Positions 1-53,643 of a DNA stretch of 53,643 nucleotides are shown here, one piece after another. Where the stretch lies: the IMG/VR virus record IMGVR_UViG_3300008267_000515, positions 1 to 53,643 of that record, one strand, 5' to 3'. The DNA is from a virus. Taxonomy: Duplodnaviria > Caudoviricetes. Both the position numbers and the translations under genes were made by a program. The notes below the pieces were generated by a model, which did not search any database, was not told the origin of the DNA, and worked only from the letters and a program-made list of their open reading frames with translations. Position 1 is the stretch's first letter. Each line of letters begins with the position of its first letter.

Positions 1-1
1 T

Positions 2-103
2 GCCCATCGACGCTGCATAGTCATGAGGCACGGGGACAGAGAGTACGTGCAGATCGGCCACAGGTATCTGGTCAGGAAAACAACCGAGGAGAATGTGAAA
101 TGA
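2..103 (+). CDS. 3' end of hypothetical protein (partial)
   Basis: Open frame from the window edge (…RKTTEENVK*); its TGA overlaps the next ATG (ATGA). Confidence 0.5.
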   Translation, partial: AHRRCIVMRHGDREYVQIGHRYLVRKTTEENVK

Positions 104-315
104 AAAGAACAAACAGGATATTCGTTGCTTACAACTCAATGATGTTTTTGGGGACTGAGTACCGCCATGCGTTATGTGCCTTAAAAATGGCTAACTGGGG
201 GTACGCCCCCAAGTCCTGCACGATGTCGTACTACAACGTGTGCAAGGCCCGCTACCTGAACGCCATGCTAGAACTAAGAATTGCCTATACCTACCAAAAG
301 GAGAGTGCGAAATGA
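100..315 (+). CDS. hypothetical early protein
   Basis: GAGGAG RBS upstream; ATGA-coupled on both sides. Confidence 0.6.
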   Translation: MKRTNRIFVAYNSMMFLGTEYRHALCALKMANWGYAPKSCTMSYYNVCKARYLNAMLELRIAYTYQKESAK

Positions 316-557
316 CAGCAGAAGAACTCCAAAAGAAGGCTCGCATATGGGAGCGCCAGATAGAAGACATGGTGATTGAAATGGCCCGTGTGACGACTGT
401 CGATGGGCTGCTTGTGTACTTTACGCCCGAGAAGATATTCGGTGCGTTTCAGGAATCTTTAGACGCGCTCATACACAACCACGCTACCGGGTCCGCTTTC
501 GTAACGGGGCACGTTGACGAGGAAGGCGAGAGCGCAGCGCAGGAGGATGTGAAATGA
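312..557 (+). CDS. hypothetical protein
   Basis: Start at ATG 312 (MTAEEL) after AAGGAG, overlapping the previous stop; preferred to the GTG at 240. Confidence 0.65.
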   Translation: MTAEELQKKARIWERQIEDMVIEMARVTTVDGLLVYFTPEKIFGAFQESLDALIHNHATGSAFVTGHVDEEGESAAQEDVK

Positions 558-817
558 CCGAACGCGAGTACATCGACTTATATTACCGCGACTTGGAATT
601 GAACCTTGTTGCGTTCAAGCGGGTGCTGGACTGCGAGCCGCATATACGAGCACTTGCTCAAATTGCTTACGACATAGGGTTCTCCGCCGCCAAAATAGGA
701 GAAGACAGAACGCTCCTTGATGACTGGGAGAAAATGCCCGAACGCTACATTCAAGCAGCCGACTCGCACGCGCTCAGGAGCAAACCGATGTACAAGTATA
801 AGGATGAGCCAAAATGA
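554..817 (+). CDS. hypothetical protein
   Basis: AGGAGG RBS; ATGA coupling. Confidence 0.65.
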   Translation: MTEREYIDLYYRDLELNLVAFKRVLDCEPHIRALAQIAYDIGFSAAKIGEDRTLLDDWEKMPERYIQAADSHALRSKPMYKYKDEPK

Positions 818-1059
818 CTACAGCACTAATACTGTTCGTAGGCTTAACCCTTACTATGCTCACCGGCCTTGCACTAGCGGGTGCGGCGATACGGGAGGAC
901 CGGCGCCGCTTTAAAGACGAGCTGCCTGACATACAGACCGAGTTGGCGCTCAACGCCAAGATACGGGAACTGCAAGGGGTCACTCGGGTGGGCGACGAGC
1001 TGACGGAGCGATACAAGACTGTCGAGCACGTTGGGCGAGTGCGGGAGAGCGGGAAATGA
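814..1059 (+). CDS. hypothetical protein with N-terminal TM helix
   Basis: Hydrophobic N-terminus (ALILFVGLTLTMLTGLALAGAAI); ATGA coupling. Confidence 0.6.
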   Translation: MTTALILFVGLTLTMLTGLALAGAAIREDRRRFKDELPDIQTELALNAKIRELQGVTRVGDELTERYKTVEHVGRVRESGK

Positions 1060-1238
1060 GCGAAGAATCGTTTGAAGACGCCCATTCCAAATGGGTATGC
1101 GCTGAGTTTAAAAAAGAACGACAAGCATACTTAAAACAGGCCGAGCTTTTGCTTATCACTGACCTGATAAAACAATCTCAGGCCGCGCAGTGCCTGCAAA
1201 CTGTTGAGCCGGGAATCATCATTCACGAAAAGGCATAA
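1056..1238 (+). CDS. hypothetical protein
   Basis: ATGA-coupled 60-aa ORF filling the operon. Confidence 0.55.
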   Translation: MSEESFEDAHSKWVCAEFKKERQAYLKQAELLLITDLIKQSQAAQCLQTVEPGIIIHEKA

Positions 1239-1247
1239 GGAGACAAC

Positions 1248-1670
1248 ATGAAATTCAAAAAGCTGACTACTACTGCTATCACGCCAACGAGAGGCTCTCC
1301 CAACTCAGCAGGCTTAGACCTCTACGCTGACGCTGACGTTTTGGTTTCATCCGGCGCATCAGTCATGCTCGGAACGGGTATCGCAATTGAGATACCGATG
1401 AACCACGTAGGGCTGGTGGCTATACGCTCAAGCGTAGGCAAAGCAGGTGTTGCACTAGCTAACTCAGTCGGTGTCATCGACAGTGACTACCGGGGCGAGA
1501 TCAAGCTGTGCCTGACGTACACGGCAGGAAGTGGAGGGCACTACATCCGCAAAGGGCAGGCTATCGCGCAGTTGATCGTTACGCCGTACCACCATGTCGA
1601 ACTGGTTGAGGTTGACGCACTGAGCACGACTGATCGTGGTGCTGGTGGCTTTGGGAGTACAGGAAAATGA
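1248..1670 (+). CDS. dut: trimeric dUTP diphosphatase (dUTPase)
   Basis: Motifs AGLDL, RSS, GVIDSDYRGEI, AQL and RGAGGFGSTG; AAGGAG RBS. Confidence 0.96.
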   Translation: MKFKKLTTTAITPTRGSPNSAGLDLYADADVLVSSGASVMLGTGIAIEIPMNHVGLVAIRSSVGKAGVALANSVGVIDSDYRGEIKLCLTYTAGSGGHYIRKGQAIAQLIVTPYHHVELVEVDALSTTDRGAGGFGSTGK

Positions 1671-1840
1671 AAGACATACCGGTAATTGAATGTCAGCACG
1701 AAGGGTCTCAGTTTACTTTTAAGTGCGAGCACTGCGGGGAAAAACATTATCATGGGGCGGCAGCGGAAGGGCATAGAGTTTCTCACTGCTTCGCGTATCC
1801 AAATGGTTATATTCTGAAAAAAGCGGAGCCAAAGCAATGA
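1667..1840 (+). CDS. small Cys/His-rich (putative Zn-binding) protein, 57 aa
   Basis: Not in the ORF track; manual translation MKDIPVIEC…KCEHCGEKHYHG…HRVSHCFAYPNGY…; ATGA-coupled on both ends. Confidence 0.65.
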   Translation: MKDIPVIECQHEGSQFTFKCEHCGEKHYHGAAAEGHRVSHCFAYPNGYILKKAEPKQ

Positions 1841-2049
1841 GCGACGGCTACTACTGGGTAAACGTGTATTGGAGATGCACGTACTGGCAGTTGGGGTACA
1901 TCTATGTAGACGGCTTGCCGTCTATCGGGTTTGCCTGCGTGGACGAGGATCAGGACGAACCCCCGGCAGGGGCGAACATCATTGGGGACCTCACAGACAA
2001 AGCACTCAACGAACTGAAGGTTGAGTTCTATCGAGCAATGAAAGAGTAA
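1837..2049 (+). CDS. hypothetical protein
   Basis: GGAG RBS; ATGA coupling. Confidence 0.55.
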   Translation: MSDGYYWVNVYWRCTYWQLGYIYVDGLPSIGFACVDEDQDEPPAGANIIGDLTDKALNELKVEFYRAMKE

Positions 2050-2663
2050 CGAGCACTGGACAATGAAAGACTACGCGCTACAAATTAAAATAAAAAACAA
2101 CTACTTGCTGACCATGATGCGGCAGCACGGACTAGAAACTGCTGCGGAACTATCAAGAGCCTGCGGGGTAACTCAAGCCCGCATTGGAAGAATTTTGAAT
2201 TTGAAAATACCGGCGTACACCTTGAGCGGAGAAATGGTTTCAGCCGTAAGGAAACTGTGCGATTTTTTCCAGTGCACCCCGGACGACATTTTCCCAGAGC
2301 AGCACCTGCAAGAGAGCTTGCCGGTAAACAAGGTGTTTATGGAGGCTAACGCAGAAGACCTCGTCCCTATGTACGCCAGACTTGGAAGCCAAGACCCGCT
2401 TGATCTGCTTCTTGAGGAAGAGCAGGAAGAACTTGAGCATGACGCTCTTGCTTACGCCGCCTCAACCATTACCCCGATACAGCGAGCAGTGCTAGAGTTT
2501 CGCTACGGTGTGGGGCCGGACCCCAGTGAAGGTTTTACGCAAACGCAAACCGCAGAAATAATGGGGCTAAGCAAAACACGGATAGGGCAGATAGAAGGCA
2601 AAGCCCTTACGAGACTGCGCAACCCGGGGCGGGGTTTACAGAAACTACGAGAGTAACGAGCAC
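2043..2663. repeat. 14-bp direct repeat AGAGTAACGAGCAC at 2043-2056 and 2650-2663, flanking one gene
   Basis: Exact match; each copy spans a TAA stop codon. Confidence 0.75.
2063..2656 (+). CDS. XRE/Cro-type HTH fused to a sigma70 region-4-like domain (transcription regulator)
   Basis: N-terminal AAELSRACGVTQARIGRI HTH; C-terminal RAVLEFRYG…TAEIMGLSKTRIGQIEGKALTRLR resembles sigma70 region 4.2 (RERIRQIEAKALRKLR). Confidence 0.75.
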   Translation: MKDYALQIKIKNNYLLTMMRQHGLETAAELSRACGVTQARIGRILNLKIPAYTLSGEMVSAVRKLCDFFQCTPDDIFPEQHLQESLPVNKVFMEANAEDLVPMYARLGSQDPLDLLLEEEQEELEHDALAYAASTITPIQRAVLEFRYGVGPDPSEGFTQTQTAEIMGLSKTRIGQIEGKALTRLRNPGRGLQKLRE

Positions 2664-2667
2664 GAAC

Positions 2668-2720
2668 CCCCCGGCCCACCACTAACAAGCGTAGTGGGTG
2701 CGCAGTCACGGGGCCGGGGG
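2668..2720 (+). other. intergenic GC-rich stem-loop (possible structured RNA element)
   Basis: CCCCCGGCCC (2668-77) pairs with GGGCCGGGGG (2711-20), enclosing a CCACTA…TAGTGG hairpin. Confidence 0.5.
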
Positions 2721-2746
2721 CCTAATAACTAATAAGGAGAAATCAA

Positions 2747-3055
2747 ATGAACGAAAACACAGCGCCCGTGATGTCCGCCGCGAAAAAGAAGTGGTGGCAG
2801 TGGCACCAAGATAACCCACAGGTCTACGAAATGTTTAAGAAGTTTACGTTTCAAGCAGTGGGTCGTAGGCACAAGCGGTTGAGCGCTTGGTTGATCGTGA
2901 ACCGAATCCGGTGGGAAACGAGCATCGAGACTACAGGCGTAGACTTTAAAATATCGAATAATTTTATTGCGTACTACGCTCGGCTTTTTATGCTGGACCA
3001 CCCGCAGTACAAGGACTTTTTTGCTACTAAGAAAATGAAGGACGACGAAGAGTGA
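2747..3055 (+). CDS. hypothetical phage protein
   Basis: Strong AAGGAG RBS; aromatic-rich motifs (RIRWE, FKISNNFIAYYAR). Confidence 0.75.
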   Translation: MNENTAPVMSAAKKKWWQWHQDNPQVYEMFKKFTFQAVGRRHKRLSAWLIVNRIRWETSIETTGVDFKISNNFIAYYARLFMLDHPQYKDFFATKKMKDDEE

Positions 3056-4968
3056 AACTAATAGTAGGAGACTTTGAAACGTACTGGTCGCAGACACACT
3101 CGCTGTCTAAGATGAGTCCCATAGACTACGTGATGCACCCGGATACAGAAGTCATATCCCTGTCCCTAAAGATAGACGACGAGCCGACACGGGTGTGGTT
3201 TGGCGAAGCGGCCATACGCAAACGCTTACAAGCACAAGACTGGTCGGACGCGATGCTCGTCGCGCATAACATGTCAGCGTTTGATGCGATGCTTTTTGCG
3301 TGGCGATTTAATGTACAGCCCAAGGTGTGGGGGTGCACGCTGGCAATGGCCCGACCCATCCACAGCAAGACTACAGGCAACTCGTTAGCCAAGCTGGTCG
3401 AGCACTACGGTCTTGGGGTCAAAGACAACACTGCCCTGCTAAACACCAAGGGGCGGCACCTGAAGGACTTCACCGCCGAAGAAGTTAACGCCATGCGTGA
3501 CTACAACCGTGACGACACCGACCAATGCCACGCGCTCTTCAAGGTCCTGCTCAAGCACTACAACTCCGCCGAGCTGTGGCAGATAGACAGCACGATACGG
3601 ATGCTGGTCGAGCCCAAGTTCATGTTGAGCCGACAGGTGCTGAACAAGGCACTCAGCGATGTCAGGATTCAGAAGCAGCAGGCGTTGGCGCAGATGGCAA
3701 GCGTGCTCTACGAGATGGAGGTAGATGACAACCCAGCGATAGAAGAAGTTGTTCGCAGTAAGTTGGCGTCCACCGCGCACTTCAGTAAGCTGCTGCGGGC
3801 CAGAGGCGTCCGGGTACCCATGAAGCAGAGCCCCTCAAACCCAGAGAAAAGGATACCGGCGCTGTCCAAAACAGACGAAGCGTTCCTTGCACTGCAGGAG
3901 CACGAAGACCCGGTGGTTGCACTGGCAGCGAGCACGCGACTGGACGTTAAGTCTACTATCCTGCAGACCCGGCTGGAGTCGTTCCTTGCAACAGGTAAGG
4001 CGCTGCGCGGACGACTGCCGATCCCACTCCACTACTGCGGGGCCGACACAACAGGCCGGTGGTCGGGCTTCATGTATAACCCGCAGAACCTGAACCGAAT
4101 AGACCCGAGCAAGCCGAAGCTGTCCGACGCACTGCGTAAATCGATGGCGGCTCCGCCCGGACACAAGGTTGTGGTAGCGGACTTGTCCGGTATCGAGCTG
4201 CGTGTAAACCACTTCTTGTGGAAGGTCTTAACTTCAATGGCGCTGTACAAGGCTTCGCCGGACAAGGCCGACCTGTACAAAGGATTTGCCGCAAAGCTGT
4301 ATAACATCCCCGAGGCTGACGTGTCGAAGGCACAGAGGCAGGTGGGCAAGGTTGCGCACTTGGGGCTGGGGTTTGGCGCCGGTGCACCCACCTTCCAGAA
4401 GGTAGCCAAGCTGATGGGCGGGGTCGACCTTGATTTGCCGGAGTCTGAGAAGATTACGTACCGCTGGCGCGACGAGTACGCTGAGATTGTTCAGGGGTGG
4501 AAGACCTGCCACGGGATGCTGGCGGGAATAGCTGCCGGTGACAGATACGAGGTTGACCCTTGGGGGTTGGTGACTACGACGCAGAACGCGCTGGTGCTGC
4601 CCAGCGGGCGTCACATACGCTACCCCGCACTGCATATAGAAGAGGGGGCGAAGGGCCGAGACGAGTGGTGGTACGGCACCGGGCGCAACCGGGCGCGGAT
4701 ATACGCCGGGAAGATTGACGAGAACATCGTGCAAGCACTTGCCAGAGACATCATCGCTGAGAATGCGTTCGCGGTGTACAAAGAGTTGAACGGGCTACGT
4801 CCGAGTCTGGCAGTGCACGACGAGCTGGTGTACGTGGTGCCTGAAGATACGGCTGAGCACGTACTGGACACAGTGCAGCGCATCATGCGAACACCTCCAG
4901 TCTGGTGGCCGCAGCTGATAACATGGTCGGAAGGCGACATCGCGGATACCTATGGAGATGCTAAGTGA
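3052..4968 (+). CDS. polA: family A DNA polymerase with 3'-5' exonuclease domain
   Basis: Exo motifs DFETY, HNMSAFD and YNRDD; TTGRWS; motif A DLSGIELR; motif B RQVGKVAHLGLGFG; motif C VHDELV. Confidence 0.93.
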   Translation: MKLIVGDFETYWSQTHSLSKMSPIDYVMHPDTEVISLSLKIDDEPTRVWFGEAAIRKRLQAQDWSDAMLVAHNMSAFDAMLFAWRFNVQPKVWGCTLAMARPIHSKTTGNSLAKLVEHYGLGVKDNTALLNTKGRHLKDFTAEEVNAMRDYNRDDTDQCHALFKVLLKHYNSAELWQIDSTIRMLVEPKFMLSRQVLNKALSDVRIQKQQALAQMASVLYEMEVDDNPAIEEVVRSKLASTAHFSKLLRARGVRVPMKQSPSNPEKRIPALSKTDEAFLALQEHEDPVVALAASTRLDVKSTILQTRLESFLATGKALRGRLPIPLHYCGADTTGRWSGFMYNPQNLNRIDPSKPKLSDALRKSMAAPPGHKVVVADLSGIELRVNHFLWKVLTSMALYKASPDKADLYKGFAAKLYNIPEADVSKAQRQVGKVAHLGLGFGAGAPTFQKVAKLMGGVDLDLPESEKITYRWRDEYAEIVQGWKTCHGMLAGIAAGDRYEVDPWGLVTTTQNALVLPSGRHIRYPALHIEEGAKGRDEWWYGTGRNRARIYAGKIDENIVQALARDIIAENAFAVYKELNGLRPSLAVHDELVYVVPEDTAEHVLDTVQRIMRTPPVWWPQLITWSEGDIADTYGDAK

Positions 4969-5633
4969 AGAACCCAACGTGGTCGTTCAGTGCCATTAAG
5001 TTGTTTGAGCAGTGCCCGAGGAAGTACTACCACCTCAAGATCAAGAAGGACGTTAAGGACGAGCAGCACGAAGCGGCGCTGTACGGTGAGCAGTTTCACG
5101 AGGCCGCAGAGTTTTATGTGTCCGACCAAGCGGAGCTGCCCAAGCAGTTCTGGTTTGCCAAGAAGGCGTTGGACAAGCTCAAGGCGCTGCCGGGTGAGAA
5201 GCTGTGCGAGTACAAGATGGGTCTGACTGAAGACCTTGAGGCGTGCGACATGGATGACCCCAAGGTGTGGTGGCGCGGTATAGCAGACCTCAGTATCATC
5301 GACGGAACAAAGGCGAAGGTGCTCGACTACAAAGCGGGCAAGAGTGCCAAGTACGCAGACACTGACCAGTTAGAGCTGATGGCGTTGGCGACGTTCAAGC
5401 ACTTCCCAGACGTCGAAGAAGTCGATGCGGCGCTGTTCTTTGTGATAGCAAAAGCGTTCATCCGCAAGAAGTACCAGCGCAGTGATGCACCGGGGCTGTG
5501 GGCGAAATGGTTGAAGCGGTACGGACGGATATTAACGGCGATAGAATCCGGGGTGTGGAACCCCAAAACATCAGGGCTGTGTAAAAAGTACTGCGTAGTA
5601 CTGAGCTGCCCTCATAACGGGAGGAACATGTGA
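4965..5633 (+). CDS. PD-(D/E)XK Cas4/RecB-like exonuclease
   Basis: WSFSAIKLFEQCPRKY; GIAD…DYK; QLELMA; C-terminal LCKKYC…CP Cys cluster. Confidence 0.85.
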   Translation: MKNPTWSFSAIKLFEQCPRKYYHLKIKKDVKDEQHEAALYGEQFHEAAEFYVSDQAELPKQFWFAKKALDKLKALPGEKLCEYKMGLTEDLEACDMDDPKVWWRGIADLSIIDGTKAKVLDYKAGKSAKYADTDQLELMALATFKHFPDVEEVDAALFFVIAKAFIRKKYQRSDAPGLWAKWLKRYGRILTAIESGVWNPKTSGLCKKYCVVLSCPHNGRNM

Positions 5634-5911
5634 TGCCCAGTTCAAAAAACTATGTGCGTGACTACAAGCAAGAAGCCAAGACCGCCAAAGCCCGAGGAGA
5701 ACACGGGAACCGAATGGAGCGCCAGCGTGCACGGCGCGCAGTCGACAAGACCGGTGCGGACAAGAACAACAACGGCACGGCGGACAAGCGTGAGGGTAAA
5801 GATGTGTCTCACAACAAGATGCTCAAGGACGGCGGCAGTAACGCTGATGGATACACAATAGAGTCCGCAAGCGCTAACCGCAGCCGCAACGGCCAACACC
5901 CGAAGAAGTAA
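5630..5911 (+). CDS. small HNH-fold nuclease-like protein
   Basis: DVSHNKMLKDGGSN…SANRSRN beta-beta-alpha-Me pattern. Confidence 0.65.
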   Translation: MMPSSKNYVRDYKQEAKTAKARGEHGNRMERQRARRAVDKTGADKNNNGTADKREGKDVSHNKMLKDGGSNADGYTIESASANRSRNGQHPKK

Positions 5912-5919
5912 GGGCAACA

Positions 5920-7458
5920 ATGCAGATTTACGACAACAAAGCAGTGCTGCTGCGGGTACGCAATCCGCAGCAGATATTAAACACGATACCTAAAAGCAAA
6001 CAGATGTCAGACGGGAGGGTTGCAATAAACTGGGGATTGGAAGAAATGCAGGTGCTTAAAAACCTCGGCATTAAGCAAGTCCCTTCGCCCATAAATAAGT
6101 CATACGGCTGGCCGGGGCTGTACACCCCGTTCGCACACCAGCGCACCACGGCGGAGTTTTTGACACTGAACCGCAGGGCGTTCTGCTTTAGCCAGCAGGG
6201 TTCGGGTAAGACGGCGGCAGCGGCGTGGGCGGCAGACTACTTGATAACGGCCGGAGTTATTCAGCGCGTGTTGGTGGTGTGCCCCCTGTCCATCATGGAT
6301 GTGGCGTGGCGATCAGACTTCTTTAAAACCATCATGCACCGCAAGGTGGACATCGCCCACGGCAACGCCGCCAAGCGTAAAGCTGTGATAGAGGGCGACG
6401 CGGAGTTTGTAGTGACCAACTACGACACCGTGGTTAACTCTCTGGAAGACCTCAAGTACGGCCGATTCGACTTGATAATCTGCGATGAAGCAACGTATCT
6501 GAAGAACGTGCAGACCAAACGATGGAAGGCTCTCAAGCAGTTGGTGGGGCCAGACACATGGTTGTGGATGATGACAGGTACCCCTGCGGCGCAGTCCCCG
6601 GAAGACGCCTATGGACTAGCGAAGCTGGTGAACCCCAACGGCGTGCCCAAGTATTTCACAGGGTTCCGTGATCTGGTCATGTACAAGTTAACCCAGTTCA
6701 AGTATATACCACGGCCCGACTCTAAAAATATCGTGCATGAAGCACTGCAACCGGCGATACGGTTTACAAAGGCGGAGTGTATGGACCTGCCGGACATGGT
6801 TACCGTCAAGCGCAAGGTGGAGTTGACTCCGCAGCAGGCCAAGTACTACAGCATCATGAAGAAGCAGATGGTGATTGAGGCCGCCGGGGAACAGGTAACC
6901 GCGGTGAACGCGGCGGTGAAGCTGGGCAAGTTACTGCAGATTTCGGCAGGGGCTGTGTACAGTCAGGACGGGGAAACCATAGAGTTTGACATCAGCAGCC
7001 GCTACAACGTGCTCATGGAAGTTATTAACGAGACGGAAAACAAGGTGCTGATCTTTGCCCCTTTCCGCAGTGTCATTGGGATACTGACCGCTCGGCTGAA
7101 CAGCGATGGAATTACCGCAGAGATTATCAACGGCGGTGTTAGCGCGTCCAACCGCACGGACATCTTCCAGAGGTTTCAAACCACGGACAGTCCTCGGGTG
7201 CTGGTGATACAGCCGCAAGCTGCGGCGCACGGGGTAACCCTGACTGCAGCGGATACAGTTGTGTGGTGGGGGCCGACGTCATCGGTGGAAATATACGAGC
7301 AGGCAAACGCTCGGGTGCACCGAGCAGGGCAGAAGAATAAGTGCACCGTGGTGCAGCTACAAGGCTCGGAAGCAGAGGCTCACGTCTTTTCTATGCTGCA
7401 TACAAAAGTTAACGTGCATTCAGCAATGATAGATTTGTATAAAAAAGTACTTGCGTAG
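5920..7458 (+). CDS. SNF2-family (SF2) helicase
   Basis: QGSGKT (I), ICDEAT (II), MTGTP (III), HGVTLT (V), QANARVHRAGQ (VI). Confidence 0.92.
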   Translation: MQIYDNKAVLLRVRNPQQILNTIPKSKQMSDGRVAINWGLEEMQVLKNLGIKQVPSPINKSYGWPGLYTPFAHQRTTAEFLTLNRRAFCFSQQGSGKTAAAAWAADYLITAGVIQRVLVVCPLSIMDVAWRSDFFKTIMHRKVDIAHGNAAKRKAVIEGDAEFVVTNYDTVVNSLEDLKYGRFDLIICDEATYLKNVQTKRWKALKQLVGPDTWLWMMTGTPAAQSPEDAYGLAKLVNPNGVPKYFTGFRDLVMYKLTQFKYIPRPDSKNIVHEALQPAIRFTKAECMDLPDMVTVKRKVELTPQQAKYYSIMKKQMVIEAAGEQVTAVNAAVKLGKLLQISAGAVYSQDGETIEFDISSRYNVLMEVINETENKVLIFAPFRSVIGILTARLNSDGITAEIINGGVSASNRTDIFQRFQTTDSPRVLVIQPQAAAHGVTLTAADTVVWWGPTSSVEIYEQANARVHRAGQKNKCTVVQLQGSEAEAHVFSMLHTKVNVHSAMIDLYKKVLA

Positions 7459-7479
7459 TATAAATAAGGATAGTAAAGT
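7451..7479 (+). promoter_or_regulatory. putative sigma70 promoter TTGCGT-17-TAAAGT
   Basis: Canonical spacing in an AT-rich gap upstream of the 7508 gene. Confidence 0.45.
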
Positions 7480-7507
7480 TCGCTAAACACCCAGCCCCGA
7501 GGACGAT

Positions 7508-7924
7508 ATGGCTACCGAGAAAGCAGTTGAGACGGAGGACCCCAAGCTTACAAAGCTGGTGCGGGTCTACCTTAAGATGAAAGAAACGAAGGAGGCAATA
7601 GCGAAAGAGTACGACGAGAAGGCAAAAGATATTAAAGATAAGATGGCGCTGGTAAAGGGGGCGCTACTTGATTACTGCAGGGAGCACGGGGTGGAGGGAG
7701 CCCGCACGAAGTCGGGGCTGTTCTACCGCACCACGACGACCAACTACTGGACAAACGATTGGGCGTCGATGCACGAGTTTGTACTGGAGCACAAAGTGCC
7801 CGACCTGCTTGAAAAGCGACTGCATCAAGGGAACGTGAAGCAGTTTTTGGAAGATAACCCCGACGTTCTGCCCCCGGGCATGAACACGGAAATGAAGTAC
7901 CAGATCAGTATTCGGAGAAAGTAA
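7508..7924 (+). CDS. conserved replication-region phage protein
   Basis: GAGGA RBS; N-terminal coiled coil; DW…F…LLEKR…PPG pattern; position next to helicase and SSB. Confidence 0.75.
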   Translation: MATEKAVETEDPKLTKLVRVYLKMKETKEAIAKEYDEKAKDIKDKMALVKGALLDYCREHGVEGARTKSGLFYRTTTTNYWTNDWASMHEFVLEHKVPDLLEKRLHQGNVKQFLEDNPDVLPPGMNTEMKYQISIRRK

Positions 7925-8148
7925 TGAGTGGCGACAACCTTATCAAAATAGGTGAGCTGGCTGAGCGTCTGCAGGTATCTACCATCACGGTTAGAAATTG
8001 GATGGAGGACGGGAGAATACCTAAAAGCTCGTATATCGCCGTTGCTGGCGACACCAGAACAACATACAGGTTTGATTACGATAAGGTGCGAGACCATCTT
8101 AGCGCCGATAACGCCGAAGGGCGAAAGCAACTTGAACTAGATTTATAA
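7924..8148 (+). CDS. MerR/excisionase-like HTH DNA-binding protein
   Basis: IKIGELAERLQVSTITVRNWMEDGRIP…YRF. Confidence 0.8.
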   Translation: MSGDNLIKIGELAERLQVSTITVRNWMEDGRIPKSSYIAVAGDTRTTYRFDYDKVRDHLSADNAEGRKQLELDL

Positions 8149-8174
8149 CACCAAACTAAAATACAGAGGTTAGC

Positions 8175-9140
8175 ATGAGCAACATGACTTTGTTTGAAGG
8201 CAAGAAGTTTAAACTACCAGCAATGCCCGCTGGTTTTGAAGACAGCATAACCAAGACCCTTGCGGGCGGTGGCGGTGCTTCTTCTGGCGGACGCCGTATA
8301 TCCATCAAGGGCAAGGCGTTTCGGCAGGTAGTCAACGGCGAAGAGATTCACGTTAGCGAAGACCGCGTACTGGATGTCATTCTAGTTAACGCCGCACCAG
8401 TGTCACGCCAGTACTACCAAGGTGCATACGACCCTAAAGCACAAGCGGTTCCGCCTACTTGCTGGTCATCAAATACCCAAGCACCAGACCCATCAGTGCC
8501 AGAAGACCAACGCCAGAGCGACAAGTGCGGTACGTGCCCCAACAACATCAAGGGATCAGGCCAAGGCGATTCTCGTGCGTGCCGCTACTCCCAGCGCGTT
8601 GCTGTGATGCTTGATGGCGACATTGAAAAGAGAGAGGTGTATCAACTGCAACTGCCCGCCACCAGCGTATTTGGTGACGGCAAGGACGGCAAGCTGGGCC
8701 TGCAAGCGTATGGCAAGTTCTTAGCAGCCAACAACGTGCACGCAATCTCCGTAGTGACCCGCATGAAGTTTGACGTAGCCAGTGAACAGCCCAAGCTGTC
8801 CTTCAGCGCAGTGCGCCCACTGGATCAGGAAGAGCTGGAGACCGCTCTTGAAATGCGCGACTCTCAGGAATCCAAGGACGCCGTCACACTGACAGTGGGT
8901 GCATTTGATGGCGCTAAAAAGCAGCAAGCACCGGCTGCACCCGCTGCGCAAAAGAAGAAAGCTGCACCTGTCGTAGAAGAAGATGACGAAGAGCCTGCCC
9001 CTGCGCCCAAGAAGAAAGCGGCGCCGGTCGTAGAAGAAGATGACGACGAAGAGCCCGCTGTGCGATCCAGCAAGAAAGCGGCCACTAAAGAAACCCCTGC
9101 GCCAGCACTTGACGACCTGATAGACGAGTGGGATGACTAA
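8175..9140 (+). CDS. putative ssDNA-binding/annealing protein
   Basis: RISIKG…F, CxxC, acidic and Pro/Ala/Lys-rich tail ending DDLIDEWDD; duplicated KKKAAPVVEEDD; lies before the primase. Confidence 0.65.
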   Translation: MSNMTLFEGKKFKLPAMPAGFEDSITKTLAGGGGASSGGRRISIKGKAFRQVVNGEEIHVSEDRVLDVILVNAAPVSRQYYQGAYDPKAQAVPPTCWSSNTQAPDPSVPEDQRQSDKCGTCPNNIKGSGQGDSRACRYSQRVAVMLDGDIEKREVYQLQLPATSVFGDGKDGKLGLQAYGKFLAANNVHAISVVTRMKFDVASEQPKLSFSAVRPLDQEELETALEMRDSQESKDAVTLTVGAFDGAKKQQAPAAPAAQKKKAAPVVEEDDEEPAPAPKKKAAPVVEEDDDEEPAVRSSKKAATKETPAPALDDLIDEWDD

Positions 9141-9168
9141 GCTTAGGAGTTAGCAAGTACTTTATGGC

Positions 9169-9188
9169 GGGGGCGCTGCGGCGCCCCC
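9169..9188 (+). other. GC hairpin between SSB and primase genes (weak terminator or processing site)
   Basis: GGGGGCGC-TGCG-GCGCCCCC; only a weak T-tail. Confidence 0.4.
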
Positions 9189-9216
9189 TGTCGTCTCTAG
9201 CGATAAAGGTTAGCGT

Positions 9217-12105
9217 ATGGGCGCAATAAAATTCTTAGAACACGTGCTGGCGCAAGGGCAGAACTACTGCATATTTGCCGTCAAGGGGGGTTCGGGTCAG
9301 AAGCTGATTACACAAAAGTTTTTGGCATCGATACCGGAGATGGACGAGCTCGCGGACACTCTTAATGAAGATGATAACGATGTGTATTTTGCTCTGGCTT
9401 CTTTTGTTGCCCCGGGCAAACGCACCGCAGATAACGCCGAAAAGCTGCGATCATTCTTCCTTGACTTAGACTGCGGCAAGGACAAGGGCGACAAAGGTTT
9501 CCCTACGCAGCAAGCTGCGGTAAAAGCGGTTAGGGTATTCTGCCAAACACACCAGCTTCCAAAACCCACGATGGTTAACTCCGGGCGGGGGCTTCATGTT
9601 TACTGGGCAATGGATGAAGACTTGGAGAAGGACGACTGGCTACCACTGGCAGTGCGCTTCAAGCAGATGTGCCTTAACCACGGACTGAATATAGACCCGG
9701 TCGTCTCGGCCGATTGCGCTAGAGTGCTGCGATACCCGGGCACGCGCAACCACAAGGATAGCCCGCCTAAGAACGTGGCGGTGTTAGCAGACCTAGAACC
9801 AGCGCTGTCGCTGGATAAGTTCAAAGCCATTCTGGATCACTACATCCCAGAAGGCGTGGTGCCACCTAAAAAGGCTCGATCCAACGCAGCAGACCCCATG
9901 ATGGCGTCGCTGATGGGGAACTCCACCAGCCGATTCAAGACCATACTGGAGAAGAGTGCCAAGGGTCGCGGCTGTGCGCAGTTAGCCTACTCGGCCGCAA
10001 ACCAAGAGGACGTGGACGAGCCACTGTGGCGCGCGGCACTGTCCATTGCGGTCAACTGCGTGGACGGTGACAAAGCAATACACGTGGTTTCTAGGCGTCA
10101 CCCAGACTACGACGCCGACGTTACTATCGACAAAGCGAAGAAGACCTCCGGCCCGTATCACTGCACTACGTTTGATGGGCTTAACCCGGGGCTGTGTGGT
10201 AAATGCCCACACAAAGGGAAGATAACATCACCTATTCAGCTTGGCCGGGAGATCATTCGGGCGCAGGAAGAAGACAACGTCGTGTTTGATAGACCGGAAC
10301 AGATGAAGACTGTAGAACTGCAGGCGTACACCATACCCAAATATCCCTCGCCATACTTCAGGGGTAAAAACGGCGGCGTGTATGTCCAATCGGCGGACCG
10401 TGAGGGTGATCCCGTGGAGATGCTCGTGTATGAGCACGATCTCTATGTGCTTCGCCGCACAGACGACCCAGAAGACGGGGCGTCCATTGTCGTGCGTGTG
10501 CACCTGCCATACGACGGCGTAAAAGAATTTACCGTACCGCTTACCGCAGCAACATCGAGAGACGAGCTGCGTAAGTATCTTTCTAAAAACAGCGTAGCCG
10601 TGGCTACCGCAGCGCATTGGGATGCTCTTATGACATACATACTAAAGTGGGAATCAAGCTTAGAAAACACAGCGGCCGCAGACCTGAGCAGAAGGCAATT
10701 CGGCTGGGCTGACGACAACTTCACTTCGTTTACACTGGGTCGCGCTCGCGTGCTTCCAGACCGGGTCGAGCTGAACGCCCCATCAACTAAGACCTCGCAC
10801 CTGTTTCCAATGTTTGAACCGCAGGGGTCGTTGGACGAATGGAAGAAGAACTTGGAGTTCTTCAACAAGCCCGGGTTTGAATCGTACCAGTACATTATCG
10901 GCACCGCATTCGGCTCGGTGCTCACCAAGATGACAGCAATCAAGGGCTCCATATTCCACTTCCATAGCAAGGACTCGGGCTATGGCAAGACAACGGTGCT
11001 GCTGGCAGCGGCCAGTCTGTGGGCAGACCCGGCCAAGTTCGTCAAGTTTGAGCGCGATACATACCACGACAAAATGAATTATGCTGAGACGCTCAAAGAC
11101 CTGCCGCTGTACTGCGACGAGATGACGAACATGCAGCCCAAAGAGGCCAGCGACTTTATCTACCAGATTCCCAGCGGCAAGCAGCGCGGCCGACTGAGCC
11201 AAGGGGCCAACTCCTCCCGCTGGCGCGGAGACCCGTGGAGCTTTATCTGCGTGACTACTGGCAACATGAGCCTTATCTCAAAGGTGAACTCATACAAGGA
11301 CGCACCAAAGGCGGAAGCGCAGCGCGTGCTGGAGTTCTCCCCACAGAAGCAGCAGTTGCCTAAGCAGGATACCGACGAGCTGGCAAAATCCATTGAGCGA
11401 CACTTCGGGCACGCGGCAATACCGTACCTGCAGTACATCATGAATAACTTGGACGAAGTTCAAAAGCTGCTGGTTAGTATTCAACAGACCATCGATACCC
11501 GTGCAGGACTGACCGCAGAGAACCGATTCTGGTCCGCGCAAGCGGCATGTGATATTACAGGTCTACTGATTGCCAAGCGGTTAAAGTTCATAGACTTTGA
11601 TGTCAGGGCGCTGCTGGACTGGGTTGTCGACTACCTGCGAGATTACAAGCGAGAGGACACCAGCACGCACAATCAAGACGCGACGCAGGTTGTCAGCGAC
11701 TACTTCTACGCCAATGTTAACGATTTCCTGCGCATTCGTAACTCAGGTGAAGGCAGGCTCGATGCCAGCGGTCGACCGGATGTACTAGACCACCTAGTGG
11801 TCCCCGAAGCGATGCCGAGAAACGCGATGCTAGGTCGATTGGAGACGGACACCAACACACTGTTCCTTATGCCGAAACCGTTCAGATCATGGTGCGCGGA
11901 GCGCCAGCTAGACTTTACCGAGATTGTCAAAGAACTGCGCACCTTGCCGTGTGGCGCCAAGACCGTCTCAAAGCGTATGGGTAAGGGCACCAAGCTGAAC
12001 CTGCCGCCGGTAAGTGTGCTTAGGCTTAAAGGAGCGACGTGGATGAGCGACACGGGGACCGACGATGAAGTCATCAGTGATAACAAGAAAGCCGAGGAAG
12101 AATGA
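9217..12105 (+). CDS. primase-helicase (RepB-like AEP primase + DUF927-type helicase)
   Basis: FFLDLD, SGRGLHVYW and RVLRYPGT primase motifs; Cys cluster; P-loop SGYGKTT; YCDE Walker B. Confidence 0.85.
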   Translation: MGAIKFLEHVLAQGQNYCIFAVKGGSGQKLITQKFLASIPEMDELADTLNEDDNDVYFALASFVAPGKRTADNAEKLRSFFLDLDCGKDKGDKGFPTQQAAVKAVRVFCQTHQLPKPTMVNSGRGLHVYWAMDEDLEKDDWLPLAVRFKQMCLNHGLNIDPVVSADCARVLRYPGTRNHKDSPPKNVAVLADLEPALSLDKFKAILDHYIPEGVVPPKKARSNAADPMMASLMGNSTSRFKTILEKSAKGRGCAQLAYSAANQEDVDEPLWRAALSIAVNCVDGDKAIHVVSRRHPDYDADVTIDKAKKTSGPYHCTTFDGLNPGLCGKCPHKGKITSPIQLGREIIRAQEEDNVVFDRPEQMKTVELQAYTIPKYPSPYFRGKNGGVYVQSADREGDPVEMLVYEHDLYVLRRTDDPEDGASIVVRVHLPYDGVKEFTVPLTAATSRDELRKYLSKNSVAVATAAHWDALMTYILKWESSLENTAAADLSRRQFGWADDNFTSFTLGRARVLPDRVELNAPSTKTSHLFPMFEPQGSLDEWKKNLEFFNKPGFESYQYIIGTAFGSVLTKMTAIKGSIFHFHSKDSGYGKTTVLLAAASLWADPAKFVKFERDTYHDKMNYAETLKDLPLYCDEMTNMQPKEASDFIYQIPSGKQRGRLSQGANSSRWRGDPWSFICVTTGNMSLISKVNSYKDAPKAEAQRVLEFSPQKQQLPKQDTDELAKSIERHFGHAAIPYLQYIMNNLDEVQKLLVSIQQTIDTRAGLTAENRFWSAQAACDITGLLIAKRLKFIDFDVRALLDWVVDYLRDYKREDTSTHNQDATQVVSDYFYANVNDFLRIRNSGEGRLDASGRPDVLDHLVVPEAMPRNAMLGRLETDTNTLFLMPKPFRSWCAERQLDFTEIVKELRTLPCGAKTVSKRMGKGTKLNLPPVSVLRLKGATWMSDTGTDDEVISDNKKAEEE

Positions 12106-12121
12106 TAGCCGAGGGGTGGCC

Positions 12122-12325
12122 ATGGATTTGGCCCCCGACGGTTTGCGCATGGTGGTGAACTGGAAGACCTTTGATCCCGGGTCTTCTGTGTTCGTCCCCT
12201 GCCTCGATATGGTGGAAGCGGTGTCTCAGTTCTATGAGATCGCACGGCGCAAGGGCTGGCTGTGCGACCACCGGTACCGGGTAGAAAATAAACTGCAGGG
12301 GGTTCGTTTCTGGCGACTGGCCTAA
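12122..12325 (+). CDS. hypothetical protein
   Basis: GAGGGG RBS then ATG; W…GSSVFVPC…GVRFWR; last gene of the + arm. Confidence 0.65.
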   Translation: MDLAPDGLRMVVNWKTFDPGSSVFVPCLDMVEAVSQFYEIARRKGWLCDHRYRVENKLQGVRFWRLA

Positions 12326-12363
12326 TGCACTCCCTGCACCCGCTTATCAGCCGAGGGTTATTT

Positions 12364-15300
12364 TTACTCCGGGAAATCAACTCCCCAATCGTCCGCAGCT
12401 TCCTGCCACTCCGCACGACGAGACTCTCTTGGTAGCGTTCCCCCCATCATAGCCGCGCTGTTTCTGGCCCGAGTCCGCATCGACTGTTGGAAGTCTTCGT
12501 TTTCTATAGCTTCCTCCGGGTACTGCCGACTAAACTCAATCATCTTCTGCATGACTTGGGCAAGCCCAGCAGAGTCTCCCATTCTGAAAGCTGTGTACGC
12601 GGCCGCGTATAGGTTTGATTTGCGCTCCCCAATGCGGCGATCAACGCCCGCTTGAACGCTCTTAAACTCCATCGTGCGAGCGTAGTCGGCTGGGGTGAAC
12701 CCCATAAACTGCGAGACCACCGTAATGGGAGAGATTTCAACGACATCGTCCCCGCGCAGGGTTTCTATAGCGCCATCTGTGGCAAACCGTATCGACTTGA
12801 GCACGTTGCTCATCGTAACCGGAACCATGCTTTCTATCCCGCGCAGGATTTCCCCCTGTTCAATCAATGCTTTTCCTCTCATGCCGCGTTCAAATGACCC
12901 AAACGCAGGGCCTCCGAAGTGGGCTGCCATGGTTTCTGCAAAACTTGCGTCGTCGGGGAGGTTGGTGTCGCGTACCAACAAGTCTGTCAGGGACCCACGC
13001 TCTGACACGTTCATGTTCAACAGCGTGTTTGGCAACCCCTCATACACCAGCGGGTCTAGGTTAGCGCGCAGCATGTTTTGAATAAACTTCTCTTCCTCTT
13101 CGTCGTCAACAAAAGGCGCGGCGAGCACGTTGAGCAGAAGTGCTACAGGCCCAAACAACGGCATCCCTTGCACACCTACTATCGCACCAGATGTCAGAAG
13201 CACGGTCGAACCGAACTTACGGGCCGCCGCTTTTACTACAATGTTATCGTTCATGGTGGCGTCATATAGCGTCTTCACCTGCACATACATCTGACGGAAC
13301 GCAAAAGAACGGTACATAAACGCAACACGCCAGAAGTTGTCTCTCTGGAATCCGGGTCCAGTAACTGGAGTGGAGCCGCCGTTGAGCAGTCTGCTCATTT
13401 CCATGGCGTCGGTCGCTGCCTTTTCCATTTGCTCTTGAGTGGCGCGGTTGGGGTCGCCGTTATTGGTTACCTCTGCCAGCGCAAGATCGTAGTAGGCTTT
13501 TAACCCTGTTTCTCGCTTGTAGCGCTCACTGGTGCTCATCATGAACCCCATACGCGCTGACAGTTTTGACAACAGGTTCCCCTCACCAAACTCGGCACGT
13601 TCTTCCAAGTCAGAGAATCTTTCCGAGTGACCGTGGTCTTGCACTTTTTTTACAAGCGCTCTGAGGTACCCGTACTTCTTTGCTTGCTCGGGATTGTTGA
13701 AATCAATGTTCAGCATAGACGGCATCACTCGGCGCCGCGTCACATCTCGCTCATTGATGCCCGCGGTGGCCATCGCTTCTTGCAACGCCGCACCGTCCAA
13801 TCCTTGAGTAACCATGGTCTCTACGTCGGCAGTGGTGCCCATACCCAAAATATCACGGCCCGCTTTTACCAGCGCTGCATGTGCCTTTCTACGGCTCTTG
13901 AATCGGCCGGACAAGTATCCCCCCGTTACCATCAAGGACAGCATGTCCACCACCGCAGAAGACACGTTGAACCCCAACGTCCACCCATAGGTACCGGTTG
14001 TCAGCACATTTGAAATCATGTTTTGATTGGGGTTTGCCGCGTAGGCTGCTCGGTTGCGAACTTCGGCAATCAATAACTTAACAGTGGGATCGATTTTGAC
14101 GTTGCTGCGCGTGGCCTCCATGTCTCTAACTTCTTTTGACATCTGCGCGCTGTACTTCATGTTAACAAGTTTGCGCTGCAGGCCGACAACACTTTCTTGG
14201 AACGCAGCAAACGCATCCAGTGTGTAGCCCGGGGTTTCTTTCCGGGCAGCCAAACGCTCCATCACTACTTGAGCAGGGGACACGGATATACCCAGCTCCA
14301 TGACAGCCGCTAGTACATCAGCGCTCGCGCCGTTGTTTTTAAGGGTCTGCACAAGATCGCCCATGAAGCTGGTTGGAACGATGCCGTCAAACACATCTGT
14401 CTCCCCGTGCAAGAACGGTGTCATGGCGTCTTTGCTAACGCCATCTTCGGTCAACAACTGCTGCTGTCTAGCTTTCCAATCAGCTGAGTTTTCAAACGTC
14501 TCAAAGTATTGCTGATCGGAACCCGGTAGGAAGTACTTAATCCGGTATTCCCCGTTGCTACGAGTCAGCGCCGCGTAGCCCTCAAGTCCGCGCAGTTTCA
14601 TCTGCTCGGTGAACTTATTCTTGATAGTTGTAGCGAGGTCCGCGTTTTGCGTCTCTGAGTACACACGGTCGTAAACCTGCTGCGTTATACCGTTGAACAC
14701 TCTGTTGTAGATAGCGCGCATCTGTCGGTAGATCGCCGCGCCGCCTGACGGCTCTAGTTTTTTGAGCACTTTTTCAAGACGCTCGTACTCTTTAAGTTGC
14801 GCAGGGTTCCCGGCGTACGTGCTTTTAGGCTTGGTAAGATCAACTTTGCCGAGTGTGCCGCCGTACACCAACGCGTTCATGTCTTCGTATAGGTCCGGGT
14901 TAGCCTTGCGCCAATCACCCATGCGAGCAAGCTGCGCAGTGATACCGTCAATAAACTGCCGCATCTCCCCTTCTAACTTGTCAGCAATCTGCGTAAACCG
15001 ACCGAAGGACGCCGCAAACGGCGCATAGTCCGGCCCCTTTTTCTTCACGTATGACTGCACGTAGTCATTTATTTGATCCAGCCCGAGCCCCCATACCATT
15101 GCCCGAGTGACAGCTTCCTGTCCTTTATCAAACAGAGCGGCAACGGCACGTTTGAATTTCGGGGCTTTTACCGGAGTAGACGCCCTAATCAACTGCTGAC
15201 CTTGCACGTTCAGGAAGCGCACGTTGGCCGCAGGGGACTGGTCGGTGAGAGCCTGTTCGGCTGCCTTCTGAGTTCGTGTGATGTTTTCAGCGGCGCCCAT

Positions 15301-16209
15301 ACGTTTTGTCAGGTCAAGGAGTTCCTCTACCGTGCCGGATTCAGACGCCGGTAGGCCAACAACACGGCGTATGGCGTCAACAAATCGACCCCACCAGTTT
15401 TGCCGTTTGAGAAGGCTTTGGAACTTTGGATTTGTTATACCTTCGGCAACAAACTCATAGGGGTTTTCAAAACCGTACGCATCAGACTCCGGGTGCTGCG
15501 CCTTGTACTGTTCAAACAACCGCACTACCCGCGCGCCTTCAGGGGTGCCCCGGGCAATAGCGTTGACTGTCATGGGGTGCACAAACTCGTGCACAAAAGT
15601 CTGTGCAACCGAATCGGCTCGCGGGTCCAGATAGATCGCTTCGTCCCCCTTGGACGGGTGCACGTACTCCCCCACGATGCTTGGATCGTCGTATCGTTGC
15701 TCAATAACTGGGACTGCGATGTTTGGTGCAACACGCAGCATAGACCGCGCAATATTGCGCAAAGGCTGAGGTACGTCTTTGTCCTGTGTGATGGCCCGCA
15801 GTATCTGCGCCGGTGTCGTTTTCTTCTCCACCATCTGCATGATGCGTTGGTTGGCTGGAATGTTGGCAGCTTCTTCGCGCTTGGGTTGGACGGCGTTGAA
15901 CTTGTTGGGTAGCGCAATCTCGCTGCGCCTTACGCTGCGGGCGTAATCGTTGTAGATGGTAACCTGTTCGGGCAACGAGAACTGCGCAATCGCCCCCCTC
16001 ACATCAGCGGGGAGAGCTTTCCCTGTGGTATCTTGAAACACTTGCGCAAGTTGAGTTTGATCCGCGTTGTTAATCGCACGAGTAAGTTTCGTTCTAAACG
16101 CTTGCTCTTCTTTTGCCACCGGCGTAATTGGCTCAACGGCGGGCTCCACAACGGGTTCCACAACGGGCTCCACAACGGGCTCCACAACGGGCTCCACAAC
16201 GGGCTCCAC
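12364..16209 (-). CDS. C-terminal part of a giant internal virion/ejection protein with a zincin metallopeptidase-like domain
   Basis: 1281-aa ORF with FVHEFVH (HExxH) and NPYEFVAE; begins inside the EPVV repeat and continues the upstream ORF across a 1-bp frameshift. Confidence 0.75.
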   Translation of the reverse strand: MEPVVEPVVEPVVEPVVEPVVEPAVEPITPVAKEEQAFRTKLTRAINNADQTQLAQVFQDTTGKALPADVRGAIAQFSLPEQVTIYNDYARSVRRSEIALPNKFNAVQPKREEAANIPANQRIMQMVEKKTTPAQILRAITQDKDVPQPLRNIARSMLRVAPNIAVPVIEQRYDDPSIVGEYVHPSKGDEAIYLDPRADSVAQTFVHEFVHPMTVNAIARGTPEGARVVRLFEQYKAQHPESDAYGFENPYEFVAEGITNPKFQSLLKRQNWWGRFVDAIRRVVGLPASESGTVEELLDLTKRMGAAENITRTQKAAEQALTDQSPAANVRFLNVQGQQLIRASTPVKAPKFKRAVAALFDKGQEAVTRAMVWGLGLDQINDYVQSYVKKKGPDYAPFAASFGRFTQIADKLEGEMRQFIDGITAQLARMGDWRKANPDLYEDMNALVYGGTLGKVDLTKPKSTYAGNPAQLKEYERLEKVLKKLEPSGGAAIYRQMRAIYNRVFNGITQQVYDRVYSETQNADLATTIKNKFTEQMKLRGLEGYAALTRSNGEYRIKYFLPGSDQQYFETFENSADWKARQQQLLTEDGVSKDAMTPFLHGETDVFDGIVPTSFMGDLVQTLKNNGASADVLAAVMELGISVSPAQVVMERLAARKETPGYTLDAFAAFQESVVGLQRKLVNMKYSAQMSKEVRDMEATRSNVKIDPTVKLLIAEVRNRAAYAANPNQNMISNVLTTGTYGWTLGFNVSSAVVDMLSLMVTGGYLSGRFKSRRKAHAALVKAGRDILGMGTTADVETMVTQGLDGAALQEAMATAGINERDVTRRRVMPSMLNIDFNNPEQAKKYGYLRALVKKVQDHGHSERFSDLEERAEFGEGNLLSKLSARMGFMMSTSERYKRETGLKAYYDLALAEVTNNGDPNRATQEQMEKAATDAMEMSRLLNGGSTPVTGPGFQRDNFWRVAFMYRSFAFRQMYVQVKTLYDATMNDNIVVKAAARKFGSTVLLTSGAIVGVQGMPLFGPVALLLNVLAAPFVDDEEEEKFIQNMLRANLDPLVYEGLPNTLLNMNVSERGSLTDLLVRDTNLPDDASFAETMAAHFGGPAFGSFERGMRGKALIEQGEILRGIESMVPVTMSNVLKSIRFATDGAIETLRGDDVVEISPITVVSQFMGFTPADYARTMEFKSVQAGVDRRIGERKSNLYAAAYTAFRMGDSAGLAQVMQKMIEFSRQYPEEAIENEDFQQSMRTRARNSAAMMGGTLPRESRRAEWQEAADDWGVDFPE

Positions 16210-17366
16210 AAGGGCTCCACAACGGGCTCCACAACGGGCTCCACAACGGGCTCCACAACGGGCTCCACAACGGGCTCCACAACGGGCTCAGCCGCGACCG
16301 GCGCCTGTTCTTCTACTGCTGGCGGTGCTTGTTCCGCCTCTTGGCGTGCAATCTGTGCCCGTGCCGCACCGGGGTCAAACGCAGAAGTTGTGCCGCGAAT
16401 ACCACCACCGACCAATCCTCCAAGGTATGCAGTTTCACCGTATTCAGCAAGTGCATCATCAGAGAGCACATCAAGCCCTGCCTGCGCCCGCTCCATAATG
16501 GACTGCGCAACTTCCACCGGCATTTCGGTAGCTGCGCCGCGTACAACACCTCGTCCGGCTGCGCCAAGACGGGTCTGCTGCGCTGTTCTAACCAGCGCTT
16601 GTTGTGCTTGAGTAGTGGCCAGTGCGGCGTCATCAGTGATACCAAGTAGACCTTTAACCAGACGTTTGCCTAGTAGCAGACCTGTACCAACGCCTTCAAC
16701 TGCAGATTGTCCAGCTGCAGCCAGCAGCGCGTTACTCATATCAATGTCAACATCTTCCCCGCGCTCTAACTGCGTGGTTGCTTGACGCTCGACGTTGGAA
16801 CCCAACAACATCGGCAGGATAGAAGCTGTGGCGCCAAGACCGCCGCCTATGAGTTTTGCAACTGGAGTTGGGGGTGCTAACATCGCACCGGTTTTTGCTC
16901 CAGCCATCACTGTGCCAACATTAGCCGCTTGGCTTGCCAGTGCTCTTGGGATTTGCCCAACAAGTTCACCTACCGCAGACAAAAACCCTTCATCTTCATA
17001 GGTTTGGCTAAGCCCGGCTAAAGACGGCGCAACGCCATAGTCTTCGCTGATTGCTTGGCTTCGCTCAAGCCCTTGGGCAGCCGCTTCTTCCGGGTTAAGC
17101 AGTGACGCAATGCCTGTGCGCGTACCGGAGCCTATCTGCCTAAAGCCCCGTTTAAACTCCTCACCTACCGTCGAGTCGCGTGTTGGGGCCTTGTATTGGG
17201 CTTGGCTGGTCAAAAGTTCTTCCAGCCGAGATGTCCGCGCACCGCTGGTTTGTTGCGGCACGCTTTGGAGTTTACGTACTATACCGGCAAGGCGAGTCGC
17301 TGCCTCCACATCTCCTGCGTTATGCGCGTTGCGCAGCGCTTGCATCGCTTGCTGTAAGTCTGCCAT
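15999..17366 (-). CDS. N-terminal part of the giant internal virion protein (frameshifted at about 16211)
   Basis: Ala/Gly-rich helical ORF; the repeat reads EPVV and then switches to out-of-frame SPLW. Confidence 0.7.
   Translation of the reverse strand: MADLQQAMQALRNAHNAGDVEAATRLAGIVRKLQSVPQQTSGARTSRLEELLTSQAQYKAPTRDSTVGEEFKRGFRQIGSGTRTGIASLLNPEEAAAQGLERSQAISEDYGVAPSLAGLSQTYEDEGFLSAVGELVGQIPRALASQAANVGTVMAGAKTGAMLAPPTPVAKLIGGGLGATASILPMLLGSNVERQATTQLERGEDVDIDMSNALLAAAGQSAVEGVGTGLLLGKRLVKGLLGITDDAALATTQAQQALVRTAQQTRLGAAGRGVVRGAATEMPVEVAQSIMERAQAGLDVLSDDALAEYGETAYLGGLVGGGIRGTTSAFDPGAARAQIARQEAEQAPPAVEEQAPVAAEPVVEPVVEPVVEPVVEPVVEPVVEPLWSPLWSPLWSPLWSPLWNPLWSPPLSQLRRWQKKSKRLERNLLVRLTTRIKLNLRKCFKIPQGKLSPLM
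16141..16289. repeat. 12-bp tandem repeat (GGGCTCCACAAC)x12 encoding EPVV, with one 11-bp unit
   Basis: Units counted from 16141; the sixth unit (16201-16211) lacks the terminal C. Confidence 0.92.
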
Positions 17367-17371
17367 TTTAC

Positions 17372-19741
17372 TTACCTATTGAGGTATTCGGTTACAAGCG
17401 CTTCGTCTCCCGGGGCTAACCCAGCTGCCCCCGCTTGCGCTGAGCCGTACTGCGTATCATCGTACATTCCCAGTATTCGCGCCCGTGCGGCAAGCAACTG
17501 TTGCATCAGTGATGCACGTTCAGCCACCGCGTCGCTGAGATCACTGCTAAATAATCCGTCTTTCAGATTTGGTATTTGTGAATCCAGCACCTGTATACTC
17601 TGCCGCAACATAGCTGTTTCCTCGTTGACCGCCGCATCAACCGCCTCTTGCTGGCGTTGATTTAACTGGTCGTAGCGGTACTGTAACATTTCGGAGGCAG
17701 CGAGTTGTTGCTGCGCAAGTTGATCCCGTCTAAGCGTATCCTGCAGATTAATGTTCCGTTCTTCGAGATTAAACCCACGTTCCTCCGCCGCCGCTCTGCT
17801 TTGGCGCTCTTGCTCGGCAATCGCCTCCTGCTCCATCCGCAGTTTTTCTTCGGCTGAGCCCGCCGCGTAACCTCCCAGTCCCTGAGCACCCAGTCCCCGT
17901 AGCCCTGCCAGCATACGGTCGTAGCGGTCATCTGAAGTGCCTGCGCTAGTGGGGCGTTCCGCTTGTGCTTTTTCAGGACGGAACTGACCGCGGAAGTACT
18001 GCTCCGGTGTGGCGTTCGGGCCCATTTCACTAGATGCAGGTTGACTTAGCAGCGTCTCAACAGCGTCCTGCGTAGCGGCAACGGGAGCTGCAGCGTTAGC
18101 GGTAGTAGGCGCAGAAGTGGACGCAGCGTCAACCGGAGCATCAGGCGGCAGCCCTTGCGCCACACGCACACCTTCCGCAGCTTGTTGTTGCGCAGCATTT
18201 ACACCTTCCGCAACTTGTTGCGTTGCCATTTGCACACCCGCCCCAATGTCTTGACCGACATCAGAATAAACTTTACCGGTGTCGATTCCCATGGCAGTGA
18301 GGTACGCTGCAATTTTAAACGCTAGCGGGCTGTTGTTAGCTTTAGCGTAGTCCACCACACGTTGAAGACTTGAATCGTCGTTTATTTCAACACCTAAACC
18401 GCCAAGATAGGTTTTAAGCCTTTCAAACGGCGGAATTGCAGGCCCCCCAAAGGCTTCCGCGTAATTGGGGTTAACCCCGGAACGCCGCATGTCGACGAGA
18501 CGTTGGTCTTCGCTGCCCGCGCCCATCGTGTACTGCCCCTCTCGACTGGACGCCGCACTCGGTGCGATTGACATCGCGTCAGTTATAAAACGCTTAGCGC
18601 CTCCAACGGCGTCACTGATTGAACTGGCTATGCCTTGCCCCATGCCAGCAAGCGTGCTGTCCTGACCTGTGCGGTCTCCTGCGCCGTAAGTAGACGAGGG
18701 CACGTTCCTCTCCGGTGCAGGGCGCGGCAAAGACGCTATCCCAGACCCATACTGCCCTTGTCGGGAGTCGCTACCATCGCCCTTCATTAAGTCCGCCGCT
18801 GCGCCCACAACGGCACGGCCCGGAGCTGTTGCCGCGCGCATTATACCCTCAGCAGGTGCCGTAAAATCTGGAGTGATGGCACGTAGTGGTGCCGTAAAGT
18901 CAGGTATCAAATTGCGGGACAACGTCCGGTCGGCTTCGACTGCGGCTTCTTCTGGGGGCATACCCACTGCAATTAACTTGCGGATCAGTGCCATGCGCGG
19001 GGTTTCATCTTCGACTTCGCCTCCGCCGCCTTTAGCAAAAGCAACAATGCCACCACCGGCCATACCGCTTTGTTGACTCATTTTCATGTGGGCTTCGGAC
19101 ACGATATCGGGGCTGTACGTCTGCTGCATTTCTTGCAGGCGTTGGTTAATAACAGCTTTCTGCTGTGGGTCTGTGGCAGCCTCCATGCTTGAGCGCAGAT
19201 TTGTGTAGTTGTATATGTACCGCGCTACGTCATCAGACACCGCTGCTTGTGCCCCTACGTTGGGCTGCCCCATCGGAACAGGTCGTGGAACCACTTTTGT
19301 GGAGGTAGGCGCGCCACCGTCCGCAAAAGCAACAATGCCACCACCAGCCATACCAGCCATATTAGGAGCTGGGAGCTGAGGTAACCCGCCCCCCTGTATG
19401 GCCTGCTGCGCTTGTTGCGCCGCCATCTGACCGCCACGCTGCTGTACCCCGGGAGACAGGCGCTGCGCCAACCCGGCAATACCCTGCTCGGCTGCAAGCT
19501 TAGTGCGCTCAGCAACGGTAGGGGCGGTAGGGGCAGGCTGCGCCGAGGCCATCATCTGGTCAGCCGCTTGCATCGCTTGAAGCGCGTCTTTGTACTTCAA
19601 CATCGCCAGCGTGCGTGGGTCCAGTATCTGCTCTTCGGCATCACTGGTTACCACGTCCATCGCAGCGGCAAGTCTGGGGTTATTCATTTGCGGCGCGGGC
19701 TGGCTTTGCATCAGCGCTTCTAAACCTTGGGGTTGCATCAC
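17372..19741 (-). CDS. putative internal virion/ejection protein
   Basis: 789 aa, Ala/Gln/Gly-rich; two MAGGGIVAFA repeats; C-terminal coiled coil; position in the cluster. Confidence 0.7.
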   Translation of the reverse strand: MMQPQGLEALMQSQPAPQMNNPRLAAAMDVVTSDAEEQILDPRTLAMLKYKDALQAMQAADQMMASAQPAPTAPTVAERTKLAAEQGIAGLAQRLSPGVQQRGGQMAAQQAQQAIQGGGLPQLPAPNMAGMAGGGIVAFADGGAPTSTKVVPRPVPMGQPNVGAQAAVSDDVARYIYNYTNLRSSMEAATDPQQKAVINQRLQEMQQTYSPDIVSEAHMKMSQQSGMAGGGIVAFAKGGGGEVEDETPRMALIRKLIAVGMPPEEAAVEADRTLSRNLIPDFTAPLRAITPDFTAPAEGIMRAATAPGRAVVGAAADLMKGDGSDSRQGQYGSGIASLPRPAPERNVPSSTYGAGDRTGQDSTLAGMGQGIASSISDAVGGAKRFITDAMSIAPSAASSREGQYTMGAGSEDQRLVDMRRSGVNPNYAEAFGGPAIPPFERLKTYLGGLGVEINDDSSLQRVVDYAKANNSPLAFKIAAYLTAMGIDTGKVYSDVGQDIGAGVQMATQQVAEGVNAAQQQAAEGVRVAQGLPPDAPVDAASTSAPTTANAAAPVAATQDAVETLLSQPASSEMGPNATPEQYFRGQFRPEKAQAERPTSAGTSDDRYDRMLAGLRGLGAQGLGGYAAGSAEEKLRMEQEAIAEQERQSRAAAEERGFNLEERNINLQDTLRRDQLAQQQLAASEMLQYRYDQLNQRQQEAVDAAVNEETAMLRQSIQVLDSQIPNLKDGLFSSDLSDAVAERASLMQQLLAARARILGMYDDTQYGSAQAGAAGLAPGDEALVTEYLNR

Positions 19742-20658
19742 TGTTGTACTCCTGACTTTACTACCGCGGTTTGGTCAGCCTTTTTAGGGAGAAAGTTAAA
19801 GTCTCGCAAAAGCGACAATATATCTGCAGAACCGCCAGCCAACGACTGCAATCCGCTGGGTTCATAGGACGAGTACGTCTGCGTCTCTAACGGCAACCCC
19901 TGCAACAACGACTGCATGAACAGCAGGTTCCGCTTAGGGTCGTCACGCTCTTCGGTAAACTGCGCCAAGTCTGCACTAATGCCCTGCTGCTCAATCGCAC
20001 GCTGCTCGGCACCACCAGCACGCTGCGCTCCCAGTACATCAAGGCCGTAACGCTGCGCTTGCCCCGCCGCCGCCATTTCCCGAGCCTGCTCGGTGTTGAA
20101 CTGATTCTGGGCCTGTTCAAACGCTTGGTTATATCCAGTGCCGGTTATGCTGTTAATTCGGTCTAACAACCCACGTTGAAGCTCGGCTTCTGCTACACCT
20201 TGACGTGACCCGCCATAAGCACCGGCTTTGCCGTACTGACTCTGCAACTGCTGCTGTGATATTTCGTTTTGTCTGCGTGCAGCGGCGTACTGTGGGTCTA
20301 GGACCGACTGCAAATACGGGGTCATGTACTGCTGTACGACGCTGTTTGACGCAGGAGTAAAGCTTGGTGAGGCCCCACCAGCAACTGCCGCAGCAGAAGG
20401 CTGCGTGTACGCAGAGCCAGTAAACGACATTGGGTTGTACGTCGTGCCGGTTGGGGTTTCCAGCGCCCCTAGCCCTGTAAAAGCATTAGTCTGCAGATTA
20501 GAGGCACCTGCAGTAAGCGGGCCGCCGTAAGCAGTATATGGCGTGTTGGATAACGCTGCGCCCCTGCCGAGCATCTGGGTTACGTACGGTCCGGCAAAAC
20601 TGGAAAGGGACGACTCTTCTGCCGTTCTTACACCCATCGGGTTTACTGGATCAGCCAT
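19738..20658 (-). CDS. putative DNA-ejection (pilot-like) protein
   Basis: QQYMTPY…GAYGGSRQGVAE…Q/A-rich helices typical of podophage ejection proteins. Confidence 0.65.
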   Translation of the reverse strand: MADPVNPMGVRTAEESSLSSFAGPYVTQMLGRGAALSNTPYTAYGGPLTAGASNLQTNAFTGLGALETPTGTTYNPMSFTGSAYTQPSAAAVAGGASPSFTPASNSVVQQYMTPYLQSVLDPQYAAARRQNEISQQQLQSQYGKAGAYGGSRQGVAEAELQRGLLDRINSITGTGYNQAFEQAQNQFNTEQAREMAAAGQAQRYGLDVLGAQRAGGAEQRAIEQQGISADLAQFTEERDDPKRNLLFMQSLLQGLPLETQTYSSYEPSGLQSLAGGSADILSLLRDFNFLPKKADQTAVVKSGVQQ

Positions 20659-20667
20659 TTCATCACC

Positions 20668-21426
20668 TCACACGGGTGTAAATTTGTTGGGGGTTATCTT
20701 GCGCCCTTGTTCTTTTGTGCCGGTTCGCGCTTGACGCACCCTATCCATCATAGAATACAACACTTTAGCTCCCGCGTCCGAGTTACCGTTACCAAGGTGG
20801 CTAACCACATCGGCTGGCATTACAAACTCACCGTCGCTGAGCGCAGCGGGCTGGCTGCCGTTAATGTTCGCAGGGATACGATCTGCCATGCCGTCAGTGG
20901 TTCCGCCCAAGTAGTACCCTTGAGACTGGGGTAGTGAAGCGAGTCCGCCTTGTGCGAGGCCCTCGGTGTCATCCCCTAAATTAGAAATCCCTTGGCCGCT
21001 AAACAGTTTATTGAAGAAGTACTGTGCTTCCTCAGCTGATAACCCATCAAACACTCCAGCAGGCGCGCGGGTAGTGACGGGCACGTTTACGGGGTTAATG
21101 GCCGCTGACATTGTATTTCCCGTTGGGGTATACGTCATGTCGCTAAAGTACCGTCGACCGCCACTGCCCGGTCTGCGCGGCTCTCCTGTAGGGGTTGTGG
21201 TTGCAAACGCATCAGGCAAAAGCGTACGGTTGACGCCGTACTCTGGAATCCCCCCGGTGTACCCCACGGGCTGCTGCTTCTTACCCGTAATAAACTCACC
21301 AATCCCACTGTCGGGTTTAAGTGCGCCGTACGCCAACGCCCCCAGACCCGCGCTGGTAGCAGCCTTTACAGGATCAAACTTACCGGCAGTGCGGTACAAA
21401 TTTGATATAAACTCAGGAATACCCAT
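20668..21426 (-). CDS. putative internal virion protein
   Basis: C-terminal DGMADRIPA…ALSDGEFVMPADVVS…GNG motif. Confidence 0.65.
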   Translation of the reverse strand: MGIPEFISNLYRTAGKFDPVKAATSAGLGALAYGALKPDSGIGEFITGKKQQPVGYTGGIPEYGVNRTLLPDAFATTTPTGEPRRPGSGGRRYFSDMTYTPTGNTMSAAINPVNVPVTTRAPAGVFDGLSAEEAQYFFNKLFSGQGISNLGDDTEGLAQGGLASLPQSQGYYLGGTTDGMADRIPANINGSQPAALSDGEFVMPADVVSHLGNGNSDAGAKVLYSMMDRVRQARTGTKEQGRKITPNKFTPV

Positions 21427-21430
21427 GGGG

Positions 21431-22927
21431 TCAACCTCTCAGCAAACGTATAATTTCATCTATGTTGGCGTAAGGCGCTACTTTACCACCACTGTAGTAA
21501 GAACCCTCACTCTCGGTGCTATCTTTTCCTGACAAAGCTCGCATGAGGTTCTCTACGAACGTCGAGTCTAAATCAAACGTGCTATTTATATCTGCAAGCC
21601 CTGCCTTCTCGGTGGACTCCATCCGCATACCCTGACTGGGTGCAGGTGTTGCCGGGGTAACTGGAGTGGTTACTGTAGTTTTTGGTGGCCCCACTACTAT
21701 GGGTGGATTAACTACTACCGGTGTATCCTCTCCCAGATCAGCCGGTGTCAGAGTGACAGTAGATGGCCCCACTGGCGGAAAGTCCGTCTTTATAATTGAG
21801 TAGGGGTCTGTCTTCCTCATGTCACCTTCCGGATAGACTTGTGGACCCCTAATAACCCCAGTGTCCACGCTAGGTACTTTCGTAGGGAGTGTCGGCAAGC
21901 CAAGCTCTTCCAACGTCTTTATCGTGTCAACTTCCGGATAGACTTGTGGGCTTCTAATAACCCCAGTGTCCACGCTAGGTACTTTCGTAGGAAGCTGTGG
22001 GCCGGGGCCAGTGGGGTCAGCGGTTCCGCTTTGACCGTCAGTGACGATAGAGTAGGGGTCGTCGTTAACGACGTCATCTTCTTTCTTTGGCGTAAGGTTT
22101 ATACCAACCCTAGCCGCAGTATTTGCTACATCGGCGTTAGCGGTGGCAAGAATCGTCTCCAAGTCTTTCCCAAGAATAGTAGCGGTGGTAGCAGGGTCGA
22201 GCCCCGACTGTTTGGAAATAATATCAATGACCGAGTCTCGTATACTGCCAGAATCTAGCCCACCCGGCTTACTAAGCACCGAGTTAATGGCTTGGTCGAG
22301 GATCGGAATACCGGTTGTTACACCCACGTTGGTGTTTGAGCGAGGCAGCTGCCCTGCTTGTATAACGGGTTGCCCTGCTGGAGGGGTGCCGAATACTATG
22401 TTCCCAGTCCCTGTTACAGGGTTAAGCACTAGCTGCGATTGATCGTAAAACGGAAAGAAGTCTTTAATCTGACTGAGCAGCGTGTCAGCAGCGGATTGCG
22501 CCGCGACCACGGGGTTTGCTGCAAAGCTTGTCACATACGGGTTCTGCGCCAACTCCCCTGCCATATCGGTCATACCAAGCTTAGCGGCTTGGTCATACAA
22601 CGCTTGGTACTGCGCGTCGCGTCCTTCGGTATCCCCGGCTTGGAGCTGCCCTTCGGTGCTTTGCAGGAGGTTATACAGCGATTCAACTTGCCCTTCTGGA
22701 GTCTGCTCAATAGCTGGGGGCCGGTCTTTGTCGCCCCGGTTCAGTATCGCATTTACAGCCAGCGAAAAAAGGATACTCGCAGGGTCAACGCCAAACAGTT
22801 TAGTGCCAGAGCTTGCGGCGCCAGCTGCCCTAGCGGCAGCGTCTGCCCCACCCTGCAGACTTATAAGCCCTTGCGCGTTTACAGCGTTGGGGTACGCGAG
22901 GATGGTTGGGTCTACGGGATTTGGCAT
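21431..22927 (-). CDS. putative internal virion protein, low-complexity P/T/V-rich
   Basis: 498-aa ORF with GAGGTG RBS; internal duplication. Confidence 0.6.
   Translation of the reverse strand: MPNPVDPTILAYPNAVNAQGLISLQGGADAAARAAGAASSGTKLFGVDPASILFSLAVNAILNRGDKDRPPAIEQTPEGQVESLYNLLQSTEGQLQAGDTEGRDAQYQALYDQAAKLGMTDMAGELAQNPYVTSFAANPVVAAQSAADTLLSQIKDFFPFYDQSQLVLNPVTGTGNIVFGTPPAGQPVIQAGQLPRSNTNVGVTTGIPILDQAINSVLSKPGGLDSGSIRDSVIDIISKQSGLDPATTATILGKDLETILATANADVANTAARVGINLTPKKEDDVVNDDPYSIVTDGQSGTADPTGPGPQLPTKVPSVDTGVIRSPQVYPEVDTIKTLEELGLPTLPTKVPSVDTGVIRGPQVYPEGDMRKTDPYSIIKTDFPPVGPSTVTLTPADLGEDTPVVVNPPIVVGPPKTTVTTPVTPATPAPSQGMRMESTEKAGLADINSTFDLDSTFVENLMRALSGKDSTESEGSYYSGGKVAPYANIDEIIRLLRG
21826..21991. 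repeat. 61-bp imperfect direct repeat (21826-21886, 21931-21991), encoding PTKVPSVDTGVIRxPQVYPE
   Basis: Seen directly; 105-bp in-frame period. Confidence 0.85.
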
Positions 22928-22935
22928 GTCTCACC

Positions 22936-23589
22936 TCAAGGTGGCGTTGGCAAAGGGTCAGGGAGAATGGAGACGAACATTACCGCAATCACCGCCGACG
23001 AAATTCCCGGGTGGGGAGACGTAGGTGCCACGGCGTCCAAGAGCATATTCAAATGATCTCCGGTCCACATAATTTTAATGTACTGCCCTGCCTGTAGGTC
23101 AATATTGAAGCTCCAGTTAAGCTCAAGCACTCCACCCGACCCGGATATCAAATACTCCCGCGCAGAGTAGCCAATGTCGACGCCGTTGCGGTTAATCCAG
23201 ACGTATGCAATTTTACTGCTTGCGTTAGTACTGCGCAAAATGGCGCTGAACTGAAAATTGTACACGCCCGAGTACGTTGCCGTTATCAGAGTTTCAGTGG
23301 CAGCATCAATGGTAATGGCGTTGTTCAGGTAAGTTTGGTTGAACCGCACCGGCTGAGCGACGTTTATTGTTACGAGCGCTTGGTCCGCGGTATCAAAGAA
23401 CAACCCGTTGGGGCTGTCAATAAACCGGCCACCGTCGGCCCCCGTTACCAAGTTGATGTTGTTGGCAGCTCGGTTAAAAAATAGACGTAGTATGTTATTT
23501 AGATCGCTAAGGTACCCCCGCACCGAGCTCTCAGCGGGAACGGGCAGTGCAGGCGCCTGCAGTTTTTCAATTGAAGACTTACCGGCCAT
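22936..23589 (-). CDS. putative tail/virion structural protein
   Basis: N-terminal APALP…ILRLFFN; beta-rich C-terminus (GVYNFQFS, DLQAGQYI) resembling a TNF/C1q-like jelly roll. Confidence 0.6.
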   Translation of the reverse strand: MAGKSSIEKLQAPALPVPAESSVRGYLSDLNNILRLFFNRAANNINLVTGADGGRFIDSPNGLFFDTADQALVTINVAQPVRFNQTYLNNAITIDAATETLITATYSGVYNFQFSAILRSTNASSKIAYVWINRNGVDIGYSAREYLISGSGGVLELNWSFNIDLQAGQYIKIMWTGDHLNMLLDAVAPTSPHPGISSAVIAVMFVSILPDPLPTPP

Positions 23590-24572
23590 CAGCCTCTCCT
23601 GCCATCAGGTCGCAGGTCTATTCTCGGAATGCCCAGTTTCCACGTAACGCCAAGCCCGGTTGACTCAATCTTCACCGCAATCTGCCGACCTCTGATACGA
23701 ACGAAAGCCTGCCCAGTAAACTCTTCAATCGGCACCGAGGCAGAGCGCACAACCGAGCTTGAACTATTGCCCCCAGCAGAGAGCGGGTTGTTGTACCCAG
23801 AACCTGAGTTTTCCAACGGCAGCAGTGTCATGGTGGCCGAAGGCGAACCGGCGGTTGAACCCACAAACGTCATGTCGGGCAGGATACGGTTTATCATCAT
23901 AAACTTGTCGCCTTCGTCCAACGAAAACTCACCGGAAGTAATTGTCGCGGTGATTGCAACGGCGGTGCCCAGTTCGTTAGAGTCGACCCCATTCTCGTGG
24001 TATACCAAGTTATTGCTAAACGTGGCTGCTAACGGGTAGTTGCGAAGGTCTGAATCCAGCCACGCCGCGCGGCTAAGGCTGCCGTAGTACCAAATACTTT
24101 CTATGTAGTTATAGACCACGTACAAGTCGTTTTGAGTGGCATCGGCAGACGGATAGAACCACCACACCTCGTCAAACTGCTCTATCGTGCCACAGACAAC
24201 TTGGTCAAACTGATTTGGGTTAATGTCGTTGAACACGTAGCTTCTGACAGAACAGGGCAGTGTCTTGACCGTACCGTCGTAGTAGTAAAACTTGTCTTTC
24301 CCCATCCAGTACGCGACGTTGTTTGCGTAGATTGTCGCGTTAGGGCTTATGACTGTGATGTTATCACCAAGCAGCTGCGCTCCCCACACGTCAGGAGCGC
24401 CTAAGTACTGCAGACCGTAAAGTGCAGCGTCCGTAAACACCAGAATTTCTTGTCGCGCTTGTCTAATAGTAATGATCTCGGTGCCCTTGGACACGCGCAG
24501 GCTCCCCGCTTGGTTAGTAGCGGAGGGCGTCCAATTCGCTACGTCTTCTTGATCTGACCAACGGATCAGCAT
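23589..24572 (-). CDS. C-terminal part of a P22 gp10-like tail/DNA-stabilisation protein
   Basis: IRWSDQED, YWMG…FYYYDG, EVWWFY, C-terminal PDGRRG; the frame is open upstream to about 24638 (SDIFRFAFCFGSNELG…DPM). Confidence 0.7.
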   Translation of the reverse strand: MLIRWSDQEDVANWTPSATNQAGSLRVSKGTEIITIRQARQEILVFTDAALYGLQYLGAPDVWGAQLLGDNITVISPNATIYANNVAYWMGKDKFYYYDGTVKTLPCSVRSYVFNDINPNQFDQVVCGTIEQFDEVWWFYPSADATQNDLYVVYNYIESIWYYGSLSRAAWLDSDLRNYPLAATFSNNLVYHENGVDSNELGTAVAITATITSGEFSLDEGDKFMMINRILPDMTFVGSTAGSPSATMTLLPLENSGSGYNNPLSAGGNSSSSVVRSASVPIEEFTGQAFVRIRGRQIAVKIESTGLGVTWKLGIPRIDLRPDGRRG

Positions 24573-24600
24573 TGGGTCAAGGGCTGCGCTGCCAAGTTCG

Positions 24601-25413
24601 TTAGAACCAAAACAAAACGCAAACCGGAAGATGTCCGATCAAAGTGGACACAAAAACAGCACGAGTGTTAACGCCGTTATCCGCTTCCCAATAATACGGT
24701 TGGCCGCCACGGTAAGTAAAAAATAAGTCCTCACCAAAGTTGTTCTGGCTCCACAACCGCATCGGAGCAAGTGTTGTTTCACCAATTCCCCACTCACCAA
24801 AACCCCATCGCCCAGCACCCCACCCGGCAAACGGCACTTCAATCGCGTTGCCTACTGGTATCTGGTAAGCCGCTACCGTTGCCGATCCGCCGTTACCTAC
24901 GTCAGACGCATTAGCTGTTGCTGTGGCTACAATCGTGTAAGTGTTGGCAGTGGGGACCGTGGCGACGGTGTACTCTTTGTTTATTACCACCGCTGTGATG
25001 TTACCGCCCAGACTTACGGCGCCAGAGAAAGTAACGTAATCGCCCTGCTGCGCACCATGAGCTGTTTCAGTGACTGTCAAAATAGCAGAGCCGTTAGTCG
25101 CAGCAAACGTCGCGTCTCCGGCAGCGGTAGTCAGTCGAATCGGCGTCACGTCAAAGTAAGCACCGCCTCGCTCAATGTAGTACTTGAGGTTTGTGCCCAC
25201 GGACACGAGGTTCTGCCCAGACAGCGTGCTCCAGTTAGTTAGGGACCGCGCTATACCGAGGTACGTAGACGAGGATACCCGCTCCCAGCCGCCTATCTTC
25301 TGGGGCAAGCCAAAGCGGAACCTGACCTTATTGATGTCATACCACGTGCCTTCGGCTGAGTACCGCGTGTTTTCTCGGTTGACACCGGCTTTGAATTGTA
25401 TTTTCTTCAACAT
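24601..25413 (-). CDS. N-terminal part of the same tail protein (frame broken near 24640)
   Basis: MLKKIQFKAGVNRE…KVRFR…PQKIGGW; WGAGRWG; WSQNNFGEDL; aberrant tail HLPVCVLFWF. Confidence 0.7.
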   Translation of the reverse strand: MLKKIQFKAGVNRENTRYSAEGTWYDINKVRFRFGLPQKIGGWERVSSSTYLGIARSLTNWSTLSGQNLVSVGTNLKYYIERGGAYFDVTPIRLTTAAGDATFAATNGSAILTVTETAHGAQQGDYVTFSGAVSLGGNITAVVINKEYTVATVPTANTYTIVATATANASDVGNGGSATVAAYQIPVGNAIEVPFAGWGAGRWGFGEWGIGETTLAPMRLWSQNNFGEDLFFTYRGGQPYYWEADNGVNTRAVFVSTLIGHLPVCVLFWF

Positions 25414-25440
25414 GGTGGGGCAACCTCAACAGGTGGGCAC

Positions 25441-25926
25441 TTAACCGCCGGACAAGAATAGCACTCTTTCAGCTTCTCTGCGACGCACAAGACCTTGCAG
25501 GACTTTACCGCTGGACTTGTTCCACTTCAGGAACTCGTTTGCCGCGCCGTCGTAGTCACCGCGATTGTACTTCATTCGGAGCGTAGATGATTGCAGGTTG
25601 CCTAGTCCCACGTTGAAACTAAAGCTGACAAGCGCGTCAAACTGAGGCTGACTATCATCACTAGCAGGACATAGTCGGGATACTCCATTCTCAAATCTTT
25701 GTAAATCTTGTTCAAGTAACGTATCAATTTCGTCATTGGCAAACACCCGATTGTGTTCAGTCCGCAGCGAGTACGCTGATCTCTCAGGCGTCTTTAACCG
25801 CGCCTGCTCAGGGTACAGCACGTGGCCGTAACCGACGGTGTAAAGCAGCGCGGGGCACTTGTAGGGCATATTGTGGCAGCCTTCAAAAGACTTGATTAGC
25901 TGAATGCCAGCCTCAGATGTCTTCAC
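25441..25926 (-). CDS. endolysin, GH24 (T4/P21-like) lysozyme
   Basis: LIKSFEGC, E-x8-C-x5-T triad, TVGYGH, FDALVSFSFNVG, GLVRRREAE. Confidence 0.93.
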   Translation of the reverse strand: MKTSEAGIQLIKSFEGCHNMPYKCPALLYTVGYGHVLYPEQARLKTPERSAYSLRTEHNRVFANDEIDTLLEQDLQRFENGVSRLCPASDDSQPQFDALVSFSFNVGLGNLQSSTLRMKYNRGDYDGAANEFLKWNKSSGKVLQGLVRRREAERVLFLSGG

Positions 25927-26405
25927 TTATTAAACGCTCTTCCGCCGAAGTGGAACGCAATAATAGCTGCAAGGATACTCATCTCATCATCACTGAACAC
26001 CATGTTCATCGCGTCAGCAAAAGCCACGCCAGTGCTGTAGGCATACCAGATGCCCGCAATATCCACGACGACTAATAGCAAAACAAAAATGTACGTCACG
26101 ATGGGCCTGACAGAGACTCGCAAGTTAATCGCCCACGTAGACGCACCTTCACCAATCTTCATGTCGTGTTTCCACATAGCCAACTTCTCTTGGGCCTGTG
26201 TCTGCATGGCAATCTGCTCGGTCTTGATCTCTTCAACCCGCGCTTGGGCAACAAAGCCCTCCTTAGCAAGTGCGATCTCGCGCTCACGATTAGCAGCCAT
26301 CAGCGCCAGTTCGTGCTTCTTGTCACCCCGGTCTTGGACGAAATCCAGCACCTTCGGCAGACCGCCAGAGGCAAAGCCCAGCAGTGTAGATATTAATGCC
26401 ATCAT
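25923..26405 (-). CDS. putative holin (GTA-type 3TM-like)
   Basis: W…LRVSVRPIVTY, TM segments and FHFGGR; directly upstream of the endolysin. Confidence 0.65.
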   Translation of the reverse strand: MMALISTLLGFASGGLPKVLDFVQDRGDKKHELALMAANREREIALAKEGFVAQARVEEIKTEQIAMQTQAQEKLAMWKHDMKIGEGASTWAINLRVSVRPIVTYIFVLLLVVVDIAGIWYAYSTGVAFADAMNMVFSDDEMSILAAIIAFHFGGRAFNK

Positions 26406-26659
26406 TGTTTGTTACCTCGGCATGGGGGTTCAGCATCGGCGTTACTGAGTTTTACGCCAGCAAGAAGGCCGATAAAGCCCCCGATAATTGTTTGGAAAGC
26501 AGGGGAGATCAGTTTGAAGACTTCTGCGTTGTCGATATTGTCAAACCAGAGGCCGACAACTAGCGCAATGACCATTACCAGCACAGAGAAACAAAGCGTG
26601 GCAGAGACCATGAGTGTCACCGCGAATGTGAGCTTGCCTTTCATGTCACTTTCGTTCAT
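26402..26659 (-). CDS. small two-TM membrane protein
   Basis: Two hydrophobic helices; coupled to the holin gene. Confidence 0.6.
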   Translation of the reverse strand: MNESDMKGKLTFAVTLMVSATLCFSVLVMVIALVVGLWFDNIDNAEVFKLISPAFQTIIGGFIGLLAGVKLSNADAEPPCRGNKQ

Positions 26660-26662
26660 TCC

Positions 26663-27142
26663 CTACCCCCTGAGTTTTTCAATGATACCGACAACAAACG
26701 CGACGAGCGTTCCAGTCAGACCCGCGATAGCCGCAATCGTTGCGCTGTTCATAATGAAGTTTCGCATCTTGCGCCGCTGTGTCGCTTCAGTCGCGGTACG
26801 CGTTTCCTTGATCTTCATCCTGTCGCGGATCATGTCTTTGTACGCATCAACGCCGTAACGGTAGACGATCAGCTCGCGCAATTCCTTTTCCTGCTGCTCA
26901 ATCTTTTTACGGCGCATCAGGTTCTGCATCGCTTCTTGTTCGACCGAGCCTTTGTACAGCAGCTTCTTAAATAACGGGGGGTTCTTGGCTTCTTCCTCGG
27001 CTGCCTTTACGTCTGCAACAGCACCAAACCAAGTGCCGAGCTGCCCACCCATGTCCTCAATCTCACGGCCCATCTCAATGCCACGCTTGATCGCACTGTA
27101 CGCAGCGTTTGCAAGAGCGAAGGCCGAGACGGGATCAATCAT
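26663..27142 (-). CDS. hypothetical protein with C-terminal TM helix
   Basis: MIDPVSAFALA…AIKRGIE N-terminus; charged core; hydrophobic C-terminus. Confidence 0.7.
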   Translation of the reverse strand: MIDPVSAFALANAAYSAIKRGIEMGREIEDMGGQLGTWFGAVADVKAAEEEAKNPPLFKKLLYKGSVEQEAMQNLMRRKKIEQQEKELRELIVYRYGVDAYKDMIRDRMKIKETRTATEATQRRKMRNFIMNSATIAAIAGLTGTLVAFVVGIIEKLRG

Positions 27143-27393
27143 TCTGGACCATCTCCACCATTGATTTTAGCCCACGCACCCAGCATCAGGATGCCCAGAA
27201 CAAACACTGTTCCTGCCTTGGCAATGGTCTGCCAAACAACTTTCTTCATGCCGCGCCAATCACCAACTAAGGATCGCAATTCGCGTACATCGTTGCCCGC
27301 GTCATCGTCGTGCAGGCCGACTTCTTTGAGGACAGATTTCATCTCTTCGCGGACTATCATGCGTAGGGCTATTTCAGCATCGTGAGTCCTCAA
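27139..27393 (-). CDS. coiled-coil plus C-terminal TM protein
   Basis: 84-aa ORF; TM segment AGTVFVLGILMLGAW; start uncertain. Confidence 0.6.
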   Translation of the reverse strand: MRTHDAEIALRMIVREEMKSVLKEVGLHDDDAGNDVRELRSLVGDWRGMKKVVWQTIAKAGTVFVLGILMLGAWAKINGGDGPE

Positions 27394-27796
27394 CCAGTTT
27401 GGTAATTAAATCCACGTAGTAGGTGGGGTAATCGCACTCTGCCGTCACTCGCACATCGTACTGCTCAGGCGGGACAAAGAGCCGATTGGTATCCTCAAAG
27501 CGCCCTGCTTTAATGCGATCTACCCACACTACAAAGTCTGCATTAAACACCTTTCGGGTGGTCTCGGTGGGGCAAACAAAATCCGCAATAACATTTCCAT
27601 ACTTACCGGCTATGTCACACAGGTGCCCCATCCTGCGGGCTTGCTCGATCCTGTCCTCAAAGCTAAAACCCAAGTCCTTGTTGATGTGCTTACGGATGTC
27701 GTCTGCGTTAAAGTGCGGACACCGCAGTCGTTCTGCCAGAGCTGTCGCCAGTGTGGTCTTACCGGCGTTGGGCAATCCCATCACAAGGATTTTCAC
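27374..27796 (-). CDS. cysC: adenylylsulfate (APS) kinase-like P-loop kinase
   Basis: GLPNAGKTT P-loop; NADDIR; DLGFSFEDRIEQARR; ADFVCP; PPEQYD; shorter than cellular CysC. Confidence 0.75.
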   Translation of the reverse strand: MKILVMGLPNAGKTTLATALAERLRCPHFNADDIRKHINKDLGFSFEDRIEQARRMGHLCDIAGKYGNVIADFVCPTETTRKVFNADFVVWVDRIKAGRFEDTNRLFVPPEQYDVRVTAECDYPTYYVDLITKLVEDSRC

Positions 27797-28185
27797 AGCA
27801 GAGCATCAAGCTCGTCGTGAGTCGTAGCAGCTTCAATCGCAGCGATCTTAGGCGCAACGGCGTCCTTAGCAGCTTGCAACTTAGCCGGGTCATAGGCAGT
27901 CGGGTCGTTCATCTGCTTCTGCATCTCTTGTTGAAAACCAAAGCTGGCATTTGCCTTCATGCCGTTCTTACGGTCTGCAACTTCAATGTTGTAAGTGCCG
28001 TACACAATCTGCACTGGGTCAGTGGTCAGATCAAACGTGTGGGCAGTGTAGCCCTGACGGTGTGCAGTGATAGCAGGGCGTACTTCAACGGCATTCTTCC
28101 AGCCATCGTTGCCCACGCCAGCAGGTGGCAAAGTGTCCCAGCATTGTTTAACTTCGTTGTTCTGTACTTGTACGTAAAGTGCCAT
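27793..28185 (-). CDS. putative tail-fibre assembly/accessory protein
   Basis: AGGAG RBS; follows the propeller genes; C-terminal AIEAATTHDELDALL is typical of fibre chaperones. Confidence 0.55.
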   Translation of the reverse strand: MALYVQVQNNEVKQCWDTLPPAGVGNDGWKNAVEVRPAITAHRQGYTAHTFDLTTDPVQIVYGTYNIEVADRKNGMKANASFGFQQEMQKQMNDPTAYDPAKLQAAKDAVAPKIAAIEAATTHDELDALL

Positions 28186-28216
28186 TGTTGTTACTCCTAG
28201 TGTAAAAAGTTAAGAT

Positions 28217-29371
28217 TTAAACTGCTATTGTGCACGATTGCCCAGTTGTTATTTGAAACCAAACACCAGAACCCACCTGCACAGGGCTGGAACGGTTAGT
28301 TGCGTCGCCCAGACCTAATTGACCGGAGGTGTTTTTCCCCCAAGCCCATAATGTGCCGTCTGTTTTGATAGAAAAAGCTTGCCCCTCACCGCCAGAAGCC
28401 ACCGTTAGCCAAGTAGTCAATGCACCAACTTGTTTGGGTGAATTATAAGATGTAGTGTTTCCTAAACCTAACGACCCAACAGCGCCGTAACCCCATGTCC
28501 AAAGAGTACCGTCTGTCTTAGAAGCAACAGCGTTTGCATAATAACCGCCGCCAGACACATTTAACCACGCCGTTAATGCGCCTACCTGCTTAGGACTAGA
28601 ATAACTAGTTGAATTTCCCAAACCAAGTGCGCCGGTATTATTTTTACCCCAAGACCAGAGTGTGCCATCGGTCTTGATGGCCCAAGTTGAATAACTTGTG
28701 GCTACCTTCAACCAACTAGTAAGTGCGCCGACTTGAACAGGTGATGAATAGTTAGTTACGTTGCCTAAGCCTAATTGGCCATTGGCGTTTACTCCCCACG
28801 CCCATAGCGTACCGTCCGTCTTAATGGCTAAAGAAGAACCGACAAGATAATTTCCACCTGCAAAACTTAACCAGTTTGTAAGTGAACCAACTTGCTTGGG
28901 GGAAGAATAGTTGGTTGTATTACCTAAACCTAATCTGCCTGAATTACCCGAACCCCATGCCCAAAGAGTGCCATCTGTTTTTATGGCAACACAACTTTGC
29001 CTTACTTGATATACCTTCAACCACGTAGTCAAAGCGCCAACTTGTTTAGGAGATGAATAGTTGGTGGTGTTTCCTAAACCTAGCTGTCCAGAGGAATTAG
29101 CTCCCCATGTCCAAAGGGTTCCGTCAGATGCAACCGCAGCAGCAGCATTGTCGCTGATTGAGGCAGATCGCCAGTACAAAGCTCCAACGTGTTTAGGTGA
29201 GGAATAGGTAGTGGTGTTGCCTAAGCCAAGTTGACCGCTGCCATTTATCCCCCAGCTATACAGCTCAAAAGTGTTATAAGCCGCAGGCCAAGTCCCCAAC
29301 GCCTTAGCATTAGCTTGGCTGCTGAGGTTCCAGATTCCACTGTATTGAACGCCTGATATGATTATGGGCAT
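28217..29371 (-). CDS. RCC1/BLIP-II-repeat beta-propeller protein (7 repeats), type B'
   Basis: About 50-aa repeats KTDGTLWxWGxNxxGQLGLGNxTxYSSPKQVG; N-terminal SGVQYSGIW. Confidence 0.92.
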   Translation of the reverse strand: MPIIISGVQYSGIWNLSSQANAKALGTWPAAYNTFELYSWGINGSGQLGLGNTTTYSSPKHVGALYWRSASISDNAAAAVASDGTLWTWGANSSGQLGLGNTTNYSSPKQVGALTTWLKVYQVRQSCVAIKTDGTLWAWGSGNSGRLGLGNTTNYSSPKQVGSLTNWLSFAGGNYLVGSSLAIKTDGTLWAWGVNANGQLGLGNVTNYSSPVQVGALTSWLKVATSYSTWAIKTDGTLWSWGKNNTGALGLGNSTSYSSPKQVGALTAWLNVSGGGYYANAVASKTDGTLWTWGYGAVGSLGLGNTTSYNSPKQVGALTTWLTVASGGEGQAFSIKTDGTLWAWGKNTSGQLGLGDATNRSSPVQVGSGVWFQITTGQSCTIAV

Positions 29372-29378
29372 AGTTGTC

Positions 29379-30503
29379 TCAGTATTTAAGGGCTATGGTA
29401 CGGGAACGCCCACCAGCAGTTTTATACCACGTAGTGAGTGCGCCTACTTGGTTAGGGGATGAACGGTAAGTCACATTACCCAAGCCTAGTTGCCCAAATT
29501 GACTATTGCCCCAAGACCAAAGAGTTCCATCAGTTTTAATAGCTAGTGAAAAACCAAAACCGCCCGCAATCACTGACCAGCTAGTTAAAGCTCCTATTTG
29601 TTTTGGGGAAGAGTAATAAGTGAGGTTGCCTAAGCCAAGTTGACCGTTTTGGTTTTTTCCCCAAGCGTAAAGCGCGCCTGCTGTTGTAGTTGCTAGGGTG
29701 TGGTAGTTTCCGCACGCAACAGTGAGCCACGTAGTTAATACACCAACCTGTTTGGGAGACGAGTAAGCAGTTGTGTTCCCTAAGCCAAGCTGTCCATCTG
29801 AGTTAGCTCCCCAAGACCATAGAGTGCCATCGGTTTTAGTAGCTACGGTTAAGGCAGAACCTGCGGCAATTTTATACCACGTAGTTAATGCACCTACCTG
29901 TTTTGGACTAGAGTAGTATGTAGTGTTGCCTAAACCAAGTACACCTTGTGTACCAGCTCCCCAAGACCATAGCGTTCCATCGGTTTTAATTGCAATAGCA
30001 CTGCTAGTGCATGACGCAATAGTTGACCACGTAGTTAAAGCACCTATTTGTACTGGTGAGGAGTAACTGGTTGTATTTCCTAAACCTAATTGTCCTGCCG
30101 ATCCTTTTCCCCAAGACCACAATGTACCGTTTGTTTTAATGGCTAATGAAAAAGCATACCCACACGCAACAGTGAGCCACGTAGTGAGTGCGCCTATTTG
30201 TTTTGGGGATGAGTAGTAAGTTGTGTTGCCTAACCCCAATCTGCCATTTGCATTTACACCCCAAGACCAAAGAGTTCCATCTGCTTTAGCTGCAATTGTA
30301 TGGTACTGCCCACACGCAATACTTAACCAATTAGTTAATGCACCAACTTGTTTAGGGCTAGAGTAGTTAGTGAGGTTGCCTAAACCAAGCTGCCCATACG
30401 CTCCTTGCCCCCAACTATACAGCTCATAGGTAAACGTAGTCGTCTGCGCCCCCAGAGCATTAAACCCCGGCTTGTTTATGCCAGAACCGTATCTAAAGCT
30501 CAT
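29379..30503 (-). CDS. RCC1-repeat beta-propeller protein (7 repeats), type A'
   Basis: Same repeats; N-terminal KPGFNALGAQT. Confidence 0.92.
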   Translation of the reverse strand: MSFRYGSGINKPGFNALGAQTTTFTYELYSWGQGAYGQLGLGNLTNYSSPKQVGALTNWLSIACGQYHTIAAKADGTLWSWGVNANGRLGLGNTTYYSSPKQIGALTTWLTVACGYAFSLAIKTNGTLWSWGKGSAGQLGLGNTTSYSSPVQIGALTTWSTIASCTSSAIAIKTDGTLWSWGAGTQGVLGLGNTTYYSSPKQVGALTTWYKIAAGSALTVATKTDGTLWSWGANSDGQLGLGNTTAYSSPKQVGVLTTWLTVACGNYHTLATTTAGALYAWGKNQNGQLGLGNLTYYSSPKQIGALTSWSVIAGGFGFSLAIKTDGTLWSWGNSQFGQLGLGNVTYRSSPNQVGALTTWYKTAGGRSRTIALKY

Positions 30504-32269
30504 CCAACGCTCCTCAGCATGGGCTTCTCGCCCAAGCGGTTTCTAATGTGGTCAAACGGAGCTTCCCACTCGCCAAAGGTCTCCTGACGGAACAGCTTCA
30601 TTGTATCGTAGTAAGGGCAGGTATCGCCCTCCATTGCGTACATAAAGTAGCCCATCACCGGGATCACGACCCAAGTCTCTACGCCCATCGCAGCAGCCAA
30701 GTGACTTACCGAAGTGCAGGAGGATATTACCAAATCACATGACGCAACAGCATTGCGGGTGTCTTCCCAAGTGTTCAACGGAACCTGCTTCACCCACGCT
30801 GGGCACGAGTCAGCGCCCTCGTCTCTCTGTAGGCTAATGAACTCAGCATCACAGTCCTTCACAGCATGGAACATCAGCTCGTATGGAAACTTCTTGTGAT
30901 GCTCATGTTCAAACTTAGACTGACCCTGCCATCTAAGCCCAATGCGCTTCTTGCGGTTCTTAATTGTCTTAGGCTTGGCGATGTACGGAGCGCCCGACAG
31001 GTCGTCTAGTTCTAGTCCCAACGGCACCACAGCGGACATACCCTGCACAAAGTAGTCATGGTAAATGCCAAAGGTAGCCTCGTGCTGAATGACTGCACTA
31101 ACGCCTTCTACGCCTACAAACAGACTAGCTAAAGCACCGGAGCAGGACACGACTACCTTGCAGCCACGTTGAGCGATGAGCTTAGCAAAGCGTACTTGGT
31201 GAATCTGGTCGCCTAAGCCGCCTTCTAGGTACAGCATGACGACGCCTTTAGACTTACCGTCCCACGGCTGGGTGGGCACATCAGGACGCTTGTTACCGAA
31301 TACACCTGACTGACGACCACGATCCATCAACTGATAGCCTTTCTGTATTTGCCCTTGTGACAACAAGTACCAGCCTCGGTTGTAGGCTGCTCGATGATTA
31401 GCAGGCTCTTCGGCTTCTAGCTTCTGGGCCAGTCTCCAGCCTTCAGCAAAGTCACCAATAGTAGAAGCAGCTAACTGTAAGTCTAAATCGTGTAGCTCAG
31501 GGATGGTTCTAGGCTGTGGTAGCCAGAACTCAGGCTGGCAGAACGTGCTGTAATGGTGCTTCAGTAAGTCTTTAGGGTCTTGTCTGTGCTGGGCTTCTAG
31601 GACGGGTTTAACATCGTGCATACCGGCAGTGCCGTGAAGTTGCTCGTCATCTTCGGCTACTGTAGAGCCGTCAATGTTATTGAAGTCGTACTCAAACGCA
31701 GGCAGGTCTAGGAAGGCGTGTACCCGCGCCAGTTGCTCTTTAGGGCTGGCGATAAGGTCTTCATACTCTACAAACAGGAAGTTCTCAGGAGCGTAGTTGT
31801 AGCCTTCTTGCAGGGAGATGTACGCAGCCCGCAGGTGATCCATTAACTGACCAGATGCCATGAACTCGTCCAAATCGGCAGGCTTCTCAATGCGGACAAA
31901 GGAAGCAGCGCAGTCAGGGACAGAGCGAACGGTAGCGATGATCTTAGGCTTACGGTCGAGCACTTGCGTCATTGCCGCCATGATCTGGGAGATAGGCCAG
32001 CCCCTAGACTTATCAATCACTACCGGCTTGTCAGTGTCCTCGTAGAACGCATCAATCATCCCGCGCATGGTCTGAGCCAGCTTGGTACGGGTAGGATCGT
32101 TCTGGTTGAGCAATCCAGCAGAGTGCCACGTGTTAGCCAAGCCATCCAGCGCATGAACCAGACCAGACGTAGTGGATACGTGGGTCATGGGGTTCTGGTT
32201 GAGGATAGCCGCTAGGACTGTTGAGCCTGAACGCGGTACGCCTGAGAGAAAGTGTAGTTGTTTTTGCAT
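30500..32269 (-). CDS. sulfotransferase-TPR-glycosyltransferase (GT9-like) fusion
   Basis: 5'-PSB motif GVPRSGSTVL, 3'-PB R-x7-S (RSVPDCAAS), YEDL; TPR-like AAYNRGWYLL; GT-B motifs EGGLGDQI, IGLRWQG, FISLQ, DLVISSCTSVSHLAAAMG. Start at ATG 32269 after AAGGA. Confidence 0.85.
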   Translation of the reverse strand: MQKQLHFLSGVPRSGSTVLAAILNQNPMTHVSTTSGLVHALDGLANTWHSAGLLNQNDPTRTKLAQTMRGMIDAFYEDTDKPVVIDKSRGWPISQIMAAMTQVLDRKPKIIATVRSVPDCAASFVRIEKPADLDEFMASGQLMDHLRAAYISLQEGYNYAPENFLFVEYEDLIASPKEQLARVHAFLDLPAFEYDFNNIDGSTVAEDDEQLHGTAGMHDVKPVLEAQHRQDPKDLLKHHYSTFCQPEFWLPQPRTIPELHDLDLQLAASTIGDFAEGWRLAQKLEAEEPANHRAAYNRGWYLLSQGQIQKGYQLMDRGRQSGVFGNKRPDVPTQPWDGKSKGVVMLYLEGGLGDQIHQVRFAKLIAQRGCKVVVSCSGALASLFVGVEGVSAVIQHEATFGIYHDYFVQGMSAVVPLGLELDDLSGAPYIAKPKTIKNRKKRIGLRWQGQSKFEHEHHKKFPYELMFHAVKDCDAEFISLQRDEGADSCPAWVKQVPLNTWEDTRNAVASCDLVISSCTSVSHLAAAMGVETWVVIPVMGYFMYAMEGDTCPYYDTMKLFRQETFGEWEAPFDHIRNRLGEKPMLRSVG

Positions 32270-32277
32270 GGAATCCT

Positions 32278-33438
32278 TTAAGTTGTTTTGATTGCAAGGG
32301 TAAAGTATGCCCCGCCAGATACAGAACCCCAAGCTGTTAGAGAGCCTACTTGCTTAGGGCTGGAGTATTGAGTGGTATTACCTAACCCTAATTGTCCATT
32401 GGCGTTACCACCCCATGACCACAAAGTGCCGTCAGTTTTAGTTGCTACTGAATGTATGTATCCAGTGGCAATGTTCAGCCAAGTCGTTAAAGCTCCAACT
32501 TGATTAGGGGATGATTTGTATGTGAGGTTGCCTAAGCCAAGTTGACCGTTACTATTTGATCCCCATGACCATAACGCACCGGAAGTAGTAGTTGCCAGTG
32601 TAAAGTTACTTTTATGGGCTATATTAGCCCATGTAGTAAGAGCACCAACTTGTTTTGGTGAAGAGTATGCGGTTATATTGCCCAACCCTAATTGCCCATT
32701 AGCGTTGTACCCCCACGCCCAAAGCGTACCGTCTGTCTTTGTTGCTATCGTAGAATCCGAACCCCCTGCTATTTTAAACCAAGCAGTTAAAGCACCTATT
32801 TGTACTGGCGATGAATAGGAAGTAATGTTGCCTAAACCAAGTCGCCCATTTGCCCCATTTCCCCAAGCCCATATAGTGCCGTCAGTTTTGACAGCCACAG
32901 TGTGATTATTCCCACACGTTATTGCAGACCAAGTAGTAAGTGCGCCTACTTGTTTGGGGCTAGAATAGTTAGTTGTGTTACCTAGACCTAGTTGCCCTGA
33001 AGTATTTAAACCCCAAGTCCACAGCGTACCGTCTGTTTTGATGGACGCAATATAGTTTTTTCCTGTTGCAACTTTGTACCAACTAGTAAGAGCACCGACT
33101 TGTTTGGGCGATGAATAGTTAGTGGTATTGCCTAATCCCAACTGACCAAAAACGTTACGACCCCAAGTCCAAAGCGTCCCATCTGTCTTAGCGGCTACAG
33201 AAAAGTAGGCATCATAGCCCCCGCCTGCAATATTAAGCCAATTAGTTAATGCACCAATTTGTTTAGGAGATGAGTAACTAGTGGTGTTGCTTAACCCTAG
33301 CTGACCGTAAGTGTTTTGCCCCCAACTATACAATTCTGGCAATCCCGTCCAAGTCCCCGCAGCCAAAGCAGCGTTCACCTGATTCATTGTCCAGATGCCT
33401 GAGTATTGAACGCCTGATATTACTGTTGAGGAGGGCAT
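32278..33438 (-). CDS. RCC1-repeat beta-propeller protein (7 repeats), type B
   Basis: Same repeats; N-terminal SGVQYSGIW. Confidence 0.92.
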   Translation of the reverse strand: MPSSTVISGVQYSGIWTMNQVNAALAAGTWTGLPELYSWGQNTYGQLGLSNTTSYSSPKQIGALTNWLNIAGGGYDAYFSVAAKTDGTLWTWGRNVFGQLGLGNTTNYSSPKQVGALTSWYKVATGKNYIASIKTDGTLWTWGLNTSGQLGLGNTTNYSSPKQVGALTTWSAITCGNNHTVAVKTDGTIWAWGNGANGRLGLGNITSYSSPVQIGALTAWFKIAGGSDSTIATKTDGTLWAWGYNANGQLGLGNITAYSSPKQVGALTTWANIAHKSNFTLATTTSGALWSWGSNSNGQLGLGNLTYKSSPNQVGALTTWLNIATGYIHSVATKTDGTLWSWGGNANGQLGLGNTTQYSSPKQVGSLTAWGSVSGGAYFTLAIKTT

Positions 33439-33446
33439 ATTGTTTC

Positions 33447-34430
33447 CTAATACTTAAGAGCTACACAGAAATAAGTGCCCGATACAGAACTCCACGTAGC
33501 AAGTGCCCCTATTTGTTTAGGGGATGAATAACTAGTCGTGTTGCCTAAGCCTAATTGACCGCTGCTATTACTTCCCCAAGACCATAGTGCGCCGTCAGTT
33601 TTTACTGCGCTTGAAGCGTTAGCACCACAAGTCACCTTAGACCACGTAGTTAACGCTCCAACTTGCATAGGGGATGAATAGCTAGTGGTGTTGCCTAACC
33701 CTAGCGCACTAGAACCTCCACTCCCCCACATCCATAGAGTGCCGTTGGTTTTGATTGCTGCGCCTACATAACTAGCCCCTGCAACGGTAGCCCAAGCAGT
33801 AAGTGCGCCTACTTGCATTGGGGAGGAGTAGTAAGTGGTGTTACCCAAACCTAATTGCCCAGTGTTGTTAAGTCCCCATGTCCAAAGCGTACCGTCTGTT
33901 TTAACGGCAAGGCACATACTGGCTCCCCCGCCCGCAATACTTGCCCACGTAGTTAATGCGCCAACTTGTTTGGGAGAAGAATAATCAGTCGTATTACCTA
34001 TACCAAGTTGACCATAAGTGTTTTGTCCCCAAGCCCATAAAGCGCCGCCTTTAATGGCAAGGGAGTGGTAATACCCAACAGCTACTTTAGACCACGTAGT
34101 AAGCGCGCCAACCTGCTTGGGTGAGGAGTAGTAAGTGACGTTATTTAAACCTAGCTGCCCGTTGTTGTTATACCCCCACGCCCAAAGAGTGCCGTCGGTT
34201 TTAGTAGCTAAACAATGGTAGTAACCGGCTGCAATAGTTGACCAAGTAGTAAGTGCGCCAATTTGTACCGGAGATGAGCGATTAGTTGAAGTGCCATCGC
34301 CTAGTTGACCAAGATTATTTTTACCCCAGCTATACAACTCATAGGTAAAAGTCGTGACATTAGTCTGCGCCCCCAAAGCGTTAAACCCCGGCTTGACTAT
34401 GCTACCTAGATTGTTATTCCGGATGCTCAT
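33447..34430 (-). CDS. RCC1-repeat beta-propeller protein (6 repeats), type A
   Basis: Six WG-anchored repeats; N-terminal KPGFNALGAQT. Confidence 0.9.
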   Translation of the reverse strand: MSIRNNNLGSIVKPGFNALGAQTNVTTFTYELYSWGKNNLGQLGDGTSTNRSSPVQIGALTTWSTIAAGYYHCLATKTDGTLWAWGYNNNGQLGLNNVTYYSSPKQVGALTTWSKVAVGYYHSLAIKGGALWAWGQNTYGQLGIGNTTDYSSPKQVGALTTWASIAGGGASMCLAVKTDGTLWTWGLNNTGQLGLGNTTYYSSPMQVGALTAWATVAGASYVGAAIKTNGTLWMWGSGGSSALGLGNTTSYSSPMQVGALTTWSKVTCGANASSAVKTDGALWSWGSNSSGQLGLGNTTSYSSPKQIGALATWSSVSGTYFCVALKY

Positions 34431-34807
34431 TACGCAGCGATGCTCTCATAACTGATCGTGTAAGTGATTCCGCTTGATGTGCCAGACGTAACTACAATGG
34501 AGCTATTCTCCATCAGGTAGATCGCCGTTGTCTTGTCTACCGCTATCACCGAGGCACTCGCTGGCACTGAGATGGTAGAGATAACAGGGAAGTTCGTACC
34601 CGCACCAGCGGCTGCGTTGTTGATGGCTACCGTTGCGTTAACCGCCGAGGAGCCGTTGACGTTAGCGCAGACAATCTGGTTGATCTTAAAGACCAAGCCA
34701 GAAGATGCGGCATTAGACAGCAGCGTGTTGGCCGTTGTGTTAGCAGGGGTAAGGTACGTTGTCGTACCGTAGATTGCGGTTACTGCGACTATATTTGGCG
34801 AAGCCAT
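34430..34807 (-). CDS. tail-fibre-associated beta-sandwich protein
   Basis: MASPNIV…IYLMEN…ISYE; coupled to the RCC1 gene. Confidence 0.65.
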   Translation of the reverse strand: MASPNIVAVTAIYGTTTYLTPANTTANTLLSNAASSGLVFKINQIVCANVNGSSAVNATVAINNAAAGAGTNFPVISTISVPASASVIAVDKTTAIYLMENSSIVVTSGTSSGITYTISYESIAA

Positions 34808-34821
34808 TTGAGTTTCTCCTA

Positions 34822-35328
34822 TTATTGGGCGGCAAACGCGCCGTGGAATTTTTGACGCGCTTCATGGGCAACCAGTTCCGCAAGCTCAAAATCATCAAAA
34901 TATCCGATGTGTTTGATTGCCCGCCTCACGCCTACATACACTTGCCATTTGCTAATACGTTTGTGCCACACAACGCCTTTTGCCCCAGATTTGTTATTCT
35001 TGAACAACCCGCGATTTTGCATGTTTTCGCAACTATCAGCCACTCGAATATTTTCAACACGGTTGTCGAGCGAATTTTTATTGACGTGATCGACCTGCTC
35101 AGGCCACTGCCCGTAGTGCCACAAGTATACAAGTTTATGAACGCAGTAATGCTTTCCGGATATTTTAGTAATTAAGTATTTTTTGTCCGGCCTTTCTGCT
35201 CCACCCGTAGCAATAGAACCTATTTCCCTGCCAATCTGACCAGCAGGGCCACCGACCGCCACTTTGCGAATCAGTGCGCCGTCTTCTCGGTAGTCAAAAA
35301 GCCTGCGGACTTCTTCCTGTGTAATCAC
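34822..35328 (-). CDS. HNH homing endonuclease with AP2 DNA-binding domain
   Basis: HKLVYLW…VDHVNKNSLDNRVENIR…N; SGAKGVVW…KW…IGYF…A AP2 domain. Confidence 0.9.
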   Translation of the reverse strand: MITQEEVRRLFDYREDGALIRKVAVGGPAGQIGREIGSIATGGAERPDKKYLITKISGKHYCVHKLVYLWHYGQWPEQVDHVNKNSLDNRVENIRVADSCENMQNRGLFKNNKSGAKGVVWHKRISKWQVYVGVRRAIKHIGYFDDFELAELVAHEARQKFHGAFAAQ

Positions 35329-35339
35329 GGGGTAGTCTC

Positions 35340-36071
35340 CTACAAACCAAAAATTAACGAGAAAGCGATGGCTTGGCCTACGGAGGCTCCACTCGCTGCT
35401 GGGGTTGCAAACGCTGGTGCGCCACCTGTTGTTGCTGTTAGAACCTGACCAGTGGTGCCTGCTGCTGTTGCTACAGGGACCGCCCCTGCACCGCCGCCGT
35501 ACACAACGCCATACTGCGTAAGCAAAGCCGATGAGGCCAGCGTTCCTGATGCTGTGTATGCAAGGACACCGCCAGAAGTGCCTGAAGCTAAGTTCGTGCC
35601 GCCGTTGGCAACTGGGAGGATACCCGTAACACCAGAAACCAAACTCACCGTGGGGTTTGCCAGCGTGACCGCTGCGCCAGCGCCAGCGCCATCCGTTACT
35701 ATCATCGCCTTTGTGCCGGTGGCAATGGTTATCGTAGCACCAGAGCCCTGAGCAATCGCAATTGACTGACTGCCGCTCGTAGCGTTCTCAATGATCCAGA
35801 CCTTGGATACCGTGTTCGGCCCCAGTGTAACGGTACGCGTTACAGTCAAGGACACTGCAGAGGTGATCTTCAGGTACAGCGAGCGCGTACCGTCAGCCGT
35901 TGCATCCGGCATCGTGAAGGTTTCATTGGCGTCAGCGGCCATCTGCTTGGTGCCAAGGCTAAACGCATCAGCGATCAGAGACAGGTTGGTGTTGGTGCTG
36001 GTGCCCCATGTGCCGTCTTCGTCCCCCGTGGTTATCTCTTTTAGTCGGAGGTCATTTACGTATGATGCCAT
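35340..36071 (-). CDS. tail fibre/baseplate-like protein
   Basis: GTWGTSTNTN N-terminus; LPVANGGT and GQVLT fibre motifs; C-terminal AIAFSLIFG. Confidence 0.7.
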   Translation of the reverse strand: MASYVNDLRLKEITTGDEDGTWGTSTNTNLSLIADAFSLGTKQMAADANETFTMPDATADGTRSLYLKITSAVSLTVTRTVTLGPNTVSKVWIIENATSGSQSIAIAQGSGATITIATGTKAMIVTDGAGAGAAVTLANPTVSLVSGVTGILPVANGGTNLASGTSGGVLAYTASGTLASSALLTQYGVVYGGGAGAVPVATAAGTTGQVLTATTGGAPAFATPAASGASVGQAIAFSLIFGL

Positions 36072-36081
36072 GTTTTAGCTC

Positions 36082-36945
36082 CTAAGCCGCTTTATCTACG
36101 CTGACCCATGTGGGGGTCTGAGCGTCGTTTATGTTACCCCAATTCGGTGTCTGTGTATCGTTGACATTTGTCCATCCAGCTATTCTAACGGTACCTACCG
36201 CGCCTACACCAGCTACTCCGGTTGGTATAACGGCATCGTCAACCGATATGACTACACCACCTACAGCCCCAGTCCCAGCTACGCCCGTAACAGCCTTTCT
36301 AACCAGCGGCACTACGTTTTGGACCGCACCCGTGCCAACCACTCCGGTCACTGCGACATCGGTATCGTACGCAGGGGTAACAGTGCCTATCTCGCCGTCA
36401 CCTTCAACCCCGGCAAACACCGGGGAAAGCGACACACCCGCCGCTTCAACCGCGCCAGTGCCCTCAACGCCGGTTACTGCAAACGTAATGCGTGGGACTG
36501 CGCTGCCTATCTGTCCAGTGCCTTCAACACCTACGGGGATAAAGATAGCCGCTATAACTAGGTCTACGGTGCCTACTGCGCCTGTACCTTGCACCCCTAC
36601 AGGGATGACGATGTCATCAACCTGTACTTCAAACCCGCCCATCTCTCCAACGCCTTGTACGCTAGCAGAGACGATTGCTACTCGGGTTAGTACGGTGCCT
36701 ACTGCGCCTGCGCCTTCAACACCTACGGGGATAACAGAATCATTTACTGCAGTTACAACGTCCCCAACGGAACCAGTACCCGCTACGCCTGTAACACCAA
36801 TATTGGCGTCATAGATAAGCGCAACGGTACCAACTGCACCAGTACCTTGAACACCGTCCACCACATAGGCAGGAGCGATGCCCCCGAAGCCATTAAAGCC
36901 CCAAGCGCCTTCGCCCCAACCTTTATTGTAGGTGGTCGCGCCCAT
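36082..36945 (-). CDS. Gly/Val-rich repeat virion protein
   Basis: Many GVxGTGAVGxV repeats; WG-rich N-terminus; QTPxW repeats at the C-terminus. Confidence 0.7.
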   Translation of the reverse strand: MGATTYNKGWGEGAWGFNGFGGIAPAYVVDGVQGTGAVGTVALIYDANIGVTGVAGTGSVGDVVTAVNDSVIPVGVEGAGAVGTVLTRVAIVSASVQGVGEMGGFEVQVDDIVIPVGVQGTGAVGTVDLVIAAIFIPVGVEGTGQIGSAVPRITFAVTGVEGTGAVEAAGVSLSPVFAGVEGDGEIGTVTPAYDTDVAVTGVVGTGAVQNVVPLVRKAVTGVAGTGAVGGVVISVDDAVIPTGVAGVGAVGTVRIAGWTNVNDTQTPNWGNINDAQTPTWVSVDKAA

Positions 36946-36953
36946 GAGCTATC

Positions 36954-37409
36954 TCACGCAATACGGATAATTGCAGTAGCTGCAGCGGCTGCAGGCATTT
37001 GAATCTGGAAATCACCGGAACTCACGGTCTGGTCGCCGCCAAAACTCAGCACCGCGCACGCAGAGTTTGAGTTGTTGGTGTTGTAAATCATCGCCCCGCA
37101 AGTTGTGAACGACGCGCTTGACCATGTGGTGTCAGCAAAGTCCGTAATAGCCGTAGTGCTGTCAGCAGTAGGAGTGACGTTAGTGAGCGTGTTGCCGCCC
37201 GCCGAGTACCCTGTGCCGCTAGCCTCATCGGTGTTGCCGGTAATGTTGGAGTAGTTTGTGCTCGCCGCTCCGTACGTGCCGGTGCCTGCCGCAGCAGATT
37301 TAAGCAGCGCGATCTTGAACACATCCGCGCCGTTGGTGAAGTCGTGAAGACCCTTGAGCAGCTCAACTTTAAAGCTGGTGGGCATTGCGGTAGTGACGGT
37401 AATAGCCAT
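36954..37409 (-). CDS. virion structural protein
   Basis: SFKVELL…FKIAL…GYSAGG…GAMIYN…AIIRIA; GGAG RBS. Confidence 0.7.
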   Translation of the reverse strand: MAITVTTAMPTSFKVELLKGLHDFTNGADVFKIALLKSAAAGTGTYGAASTNYSNITGNTDEASGTGYSAGGNTLTNVTPTADSTTAITDFADTTWSSASFTTCGAMIYNTNNSNSACAVLSFGGDQTVSSGDFQIQMPAAAAATAIIRIA

Positions 37410-37410
37410 G

Positions 37411-37698
37411 TTAACTCTCCAGTAATTTCACAAGTTCCGGGTGCCCAGCGGCGCGGAATCTATTTGCCAACGTAGTGTGATTAGACCGCACCGCTTGTTT
37501 CATGTAGTGTACTAACACCCCACGAATATCATTTTTGAACGCTTCCGCTTGATCGCGGATGACAGGGTGGCAGTTACCGCCTACCGAGATTATCTTGTTC
37601 AGCGCCTGCTCGGCTACTTCTTCAGGAGTAAAGCCTCGCCCAGACACCAGCGTTGCCTTGATCTCTCCTATTTCCCCACCACCCAACGCGCTAAGCAT
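37411..37698 (-). CDS. hypothetical protein
   Basis: RGFTPEEVAE…IRDQAEAFK; fits the operon. Confidence 0.7.
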   Translation of the reverse strand: MLSALGGGEIGEIKATLVSGRGFTPEEVAEQALNKIISVGGNCHPVIRDQAEAFKNDIRGVLVHYMKQAVRSNHTTLANRFRAAGHPELVKLLES

Positions 37699-38326
37699 TG
37701 CCGGTCTTCCTCTTTATCTGGCCGTCGCGGTATGCGTCTCCACGCAGTTTACCGTCACCCACTTGAATAAGCAAAGTGAGTGCCTGTACGTACAACTTCT
37801 CATACAGCGCCACCATATCAACCTCACCCTTCTGGAATCGGATCGCTTCAACCAGTGCACCATTAAGCAGTGCGGAGTCAAACTCCTCGCCAAGCCAAGT
37901 AGTACCCGCCGTAACAATCGACTCTGGGTAGTACGAGAAGTGAATCTCAGAACTGTAACTGGCATCAGGGGTCGGGCCAAGTATGAACGAGTTCTGGTCA
38001 AACACCGCGTAATACTTAGGCTTAGCTGTATCGGTAGGGGTGGGGTACGCCTCGCGTATGAAGTTCACGTCTTTGTTTATTAAAAATTCATAGCTGCCGT
38101 TGGCGGCAATTACGGCCAAAGAGTAGACGTACAGCATACCCGTTGGCATCGTCAGGTACTTATTGCCAGAGGTCATCGACCCCGTTTGATTCTTACGAAA
38201 CGCAGGCAGGTCTACTGTGGTGTAGATTTTCTGTTCGGCCTGCTGCGTAAACATGGCGAGCTGACCTGCTGTAAACGTCTGTTCGCAGATGTCTTCTATA
38301 TTTGTCGTCAGTTCGCTGTAGTTCAC
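37691..38326 (-). CDS. head-tail connector/adaptor-like protein
   Basis: MNYSEL…QAEQKIY…PKYYA…GPTPD…LLNGALVEA. Confidence 0.7.
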   Translation of the reverse strand: MNYSELTTNIEDICEQTFTAGQLAMFTQQAEQKIYTTVDLPAFRKNQTGSMTSGNKYLTMPTGMLYVYSLAVIAANGSYEFLINKDVNFIREAYPTPTDTAKPKYYAVFDQNSFILGPTPDASYSSEIHFSYYPESIVTAGTTWLGEEFDSALLNGALVEAIRFQKGEVDMVALYEKLYVQALTLLIQVGDGKLRGDAYRDGQIKRKTGNA

Positions 38327-38336
38327 AGATCACCCC

Positions 38337-38504
38337 CTACGCCATCGGCCCACGGGCCATTGTGCCTTTGGTTGCCGCGCCATTGCCACGGGTTACATAC
38401 CCAGTGGTTTTTACCCCGGTGGACAGGTTTACGGTTTCAACTTTATACACTGAGGGTGTTGCGGGCATCACTACAACTTTGGGGCCATTGCCACTAGTCT
38501 TCAT
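38337..38504 (-). CDS. small basic protein (55 aa)
   Basis: Manual translation MKTSGNGPKV…TRGNGAATKGTMARGPMA; AGGAG upstream; below the ORF-track cutoff. Confidence 0.65.
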   Translation of the reverse strand: MKTSGNGPKVVVMPATPSVYKVETVNLSTGVKTTGYVTRGNGAATKGTMARGPMA

Positions 38505-38514
38505 AACCTATCTC

Positions 38515-38826
38515 CTAGAATATTACTATTTTTACGTACCCTACGGTACCACCGGCGTGCACGCCCAATACTGGAAGGATCAACGCACGTTCTTGCGGGA
38601 ACTCACTAAAATCGGGTCTTGGATTTCTAAGCGCTTGCGGATCATCCACTGGGAACTCGCCAAGGTGCAGCTGCGGGTGATCGGGATTCCAGCACTCGGG
38701 GCACGCGCGCACGTTTGTGTTTCTGCCTTTAACAATCAACTCCCGAAGCTCTCGGAGTTTGTACGGGAACCCGCACACGTCGCACAGCGATAGCGCTTTT
38801 TGACTGGAAGCAAACCGGTTGCTCAT
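38515..38826 (-). CDS. Zn-finger-like protein
   Basis: CDVCG…CPECW…HPQL…DPQALRNPRPD. Confidence 0.72.
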   Translation of the reverse strand: MSNRFASSQKALSLCDVCGFPYKLRELRELIVKGRNTNVRACPECWNPDHPQLHLGEFPVDDPQALRNPRPDFSEFPQERALILPVLGVHAGGTVGYVKIVIF

Positions 38827-38828
38827 CG

Positions 38829-39533
38829 CTACCTCGTATAATACATGCGCGGAACAAAGCGAACCGGGGCTTTCTCACGGTCCTCGCCGCCAGCCAGCTC
38901 AAACTGTCTCTCATATTCCGCTTGAATCATCGGCACTCGGGGCATCAGCGCGGGGTCTTTCTGCGCTATGTAATAGGCAAGCCCTGCAACCAGCGCCGGT
39001 AAGAACCTGAAGTTCACATCCGGTGTCTGTATCCCGCTTCCCGCGTCCTCAATCCTGCGCATACGCCAGTACTTTATTATGTAGTACGGGGCGTTAATGG
39101 TGCCTTGGTCTGGAACAGGCCACACCGTAACGACTGGGTTCTCTTGCCCCCGGTCAATATACAGCTGAATCGGCCTACCTTGGGTAAGCTTGTTGGGGAT
39201 AGTCGAGTACGTGGAGACGCTTATTCTGGAGATGTTCAGGTCTGACTGCGTAGACGCACTGCCCGCACCGGTGCGCACGACGTGCTCCAGCAGGTCTATG
39301 GTATCTGCCGGTAAGTTGTAAGACGCGACACCCTGACCTAGATTGATGGTGCCTTCTTCAATCGTCCACATGTTAATGCCGCGGTTCTGCCACTCAATGG
39401 TCAGCAGATTCATGGATCGACGCGCGGTACGAAGATCGTAACCAGAGCGCATCTCACGCCCAGCCCGCTCCCATGCTTCTTCTGCAATCTCGGTGAAGTC
39501 TAGGTTGAACGATGTTGTGCCCGAAGTTGCCAT
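38829..39533 (-). CDS. head-tail adaptor/tail tubular A-like protein
   Basis: IAEEAWERAG…ARRSMN…WQNRG…WPVPD…GLAYY. Confidence 0.7.
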   Translation of the reverse strand: MATSGTTSFNLDFTEIAEEAWERAGREMRSGYDLRTARRSMNLLTIEWQNRGINMWTIEEGTINLGQGVASYNLPADTIDLLEHVVRTGAGSASTQSDLNISRISVSTYSTIPNKLTQGRPIQLYIDRGQENPVVTVWPVPDQGTINAPYYIIKYWRMRRIEDAGSGIQTPDVNFRFLPALVAGLAYYIAQKDPALMPRVPMIQAEYERQFELAGGEDREKAPVRFVPRMYYTR

Positions 39534-39543
39534 AGTTAGTCTC

Positions 39544-39993
39544 TTACGTTACAGGTCCGCCGAACAACCAAGCATCGCAGGTTCTAGCCCCCGCGCACTT
39601 AAAGTGAAACAGCTGGCAATACCCCAAGTTTGCAGCATCGCTAACTATTTTAGCATTTTTAGTCTCTGGGGTGTCCCCCTTTCCAGCCTCATGGCCTGAC
39701 AGCCCCGACTCTATACAACCCATCATCATGGGCGTCTGGACAAATGCCGCGCAGTTCCCGCAGCGGGCTGTCTTAGTTTCTTCGGGGCTTATCCCCCACA
39801 TCTCACCTAACCGGTCCCAGAAATCAGAGTTATCTTCGTCCGGGTTGAGTGGCCCGTACCCGTACTCTTCAATGGCGTGGTTCCTGTTTTTCAGGTTCAC
39901 CTCTACATCTAGCGTAGCCACGGGACATGAGGTCGGGTCTTTGTACCCCTTGACCAGTGCCGTTCCACGCTTGGACGTTTTTCTTTCCGCCAT
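39544..39993 (-). CDS. Cys-rich protein with a HiPIP-like motif
   Basis: CGNC…GYCQLF…TCDAW. Confidence 0.6.
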   Translation of the reverse strand: MAERKTSKRGTALVKGYKDPTSCPVATLDVEVNLKNRNHAIEEYGYGPLNPDEDNSDFWDRLGEMWGISPEETKTARCGNCAAFVQTPMMMGCIESGLSGHEAGKGDTPETKNAKIVSDAANLGYCQLFHFKCAGARTCDAWLFGGPVT

Positions 39994-40268
39994 TACTTTT
40001 TCCTCTTCAGCGGATCAACCCGTTTAGGCGCTCCGGCAGGCTGACCTAAACTCTTCTTCTGGGCTATGCGCGAACTTTTTTCCGCAGAAGTCATTTCACT
40101 TGAGGTCTTCGGAGTTTTCTCGGAGACCCGCTTGCTCGGTCTACAGTAAGGCGTGCCGCGTTTTTCACCTTCTTGGCGACCGCACGCTTTGCCAGTGCGG
40201 ACGTCTTTCCAGTCCTCTTTGAACCAGCGTTTTAGCGACGCACCTTTCTCAGTTTTCCGGATGGCCAT
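39993..40268 (-). CDS. small basic protein
   Basis: Start MAIRKT at 40268; LKRWFKEDW…CGR…YCRP…KTPKT. Confidence 0.7.
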   Translation of the reverse strand: MAIRKTEKGASLKRWFKEDWKDVRTGKACGRQEGEKRGTPYCRPSKRVSEKTPKTSSEMTSAEKSSRIAQKKSLGQPAGAPKRVDPLKRKK

Positions 40269-40269
40269 T

Positions 40270-40443
40270 TTAGCCCCCGCGCTTACGGCATTTGGCAATG
40301 GCACCAGAGGCGTACGCTGATGGAAAAACTTTGTACGACGCTTTCACCTTATGGTAGCAGGCGTCTTTAACGGTTCCGCCTTTTTTAAAGGCAGGCCCGG
40401 GCAGCTTAGTGGGGGCCACAGCCCCCATCCCGCGACAAGGCAT
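40270..40443 (-). CDS. small basic protein (57 aa)
   Basis: Manual translation MPCRGMGAV…FKKGGTVKDACYHKVKASYKVFPSAYASGAIAKCRKRGG. Confidence 0.65.
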   Translation of the reverse strand: MPCRGMGAVAPTKLPGPAFKKGGTVKDACYHKVKASYKVFPSAYASGAIAKCRKRGG

Positions 40444-40448
40444 CACGA

Positions 40449-40652
40449 TCAGACCATCCGACCTTTGGTGTGGCCCTTCATGCAGCAGCCGTCACCGCGA
40501 GTCATCCCGCCTTTGGCGTAGCCCTTGGTCATGCCGCCACCCATCATTTTCTTGGTACCACAGGAAGAGCCGCCTTTGGCCATCTTCACAGTCACACCCG
40601 AGCCTTCCATATCCATACGCTTACGTGGGGACATCATCTTCATATCCATCAT
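40449..40652 (-). CDS. small Met/Lys/Gly-rich protein
   Basis: MAKGG, YAKGG, RGDGCCMKGHTKG; AAGGAG RBS. Confidence 0.7.
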   Translation of the reverse strand: MMDMKMMSPRKRMDMEGSGVTVKMAKGGSSCGTKKMMGGGMTKGYAKGGMTRGDGCCMKGHTKGRMV

Positions 40653-40789
40653 TTCTTTGCTCCTTTGCGCTTATCAGCGCCGCTGAATTCTTTGCCTACC
40701 TTCTGGGGAACGCCCACTTGTTTGGCAAATTTAGGGTTATTTGCTACGGCCATCATGAACTTGCGCTGTCGTTTAGAAACGGCTGGCAT
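40649..40789 (-). CDS. small basic protein (46 aa)
   Basis: Manual translation MPAVSKRQRKFMMAVANNPKFAKQVGVPQKVGKEF…; GAGGT RBS. Confidence 0.68.
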   Translation of the reverse strand: MPAVSKRQRKFMMAVANNPKFAKQVGVPQKVGKEFSGADKRKGAKK

Positions 40790-40796
40790 AACTACC

Positions 40797-41066
40797 TCAA
40801 CAATTCCAAGCCCGGAGGCTCTTATTTATCCTGCTGTTTGGGTCATTAGCCGTCTTAGCGCTGGTATTCTTAGCCTTCATCCCTGACATTCTGGCACAGA
40901 ATGACTTCTTTCTCGCTGCGGCTTTCTCTGTTTTAGGCTTCGGCGCGGGGGGCTTTAGCCCGGGTTTGCCCGGGTTTGCCTTGTTATAGCTCGCGCGGCC
41001 CTTGGCGTTTAGCCCGCCAGCTTCCGCTTTACCTTCTTTTCGAGTCCACGCCGGAGTTTTAGCCAT
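40797..41066 (-). CDS. small basic protein
   Basis: Start MAKTPAW at 41066; GGLNAKGR…RKKSFCARM…SLRAWNC. Confidence 0.72.
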   Translation of the reverse strand: MAKTPAWTRKEGKAEAGGLNAKGRASYNKANPGKPGLKPPAPKPKTEKAAARKKSFCARMSGMKAKNTSAKTANDPNSRINKSLRAWNC

Positions 41067-41565
41067 AATAGATTTGCGCACCGTCAATGCCGTTCAAGTA
41101 CCCGTATACTCCGTTCTGCACTAATACACCTTCCCCCGGAATGGACGGCGCGTTTTGGAACTCATCAGTGCTATGAGTTTCGTAGGTTAGTATCCACGCA
41201 GAAGAATACACAGCCGCCGGAGACCCTGTAATGGTTCCGGTATTGAGGTCGGTGACACTAAAAGAGTTAGCGTCAATTCGAGTTACTACGTAGTTACCGT
41301 CTGTTGCGGCGCCGCCTGAACCAGCAACAAAGTGGATACCAATTACAGCCCCCGTAAGCAGGCCGTGGCTCGTTTTTGCTATGGTAACAAGCGTCCCCGA
41401 TCTACCGTAGGTAACGCTTGAAGTCACAGGGGCTGTTACAGTATCAAACAGCACAATTGTCCCACTGCCACCGTAGTAAGAAACGCCCTTTACGCGATTT
41501 CGCCCAAGAACAAAAAATCCGCTTTGGTTGAGGTGGCCTTGTTTGACATCATATTGCATAGCCAT
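41059..41565 (-). CDS. virion protein with an FCCH-like beta-barrel insert
   Basis: TSHGLLTG…DGNYVVT…NSFSV; IPGEGV; GGGGAG RBS. Confidence 0.65.
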   Translation of the reverse strand: MAMQYDVKQGHLNQSGFFVLGRNRVKGVSYYGGSGTIVLFDTVTAPVTSSVTYGRSGTLVTIAKTSHGLLTGAVIGIHFVAGSGGAATDGNYVVTRIDANSFSVTDLNTGTITGSPAAVYSSAWILTYETHSTDEFQNAPSIPGEGVLVQNGVYGYLNGIDGAQIYYG

Positions 41566-41577
41566 AGCACTCCCCTA

Positions 41578-41997
41578 TTAAGCGGTGCGTGTGAACACGT
41601 ACGCTGTTGCGCTTGAGAACATGAGTGTAAAGCGGGCCAGTCCAGTTACACCAGAAGCAACAGTCAGGTCGCCAAAGCTACCAGCAGTGTCGGCAGCGGC
41701 AGTAGACAAGATGCCATTAGTTGCCACAGCGATGGTCACGGTATCAGCGCCGCCGGTGTTGTCGATGTAAAGGTCAAGGGATGTACCTTTAACTGCACCA
41801 AGAGCGGCGCCCAACAGCGTGCCGGTAGGCAAAGTAATAGTTGTTGCTAAGGCAGAAGTAGAAGTGATGTAGCCGGTTGCTACTTGCGCGGCGGTTGCTA
41901 CGGCAGTTGCGTTGATTGCGTTGGCAGCAGTAACTTGGTGGCCTGCAATGAAGCCGTTTTGAGATACTACGGGACCGTTAAATGTGCTGGTAGCCAT
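41578..41997 (-). CDS. putative capsid decoration/minor capsid protein
   Basis: Start MATSTFNGPVVSQNGF at 41997 after GAGGA; Ala/Thr-rich; downstream of the capsid gene. Confidence 0.65.
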   Translation of the reverse strand: MATSTFNGPVVSQNGFIAGHQVTAANAINATAVATAAQVATGYITSTSALATTITLPTGTLLGAALGAVKGTSLDLYIDNTGGADTVTIAVATNGILSTAAADTAGSFGDLTVASGVTGLARFTLMFSSATAYVFTRTA

Positions 41998-42002
41998 TTT
42001 TA

Positions 42003-42086
42003 TTTCCTCACATGCGAGTAGGGTGCGCTTCAGTCTGCATGTCGTCCGCCCGGTCGGTCTGCGGCGCGTAAAATGTTCCGGGGATA
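42003..42086 (-). ncRNA. structured, doubly pseudoknotted RNA; probably a Mu-gpT-DE-type motif
   Basis: Minus strand: CCCGG pairs with loop CCGGG; GCGC-cg-CAG pairs with CTG-aa-GCGC; CCG/CGG hairpin; ACATGC pairs with GCATGT next to the RBS. Lies downstream of a Mu gpT-like gene. Family assignment is from recall of context, not a model search. Confidence 0.55.
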
Positions 42087-42091
42087 CGCGT

Positions 42092-42120
42092 TTTATATCA
42101 CGTTGCTGGAGGTAGGTCAA
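42092..42120 (-). promoter_or_regulatory. sigma70 promoter TTGACC-17-TATAAA with TG extension
   Basis: Overlaps the last codons of the GIY-YIG gene; predicted start site about 42085, at the 5' end of the structured RNA. Confidence 0.65.
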
Positions 42121-42940
42121 CGTACTGAAAAACCAAGCCCGTAAATTGACCTTTTGTTATGGGGGAATTGGAGAGCAGCGCGCGTCGAAGCGTGGGCATC
42201 TTCATGCCGTAATGCTGCAGTACTGCGGTTAAGCTTGGGAATTGCATACCCGTTGTGGCCTCTAGCACCTGCTTGCTCATCTTCAGCTTTGACTCTTCCG
42301 AGTGCTTCTTTCCTAGCCAATTCTGGTTGCCCGTATTCGCTATAGAAAGGTTGCGGCGGTGTTCTTCGGTTCGGATGTGCCCCTTGGTGTTTTGGTTCCC
42401 CATCAAAGACGCAGACATTTTCTTTCGGGTTTCCTCTGAGGGGATAAAGCACCCGCCGCGCCCTTCAGCAACAACTTGCTGCACCTTAGCGGATATCAAC
42501 GCCTTAGTTTCATCGGTGTGTTTTTGCCCTGTACGGGGGTCTGAGGTGGTCCACTGATGTTTTGTCGCTATAGAAAGGATGGATTTAGCGTCCGCAGACA
42601 TAACTTTCCCGTAATTGGGGGTTGTATGCGCTGGGGCGTTTCTCCATGGGGCACTCGCGCTATACCCCGAATTGTAACAGTGCTCCTTGCCCACGTGCTG
42701 AACTAGGTATGTGTCCTCCACATCTAACAATGACCGGGTATCGGGCACTTCTTCTATAACTAGGAAGTCAAACTTGGACTCTCCATACTTATTCCACGCG
42801 GCTTGCAAGTGCTTGCAGTGGTGCCTATTCCCCCGTAACAGGTTACGGTGTTGTCGGAACCGTACTTTCTTATTAATAGTGCTGCCGACATAGAACTTGT
42901 CGTTTACTAAGTTGATAATTTTATAGATTACCTGCGTCAT
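42098..42940 (-). CDS. GIY-YIG homing endonuclease with NUMOD3 repeats
   Basis: VIYKIINLVNDKFYVGST…R…H…HLQAAWNKYG…E…YN; repeated HTDETK, SEETRKKMS, HSEESKLKMS. Confidence 0.92.
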   Translation of the reverse strand: MTQVIYKIINLVNDKFYVGSTINKKVRFRQHRNLLRGNRHHCKHLQAAWNKYGESKFDFLVIEEVPDTRSLLDVEDTYLVQHVGKEHCYNSGYSASAPWRNAPAHTTPNYGKVMSADAKSILSIATKHQWTTSDPRTGQKHTDETKALISAKVQQVVAEGRGGCFIPSEETRKKMSASLMGNQNTKGHIRTEEHRRNLSIANTGNQNWLGKKHSEESKLKMSKQVLEATTGMQFPSLTAVLQHYGMKMPTLRRALLSNSPITKGQFTGLVFQYVDLPPAT

Positions 42941-42979
42941 ATACTTCTCCTATACAAGTCTAGTTAGCTGTATAGTTCT

Positions 42980-43008
42980 ATAGTACCGACGGAACACCAC
43001 AAATGCAA
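42980..43008 (-). promoter_or_regulatory. sigma70 promoter TTGCAT-17-TACTAT
   Basis: Immediately after the capsid terminator, upstream of the GIY-YIG RBS (AGGAG). Confidence 0.55.
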
Positions 43009-43011
43009 GGC

Positions 43012-43037
43012 AAAAGAAAGGGGCCGAAGCCCCTTTC
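43012..43037 (-). terminator. rho-independent terminator after the major capsid gene
   Basis: GAAAGGGGC-TTCG-GCCCCTTTC-TTTT on the minus strand. Confidence 0.85.
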
Positions 43038-43061
43038 AAATACTACTTATAAAACAACAAC

Positions 43062-43979
43062 TTAGGTCGCGCCCGGAGACCCGAAGATACCCAAGGGGTC
43101 GCTCACTCCGAACGAATATCGCTCACGCGCTTTGTAGCGAGCGTTGCCCGTGTCAAAGTCGGCGTCCATAGATGTCTGCATAGGCGTACGAACAAAGTGC
43201 TTCAGTCCGTTGGGCACGTCAGTCATCAGGAACCACGCGTTCGTGTCGGTCAGGTAGTTGTTAACCGTGTACCCGCCGGGGATAGAACCGTTGTTTTTCA
43301 GGGCGTTGATATCGTTGTCAGCAGTGCCTACACGCAGCTCAGTTTCGAGCAAACGAGTTGCAACGAACTGCAGCGCGGGAGGGATCACCAACTTGCTCGG
43401 CTTGGCAGCGATCAACAGGCCACGTTCATCAGTCCACGCAGCGATCTGAATAACGGCGGCTTCCAAGGAAGTCTCGTTCAAGTCAGCGCCAGTGGTAGGA
43501 CGGTTACTGTTAGTTCCACCAGACACCAGCGGGTGCGCGGTAGAGCACAACACCTGACCGTCGCCGTATGTCGGATTGCCCGACCCAGTGAACGCGGTGT
43601 TAAGGATAGCAGCAGCCTTTACTTGCTTGGTGTATGCCATAGCACGGGCCAGCGCTTTGGTATAACGAGTAGACAGTGAGTCATACAGGTTATCTTCAAC
43701 AGCTTCTTCAGTGATGGAGAAGCCCATTGCGATGGTTTCGTGAGTGTAGCGAGCAGTAAACGCTTCTTGCGCGTTATCGTAAGAAATAGCGGAGCCTTCG
43801 TTTTTAACGGGGGCAGCGCCAAAGCCAGACAGCTTAGTTTCTTCTTCAAACGAACGGTCCGAACTTTCGGTCTCATAAATCTCGGCGTGTTGCTCGCCGT
43901 ATCTTGCGTACTCCATGCCAAACAGAGCATTAAGCCCCGGAAGCAGTTCTTTGAGTAGCTGTGCACGTGAAATAGCCAT
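43062..43979 (-). CDS. major capsid protein (Mu gpT-like, HK97 fold)
   Basis: MAISRAQLLKELLPGLNALFG…DGQVLCSTAHP…LVIPPAL…YLTDTNAWFL…RERYSFG; strong RBS; followed by a terminator. Confidence 0.88.
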   Translation of the reverse strand: MAISRAQLLKELLPGLNALFGMEYARYGEQHAEIYETESSDRSFEEETKLSGFGAAPVKNEGSAISYDNAQEAFTARYTHETIAMGFSITEEAVEDNLYDSLSTRYTKALARAMAYTKQVKAAAILNTAFTGSGNPTYGDGQVLCSTAHPLVSGGTNSNRPTTGADLNETSLEAAVIQIAAWTDERGLLIAAKPSKLVIPPALQFVATRLLETELRVGTADNDINALKNNGSIPGGYTVNNYLTDTNAWFLMTDVPNGLKHFVRTPMQTSMDADFDTGNARYKARERYSFGVSDPLGIFGSPGAT

Positions 43980-43992
43980 ATTCGTCTACTCC

Positions 43993-44604
43993 TTAAATAC
44001 CAGTGTTCACAGACATGCTGTGGAAACTAGGGTTGATTTTAACCAGCACGTCGGGGAACGCATCTGAGACCGGGGAAACAAACGCCACGATACGCATGGC
44101 TGCTGGAACAGTAACCGTCGAAGACTCTATCGCGCTGGTTGAGTTGCCAGTACGGGTACTGCCCGTAGAGGTGCTCTGTGCAGCAGCGAAGAAAGTATTG
44201 GCGCCAATCGCGGCCTGTGTGGCAGTGCCATCAAGTTGCGCTTGGAACAGGACCATGGGGTCGTCCACAACAAAAGCTTGGACCACGCCGGTAGTACCAG
44301 AAGGGTAGTACTGACTGAAAATCACTTGCCCCTGTGCGTTAACAAAACTACAACCGACGAATACGCCAATTGCGCCTGTGACGCTGGTGGTGCCTGTGGG
44401 CCAGTCATTGGTAGTAGCATCTGCACCGGTACCGGTGACGATGGCGATGTATCCGTTGGCGTTGTTGTACACGACACTTCCGTAGAAGATGTTGGTGTTA
44501 ACGCCAGCAGGATCAATCAAGTAGGTAGAGAAGGCGCCCGCGTAGGGCAGCCCGTCTACACGTTTAACGGGGCGAAGCCCGTACGGTGCAGCAGTTGTAG
44601 CCAT
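43993..44604 (-). CDS. head decoration/capsid-associated protein
   Basis: APYGLRPV…GVFVGC…VVDDP; lies between scaffold and capsid genes. Confidence 0.7.
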   Translation of the reverse strand: MATTAAPYGLRPVKRVDGLPYAGAFSTYLIDPAGVNTNIFYGSVVYNNANGYIAIVTGTGADATTNDWPTGTTSVTGAIGVFVGCSFVNAQGQVIFSQYYPSGTTGVVQAFVVDDPMVLFQAQLDGTATQAAIGANTFFAAAQSTSTGSTRTGNSTSAIESSTVTVPAAMRIVAFVSPVSDAFPDVLVKINPSFHSMSVNTGI

Positions 44605-44619
44605 GATAAAATCCTCAAA

Positions 44620-45066
44620 TTAACCTTTACCGAAAGTTACCGTTGTTTTCCTCTCATTAAAGAGAGGCATTCTCGGGTCGTTTTCCCGCATAAGATTTTG
44701 GTCCACAGCGAGCATCTGAGACTTGGTTTGGTGGGCATAATAAGCATTACGCTCTTCAACCAGCTCGATAGGCGCTTTACACAGAAGCAGGCCACCAATG
44801 ACGACATTATCCTTGAAGCGCTCATTCTCGATGCTGCTTAGGAAAATCTCTGGGTGATCTACCGCGCGTACGGGCTCCCAACCTTCGCGGAGTTTAGAAG
44901 ATACATTGATCGCATCAGCTTGTCCTCGGGTACTAACACGGACCCAGTGAAACGTATACCCTGCTTCCGGACTCGGAGAGGGCAACAGCTCTGGGCGACG
45001 CCACGCTTGTTTACGTGGGGTACGTTCGCGTTTTTCTAGTTCTCGATCTATTCTGTTATCGGCCAT
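44620..45066 (-). CDS. head-region hypothetical protein
   Basis: WVR…REGWEPV…GGLLLCK. Confidence 0.72.
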   Translation of the reverse strand: MADNRIDRELEKRERTPRKQAWRRPELLPSPSPEAGYTFHWVRVSTRGQADAINVSSKLREGWEPVRAVDHPEIFLSSIENERFKDNVVIGGLLLCKAPIELVEERNAYYAHQTKSQMLAVDQNLMRENDPRMPLFNERKTTVTFGKG

Positions 45067-46115
45067 TATGTTCTCCTCAATATCGCAACCTGTTTGGCGT
45101 AGTCCGCAAGAGACACCCCGAGTTTTTTAGCTAACGCAATTTGTGTACCGCTTAAATGCACCTTGATGGGTGCTGTGCTCCGCGTAGCGGGTGCGACCAC
45201 ATTTGCTGCTTTCTTTACCTTTTGGGGTTCTTCTGTGTCTTCAATATCTTCATCAAAGTTCTCTGGAAACAATTTTCGCATACGAGCATTCACTTTCTCG
45301 TAGTATTCATCCGATCTAGGGTCTACACCCTCTTTCACTAACTTGCTGTGGTAACCCAGAGCCGACGCCGTCATTTCATCGTCACTGCCAAACCACGAAT
45401 TATCATTTCTCCATTCCTCGGCTTTTTCGTCTCTCGACGGTTGCTGCTGGGGAGTGGTGGGTATTTTCTGCTGTTGTACACTAGCTGCTTGATTTTGTAA
45501 AGTGCCCCCCTCTGGAGGTTGCACTCTAGGAGCTAGGTTGTTGACCTTGTCCATGCGTATCTGCGCGGAGTTCAGACTCTCTTGAGCGGCGATAATAGCG
45601 TCAGTCTCGCCAGCCTCGTAAGCTTCCTTGTACTTGCGCTTTGCGTTCTGTACCTCGTCCTGAACCTGCTTTTTAGCAGACTCGATCAGCGCGTTGTGCC
45701 CCTTATCAACAGACCCCTTTAACTTCTGATTCTCGTCAATAAGAACTCTGGCATACCGCTCCAGCTCCTCGCGCTCGCGCAGGGCTTGCTCTTTTGCCCG
45801 CCGCTCGTCGTGGTAGCCTTTGCTGATGTGTTGAATTCGTTTTTTAACTTTGGTGGAGTAGCTATCCAACTCGTCATCGGTGACTTCTGGGGGCGTTGAC
45901 TGCTTTCTGTTCCTGTCCCCAAGCGGCACGTCGTTAACCACTTCTATCTCGACGTCGTCAACTTTTAGGTTCTTCTTTTTCTTAGCGACGGTCTCTCTTC
46001 CAACAGCTCCTTCAATCTCAAGGCCCTCATCAGCAACCTCCTGTTCTACTTCTACAGTGACTGCCGACGGTTTGTCGGGTTCTGGAAAATCAAACTCTAC
46101 CTGTTGCATTGCCAT
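45066..46115 (-). CDS. capsid scaffolding protein
   Basis: Acidic N-terminus; long coiled coil; C-terminal AKKLGVSLADYAK; position upstream of the capsid gene. Confidence 0.72.
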   Translation of the reverse strand: MAMQQVEFDFPEPDKPSAVTVEVEQEVADEGLEIEGAVGRETVAKKKKNLKVDDVEIEVVNDVPLGDRNRKQSTPPEVTDDELDSYSTKVKKRIQHISKGYHDERRAKEQALREREELERYARVLIDENQKLKGSVDKGHNALIESAKKQVQDEVQNAKRKYKEAYEAGETDAIIAAQESLNSAQIRMDKVNNLAPRVQPPEGGTLQNQAASVQQQKIPTTPQQQPSRDEKAEEWRNDNSWFGSDDEMTASALGYHSKLVKEGVDPRSDEYYEKVNARMRKLFPENFDEDIEDTEEPQKVKKAANVVAPATRSTAPIKVHLSGTQIALAKKLGVSLADYAKQVAILRRT

Positions 46116-46125
46116 AGGTTACTCC

Positions 46126-46548
46126 TTACGCGCGAGAGATGGCTCTCGGATTGGGTACAGTAGCTTGGACAGAATCGTCGTTCATGAGTCGGTACTCCTG
46201 CGTACCAATTTTGAACCGCGTGCCTGTATTTGCTCGGAACATCACGTAGTCCCCCGGTTTGCACCATGGGCCTGCGGAAAAACGGTCTTTGTCGTTATAG
46301 GCTTGATCGCCCATATCGAGCACCAACCCAATGGTGGAGAGGATGTATTCCTCACGCACTGTTTTGTCGGCCTTTAGCAGCATGGATTCCCCGAAGGTTT
46401 CTTCCACGTTTGGTAGCGCAATCAGGATGTGATACCCCGTTGGTTTAGGAATAGCGGCGTCAAGCGCGGCTTGCGCTACTTCCGCTTCATTTATTTTTAC
46501 TTTGCGTTTCTTTTCAAGCTGCGTCATCGCTGCCGTAGGTTCATTCAT
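46126..46548 (-). CDS. GroES/Cpn10-like co-chaperonin
   Basis: PTGYHILI…GLVLDMG…PWCKPGDYVMF…GTRF…YRLMNDD; start ATG 46548. Confidence 0.8.
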   Translation of the reverse strand: MNEPTAAMTQLEKKRKVKINEAEVAQAALDAAIPKPTGYHILIALPNVEETFGESMLLKADKTVREEYILSTIGLVLDMGDQAYNDKDRFSAGPWCKPGDYVMFRANTGTRFKIGTQEYRLMNDDSVQATVPNPRAISRA

Positions 46549-46738
46549 CGTCCTGTTCCATATAGTTTTTCGCAAGGTCTTGTAGTTCTCGTCGTGCCAG
46601 AGTTAGACCCCGGATTACCCCGCACGCTTCTTTATACCCCTCTAGGGTCTTAGCCCCGCCAGAGGTTAAAAAGTCTTCGTTATCGTGGATAGCTTTTACT
46701 ATCCGGTCATCCAGCACATCAAATACGGTTTTAGCCAC
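46541..46738 (-). CDS. small head-region protein
   Basis: YKEACGVIRGL motif; lies between portal and GroES genes. Confidence 0.7.
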   Translation of the reverse strand: MAKTVFDVLDDRIVKAIHDNEDFLTSGGAKTLEGYKEACGVIRGLTLARRELQDLAKNYMEQDDE

Positions 46739-49178
46739 GGCCAGTCTCCGTCATTCGAGATTTAGTAAGGTCCATAATCGCCTTGGCTTCATCCAAGTTC
46801 TGTCGTGCATCGGCCTGATCGGTCATTGCCGCAATTCGGCTGGACTCCAACGCCGAAGTGTTCTGAGCTTTCTGGGCATCCAACGACAATCTCGCGGCTG
46901 CGAGTTGTGCATCAGTCTGATCCTTCTGCCCCTTGCGCTGCTGTTCTGCTGCCTTAATCTGCAGCTCTTGCATCTGCATCTGCATGATCGGGTCTTGGGC
47001 TTGTTGCTGCGCTTGTTGCTGCGCGGCTGCCGCTTGTTTCTGCTGGGTGTTCTGCTGTGCAGCCTCGGCAATCATACTAGCCAACTTAACTTCCAGTTCT
47101 TCTGGCAGCTCGGCGTTTGGCGCTGGCAGCGGTGCGCCCAGTGCATTTTCTATCTGCTGTCGGTACGAGAACGCGATGTGCTCCGCGATGTGAGCGGTCA
47201 AACCCCCCATCATTTGCTGCGCTGCTGGGTTCTGGCCCATAAACGCCGCAATCTGCGGGTCTTGCATAAATGACTGGTGCGTAGCGATGTGGGCATCATG
47301 GTCTTGAGTGATAAATGCTTTGATCGGCTTGTTCACCAGCACGTTCATATTCTCGCTAACGGGGTCCGTCGGCCTCATATCGTCACTCGTCGGTATGAGT
47401 TTGTCCGCGTTTTTAACCCCCAACACCTCGATCATCTGCTTGTGCAGCTGGGGTAAGTCGTAAATTTGTGGGGCGGTTTGCGACATCTGGAGCACCGCTT
47501 GGTACTGCACCACTCGCTGTGCCATTGTGCTGCTGTTAGGGTCGCTTACTGGGATGACGTCGACCACTGCATAATCCGACTGTTTGGCAGGAGACTGCGC
47601 TCTGTCGGGGGTATATGTGTATTCAGCGGGGGCGTACTCGGCAATTATCGCTTTAAGGAGCTTAAACTCCTGCTTCATCGCGTAGTGAACCCGCGATTGG
47701 ACTGCTGCCATGGGCTTTAGCGTGCGTTCTAGCAGGGCAAGTGTGGTCCCTACTGGCGCGTTCGCGCTCATATCACTGATGTTCATGTCCGAGATTGCTC
47801 CCAAACGACGCCCTTCTTCAGTGATTTGGTTCAAGAGCGCCAGTAGGGTTTGGCTCGGCTCTTGGTACGGCAGCGTCATGATATTGTCGCGGATAGACCC
47901 GCTTGGGACGTCTACATCACGAAATTCACCCGGAGAAATGGGCGTATCGTCGCCTTTTATGCGCAAACCGCGGGTTTTTAGCCCACCCGGCAGGTTTGAC
48001 AGGGTGCCAGCGTCAACAAGTTGACGAATTATCGAGGTTCCAGCCTTTGCGTAGCCCCCAATGATGTGAATCAGCCCCAAACCGTAGAATCCGAAGCCCG
48101 GGACGTACACGTAGTGCACGAAATGCTGACGTTTTAGCATCAATTCGTCGTCTGGGTTCCAGTTTCGGCGGATCGCCAGCACTGTATTGTCCCCGCGCTC
48201 GATAGTGACAACGTACGGCTTGGCTATTTGTATGTCGTCGTCGTCTTCAGCGTCAACTCCTTCGATAATAAGCTCGGCGTGTATCTCATAAATGCTATAT
48301 CGGTCGTCGTCAGTAAGAGAATATCCGCCTTCCTCGGCCTTTTTCTCCTCGATATCGGTGCGGTACGGCACTGGATCGCCCAGTGAGACATCTACGTAAA
48401 ACCCGGAGGCTTGAAGTTTAGCCATCTCGTTCTTGGTTTTACGCATCACGTGCGTTACTCGTTCAGCGCTCTCTATGTTCGAGGCGCCATACGGCACAAT
48501 GACGTCTTCAGGCGGTATAAAAATCGCAACCTGCCTGCCGATGTTCGGGTCAAAATACACTTTCTTAAACGCAGAACCTGCTAGCCCAAGGGTGTACAGC
48601 ATCCGCTCGTGCTCGGGGCGGTACTCGCTCATTACCTCGGTTATCTCGTAGTTCATGTCCGCTTGAACACGCGCGGCGGCGTCTTCTTTTTCTCGGGTAA
48701 TTTCCCCGATAATCTTAGTTCTAACCGGGCCCGCTGCGGGGAACGTCTCAGACATCGCCTCGGCTTGAAAACGAATTACCGCTTCGGCCAGCACAGTAGA
48801 GTACACGCCACAGGCGCCTTCCCACGGATCGGTGCGCTCCTCGTACTTGAACCCCAGCACGGCAAGACCTTTGACAAACGTATCCGCCCAGTCCTTGCGA
48901 CTGTTTATATCAGACTGCACTGACCCAACCAGATCGTTGGCAAGTGTTAACAGCACGCCGTCATCAATGTATTCGGCCAAGTTGGCGTCAAACGGAGCGG
49001 AGTCGATGTCTGTGTCAACGTCTTCGGAATCTTCAGGGGACAGGGTAATTTCCGCGCTGCCGTCGTCCAGCATCACGATCTCAGCTTCCGCTGGTCCCAT
49101 GTCCATCTCAATCTCGACACCAAACTCATCAGTCGGTATACCCTGCGGCATCTCATACAAACTGCGTTCAATTGCCAT
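46731..49178 (-). CDS. portal protein (P22-like)
   Basis: PWEGAC…FQAEA…GSAFKKVY…FYGLGL…PVGTTLAL; Gln-rich C-terminal helical extension; follows TerL. Confidence 0.88.
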   Translation of the reverse strand: MAIERSLYEMPQGIPTDEFGVEIEMDMGPAEAEIVMLDDGSAEITLSPEDSEDVDTDIDSAPFDANLAEYIDDGVLLTLANDLVGSVQSDINSRKDWADTFVKGLAVLGFKYEERTDPWEGACGVYSTVLAEAVIRFQAEAMSETFPAAGPVRTKIIGEITREKEDAAARVQADMNYEITEVMSEYRPEHERMLYTLGLAGSAFKKVYFDPNIGRQVAIFIPPEDVIVPYGASNIESAERVTHVMRKTKNEMAKLQASGFYVDVSLGDPVPYRTDIEEKKAEEGGYSLTDDDRYSIYEIHAELIIEGVDAEDDDDIQIAKPYVVTIERGDNTVLAIRRNWNPDDELMLKRQHFVHYVYVPGFGFYGLGLIHIIGGYAKAGTSIIRQLVDAGTLSNLPGGLKTRGLRIKGDDTPISPGEFRDVDVPSGSIRDNIMTLPYQEPSQTLLALLNQITEEGRRLGAISDMNISDMSANAPVGTTLALLERTLKPMAAVQSRVHYAMKQEFKLLKAIIAEYAPAEYTYTPDRAQSPAKQSDYAVVDVIPVSDPNSSTMAQRVVQYQAVLQMSQTAPQIYDLPQLHKQMIEVLGVKNADKLIPTSDDMRPTDPVSENMNVLVNKPIKAFITQDHDAHIATHQSFMQDPQIAAFMGQNPAAQQMMGGLTAHIAEHIAFSYRQQIENALGAPLPAPNAELPEELEVKLASMIAEAAQQNTQQKQAAAAQQQAQQQAQDPIMQMQMQELQIKAAEQQRKGQKDQTDAQLAAARLSLDAQKAQNTSALESSRIAAMTDQADARQNLDEAKAIMDLTKSRMTETGRG

Positions 49179-49189
49179 TTTCTTGGCCC

Positions 49190-50782
49190 TCAATAATATG
49201 CGTTTCGGCTCCGAAACATTCTCGGCTCATCTTTCTGATCTGTGGCCAGCTGGGCGAACCCACCCTGCCTGAATCGGGTCAACGCCATGATAGTGGTATC
49301 CACGCAGTCGTCGTGGTCACCATACGGGAACTCGGCAAGTTCTTCAACCAACTGCTCGGCCCAACGCGTATGCGGGACCCACACGAGCCCCTCTCGTATC
49401 ATGTCTATTATAGAGTTAAGTCGCGCGTACTTGTTGTTGGGGTTGTTAATACTCCCGCGGTGGGGGGTAAACTCCGTCGCCAGCACGCCCATTCTTCGGA
49501 GCTCTTGGTACAGCGCGGTGCCGCTGGACTTCTTTTCCACCAGCGCACTGTCCGGCTGCCAGTAATTATACTCGTCTAACACCTTTTGTTTAAGCTCTGG
49601 GAACTCCAGTCTCTCACGCACCGAGTTGAGCAGGATGATGTTGTTCAGTGAGGTGGCGTCATTCCAGAAAATACCCCACGTAGTGATAGAGGTGAAGTCC
49701 GCACGGTTGTTGAGCTCGGCCGCCGCGTCGATGGCCTGTATTATATAGTCGCAGTCGGGCGGCTCGTCCTCCTCCCATTTCTGCCACCACTCCCGCTTGC
49801 ATATTGAACTTGTGTCCCCGGTGGGGTTCTGCTGGTACTGGGCATTCCACTGGTAGGCAGGCATTGTCGAGCGGGTGCGGCGCAGGGCTTCAAGGTCAAA
49901 GAACTCAGGCCACAGCGCCTTCTCGTTGTCGGTGTCCTCGTTGAGGATCGCAGGGAACTCAACCACGTGGTACTGGTCGACGTCCTCGCTCTTGGACATG
50001 TCATTGATGAGTTTCCCGATCAGGTCACTCTTGTGCCAGCGTGTGGCTACAATTACTACGCGCCCACCGGGCATCAACCGCGTCCGCGCGCCAATCAAGA
50101 ACCACTGATACGCAATGTCCAGAGCGTCAAAGTTGCCCGCCAACATGTCCTGTTCCGAGTGGGGGTCGTCCACTATCAGCAGATCAGCACCCCGTCCGGC
50201 CAGTGAGGAGCCCACACCTGTGGCGTAAAACACCCCCCCTTTATTAGTATTCCATCGGCCCGCGCTCTTTGAGTCCACCGCCAAGTGGACCCCGGGGAAG
50301 ATGCTCTGGTACTGCTCGGTGTCAAACAAGTTACGCACCTTACGACCAAAGTCGACGGCCAAGTCTGCAGTGTGTGACACCAACATCACCTGCTTGTTCG
50401 GGTTCCTTCCCAAAAACCACGCGGCAAAGAATATAGACGTCATCTGGCTCTTGCCGTGGCGCGGGGCGATAGACACAGTCACCCGGTCTTTCTCCCCTCT
50501 TTCGCAGTCCATCAACAGATCAGCCAAGTGCCGGTGGTGGGTGCCCACCTTGTACCCTTCCTGCATGGCTTTGCAGAACTCAATCAAATCTTCTCGGCAA
50601 CGCTGGGAGAACTCTCGCTCCTCCAGCACCTGCGTTATCTGCAACAACTCCTGCGCCTCATCCGGGCTCAAGCTATCGATGTTATCCAGCAGAAAATCCA
50701 GCTCGTCTTGGCTGAACTCCACCGGTTCTCGGGCCACAATAAGCCCGTTGACGCTCGTAGGCTTACTTGACGTAGTTTTCAA
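49190..50782 (-). CDS. terL: terminase large subunit
   Basis: Walker A APRHGKS; Walker B LIVDDPH; TRWH; YQQNP; RNase H-type HDDCVD. Confidence 0.95.
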   Translation of the reverse strand: MKTTSSKPTSVNGLIVAREPVEFSQDELDFLLDNIDSLSPDEAQELLQITQVLEEREFSQRCREDLIEFCKAMQEGYKVGTHHRHLADLLMDCERGEKDRVTVSIAPRHGKSQMTSIFFAAWFLGRNPNKQVMLVSHTADLAVDFGRKVRNLFDTEQYQSIFPGVHLAVDSKSAGRWNTNKGGVFYATGVGSSLAGRGADLLIVDDPHSEQDMLAGNFDALDIAYQWFLIGARTRLMPGGRVVIVATRWHKSDLIGKLINDMSKSEDVDQYHVVEFPAILNEDTDNEKALWPEFFDLEALRRTRSTMPAYQWNAQYQQNPTGDTSSICKREWWQKWEEDEPPDCDYIIQAIDAAAELNNRADFTSITTWGIFWNDATSLNNIILLNSVRERLEFPELKQKVLDEYNYWQPDSALVEKKSSGTALYQELRRMGVLATEFTPHRGSINNPNNKYARLNSIIDMIREGLVWVPHTRWAEQLVEELAEFPYGDHDDCVDTTIMALTRFRQGGFAQLATDQKDEPRMFRSRNAYY

Positions 50783-51413
50783 TCCCCAACTCCTCCATGG
50801 CGTTGTACGCGTGGAGCTCTTCTGACTCTATCTGCGGCACGTCGTTAAATTCCACAGCCTCGTAGATGCCGTCTTTATTAGGCACAAGTGTCAGGGTGCT
50901 TTCACGCAGCCTTTGAAGTTTCTCTTTGAGCTTGCTCTTGAGGTCGTCGGTGCTCTGGTGGGTTATGAGCACCTCGCTTCGTTCCGTAAACAACGCAACG
51001 TCTGACATCTTACCCAGCATCTCAACCGCCTTCATGCGAATGCGGGCGTCGGGGTTCTCCGACTCTATAATGAGCTTATTAACAACGAGGTTTCGGATTG
51101 CCTTTGAGCTCTCTGCGATCTCATGGCCGAACTCGTCAAGGATTGTCTTAACCAGCGCAATGGTAGCAGGGGCCAGTGAAGAGGCACGTCTGTGGGTAGT
51201 GGCTTTGGAGGTTTTTATAGGGTCTTTGGCAAAGGATTCTGCCAAGTCGTTGGCCGCTGCGACATCTTCCTCGCTCACGTCAAACTCATACCCGACCTCA
51301 GATAGCAGGTCTAGGGTCGCAGCAGCTGAGCTGATGCGTTCGCGCAGATCAATGTTCTGCGCCTCGTCCGTCATTGGAACCGCACGGTCTGCGTTCAAGA
51401 TCATCACCGTCAT
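50763..51413 (-). CDS. putative terminase small subunit
   Basis: Directly upstream of TerL; RMKAVEMLGK…LF pattern; start uncertain (ATG 51413). Confidence 0.6.
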   Translation of the reverse strand: MTVMILNADRAVPMTDEAQNIDLRERISSAAATLDLLSEVGYEFDVSEEDVAAANDLAESFAKDPIKTSKATTHRRASSLAPATIALVKTILDEFGHEIAESSKAIRNLVVNKLIIESENPDARIRMKAVEMLGKMSDVALFTERSEVLITHQSTDDLKSKLKEKLQRLRESTLTLVPNKDGIYEAVEFNDVPQIESEELHAYNAMEELGIENYVK

Positions 51414-51762
51414 GTTTGCAAGCCTACTATGGCTGATGCGCAAGTGTGCGCTGTATACCCCCCGGCTGTCAACGCTTGGGTCCCCTTGACGGGGGGTGTT
51501 CCTATAAACAGGGGGGTGGGGTCTACGGCGGCCGATTCGTATAAAGAAGGGGTGGGGGGTCACGTATCTTTCTTTATGTGGGGCGTTTTGAAATTTTGGC
51601 GAAATTTTTAACGGGATTTTGAAAATTATAAAAAGTGGAATTTGTTTGAGCGGTTTAGTTTGATATAGACGTGGCCTACTGCTCGGCTCAAAACGGGGGG
51701 TACGGGGTATGTGGGTCAGTGAGCGGCGCTGATTTCGCCCGTTCAGGCGAAAAACCCATATA

Positions 51763-51775
51763 AATCAATGACTTA
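51763..51775 (+). promoter_or_regulatory. IHF binding consensus
   Basis: AATCAATGACTTA is an exact match to WATCAANNNNTTR, with an upstream A-tract. Confidence 0.55.
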
Positions 51776-51777
51776 CA

Positions 51778-51797
51778 ATTACTAGAATCCTAGTAAT
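51778..51797. promoter_or_regulatory. palindromic operator-like site, copy 1
   Basis: ATTACTAGAATCCTAGTAAT; the core is the reverse complement of copies 2 and 3. Confidence 0.65.
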
Positions 51798-51808
51798 CAT
51801 AATATTGA

Positions 51809-51836
51809 TTGACACAGTGTGAAAAAGGAGTATACT
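51809..51836 (+). promoter_or_regulatory. early sigma70 promoter TTGACA-16-TATACT
   Basis: Near consensus; shares TATACTGTACAC with the 53348 promoter. Confidence 0.7.
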
Positions 51837-51884
51837 GTACACAGATCGGCGACATTCGTTGCCGACAAAAAGGAGCTACAAAAA

Positions 51885-52460
51885 ATGACTACTTCAAATG
51901 TTCAGGCCTTCGTCATCACCAAAGCTATGGCAACAATGATTCGCGAGGGTGCAGCCGCTTCCGCTTCCGCGACAGAAATCAAGAAAAAAGCAGCGGCAGA
52001 TATTGCCCGTTTGGGCGGCCGCGGCGCGATGTTCTCACTGGCTGGCGTAAAGTCTGGTCAGATCAGCAAAGAAACTTGGGTAAGTCTACAGGCTACTGTC
52101 GCGGCCGGATTGTTCGCGAATAAAAAAGATTCGTTTGCTCTCTGGGCGACGGATTCAAAACTAGCCAACAAAGAAGGAAAACAGCAGGAGCGCAACAAGC
52201 TTGTCGGCCTTGTCGGAACGTATGTCCGCGACTTCGGCAAAATGATCGAAACCGCTTTCCGCGAACACTTCCCCGAAGCGGCCGCGCTGGAAGCCGAAGC
52301 CGACGAAGCCGACGAAGCCGAAGCCGCGCCAGTCACTGGCGCCGATCTGCGCAAAAGATTGCTTGATCTGATCGCCGATGTCGCTGCTTCTGAGGTGAAA
52401 GATCGCGAGCACATTCTGGCAAGTCTCAATCAGGCGGAAGGACGTATGTCCGCTTGGTGA
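51885..52460 (+). CDS. early hypothetical protein
   Basis: AAGGAG RBS; ATG 51885; has its own promoter and terminator; Ala-rich with an EAD micro-repeat. Confidence 0.75.
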   Translation: MTTSNVQAFVITKAMATMIREGAAASASATEIKKKAAADIARLGGRGAMFSLAGVKSGQISKETWVSLQATVAAGLFANKKDSFALWATDSKLANKEGKQQERNKLVGLVGTYVRDFGKMIETAFREHFPEAAALEAEADEADEAEAAPVTGADLRKRLLDLIADVAASEVKDREHILASLNQAEGRMSAW

Positions 52461-52492
52461 TCTACCCGCGCAGGGATGCGCTGCTACACCTT

Positions 52493-52516
52493 GCCGCCTT
52501 CGGGCGGCTTTTTTTT
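52493..52516 (+). terminator. rho-independent terminator
   Basis: GCCGCC-TTCG-GGCGGC followed by T8. Confidence 0.9.
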
Positions 52517-52580
52517 GTCCGCGATTTGTGGACTTTTGAAAACAGTAGTTGAAGTTAGTAGTAGATTGAGAACAGTAGTA

Positions 52581-52629
52581 GCAGTGAGCAGTGAGCAGTG
52601 AGCAGTGAGCAGTGAGCAGTGAGCAGTGA
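52581..52629. repeat. 7-bp tandem repeat (GCAGTGA)x7
   Basis: Seven perfect copies plus a partial GCAG. Confidence 0.95.
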
Positions 52630-52635
52630 GCAGCG

Positions 52636-52655
52636 TTTACTAGGATTCTAGTAAA
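52636..52655. promoter_or_regulatory. palindromic operator-like site, copy 2
   Basis: TTTACTAGGATTCTAGTAAA. Confidence 0.65.
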
Positions 52656-52707
52656 AAGTGGTTGACTTGCTGAAGGTCGCGCCGTTGCTGGGTTGTGGGT
52701 GAAGTAT

Positions 52708-52834
52708 AGAAGTGGGCCACCTCGTTTTTCCAAAAGACTCGGATAACAAGTTATACCATCCACAAATACTAGAGGTATGGAAGTAGAGAAGTAGGCCACC
52801 TCGTTTTTCTAAAAGACTCGGATAACAAGTTATA
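52708..52834. repeat. 48-bp direct repeat (52708-52755, 52787-52834)
   Basis: AGAAGT(G/A)GGCCACCTCGTTTTTC(C/T)AAAAGACTCGGATAACAAGTTATA; 2 mismatches. Confidence 0.9.
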
Positions 52835-52882
52835 GTTCATGAAAAGGGAAAAGGTACGGAAGTGGACATTTGTAGAAACGCG

Positions 52883-53099
52883 AAATCGAGCTGGAGGCCG
52901 CGAACGGCGCGGCAGGTATAGAAGTAGGCGTTTGCTCGACCTTGTTCAGGTTTGACCGACCAAAGCGCGGCGATTTCGGTTCGGGAGCACGGGCGAGGTG
53001 GGAAAAAAGCTATTAAATTCTATGAGGTCAAATAAGAGTTACTTTAGAAAACACCTACTTCTATACCTCCCGCGTCTTTCGGGGCTTCCAGCTCGATTT
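52883..53099. repeat. 51-bp inverted repeat (52883-52933 / 53049-53099) in the putative origin
   Basis: 45 of 51 positions match by manual alignment. Confidence 0.88.
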
Positions 53100-53347
53100 T
53101 GCCTTTTTTCGACCTCCCACTTCTCGACCTCCCGCGTCTTTCGGGCCTCGTATGTATTACACCGCCCGTTCTAGACAATAAATTCCCCACTTCTGCTCAA
53201 AGTTTAACCAAACCCGCCATTCTCCACTTTTACACTCTCTGTAACTTGTTATTGTTGTTTATTCAGAAAACGTGGTAGTCTACTTCCACACCTCGGCTAC
53301 CTCCCGCGCCGTTCGTGGCTTACAGACTTTCAACCCGTGCCTCCTAC

Positions 53348-53376
53348 TTGACAAACACGCTATAACGTGTTATACT
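53348..53376 (+). promoter_or_regulatory. early sigma70 promoter TTGACA-17-TATACT
   Basis: Near-perfect consensus; the spacer contains the inverted repeat AACACG-N6-CGTGTT. Confidence 0.78.
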
Positions 53377-53420
53377 GTACACTAAGAAATGGAGATTTAC
53401 TTGAAGGAAACCAACCCCCG

Positions 53421-53442
53421 ATTTACTAGGATTCTAGTAAAT
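53421..53442. promoter_or_regulatory. palindromic operator-like site, copy 3
   Basis: ATTTACTAGGATTCTAGTAAAT, between the promoter and the RBS. Confidence 0.65.
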
Positions 53443-53467
53443 CCAACCACCAACCGGAGCAACACCT

Positions 53468-53643
53468 ATGCGAACGATAACCCTGCACATCACGCCCACC
53501 GAAGTAGAACAGATGACCGCTGTCATGCACGACGACATCGAGAAAGCCAAGATCGCAGCCACTGCCGCACAAGACGGGCGTACATATAGAATGCTGCTCA
53601 AAACCAGTGTTCAAACCCAAGTGCGCGTAGCTATCGGTCACCT
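53468..53643 (+). CDS. early hypothetical protein (5' part; runs off the window)
   Basis: GGAG RBS; ATG 53468 (MRTITLHITP…); open to the end of the window. Confidence 0.6.
   Translation, partial: MRTITLHITPTEVEQMTAVMHDDIEKAKIAATAAQDGRTYRMLLKTSVQTQVRVAIGH

Follow-up and report, generated by a model that had tools for sequence, protein, structure and literature searches.

The window, which is the whole 53,643-nucleotide stretch of viral DNA analysed here, carries on its minus strand (27374-34430) a cassette of four RCC1 propeller genes, a gene for a 589-aa sulfotransferase-glycosyltransferase fusion, a 130-aa gene and a 140-aa APS-kinase-like gene. Gene context supports two separate links: one joins the TPR-GT9 part of the fusion to RCC1 genes, and the other joins the mini-kinase to sulfotransferases of different families. 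Starting from domain identities, folds and gene linkages observed across distant lineages, we tentatively favour, at a little under an even chance, a reading in which this late-operon cassette heptosylates and sulfates the phage's own RCC1 proteins in the cytoplasm, the kinase being a PAPS booster that the cassette can do without. A literature search returned no description of a module of RCC1 genes, a sulfotransferase-GT9 fusion and a mini-kinase.

An earlier note on this DNA had described a co-oriented run holding the four RCC1 genes, the fusion and the kinase, and the layout bears this out, with all genes on the minus strand. Tail-fibre-like genes flank the cassette on one side and lysis genes on the other. 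On the first, a 243-aa tail-fibre-like gene (35340..36071, minus strand; phrog_31104, E 3.5e-10), with homologues in related loci, opens the distal structural block; on the second, directly downstream of the kinase, the lysis cassette (25441..27393, minus strand) comprises an endolysin (phrog_7, 1.1e-51) and four small ORFs from the ORF list that look by eye like membrane proteins. The fusion gene belongs to a late structural operon of an apparently lytic phage, outside the setting of a lysogenic-conversion module. Within the module, the stop of the fusion overlaps the start of the next RCC1 gene (ATGA), and the stop of the 130-aa gene overlaps the GTG start of the kinase (GTGA).

Two small conserved genes accompany the module. 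One, u125 (125 aa; 34430..34807, minus strand), lies just upstream of the first RCC1 gene, has tblastn homologues upstream of RCC1 genes in most close loci (41-94% identity) and gave no family match in Pfam, PHROG or NCBIfam. The other, u130 (130 aa; 27793..28185, minus strand), was absent from the earlier note. It is always downstream of the module, being found in 72 of 80 close loci, the remaining 8 of which end too early to tell, and in all five distant loci. It has no match in Pfam, PHROG or NCBIfam, and Atlas gave weak leads to tail-fibre assembly families with scores of 0.90 or less.

The four propellers, all on the minus strand, are B1 (33447..34430, 327 aa, 6 Pfam repeats; RCC1 5e-69, WD40_RLD 3.1e-82), A1 (32278..33438, 386 aa, 7 blades; 8.7e-82 in 7 stretches), B2 (29379..30503, 374 aa, 7 blades; 7.5e-84) and A2 (28217..29371, 384 aa, 7 blades; 7e-67). 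All four score 222-277 bits against the PF00415 cut-off of 21.7, in 6-7 stretches each, with E values of about 5e-69 to 7.5e-84 (7e-67 for A2). The N-terminus of B1 is of the 'GxNKPGFNALGAQT' type and that of A1 of the 'GVQYSGIW...AAGTW' type. We presume the propellers to be distal fibre or receptor-binding parts of the virion.

The fusion gene, which starts 8 nt beyond the A1 stop, spans 30500-32269 within a longer ORF (30500-32332). We place its true start at 32269 because its homologues, all 120 among the matches listed, are 564-601 aa long and mostly 589 aa, and because an AAGGA precedes the ATG at this position. Residues 1-258 (31496..32269, minus strand) form a PAPS-type sulfotransferase domain. 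Sulfotransfer_3 (PF13469) matches the fusion ORF at aa 28-213 (E 1.3e-15, 58.7 bits against a cut-off of 27), and both PAPS-binding motifs named in the earlier note are present, GVPRSGST as the 5'-PSB loop and R-x7-S (R115-x7-S123) as the 3'-PB Arg...Ser, so that profile score, loop and Arg...Ser pair all place the domain in the PF13469 class. Ten fusions that are 39-86% identical to that of the window all keep residues P12, R13, G15, S16, T17, R115 and S123. The closest folds are the tyrosylprotein sulfotransferases TPST1/2 (PDB 5wrj, 3ap1; Z 18.4-19.3, rmsd 3.5-4.0, 236-241 residues aligned), about 3 Z above the next group of curacin and olefin-synthase sulfotransferases (Z 16.2-16.3). The loop GVPRSG(S/T)T is common to the fusion and TPST2; overall identity to the TPSTs is 14-16%, and phmmer reaches only E 0.28-0.95, which is not significant.

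Residues 259-341 (31247..31495, minus strand) connect the two enzymatic domains. Of the TPR-like linker proposed earlier, the helical character stands, with four helices at residues 261-321 in the AF2 model (pLDDT 94), and the TPR label holds only in part, TPR_17 reaching just E 0.21 in Pfam; a homologue, P0244, carries long TPR arrays ahead of each GT9 unit. The remaining residues, 342-589 (30500..31246, minus strand), adopt the GT-B fold of GT9 heptosyltransferases in VIA-align comparisons of the AF2 model: residues 342-583 align to WaaC (Z 16.4, rmsd 3.1, 229 residues), and the best matches to residues 342-588 (PDB 2h1f, 1psw, 3tov; Z 15.6-16.4) include WaaC at 16.0-16.4, WaaF at 15.8 and a Veillonella GT9 (3tov) at 15.6, with TibC at 15.2-15.6. 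The GT9-like assignment is therefore upheld by fold and by P0244, which is homologous to the fusion at E 1.2e-144 and matches PF01075 at 2.7e-31 (109 bits, 5 stretches), whereas Pfam GT9 (PF01075) is not significant on the C-terminal 316 aa of the fusion itself (E 0.069, 12.9 bits against 22). E349, G353 and D354 are nearly invariant across 50 sequences, and we take the Gly-Asp of the LEGGLGDQ motif to occupy the place of the N-terminal Asp of GT9 enzymes.

Since WaaC, WaaF and TibC tie within about 1 Z unit, protein and lipid-linked acceptors are indistinguishable by the fold of the modelled domain. Characterised GT9 enzymes mostly build LPS cores, and ADP-heptose and PAPS are both cytoplasmic donors that are used at the cytoplasmic face. 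One alternative is that the target is a host glycan on a lipid carrier (a precursor of LPS core, capsule or EPS), to which the fusion adds heptose and sulfate on the inner side of the membrane; this could mask receptors or keep progeny off debris, and the RCC1 genes would be mere neighbouring fibre genes. The LPS heptosyltransferases WaaC and WaaF among the best folds (Z 15.8-16.4), the location of both donors, and the carbohydrate sulfotransferase heparan sulfate 3-OST among the fold matches of the sulfotransferase domain (Z about 14) are consistent with such envelope remodelling, as are waaC/waaF-type genes reported in viral metagenomes (PMC8066274, in the part available). We nevertheless consider it rather improbable: the fusion gene lies in a late structural operon of an apparently lytic phage and not in a lysogenic-conversion module, and the analogy with FlmG (PMC7591256, in part) suggests that the TPR-type module has a protein as its partner. 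Unlike WaaC and WaaF, the fusion lacks a significant Pfam GT9 match, carries a TPR-like module and a sulfotransferase, and has an RCC1 gene as its genomic partner in place of an LPS core cluster.

FlmG, the flagellin O-glycosyltransferase of Caulobacter, is alike in architecture when the two are set side by side by description only. It is a soluble, cytoplasmic enzyme whose N-terminal substrate-binding domain confers specificity on the C-terminal glycosyltransferase, and its targets are several paralogous structural proteins that have yet to be exported or assembled; according to the available part of the source, it transfers pseudaminic acid to flagellin and has no sulfotransferase (PMC7591256). 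A second precedent is the BAHT family (TibC/TibA, AAH/AIDA-I), cytoplasmic GT9-like GT-B enzymes that draw on ADP-heptose and hyperglycosylate an adhesin rich in repeats and of beta structure (PMC4358343, in part). TibC aligns to fusion residues 328-589 (Z 15.2-15.6, rmsd 3.2-3.4, 242-244 residues, identity 11-12%), but the N-terminal beta-barrel of BAHT is missing from the AF2 model of the fusion, where a sulfotransferase domain, foreign to BAHT, and the helical linker precede the glycosyltransferase instead, and the putative substrate is a beta-propeller rather than a beta-helix. Mycobacteriophages are said to have their virion proteins decorated by glycosyltransferases that the phages themselves encode near structural genes (e.g. 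PMC11256854); as far as the available part of that source goes, the acceptors there are capsid or tail-tube proteins and the enzymes belong to other GT families, with neither sulfation nor RCC1 involved.

The co-occurrence of RCC1 and fusion genes across phages, raised as a check in the earlier note, is supported for the TPR-GT9 part, which is tied to RCC1 genes in very distant lineages. The counts come from related loci and hence do not represent independent events. Among 80 close loci (fusion 71-98% identical), 78 show one or more RCC1 genes within the stretch fetched, in most cases directly next to the fusion, and the remaining two loci start 82 and 252 nt ahead of it. Wherever the upstream sequence reaches at least 2.6 kb and u130 is in sight (57 loci), the fusion is flanked by 1-4 RCC1 genes. 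The same gene order (RCC1, fusion, u130) recurs in 5/5 low-GC phage loci (GC 34-39%, fusion 37-47% identical), and 17/30 genome-collection loci have an RCC1 ORF. Among the latter, records labelled Bdellovibrionales place stand-alone TPR-GT9 genes beside multi-propeller proteins of 770-1081 aa. As a control, 80 kinase-anchored loci were compared: RCC1 occurs in 19 of the 23 with a GT9 part versus one of the 57 without (570 kb), and the contig of that sole positive breaks off within the same module. That the GT9 part tracks RCC1, and not phage type or host, even at 37-47% identity and in bacterial chromosome-like records, argues further against envelope remodelling.

The same comparison bears on the possibility that the enzymes act on another substrate, such as the 243-aa or a 287-aa fibre protein or a small molecule, or that the RCC1 proteins are non-substrate partners serving as lectin-like adaptors or scaffolds. 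Stand-alone sulfotransferase and kinase pairs beside non-RCC1 fibre genes (L095-L108) would fit this, as would the conserved u130 and u125, which have no family match; across distant clades, however, only the RCC1 genes and u130 stay with the fusion while other fibre genes vary, and we regard such a substrate or role as quite improbable.

If the propellers are the acceptors, their sequons are poor candidates for the modified sites. Each propeller has 9-16 N-x-S/T, which the earlier note had offered as acceptors. These are 70% conserved in the close clade, but Asp mostly replaces them at the same position in the distant clade, as judged from the printed repeats of four distant-clade propellers, and GT9 relatives that act on proteins form O-linkages to Ser (PMC4358343, in part), so that the sequon proposal is not supported. 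The Ser/Thr-rich loop is that of the generic bacterial RCC1 repeat, of which only the generic R/Y-S-S-P part is common to close and distant propellers; the conserved loop Tyr of the close clade becomes Arg in the distant one.

The transferred sugar is probably heptose, because the glycosyltransferase has the GT9 fold and because ADP-heptose genes occur in two distant relatives. In one (L167), the module is followed by genes whose best matches, all below equivalog cut-offs, are heptose-7-phosphate kinase (1.3e-31), heptose-1-phosphate adenylyltransferase (1.3e-38) and ADP-heptose 6-epimerase (3.7e-68); in the other (L169), a gene behind the module has ADP-heptose 6-epimerase as its best match (2.2e-64), likewise below the cut-off. 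No ADP-heptose gene was found in the window, where a scan of 10 further ORFs gave none.

The last gene of the cassette (27374..27796, minus strand) encodes a compact P-loop kinase of 140 aa. The earlier note had called it CysC-like, and here the APS-kinase fold and a Pfam match hold, whereas the NCBIfam equivalog does not. It scores 50 bits against 21.1 for PF01583 APS_kinase (E 4.2e-13; phrog_10255, 4.4e-29), yet over profile positions 5-91 of 152 only, and 45.4 bits against the TIGR00455 (apsK) cut-off of 138.7; the Pfam and NCBIfam profiles span only its N-terminal half. Its AF2 model (pLDDT 93.3) superposes over its whole length on APS kinases, which fill the top five representatives (Z 16.2-18.1, rmsd 1.5-2.2, 124-140 of 140 residues, 25-29% identity), with gluconate kinases next (Z 14.8-15.4); by sequence, too, APS kinases are its nearest relatives. 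Besides the P-loop, it shares with CysC an NADD-x-R motif and LGFS-x-EDR-x-EQ-x-RR, the latter aligning with that of human PAPSS1, and 34 members of the family show no variation at N30, A31, D32, R35, F44 or R49. It differs in its length (solved APS-kinase chains among the matches listed have 143-209 residues), in an Asn for the first Asp of the APS kinase DGD, and presumably in a shortened lid region.

A further alternative is that the kinase has a different substrate, either another nucleotide or a sugar phosphate, with a possible role in nucleotide or NAD-type metabolism, and that its position here is incidental. The scores below NCBIfam cut-offs, the profiles restricted to the N-terminal half, and the gluconate kinases trailing by only 2-3 Z units would allow it; in many members of the family a cytidylyltransferase/NMNAT-like domain is fused to the kinase or comes after it, and others adjoin an adenylosuccinate-synthetase homologue or DNA-metabolism genes. 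Among cultured phages, Salvo has its family member beside a topoisomerase and MazG, and phiRSL1 beside glucosyltransferases and nucleotidyltransferases. We find this alternative unlikely, in view of the invariant APS-binding motif residues, of the Foldseek search, whose roughly 50 listed matches are without exception APS kinases or domains resembling them (query-length TM 0.76-0.85), and of the gene's repeated position next to sulfotransferases of three different types and, for a compact homologue, after cysD-cysN.

Context supports a functional link between kinase and sulfotransferase, as the earlier note had supposed, through independent adjacencies with different sulfotransferase families. 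A stand-alone sulfotransferase-domain match occurs in 12 of the 57 kinase loci without a GT9 part, the profile finding none in the other 45. In the loci laid out (L099, L103, L107, L092), the sulfotransferase gene lies right next to the kinase or at a distance of one ORF, and the two such genes scanned match Sulfotransfer_3 (2.4e-17 in L099, 6e-14 in L092). Elsewhere, a Sulfotransfer_2 gene (1.2e-7) lies three genes from the kinase (L146); cysD and cysN, both above cut-offs, precede a 143-aa kinase, a sulfotransferase-domain homologue and a TPR-GT9 gene (L187); and a kinase above the apsK cut-off (218 against 138.7 bits) follows a fusion homologue by about 1.1 kb (L177). An obligatory role for the kinase in the module is not supported: of the 66 close loci in which it could be observed, 12 lack it, as do 5/5 distant loci, and it is best read, on this gene content, as an accessory, dispensable PAPS booster. 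Recasting phage cysC as a virion-modification gene was likewise an overreach, as the 140-aa family falls below NCBIfam cut-offs and also occurs where no sulfotransferase is detectable.

Under the favoured reading of heptosylated and sulfated RCC1 proteins, the TPR-like linker and GT9-fold domain of the fusion would recognise the propellers and, with ADP-heptose as donor, attach heptose to hydroxyl residues in the blade loops, which repeat the pattern T-x-Y/R-S-S-P. The fused PAPS-dependent sulfotransferase would then sulfate that heptose, or possibly the loop tyrosine, while the kinase would convert APS to PAPS, raising the donor supply in a helpful yet dispensable manner. In this scheme we infer the donor sugar, the acceptor, the order of both steps and the place of the propellers in the virion.

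More broadly, it is conceivable, though we consider it doubtful, that aquatic phages and Bdellovibrio-like predators share a dedicated cytoplasmic pathway that hyper-heptosylates the repeated blade loops of RCC1 adhesins and then sulfates them. The phages would bring a 140-aa APS kinase as a miniature PAPS supply, joined in some lineages with a small nucleotidyltransferase, which might serve as a minimal ATP sulfurylase. Were this true, the propellers would be the first virion proteins known to be sulfated and a new class of GT9 substrate, and phage sulfotransferases would gain a first function.

Two linked pairs of genes meet in this part of the window: GT9 glycosyltransferases go with RCC1 beta-propellers, an APS-kinase-like protein goes with sulfotransferases, and a 589-aa fusion of sulfotransferase (ST), TPR-like linker and GT9-fold glycosyltransferase brings both pairs together. 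The earlier note had envisaged APS kinase, sulfotransferase-glycosyltransferase and RCC1 genes as one system; the three types indeed do not occur independently of one another, but their linkage is pairwise rather than that of one trio. The genes that it described, confirmed by domain matches and gene order, lie, together with one further gene (u130), on the minus strand in the transcription order RCC1 B1 (33447-34430), RCC1 A1 (32278-33438), fusion (30500-32269), RCC1 B2 (29379-30503), RCC1 A2 (28217-29371), u130, a conserved 130-aa gene (27793-28185), and kinase (27374-27796), where A and B denote two N-terminus types of the propellers. Stops and starts overlap as ATGA at fusion/B2 and as GTGA at u130/kinase, and the fusion ATG at 32269 is preceded by AAGGA; because 120 of the 120 homologues listed are ~589 aa long, the first 21 codons of the 610-aa ORF fall outside the fusion gene.

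Pfam recognises all four RCC1 genes (E 5e-69 to 7.5e-84), and the window's propellers consist of unusually regular 50-aa repeats (KTDGTLWSWG-N-x-x-GQLGLGNTT-x-YSSPKQVGALTTW), with a composition of 23% Ser+Thr and ~2% Asp+Glu. HMM and structure prediction, which had been suggested as a check, identified the sulfotransferase by Pfam and fold, the GT9 domain by fold, and the kinase as APS-kinase-like by fold. The fusion was modeled from a 50-sequence alignment (pLDDT 94, pTM 0.80). Residues 1-258 are a PAPS-type sulfotransferase (Pfam 1.3e-15), for which the structures closest to the predicted model are tyrosylprotein sulfotransferases (Z 18.4-19.3), followed by polyketide and carbohydrate sulfotransferases (Z 14-16); residues 259-341 are predicted to form four helices; and residues 342-589 are a predicted GT-B domain, whose nearest structures, separated by no more than ~1 Z unit, are WaaC (Z 16.4), WaaF, a GT9 enzyme of Veillonella, and TibC (Z 15.2-15.6). 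On the C-terminal part of the fusion alone, the Pfam matches to GT9 and TPR were both non-significant, and Pfam GT9 is significant on the homologous representative protein P0244, which has five GT9 units behind TPR arrays (PF01075, 5 stretches). P0244 and ~100 other representatives are giants of 1400-3100 aa in which long TPR arrays precede 3-6 tandem copies of the TPR-GT9 module seen in the fusion; a scan of viral contigs with P0242 found nothing.

The pairing of GT9 with RCC1 was followed through related loci, whose counts are not independent events. In a close clade of 80 viral loci, with fusions 71-98% identical to the window's, 78 carry an RCC1 ORF and the two exceptions start 82 and 252 nt before the fusion; the number of flanking RCC1 genes ranges from one to four, with at least one in 57/57 loci with sufficient flank. 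A distant phage clade (GC 34-39%, fusions 37-47% identical) keeps the order RCC1, fusion, u130 in 5/5 loci, with single or double propellers. Scanning a genome collection with a 10-sequence fusion alignment yielded 30 loci, 17 of them with an RCC1 ORF, including full fusions (43-58% identity) whose records bear the labels of many different phyla; in Bdellovibrionales-labelled records, stand-alone TPR-GT9 genes adjoin multi-propeller proteins of 770-1081 aa. Short contigs make up most of the 13 loci that have no RCC1, and RCC1 is missing from L177, L187, L198 and L199 despite several kb of flank. As a control, 80 kinase-anchored loci gave RCC1 in 19 of the 23 that have the GT9 part versus 1 of the 57 (570 kb) that lack it, and that single locus is a contig cut within the same module. 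That the association holds over such a range of identities, GC contents and genome types speaks for a functional tie between the GT9 part and RCC1. Modification of the host envelope by the module is a less probable but live rival reading. Co-folding of the whole fusion with RCC1 A1 (score 0.01, mark 0.32) gave no answer either way. Judged by eye, the multi-propeller RCC1 proteins of two Bdellovibrionales-labelled loci, beside stand-alone TPR-GT9 genes (L190:2135-5380 and L193:7082-9394), start with the twin-arginine-like leaders RRRFLQ and RRDFLK, which would fit export of a folded, cytoplasmically modified protein.

The 140-aa kinase (model pLDDT 93.3) can be superposed from end to end on APS kinases (Z 16.2-18.1, 25-29% identity), with gluconate kinases next (Z 14.8-15.4), and all of the ~50 Foldseek matches listed are APS kinases or APS-kinase-like domains; against this, sequence profiles span only its N-terminal half, and it scores far below the NCBIfam cut-offs. 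Its family comprises 1902 homologues of 77-245 aa, and both sequence subtypes (LGFS-EDR and DWDFS-EGR) are found in the module's kinase slot. Of the 66 close-clade loci where its presence could be judged, 54 have the kinase, after u130 in 52 and ~3.2 kb off in 2, and 12 lack it, with 14 more loci unobservable; the kinase is also absent in 5/5 distant-clade loci.

The partnership with sulfotransferases is seen in further loci. In L092 and L098-L108, the kinase lies near a stand-alone Sulfotransfer_3 protein that shares 28-31% identity with the N-domain of the fusion (tblastn); this protein directly adjoins the kinase in L099, L103 and L107 and lies at one ORF's distance in L092; Pfam confirmed Sulfotransfer_3 in both proteins scanned (L099, 2.4e-17; L092, 6e-14). 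A Sulfotransfer_2 protein (1.2e-7) stands three genes from the kinase in L146. L187 encodes cysD (451 bits, cut-off 195), cysN (549 bits, cut-off 336) and then a 143-aa kinase, with an ST-domain homologue downstream and a TPR-GT9 gene further on. In L177, ~1.1 kb separates a 795-aa fusion homologue from a downstream protein that scores above the apsK cut-off in its C-terminal part (218 vs 138.7 bits). Counting against the link, no match to the ST profile appears in 45 of the 57 kinase loci that lack the GT9 part, and in cultured phages the kinase family adjoins topoisomerase and MazG (Salvo) or glucosyltransferases and nucleotidyltransferases (phiRSL1). A 241-aa PPKTGSTT protein in L085 and a 186-aa protein in L096 look like sulfotransferases by eye, reached only E 0.02-0.04 and were left uncounted.

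A cytidylyltransferase/NMNAT-like domain of ~120 aa (GRFQPFHDGH) is fused to the kinase or follows it in many of the mini-kinases, as in L133, L143, L162, L175 and L001 (Salvo); in L177 a domain of this kind precedes a bona fide APS kinase. This domain could be a minimal ATP sulfurylase, giving a tiny PAPS synthase, or a sign of another substrate. In L151, L155 and L162, a kinase-nucleotidyltransferase fusion comes directly after an adenylosuccinate-synthetase homologue (PF00709, 9e-80 in L151), a context unrelated to sulfation.

The earlier interpretation is partly supported. Beyond domain identity and gene linkage we infer every step, and the earlier proposal of N-x-T/S acceptor sites on the propeller blades did not survive comparison. 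Across 1049 repeats from 185 close-clade RCC1 ORFs, the loop has the consensus G-N(70%)-T(71%)-T(79%)-x-Y(61%)/R(21%)-S(86%)-S(93%)-P(90%); the repeats displayed for four distant-clade propellers mostly have Asp in place of the Asn and Arg in place of the Tyr, so that the sequon is not kept. Only T-x-R/Y-S-S-P-x-Q-V-G is common to both clades, which we take to be the generic bacterial RCC1 repeat, and the window's own first blade, GDGTSTNRSSPVQIG, is of this kind. N-glycosylation at N-x-T sequons was rejected on the sequon loss in the distant clade together with the GT9 fold, which is not of the NGT/GT41 type; SPY and OGT gave only weak matches (Foldseek E 4e-5 to 3e-4). If the propellers are the substrates, the conserved loop Ser/Thr would be the likeliest sites, by analogy with TibC and FlmG. 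TibC is a cytoplasmic enzyme that heptosylates repeat-rich autotransporter adhesins (PMC4358343), and the N-terminal domain of FlmG binds its flagellin substrates (PMC7591256).

The GT9 fold and heptose-gene matches in two loci point to ADP-heptose as the donor. After the module, L167 carries an FkbM methyltransferase, genes with best matches to heptose-7-phosphate kinase (1.3e-31), heptose-1-phosphate adenylyltransferase (1.3e-38) and ADP-heptose 6-epimerase (3.7e-68), and a cupin and a HAD phosphatase; L169 carries the methyltransferase and the epimerase, all of these heptose matches being below equivalog cut-offs. No ADP-heptose gene was found among the window ORFs scanned, so the host would have to supply this donor, and 10 further window ORFs held neither heptose nor sulfur genes. 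E. coli makes both ADP-heptose and PAPS.

The RCC1/fusion/u130 block behaves as an exchangeable cassette, since it is missing from L085 and L086, the window's nearest relatives by kinase (92%) and endolysin (98%), and is replaced there (L085:1349-5723, and in L086) by a gene for a Gly-rich fibre-like protein, three 2OG-Fe(II) oxygenases, a tail assembly chaperone (PF16778) and the 241-aa protein with the PKTGSTT loop. The lack of the block beside so similar a kinase also counts against the kinase-sulfotransferase link. U130 is the third constant member of the module. Its assignment as a PF16778-type chaperone was rejected after profile comparison with the L085 protein (probability 0.1), and an Atlas search returned its own unnamed viral clusters and leads of at most 0.90 to Caudo_TAP, DUF2977 and Phage_tail_APC, which are too weak.

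The window, a virus record of 53,643 bases, is an estimated 86% complete, and from 12.3 kb to its end is nearly all one minus-strand late block, with terminase, portal and major head protein (43-51 kb), tail and virion proteins (35-39 kb), a lysis cassette (25.4-27.4 kb) and, beyond it, more virion and ejection proteins with a giant DarB-like protein. The C-terminal 400 residues of a 1281-aa protein (12364-16209, minus) match DarB-like antirestriction/giant virion proteins (phrog_10089, 2.8e-30). The terminase shares ~40% identity with its counterparts in Pelagibacter phages HTVC023P and HTVC027P and in some cyanophages; megablast of the module region gave no DNA-level match to cultured phages, and tblastn with the fusion found only 12 cultured-phage records, 0 spanning both halves. 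Near residue 260-274, a frameshift breaks a virion structural gene (phrog_3287; 23589-25413, minus) into ORFs of 270 aa and 327 aa; L086 has it as a single 622-aa ORF, 97-98% identical to the two pieces, and the split may reflect an assembly error or be real. An HNH endonuclease gene (34822-35328, minus; PF13392 3.1e-10, phrog_99 1.1e-53), between tail-fibre-like and 125-aa genes, looks like a recent mobile insertion, as tblastn finds it in only 1 of 80 related loci (L032); a homing-endonuclease gene (42098-42940, minus; phrog_314 6.5e-35, also of a GIY-YIG-motif family) sits immediately downstream of the gene for the major head protein (43062-43979).

Literature searches brought up no description of a phage module that joins RCC1, GT9 and sulfotransferase. 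The module is abundant, with 1224 near-length fusion homologues among 8000 candidates scored. If our reading is true, phage receptor-binding proteins can bear enzyme-installed sulfated sugars, with consequences for host range, adsorption and recognition that would be unpredictable from gene sequence alone. Phage sulfotransferases and 'cysC-like' genes, commonly classed as auxiliary genes of sulfur metabolism, would gain a function, and protein heptosylation would extend from autotransporter adhesins to beta-propellers.
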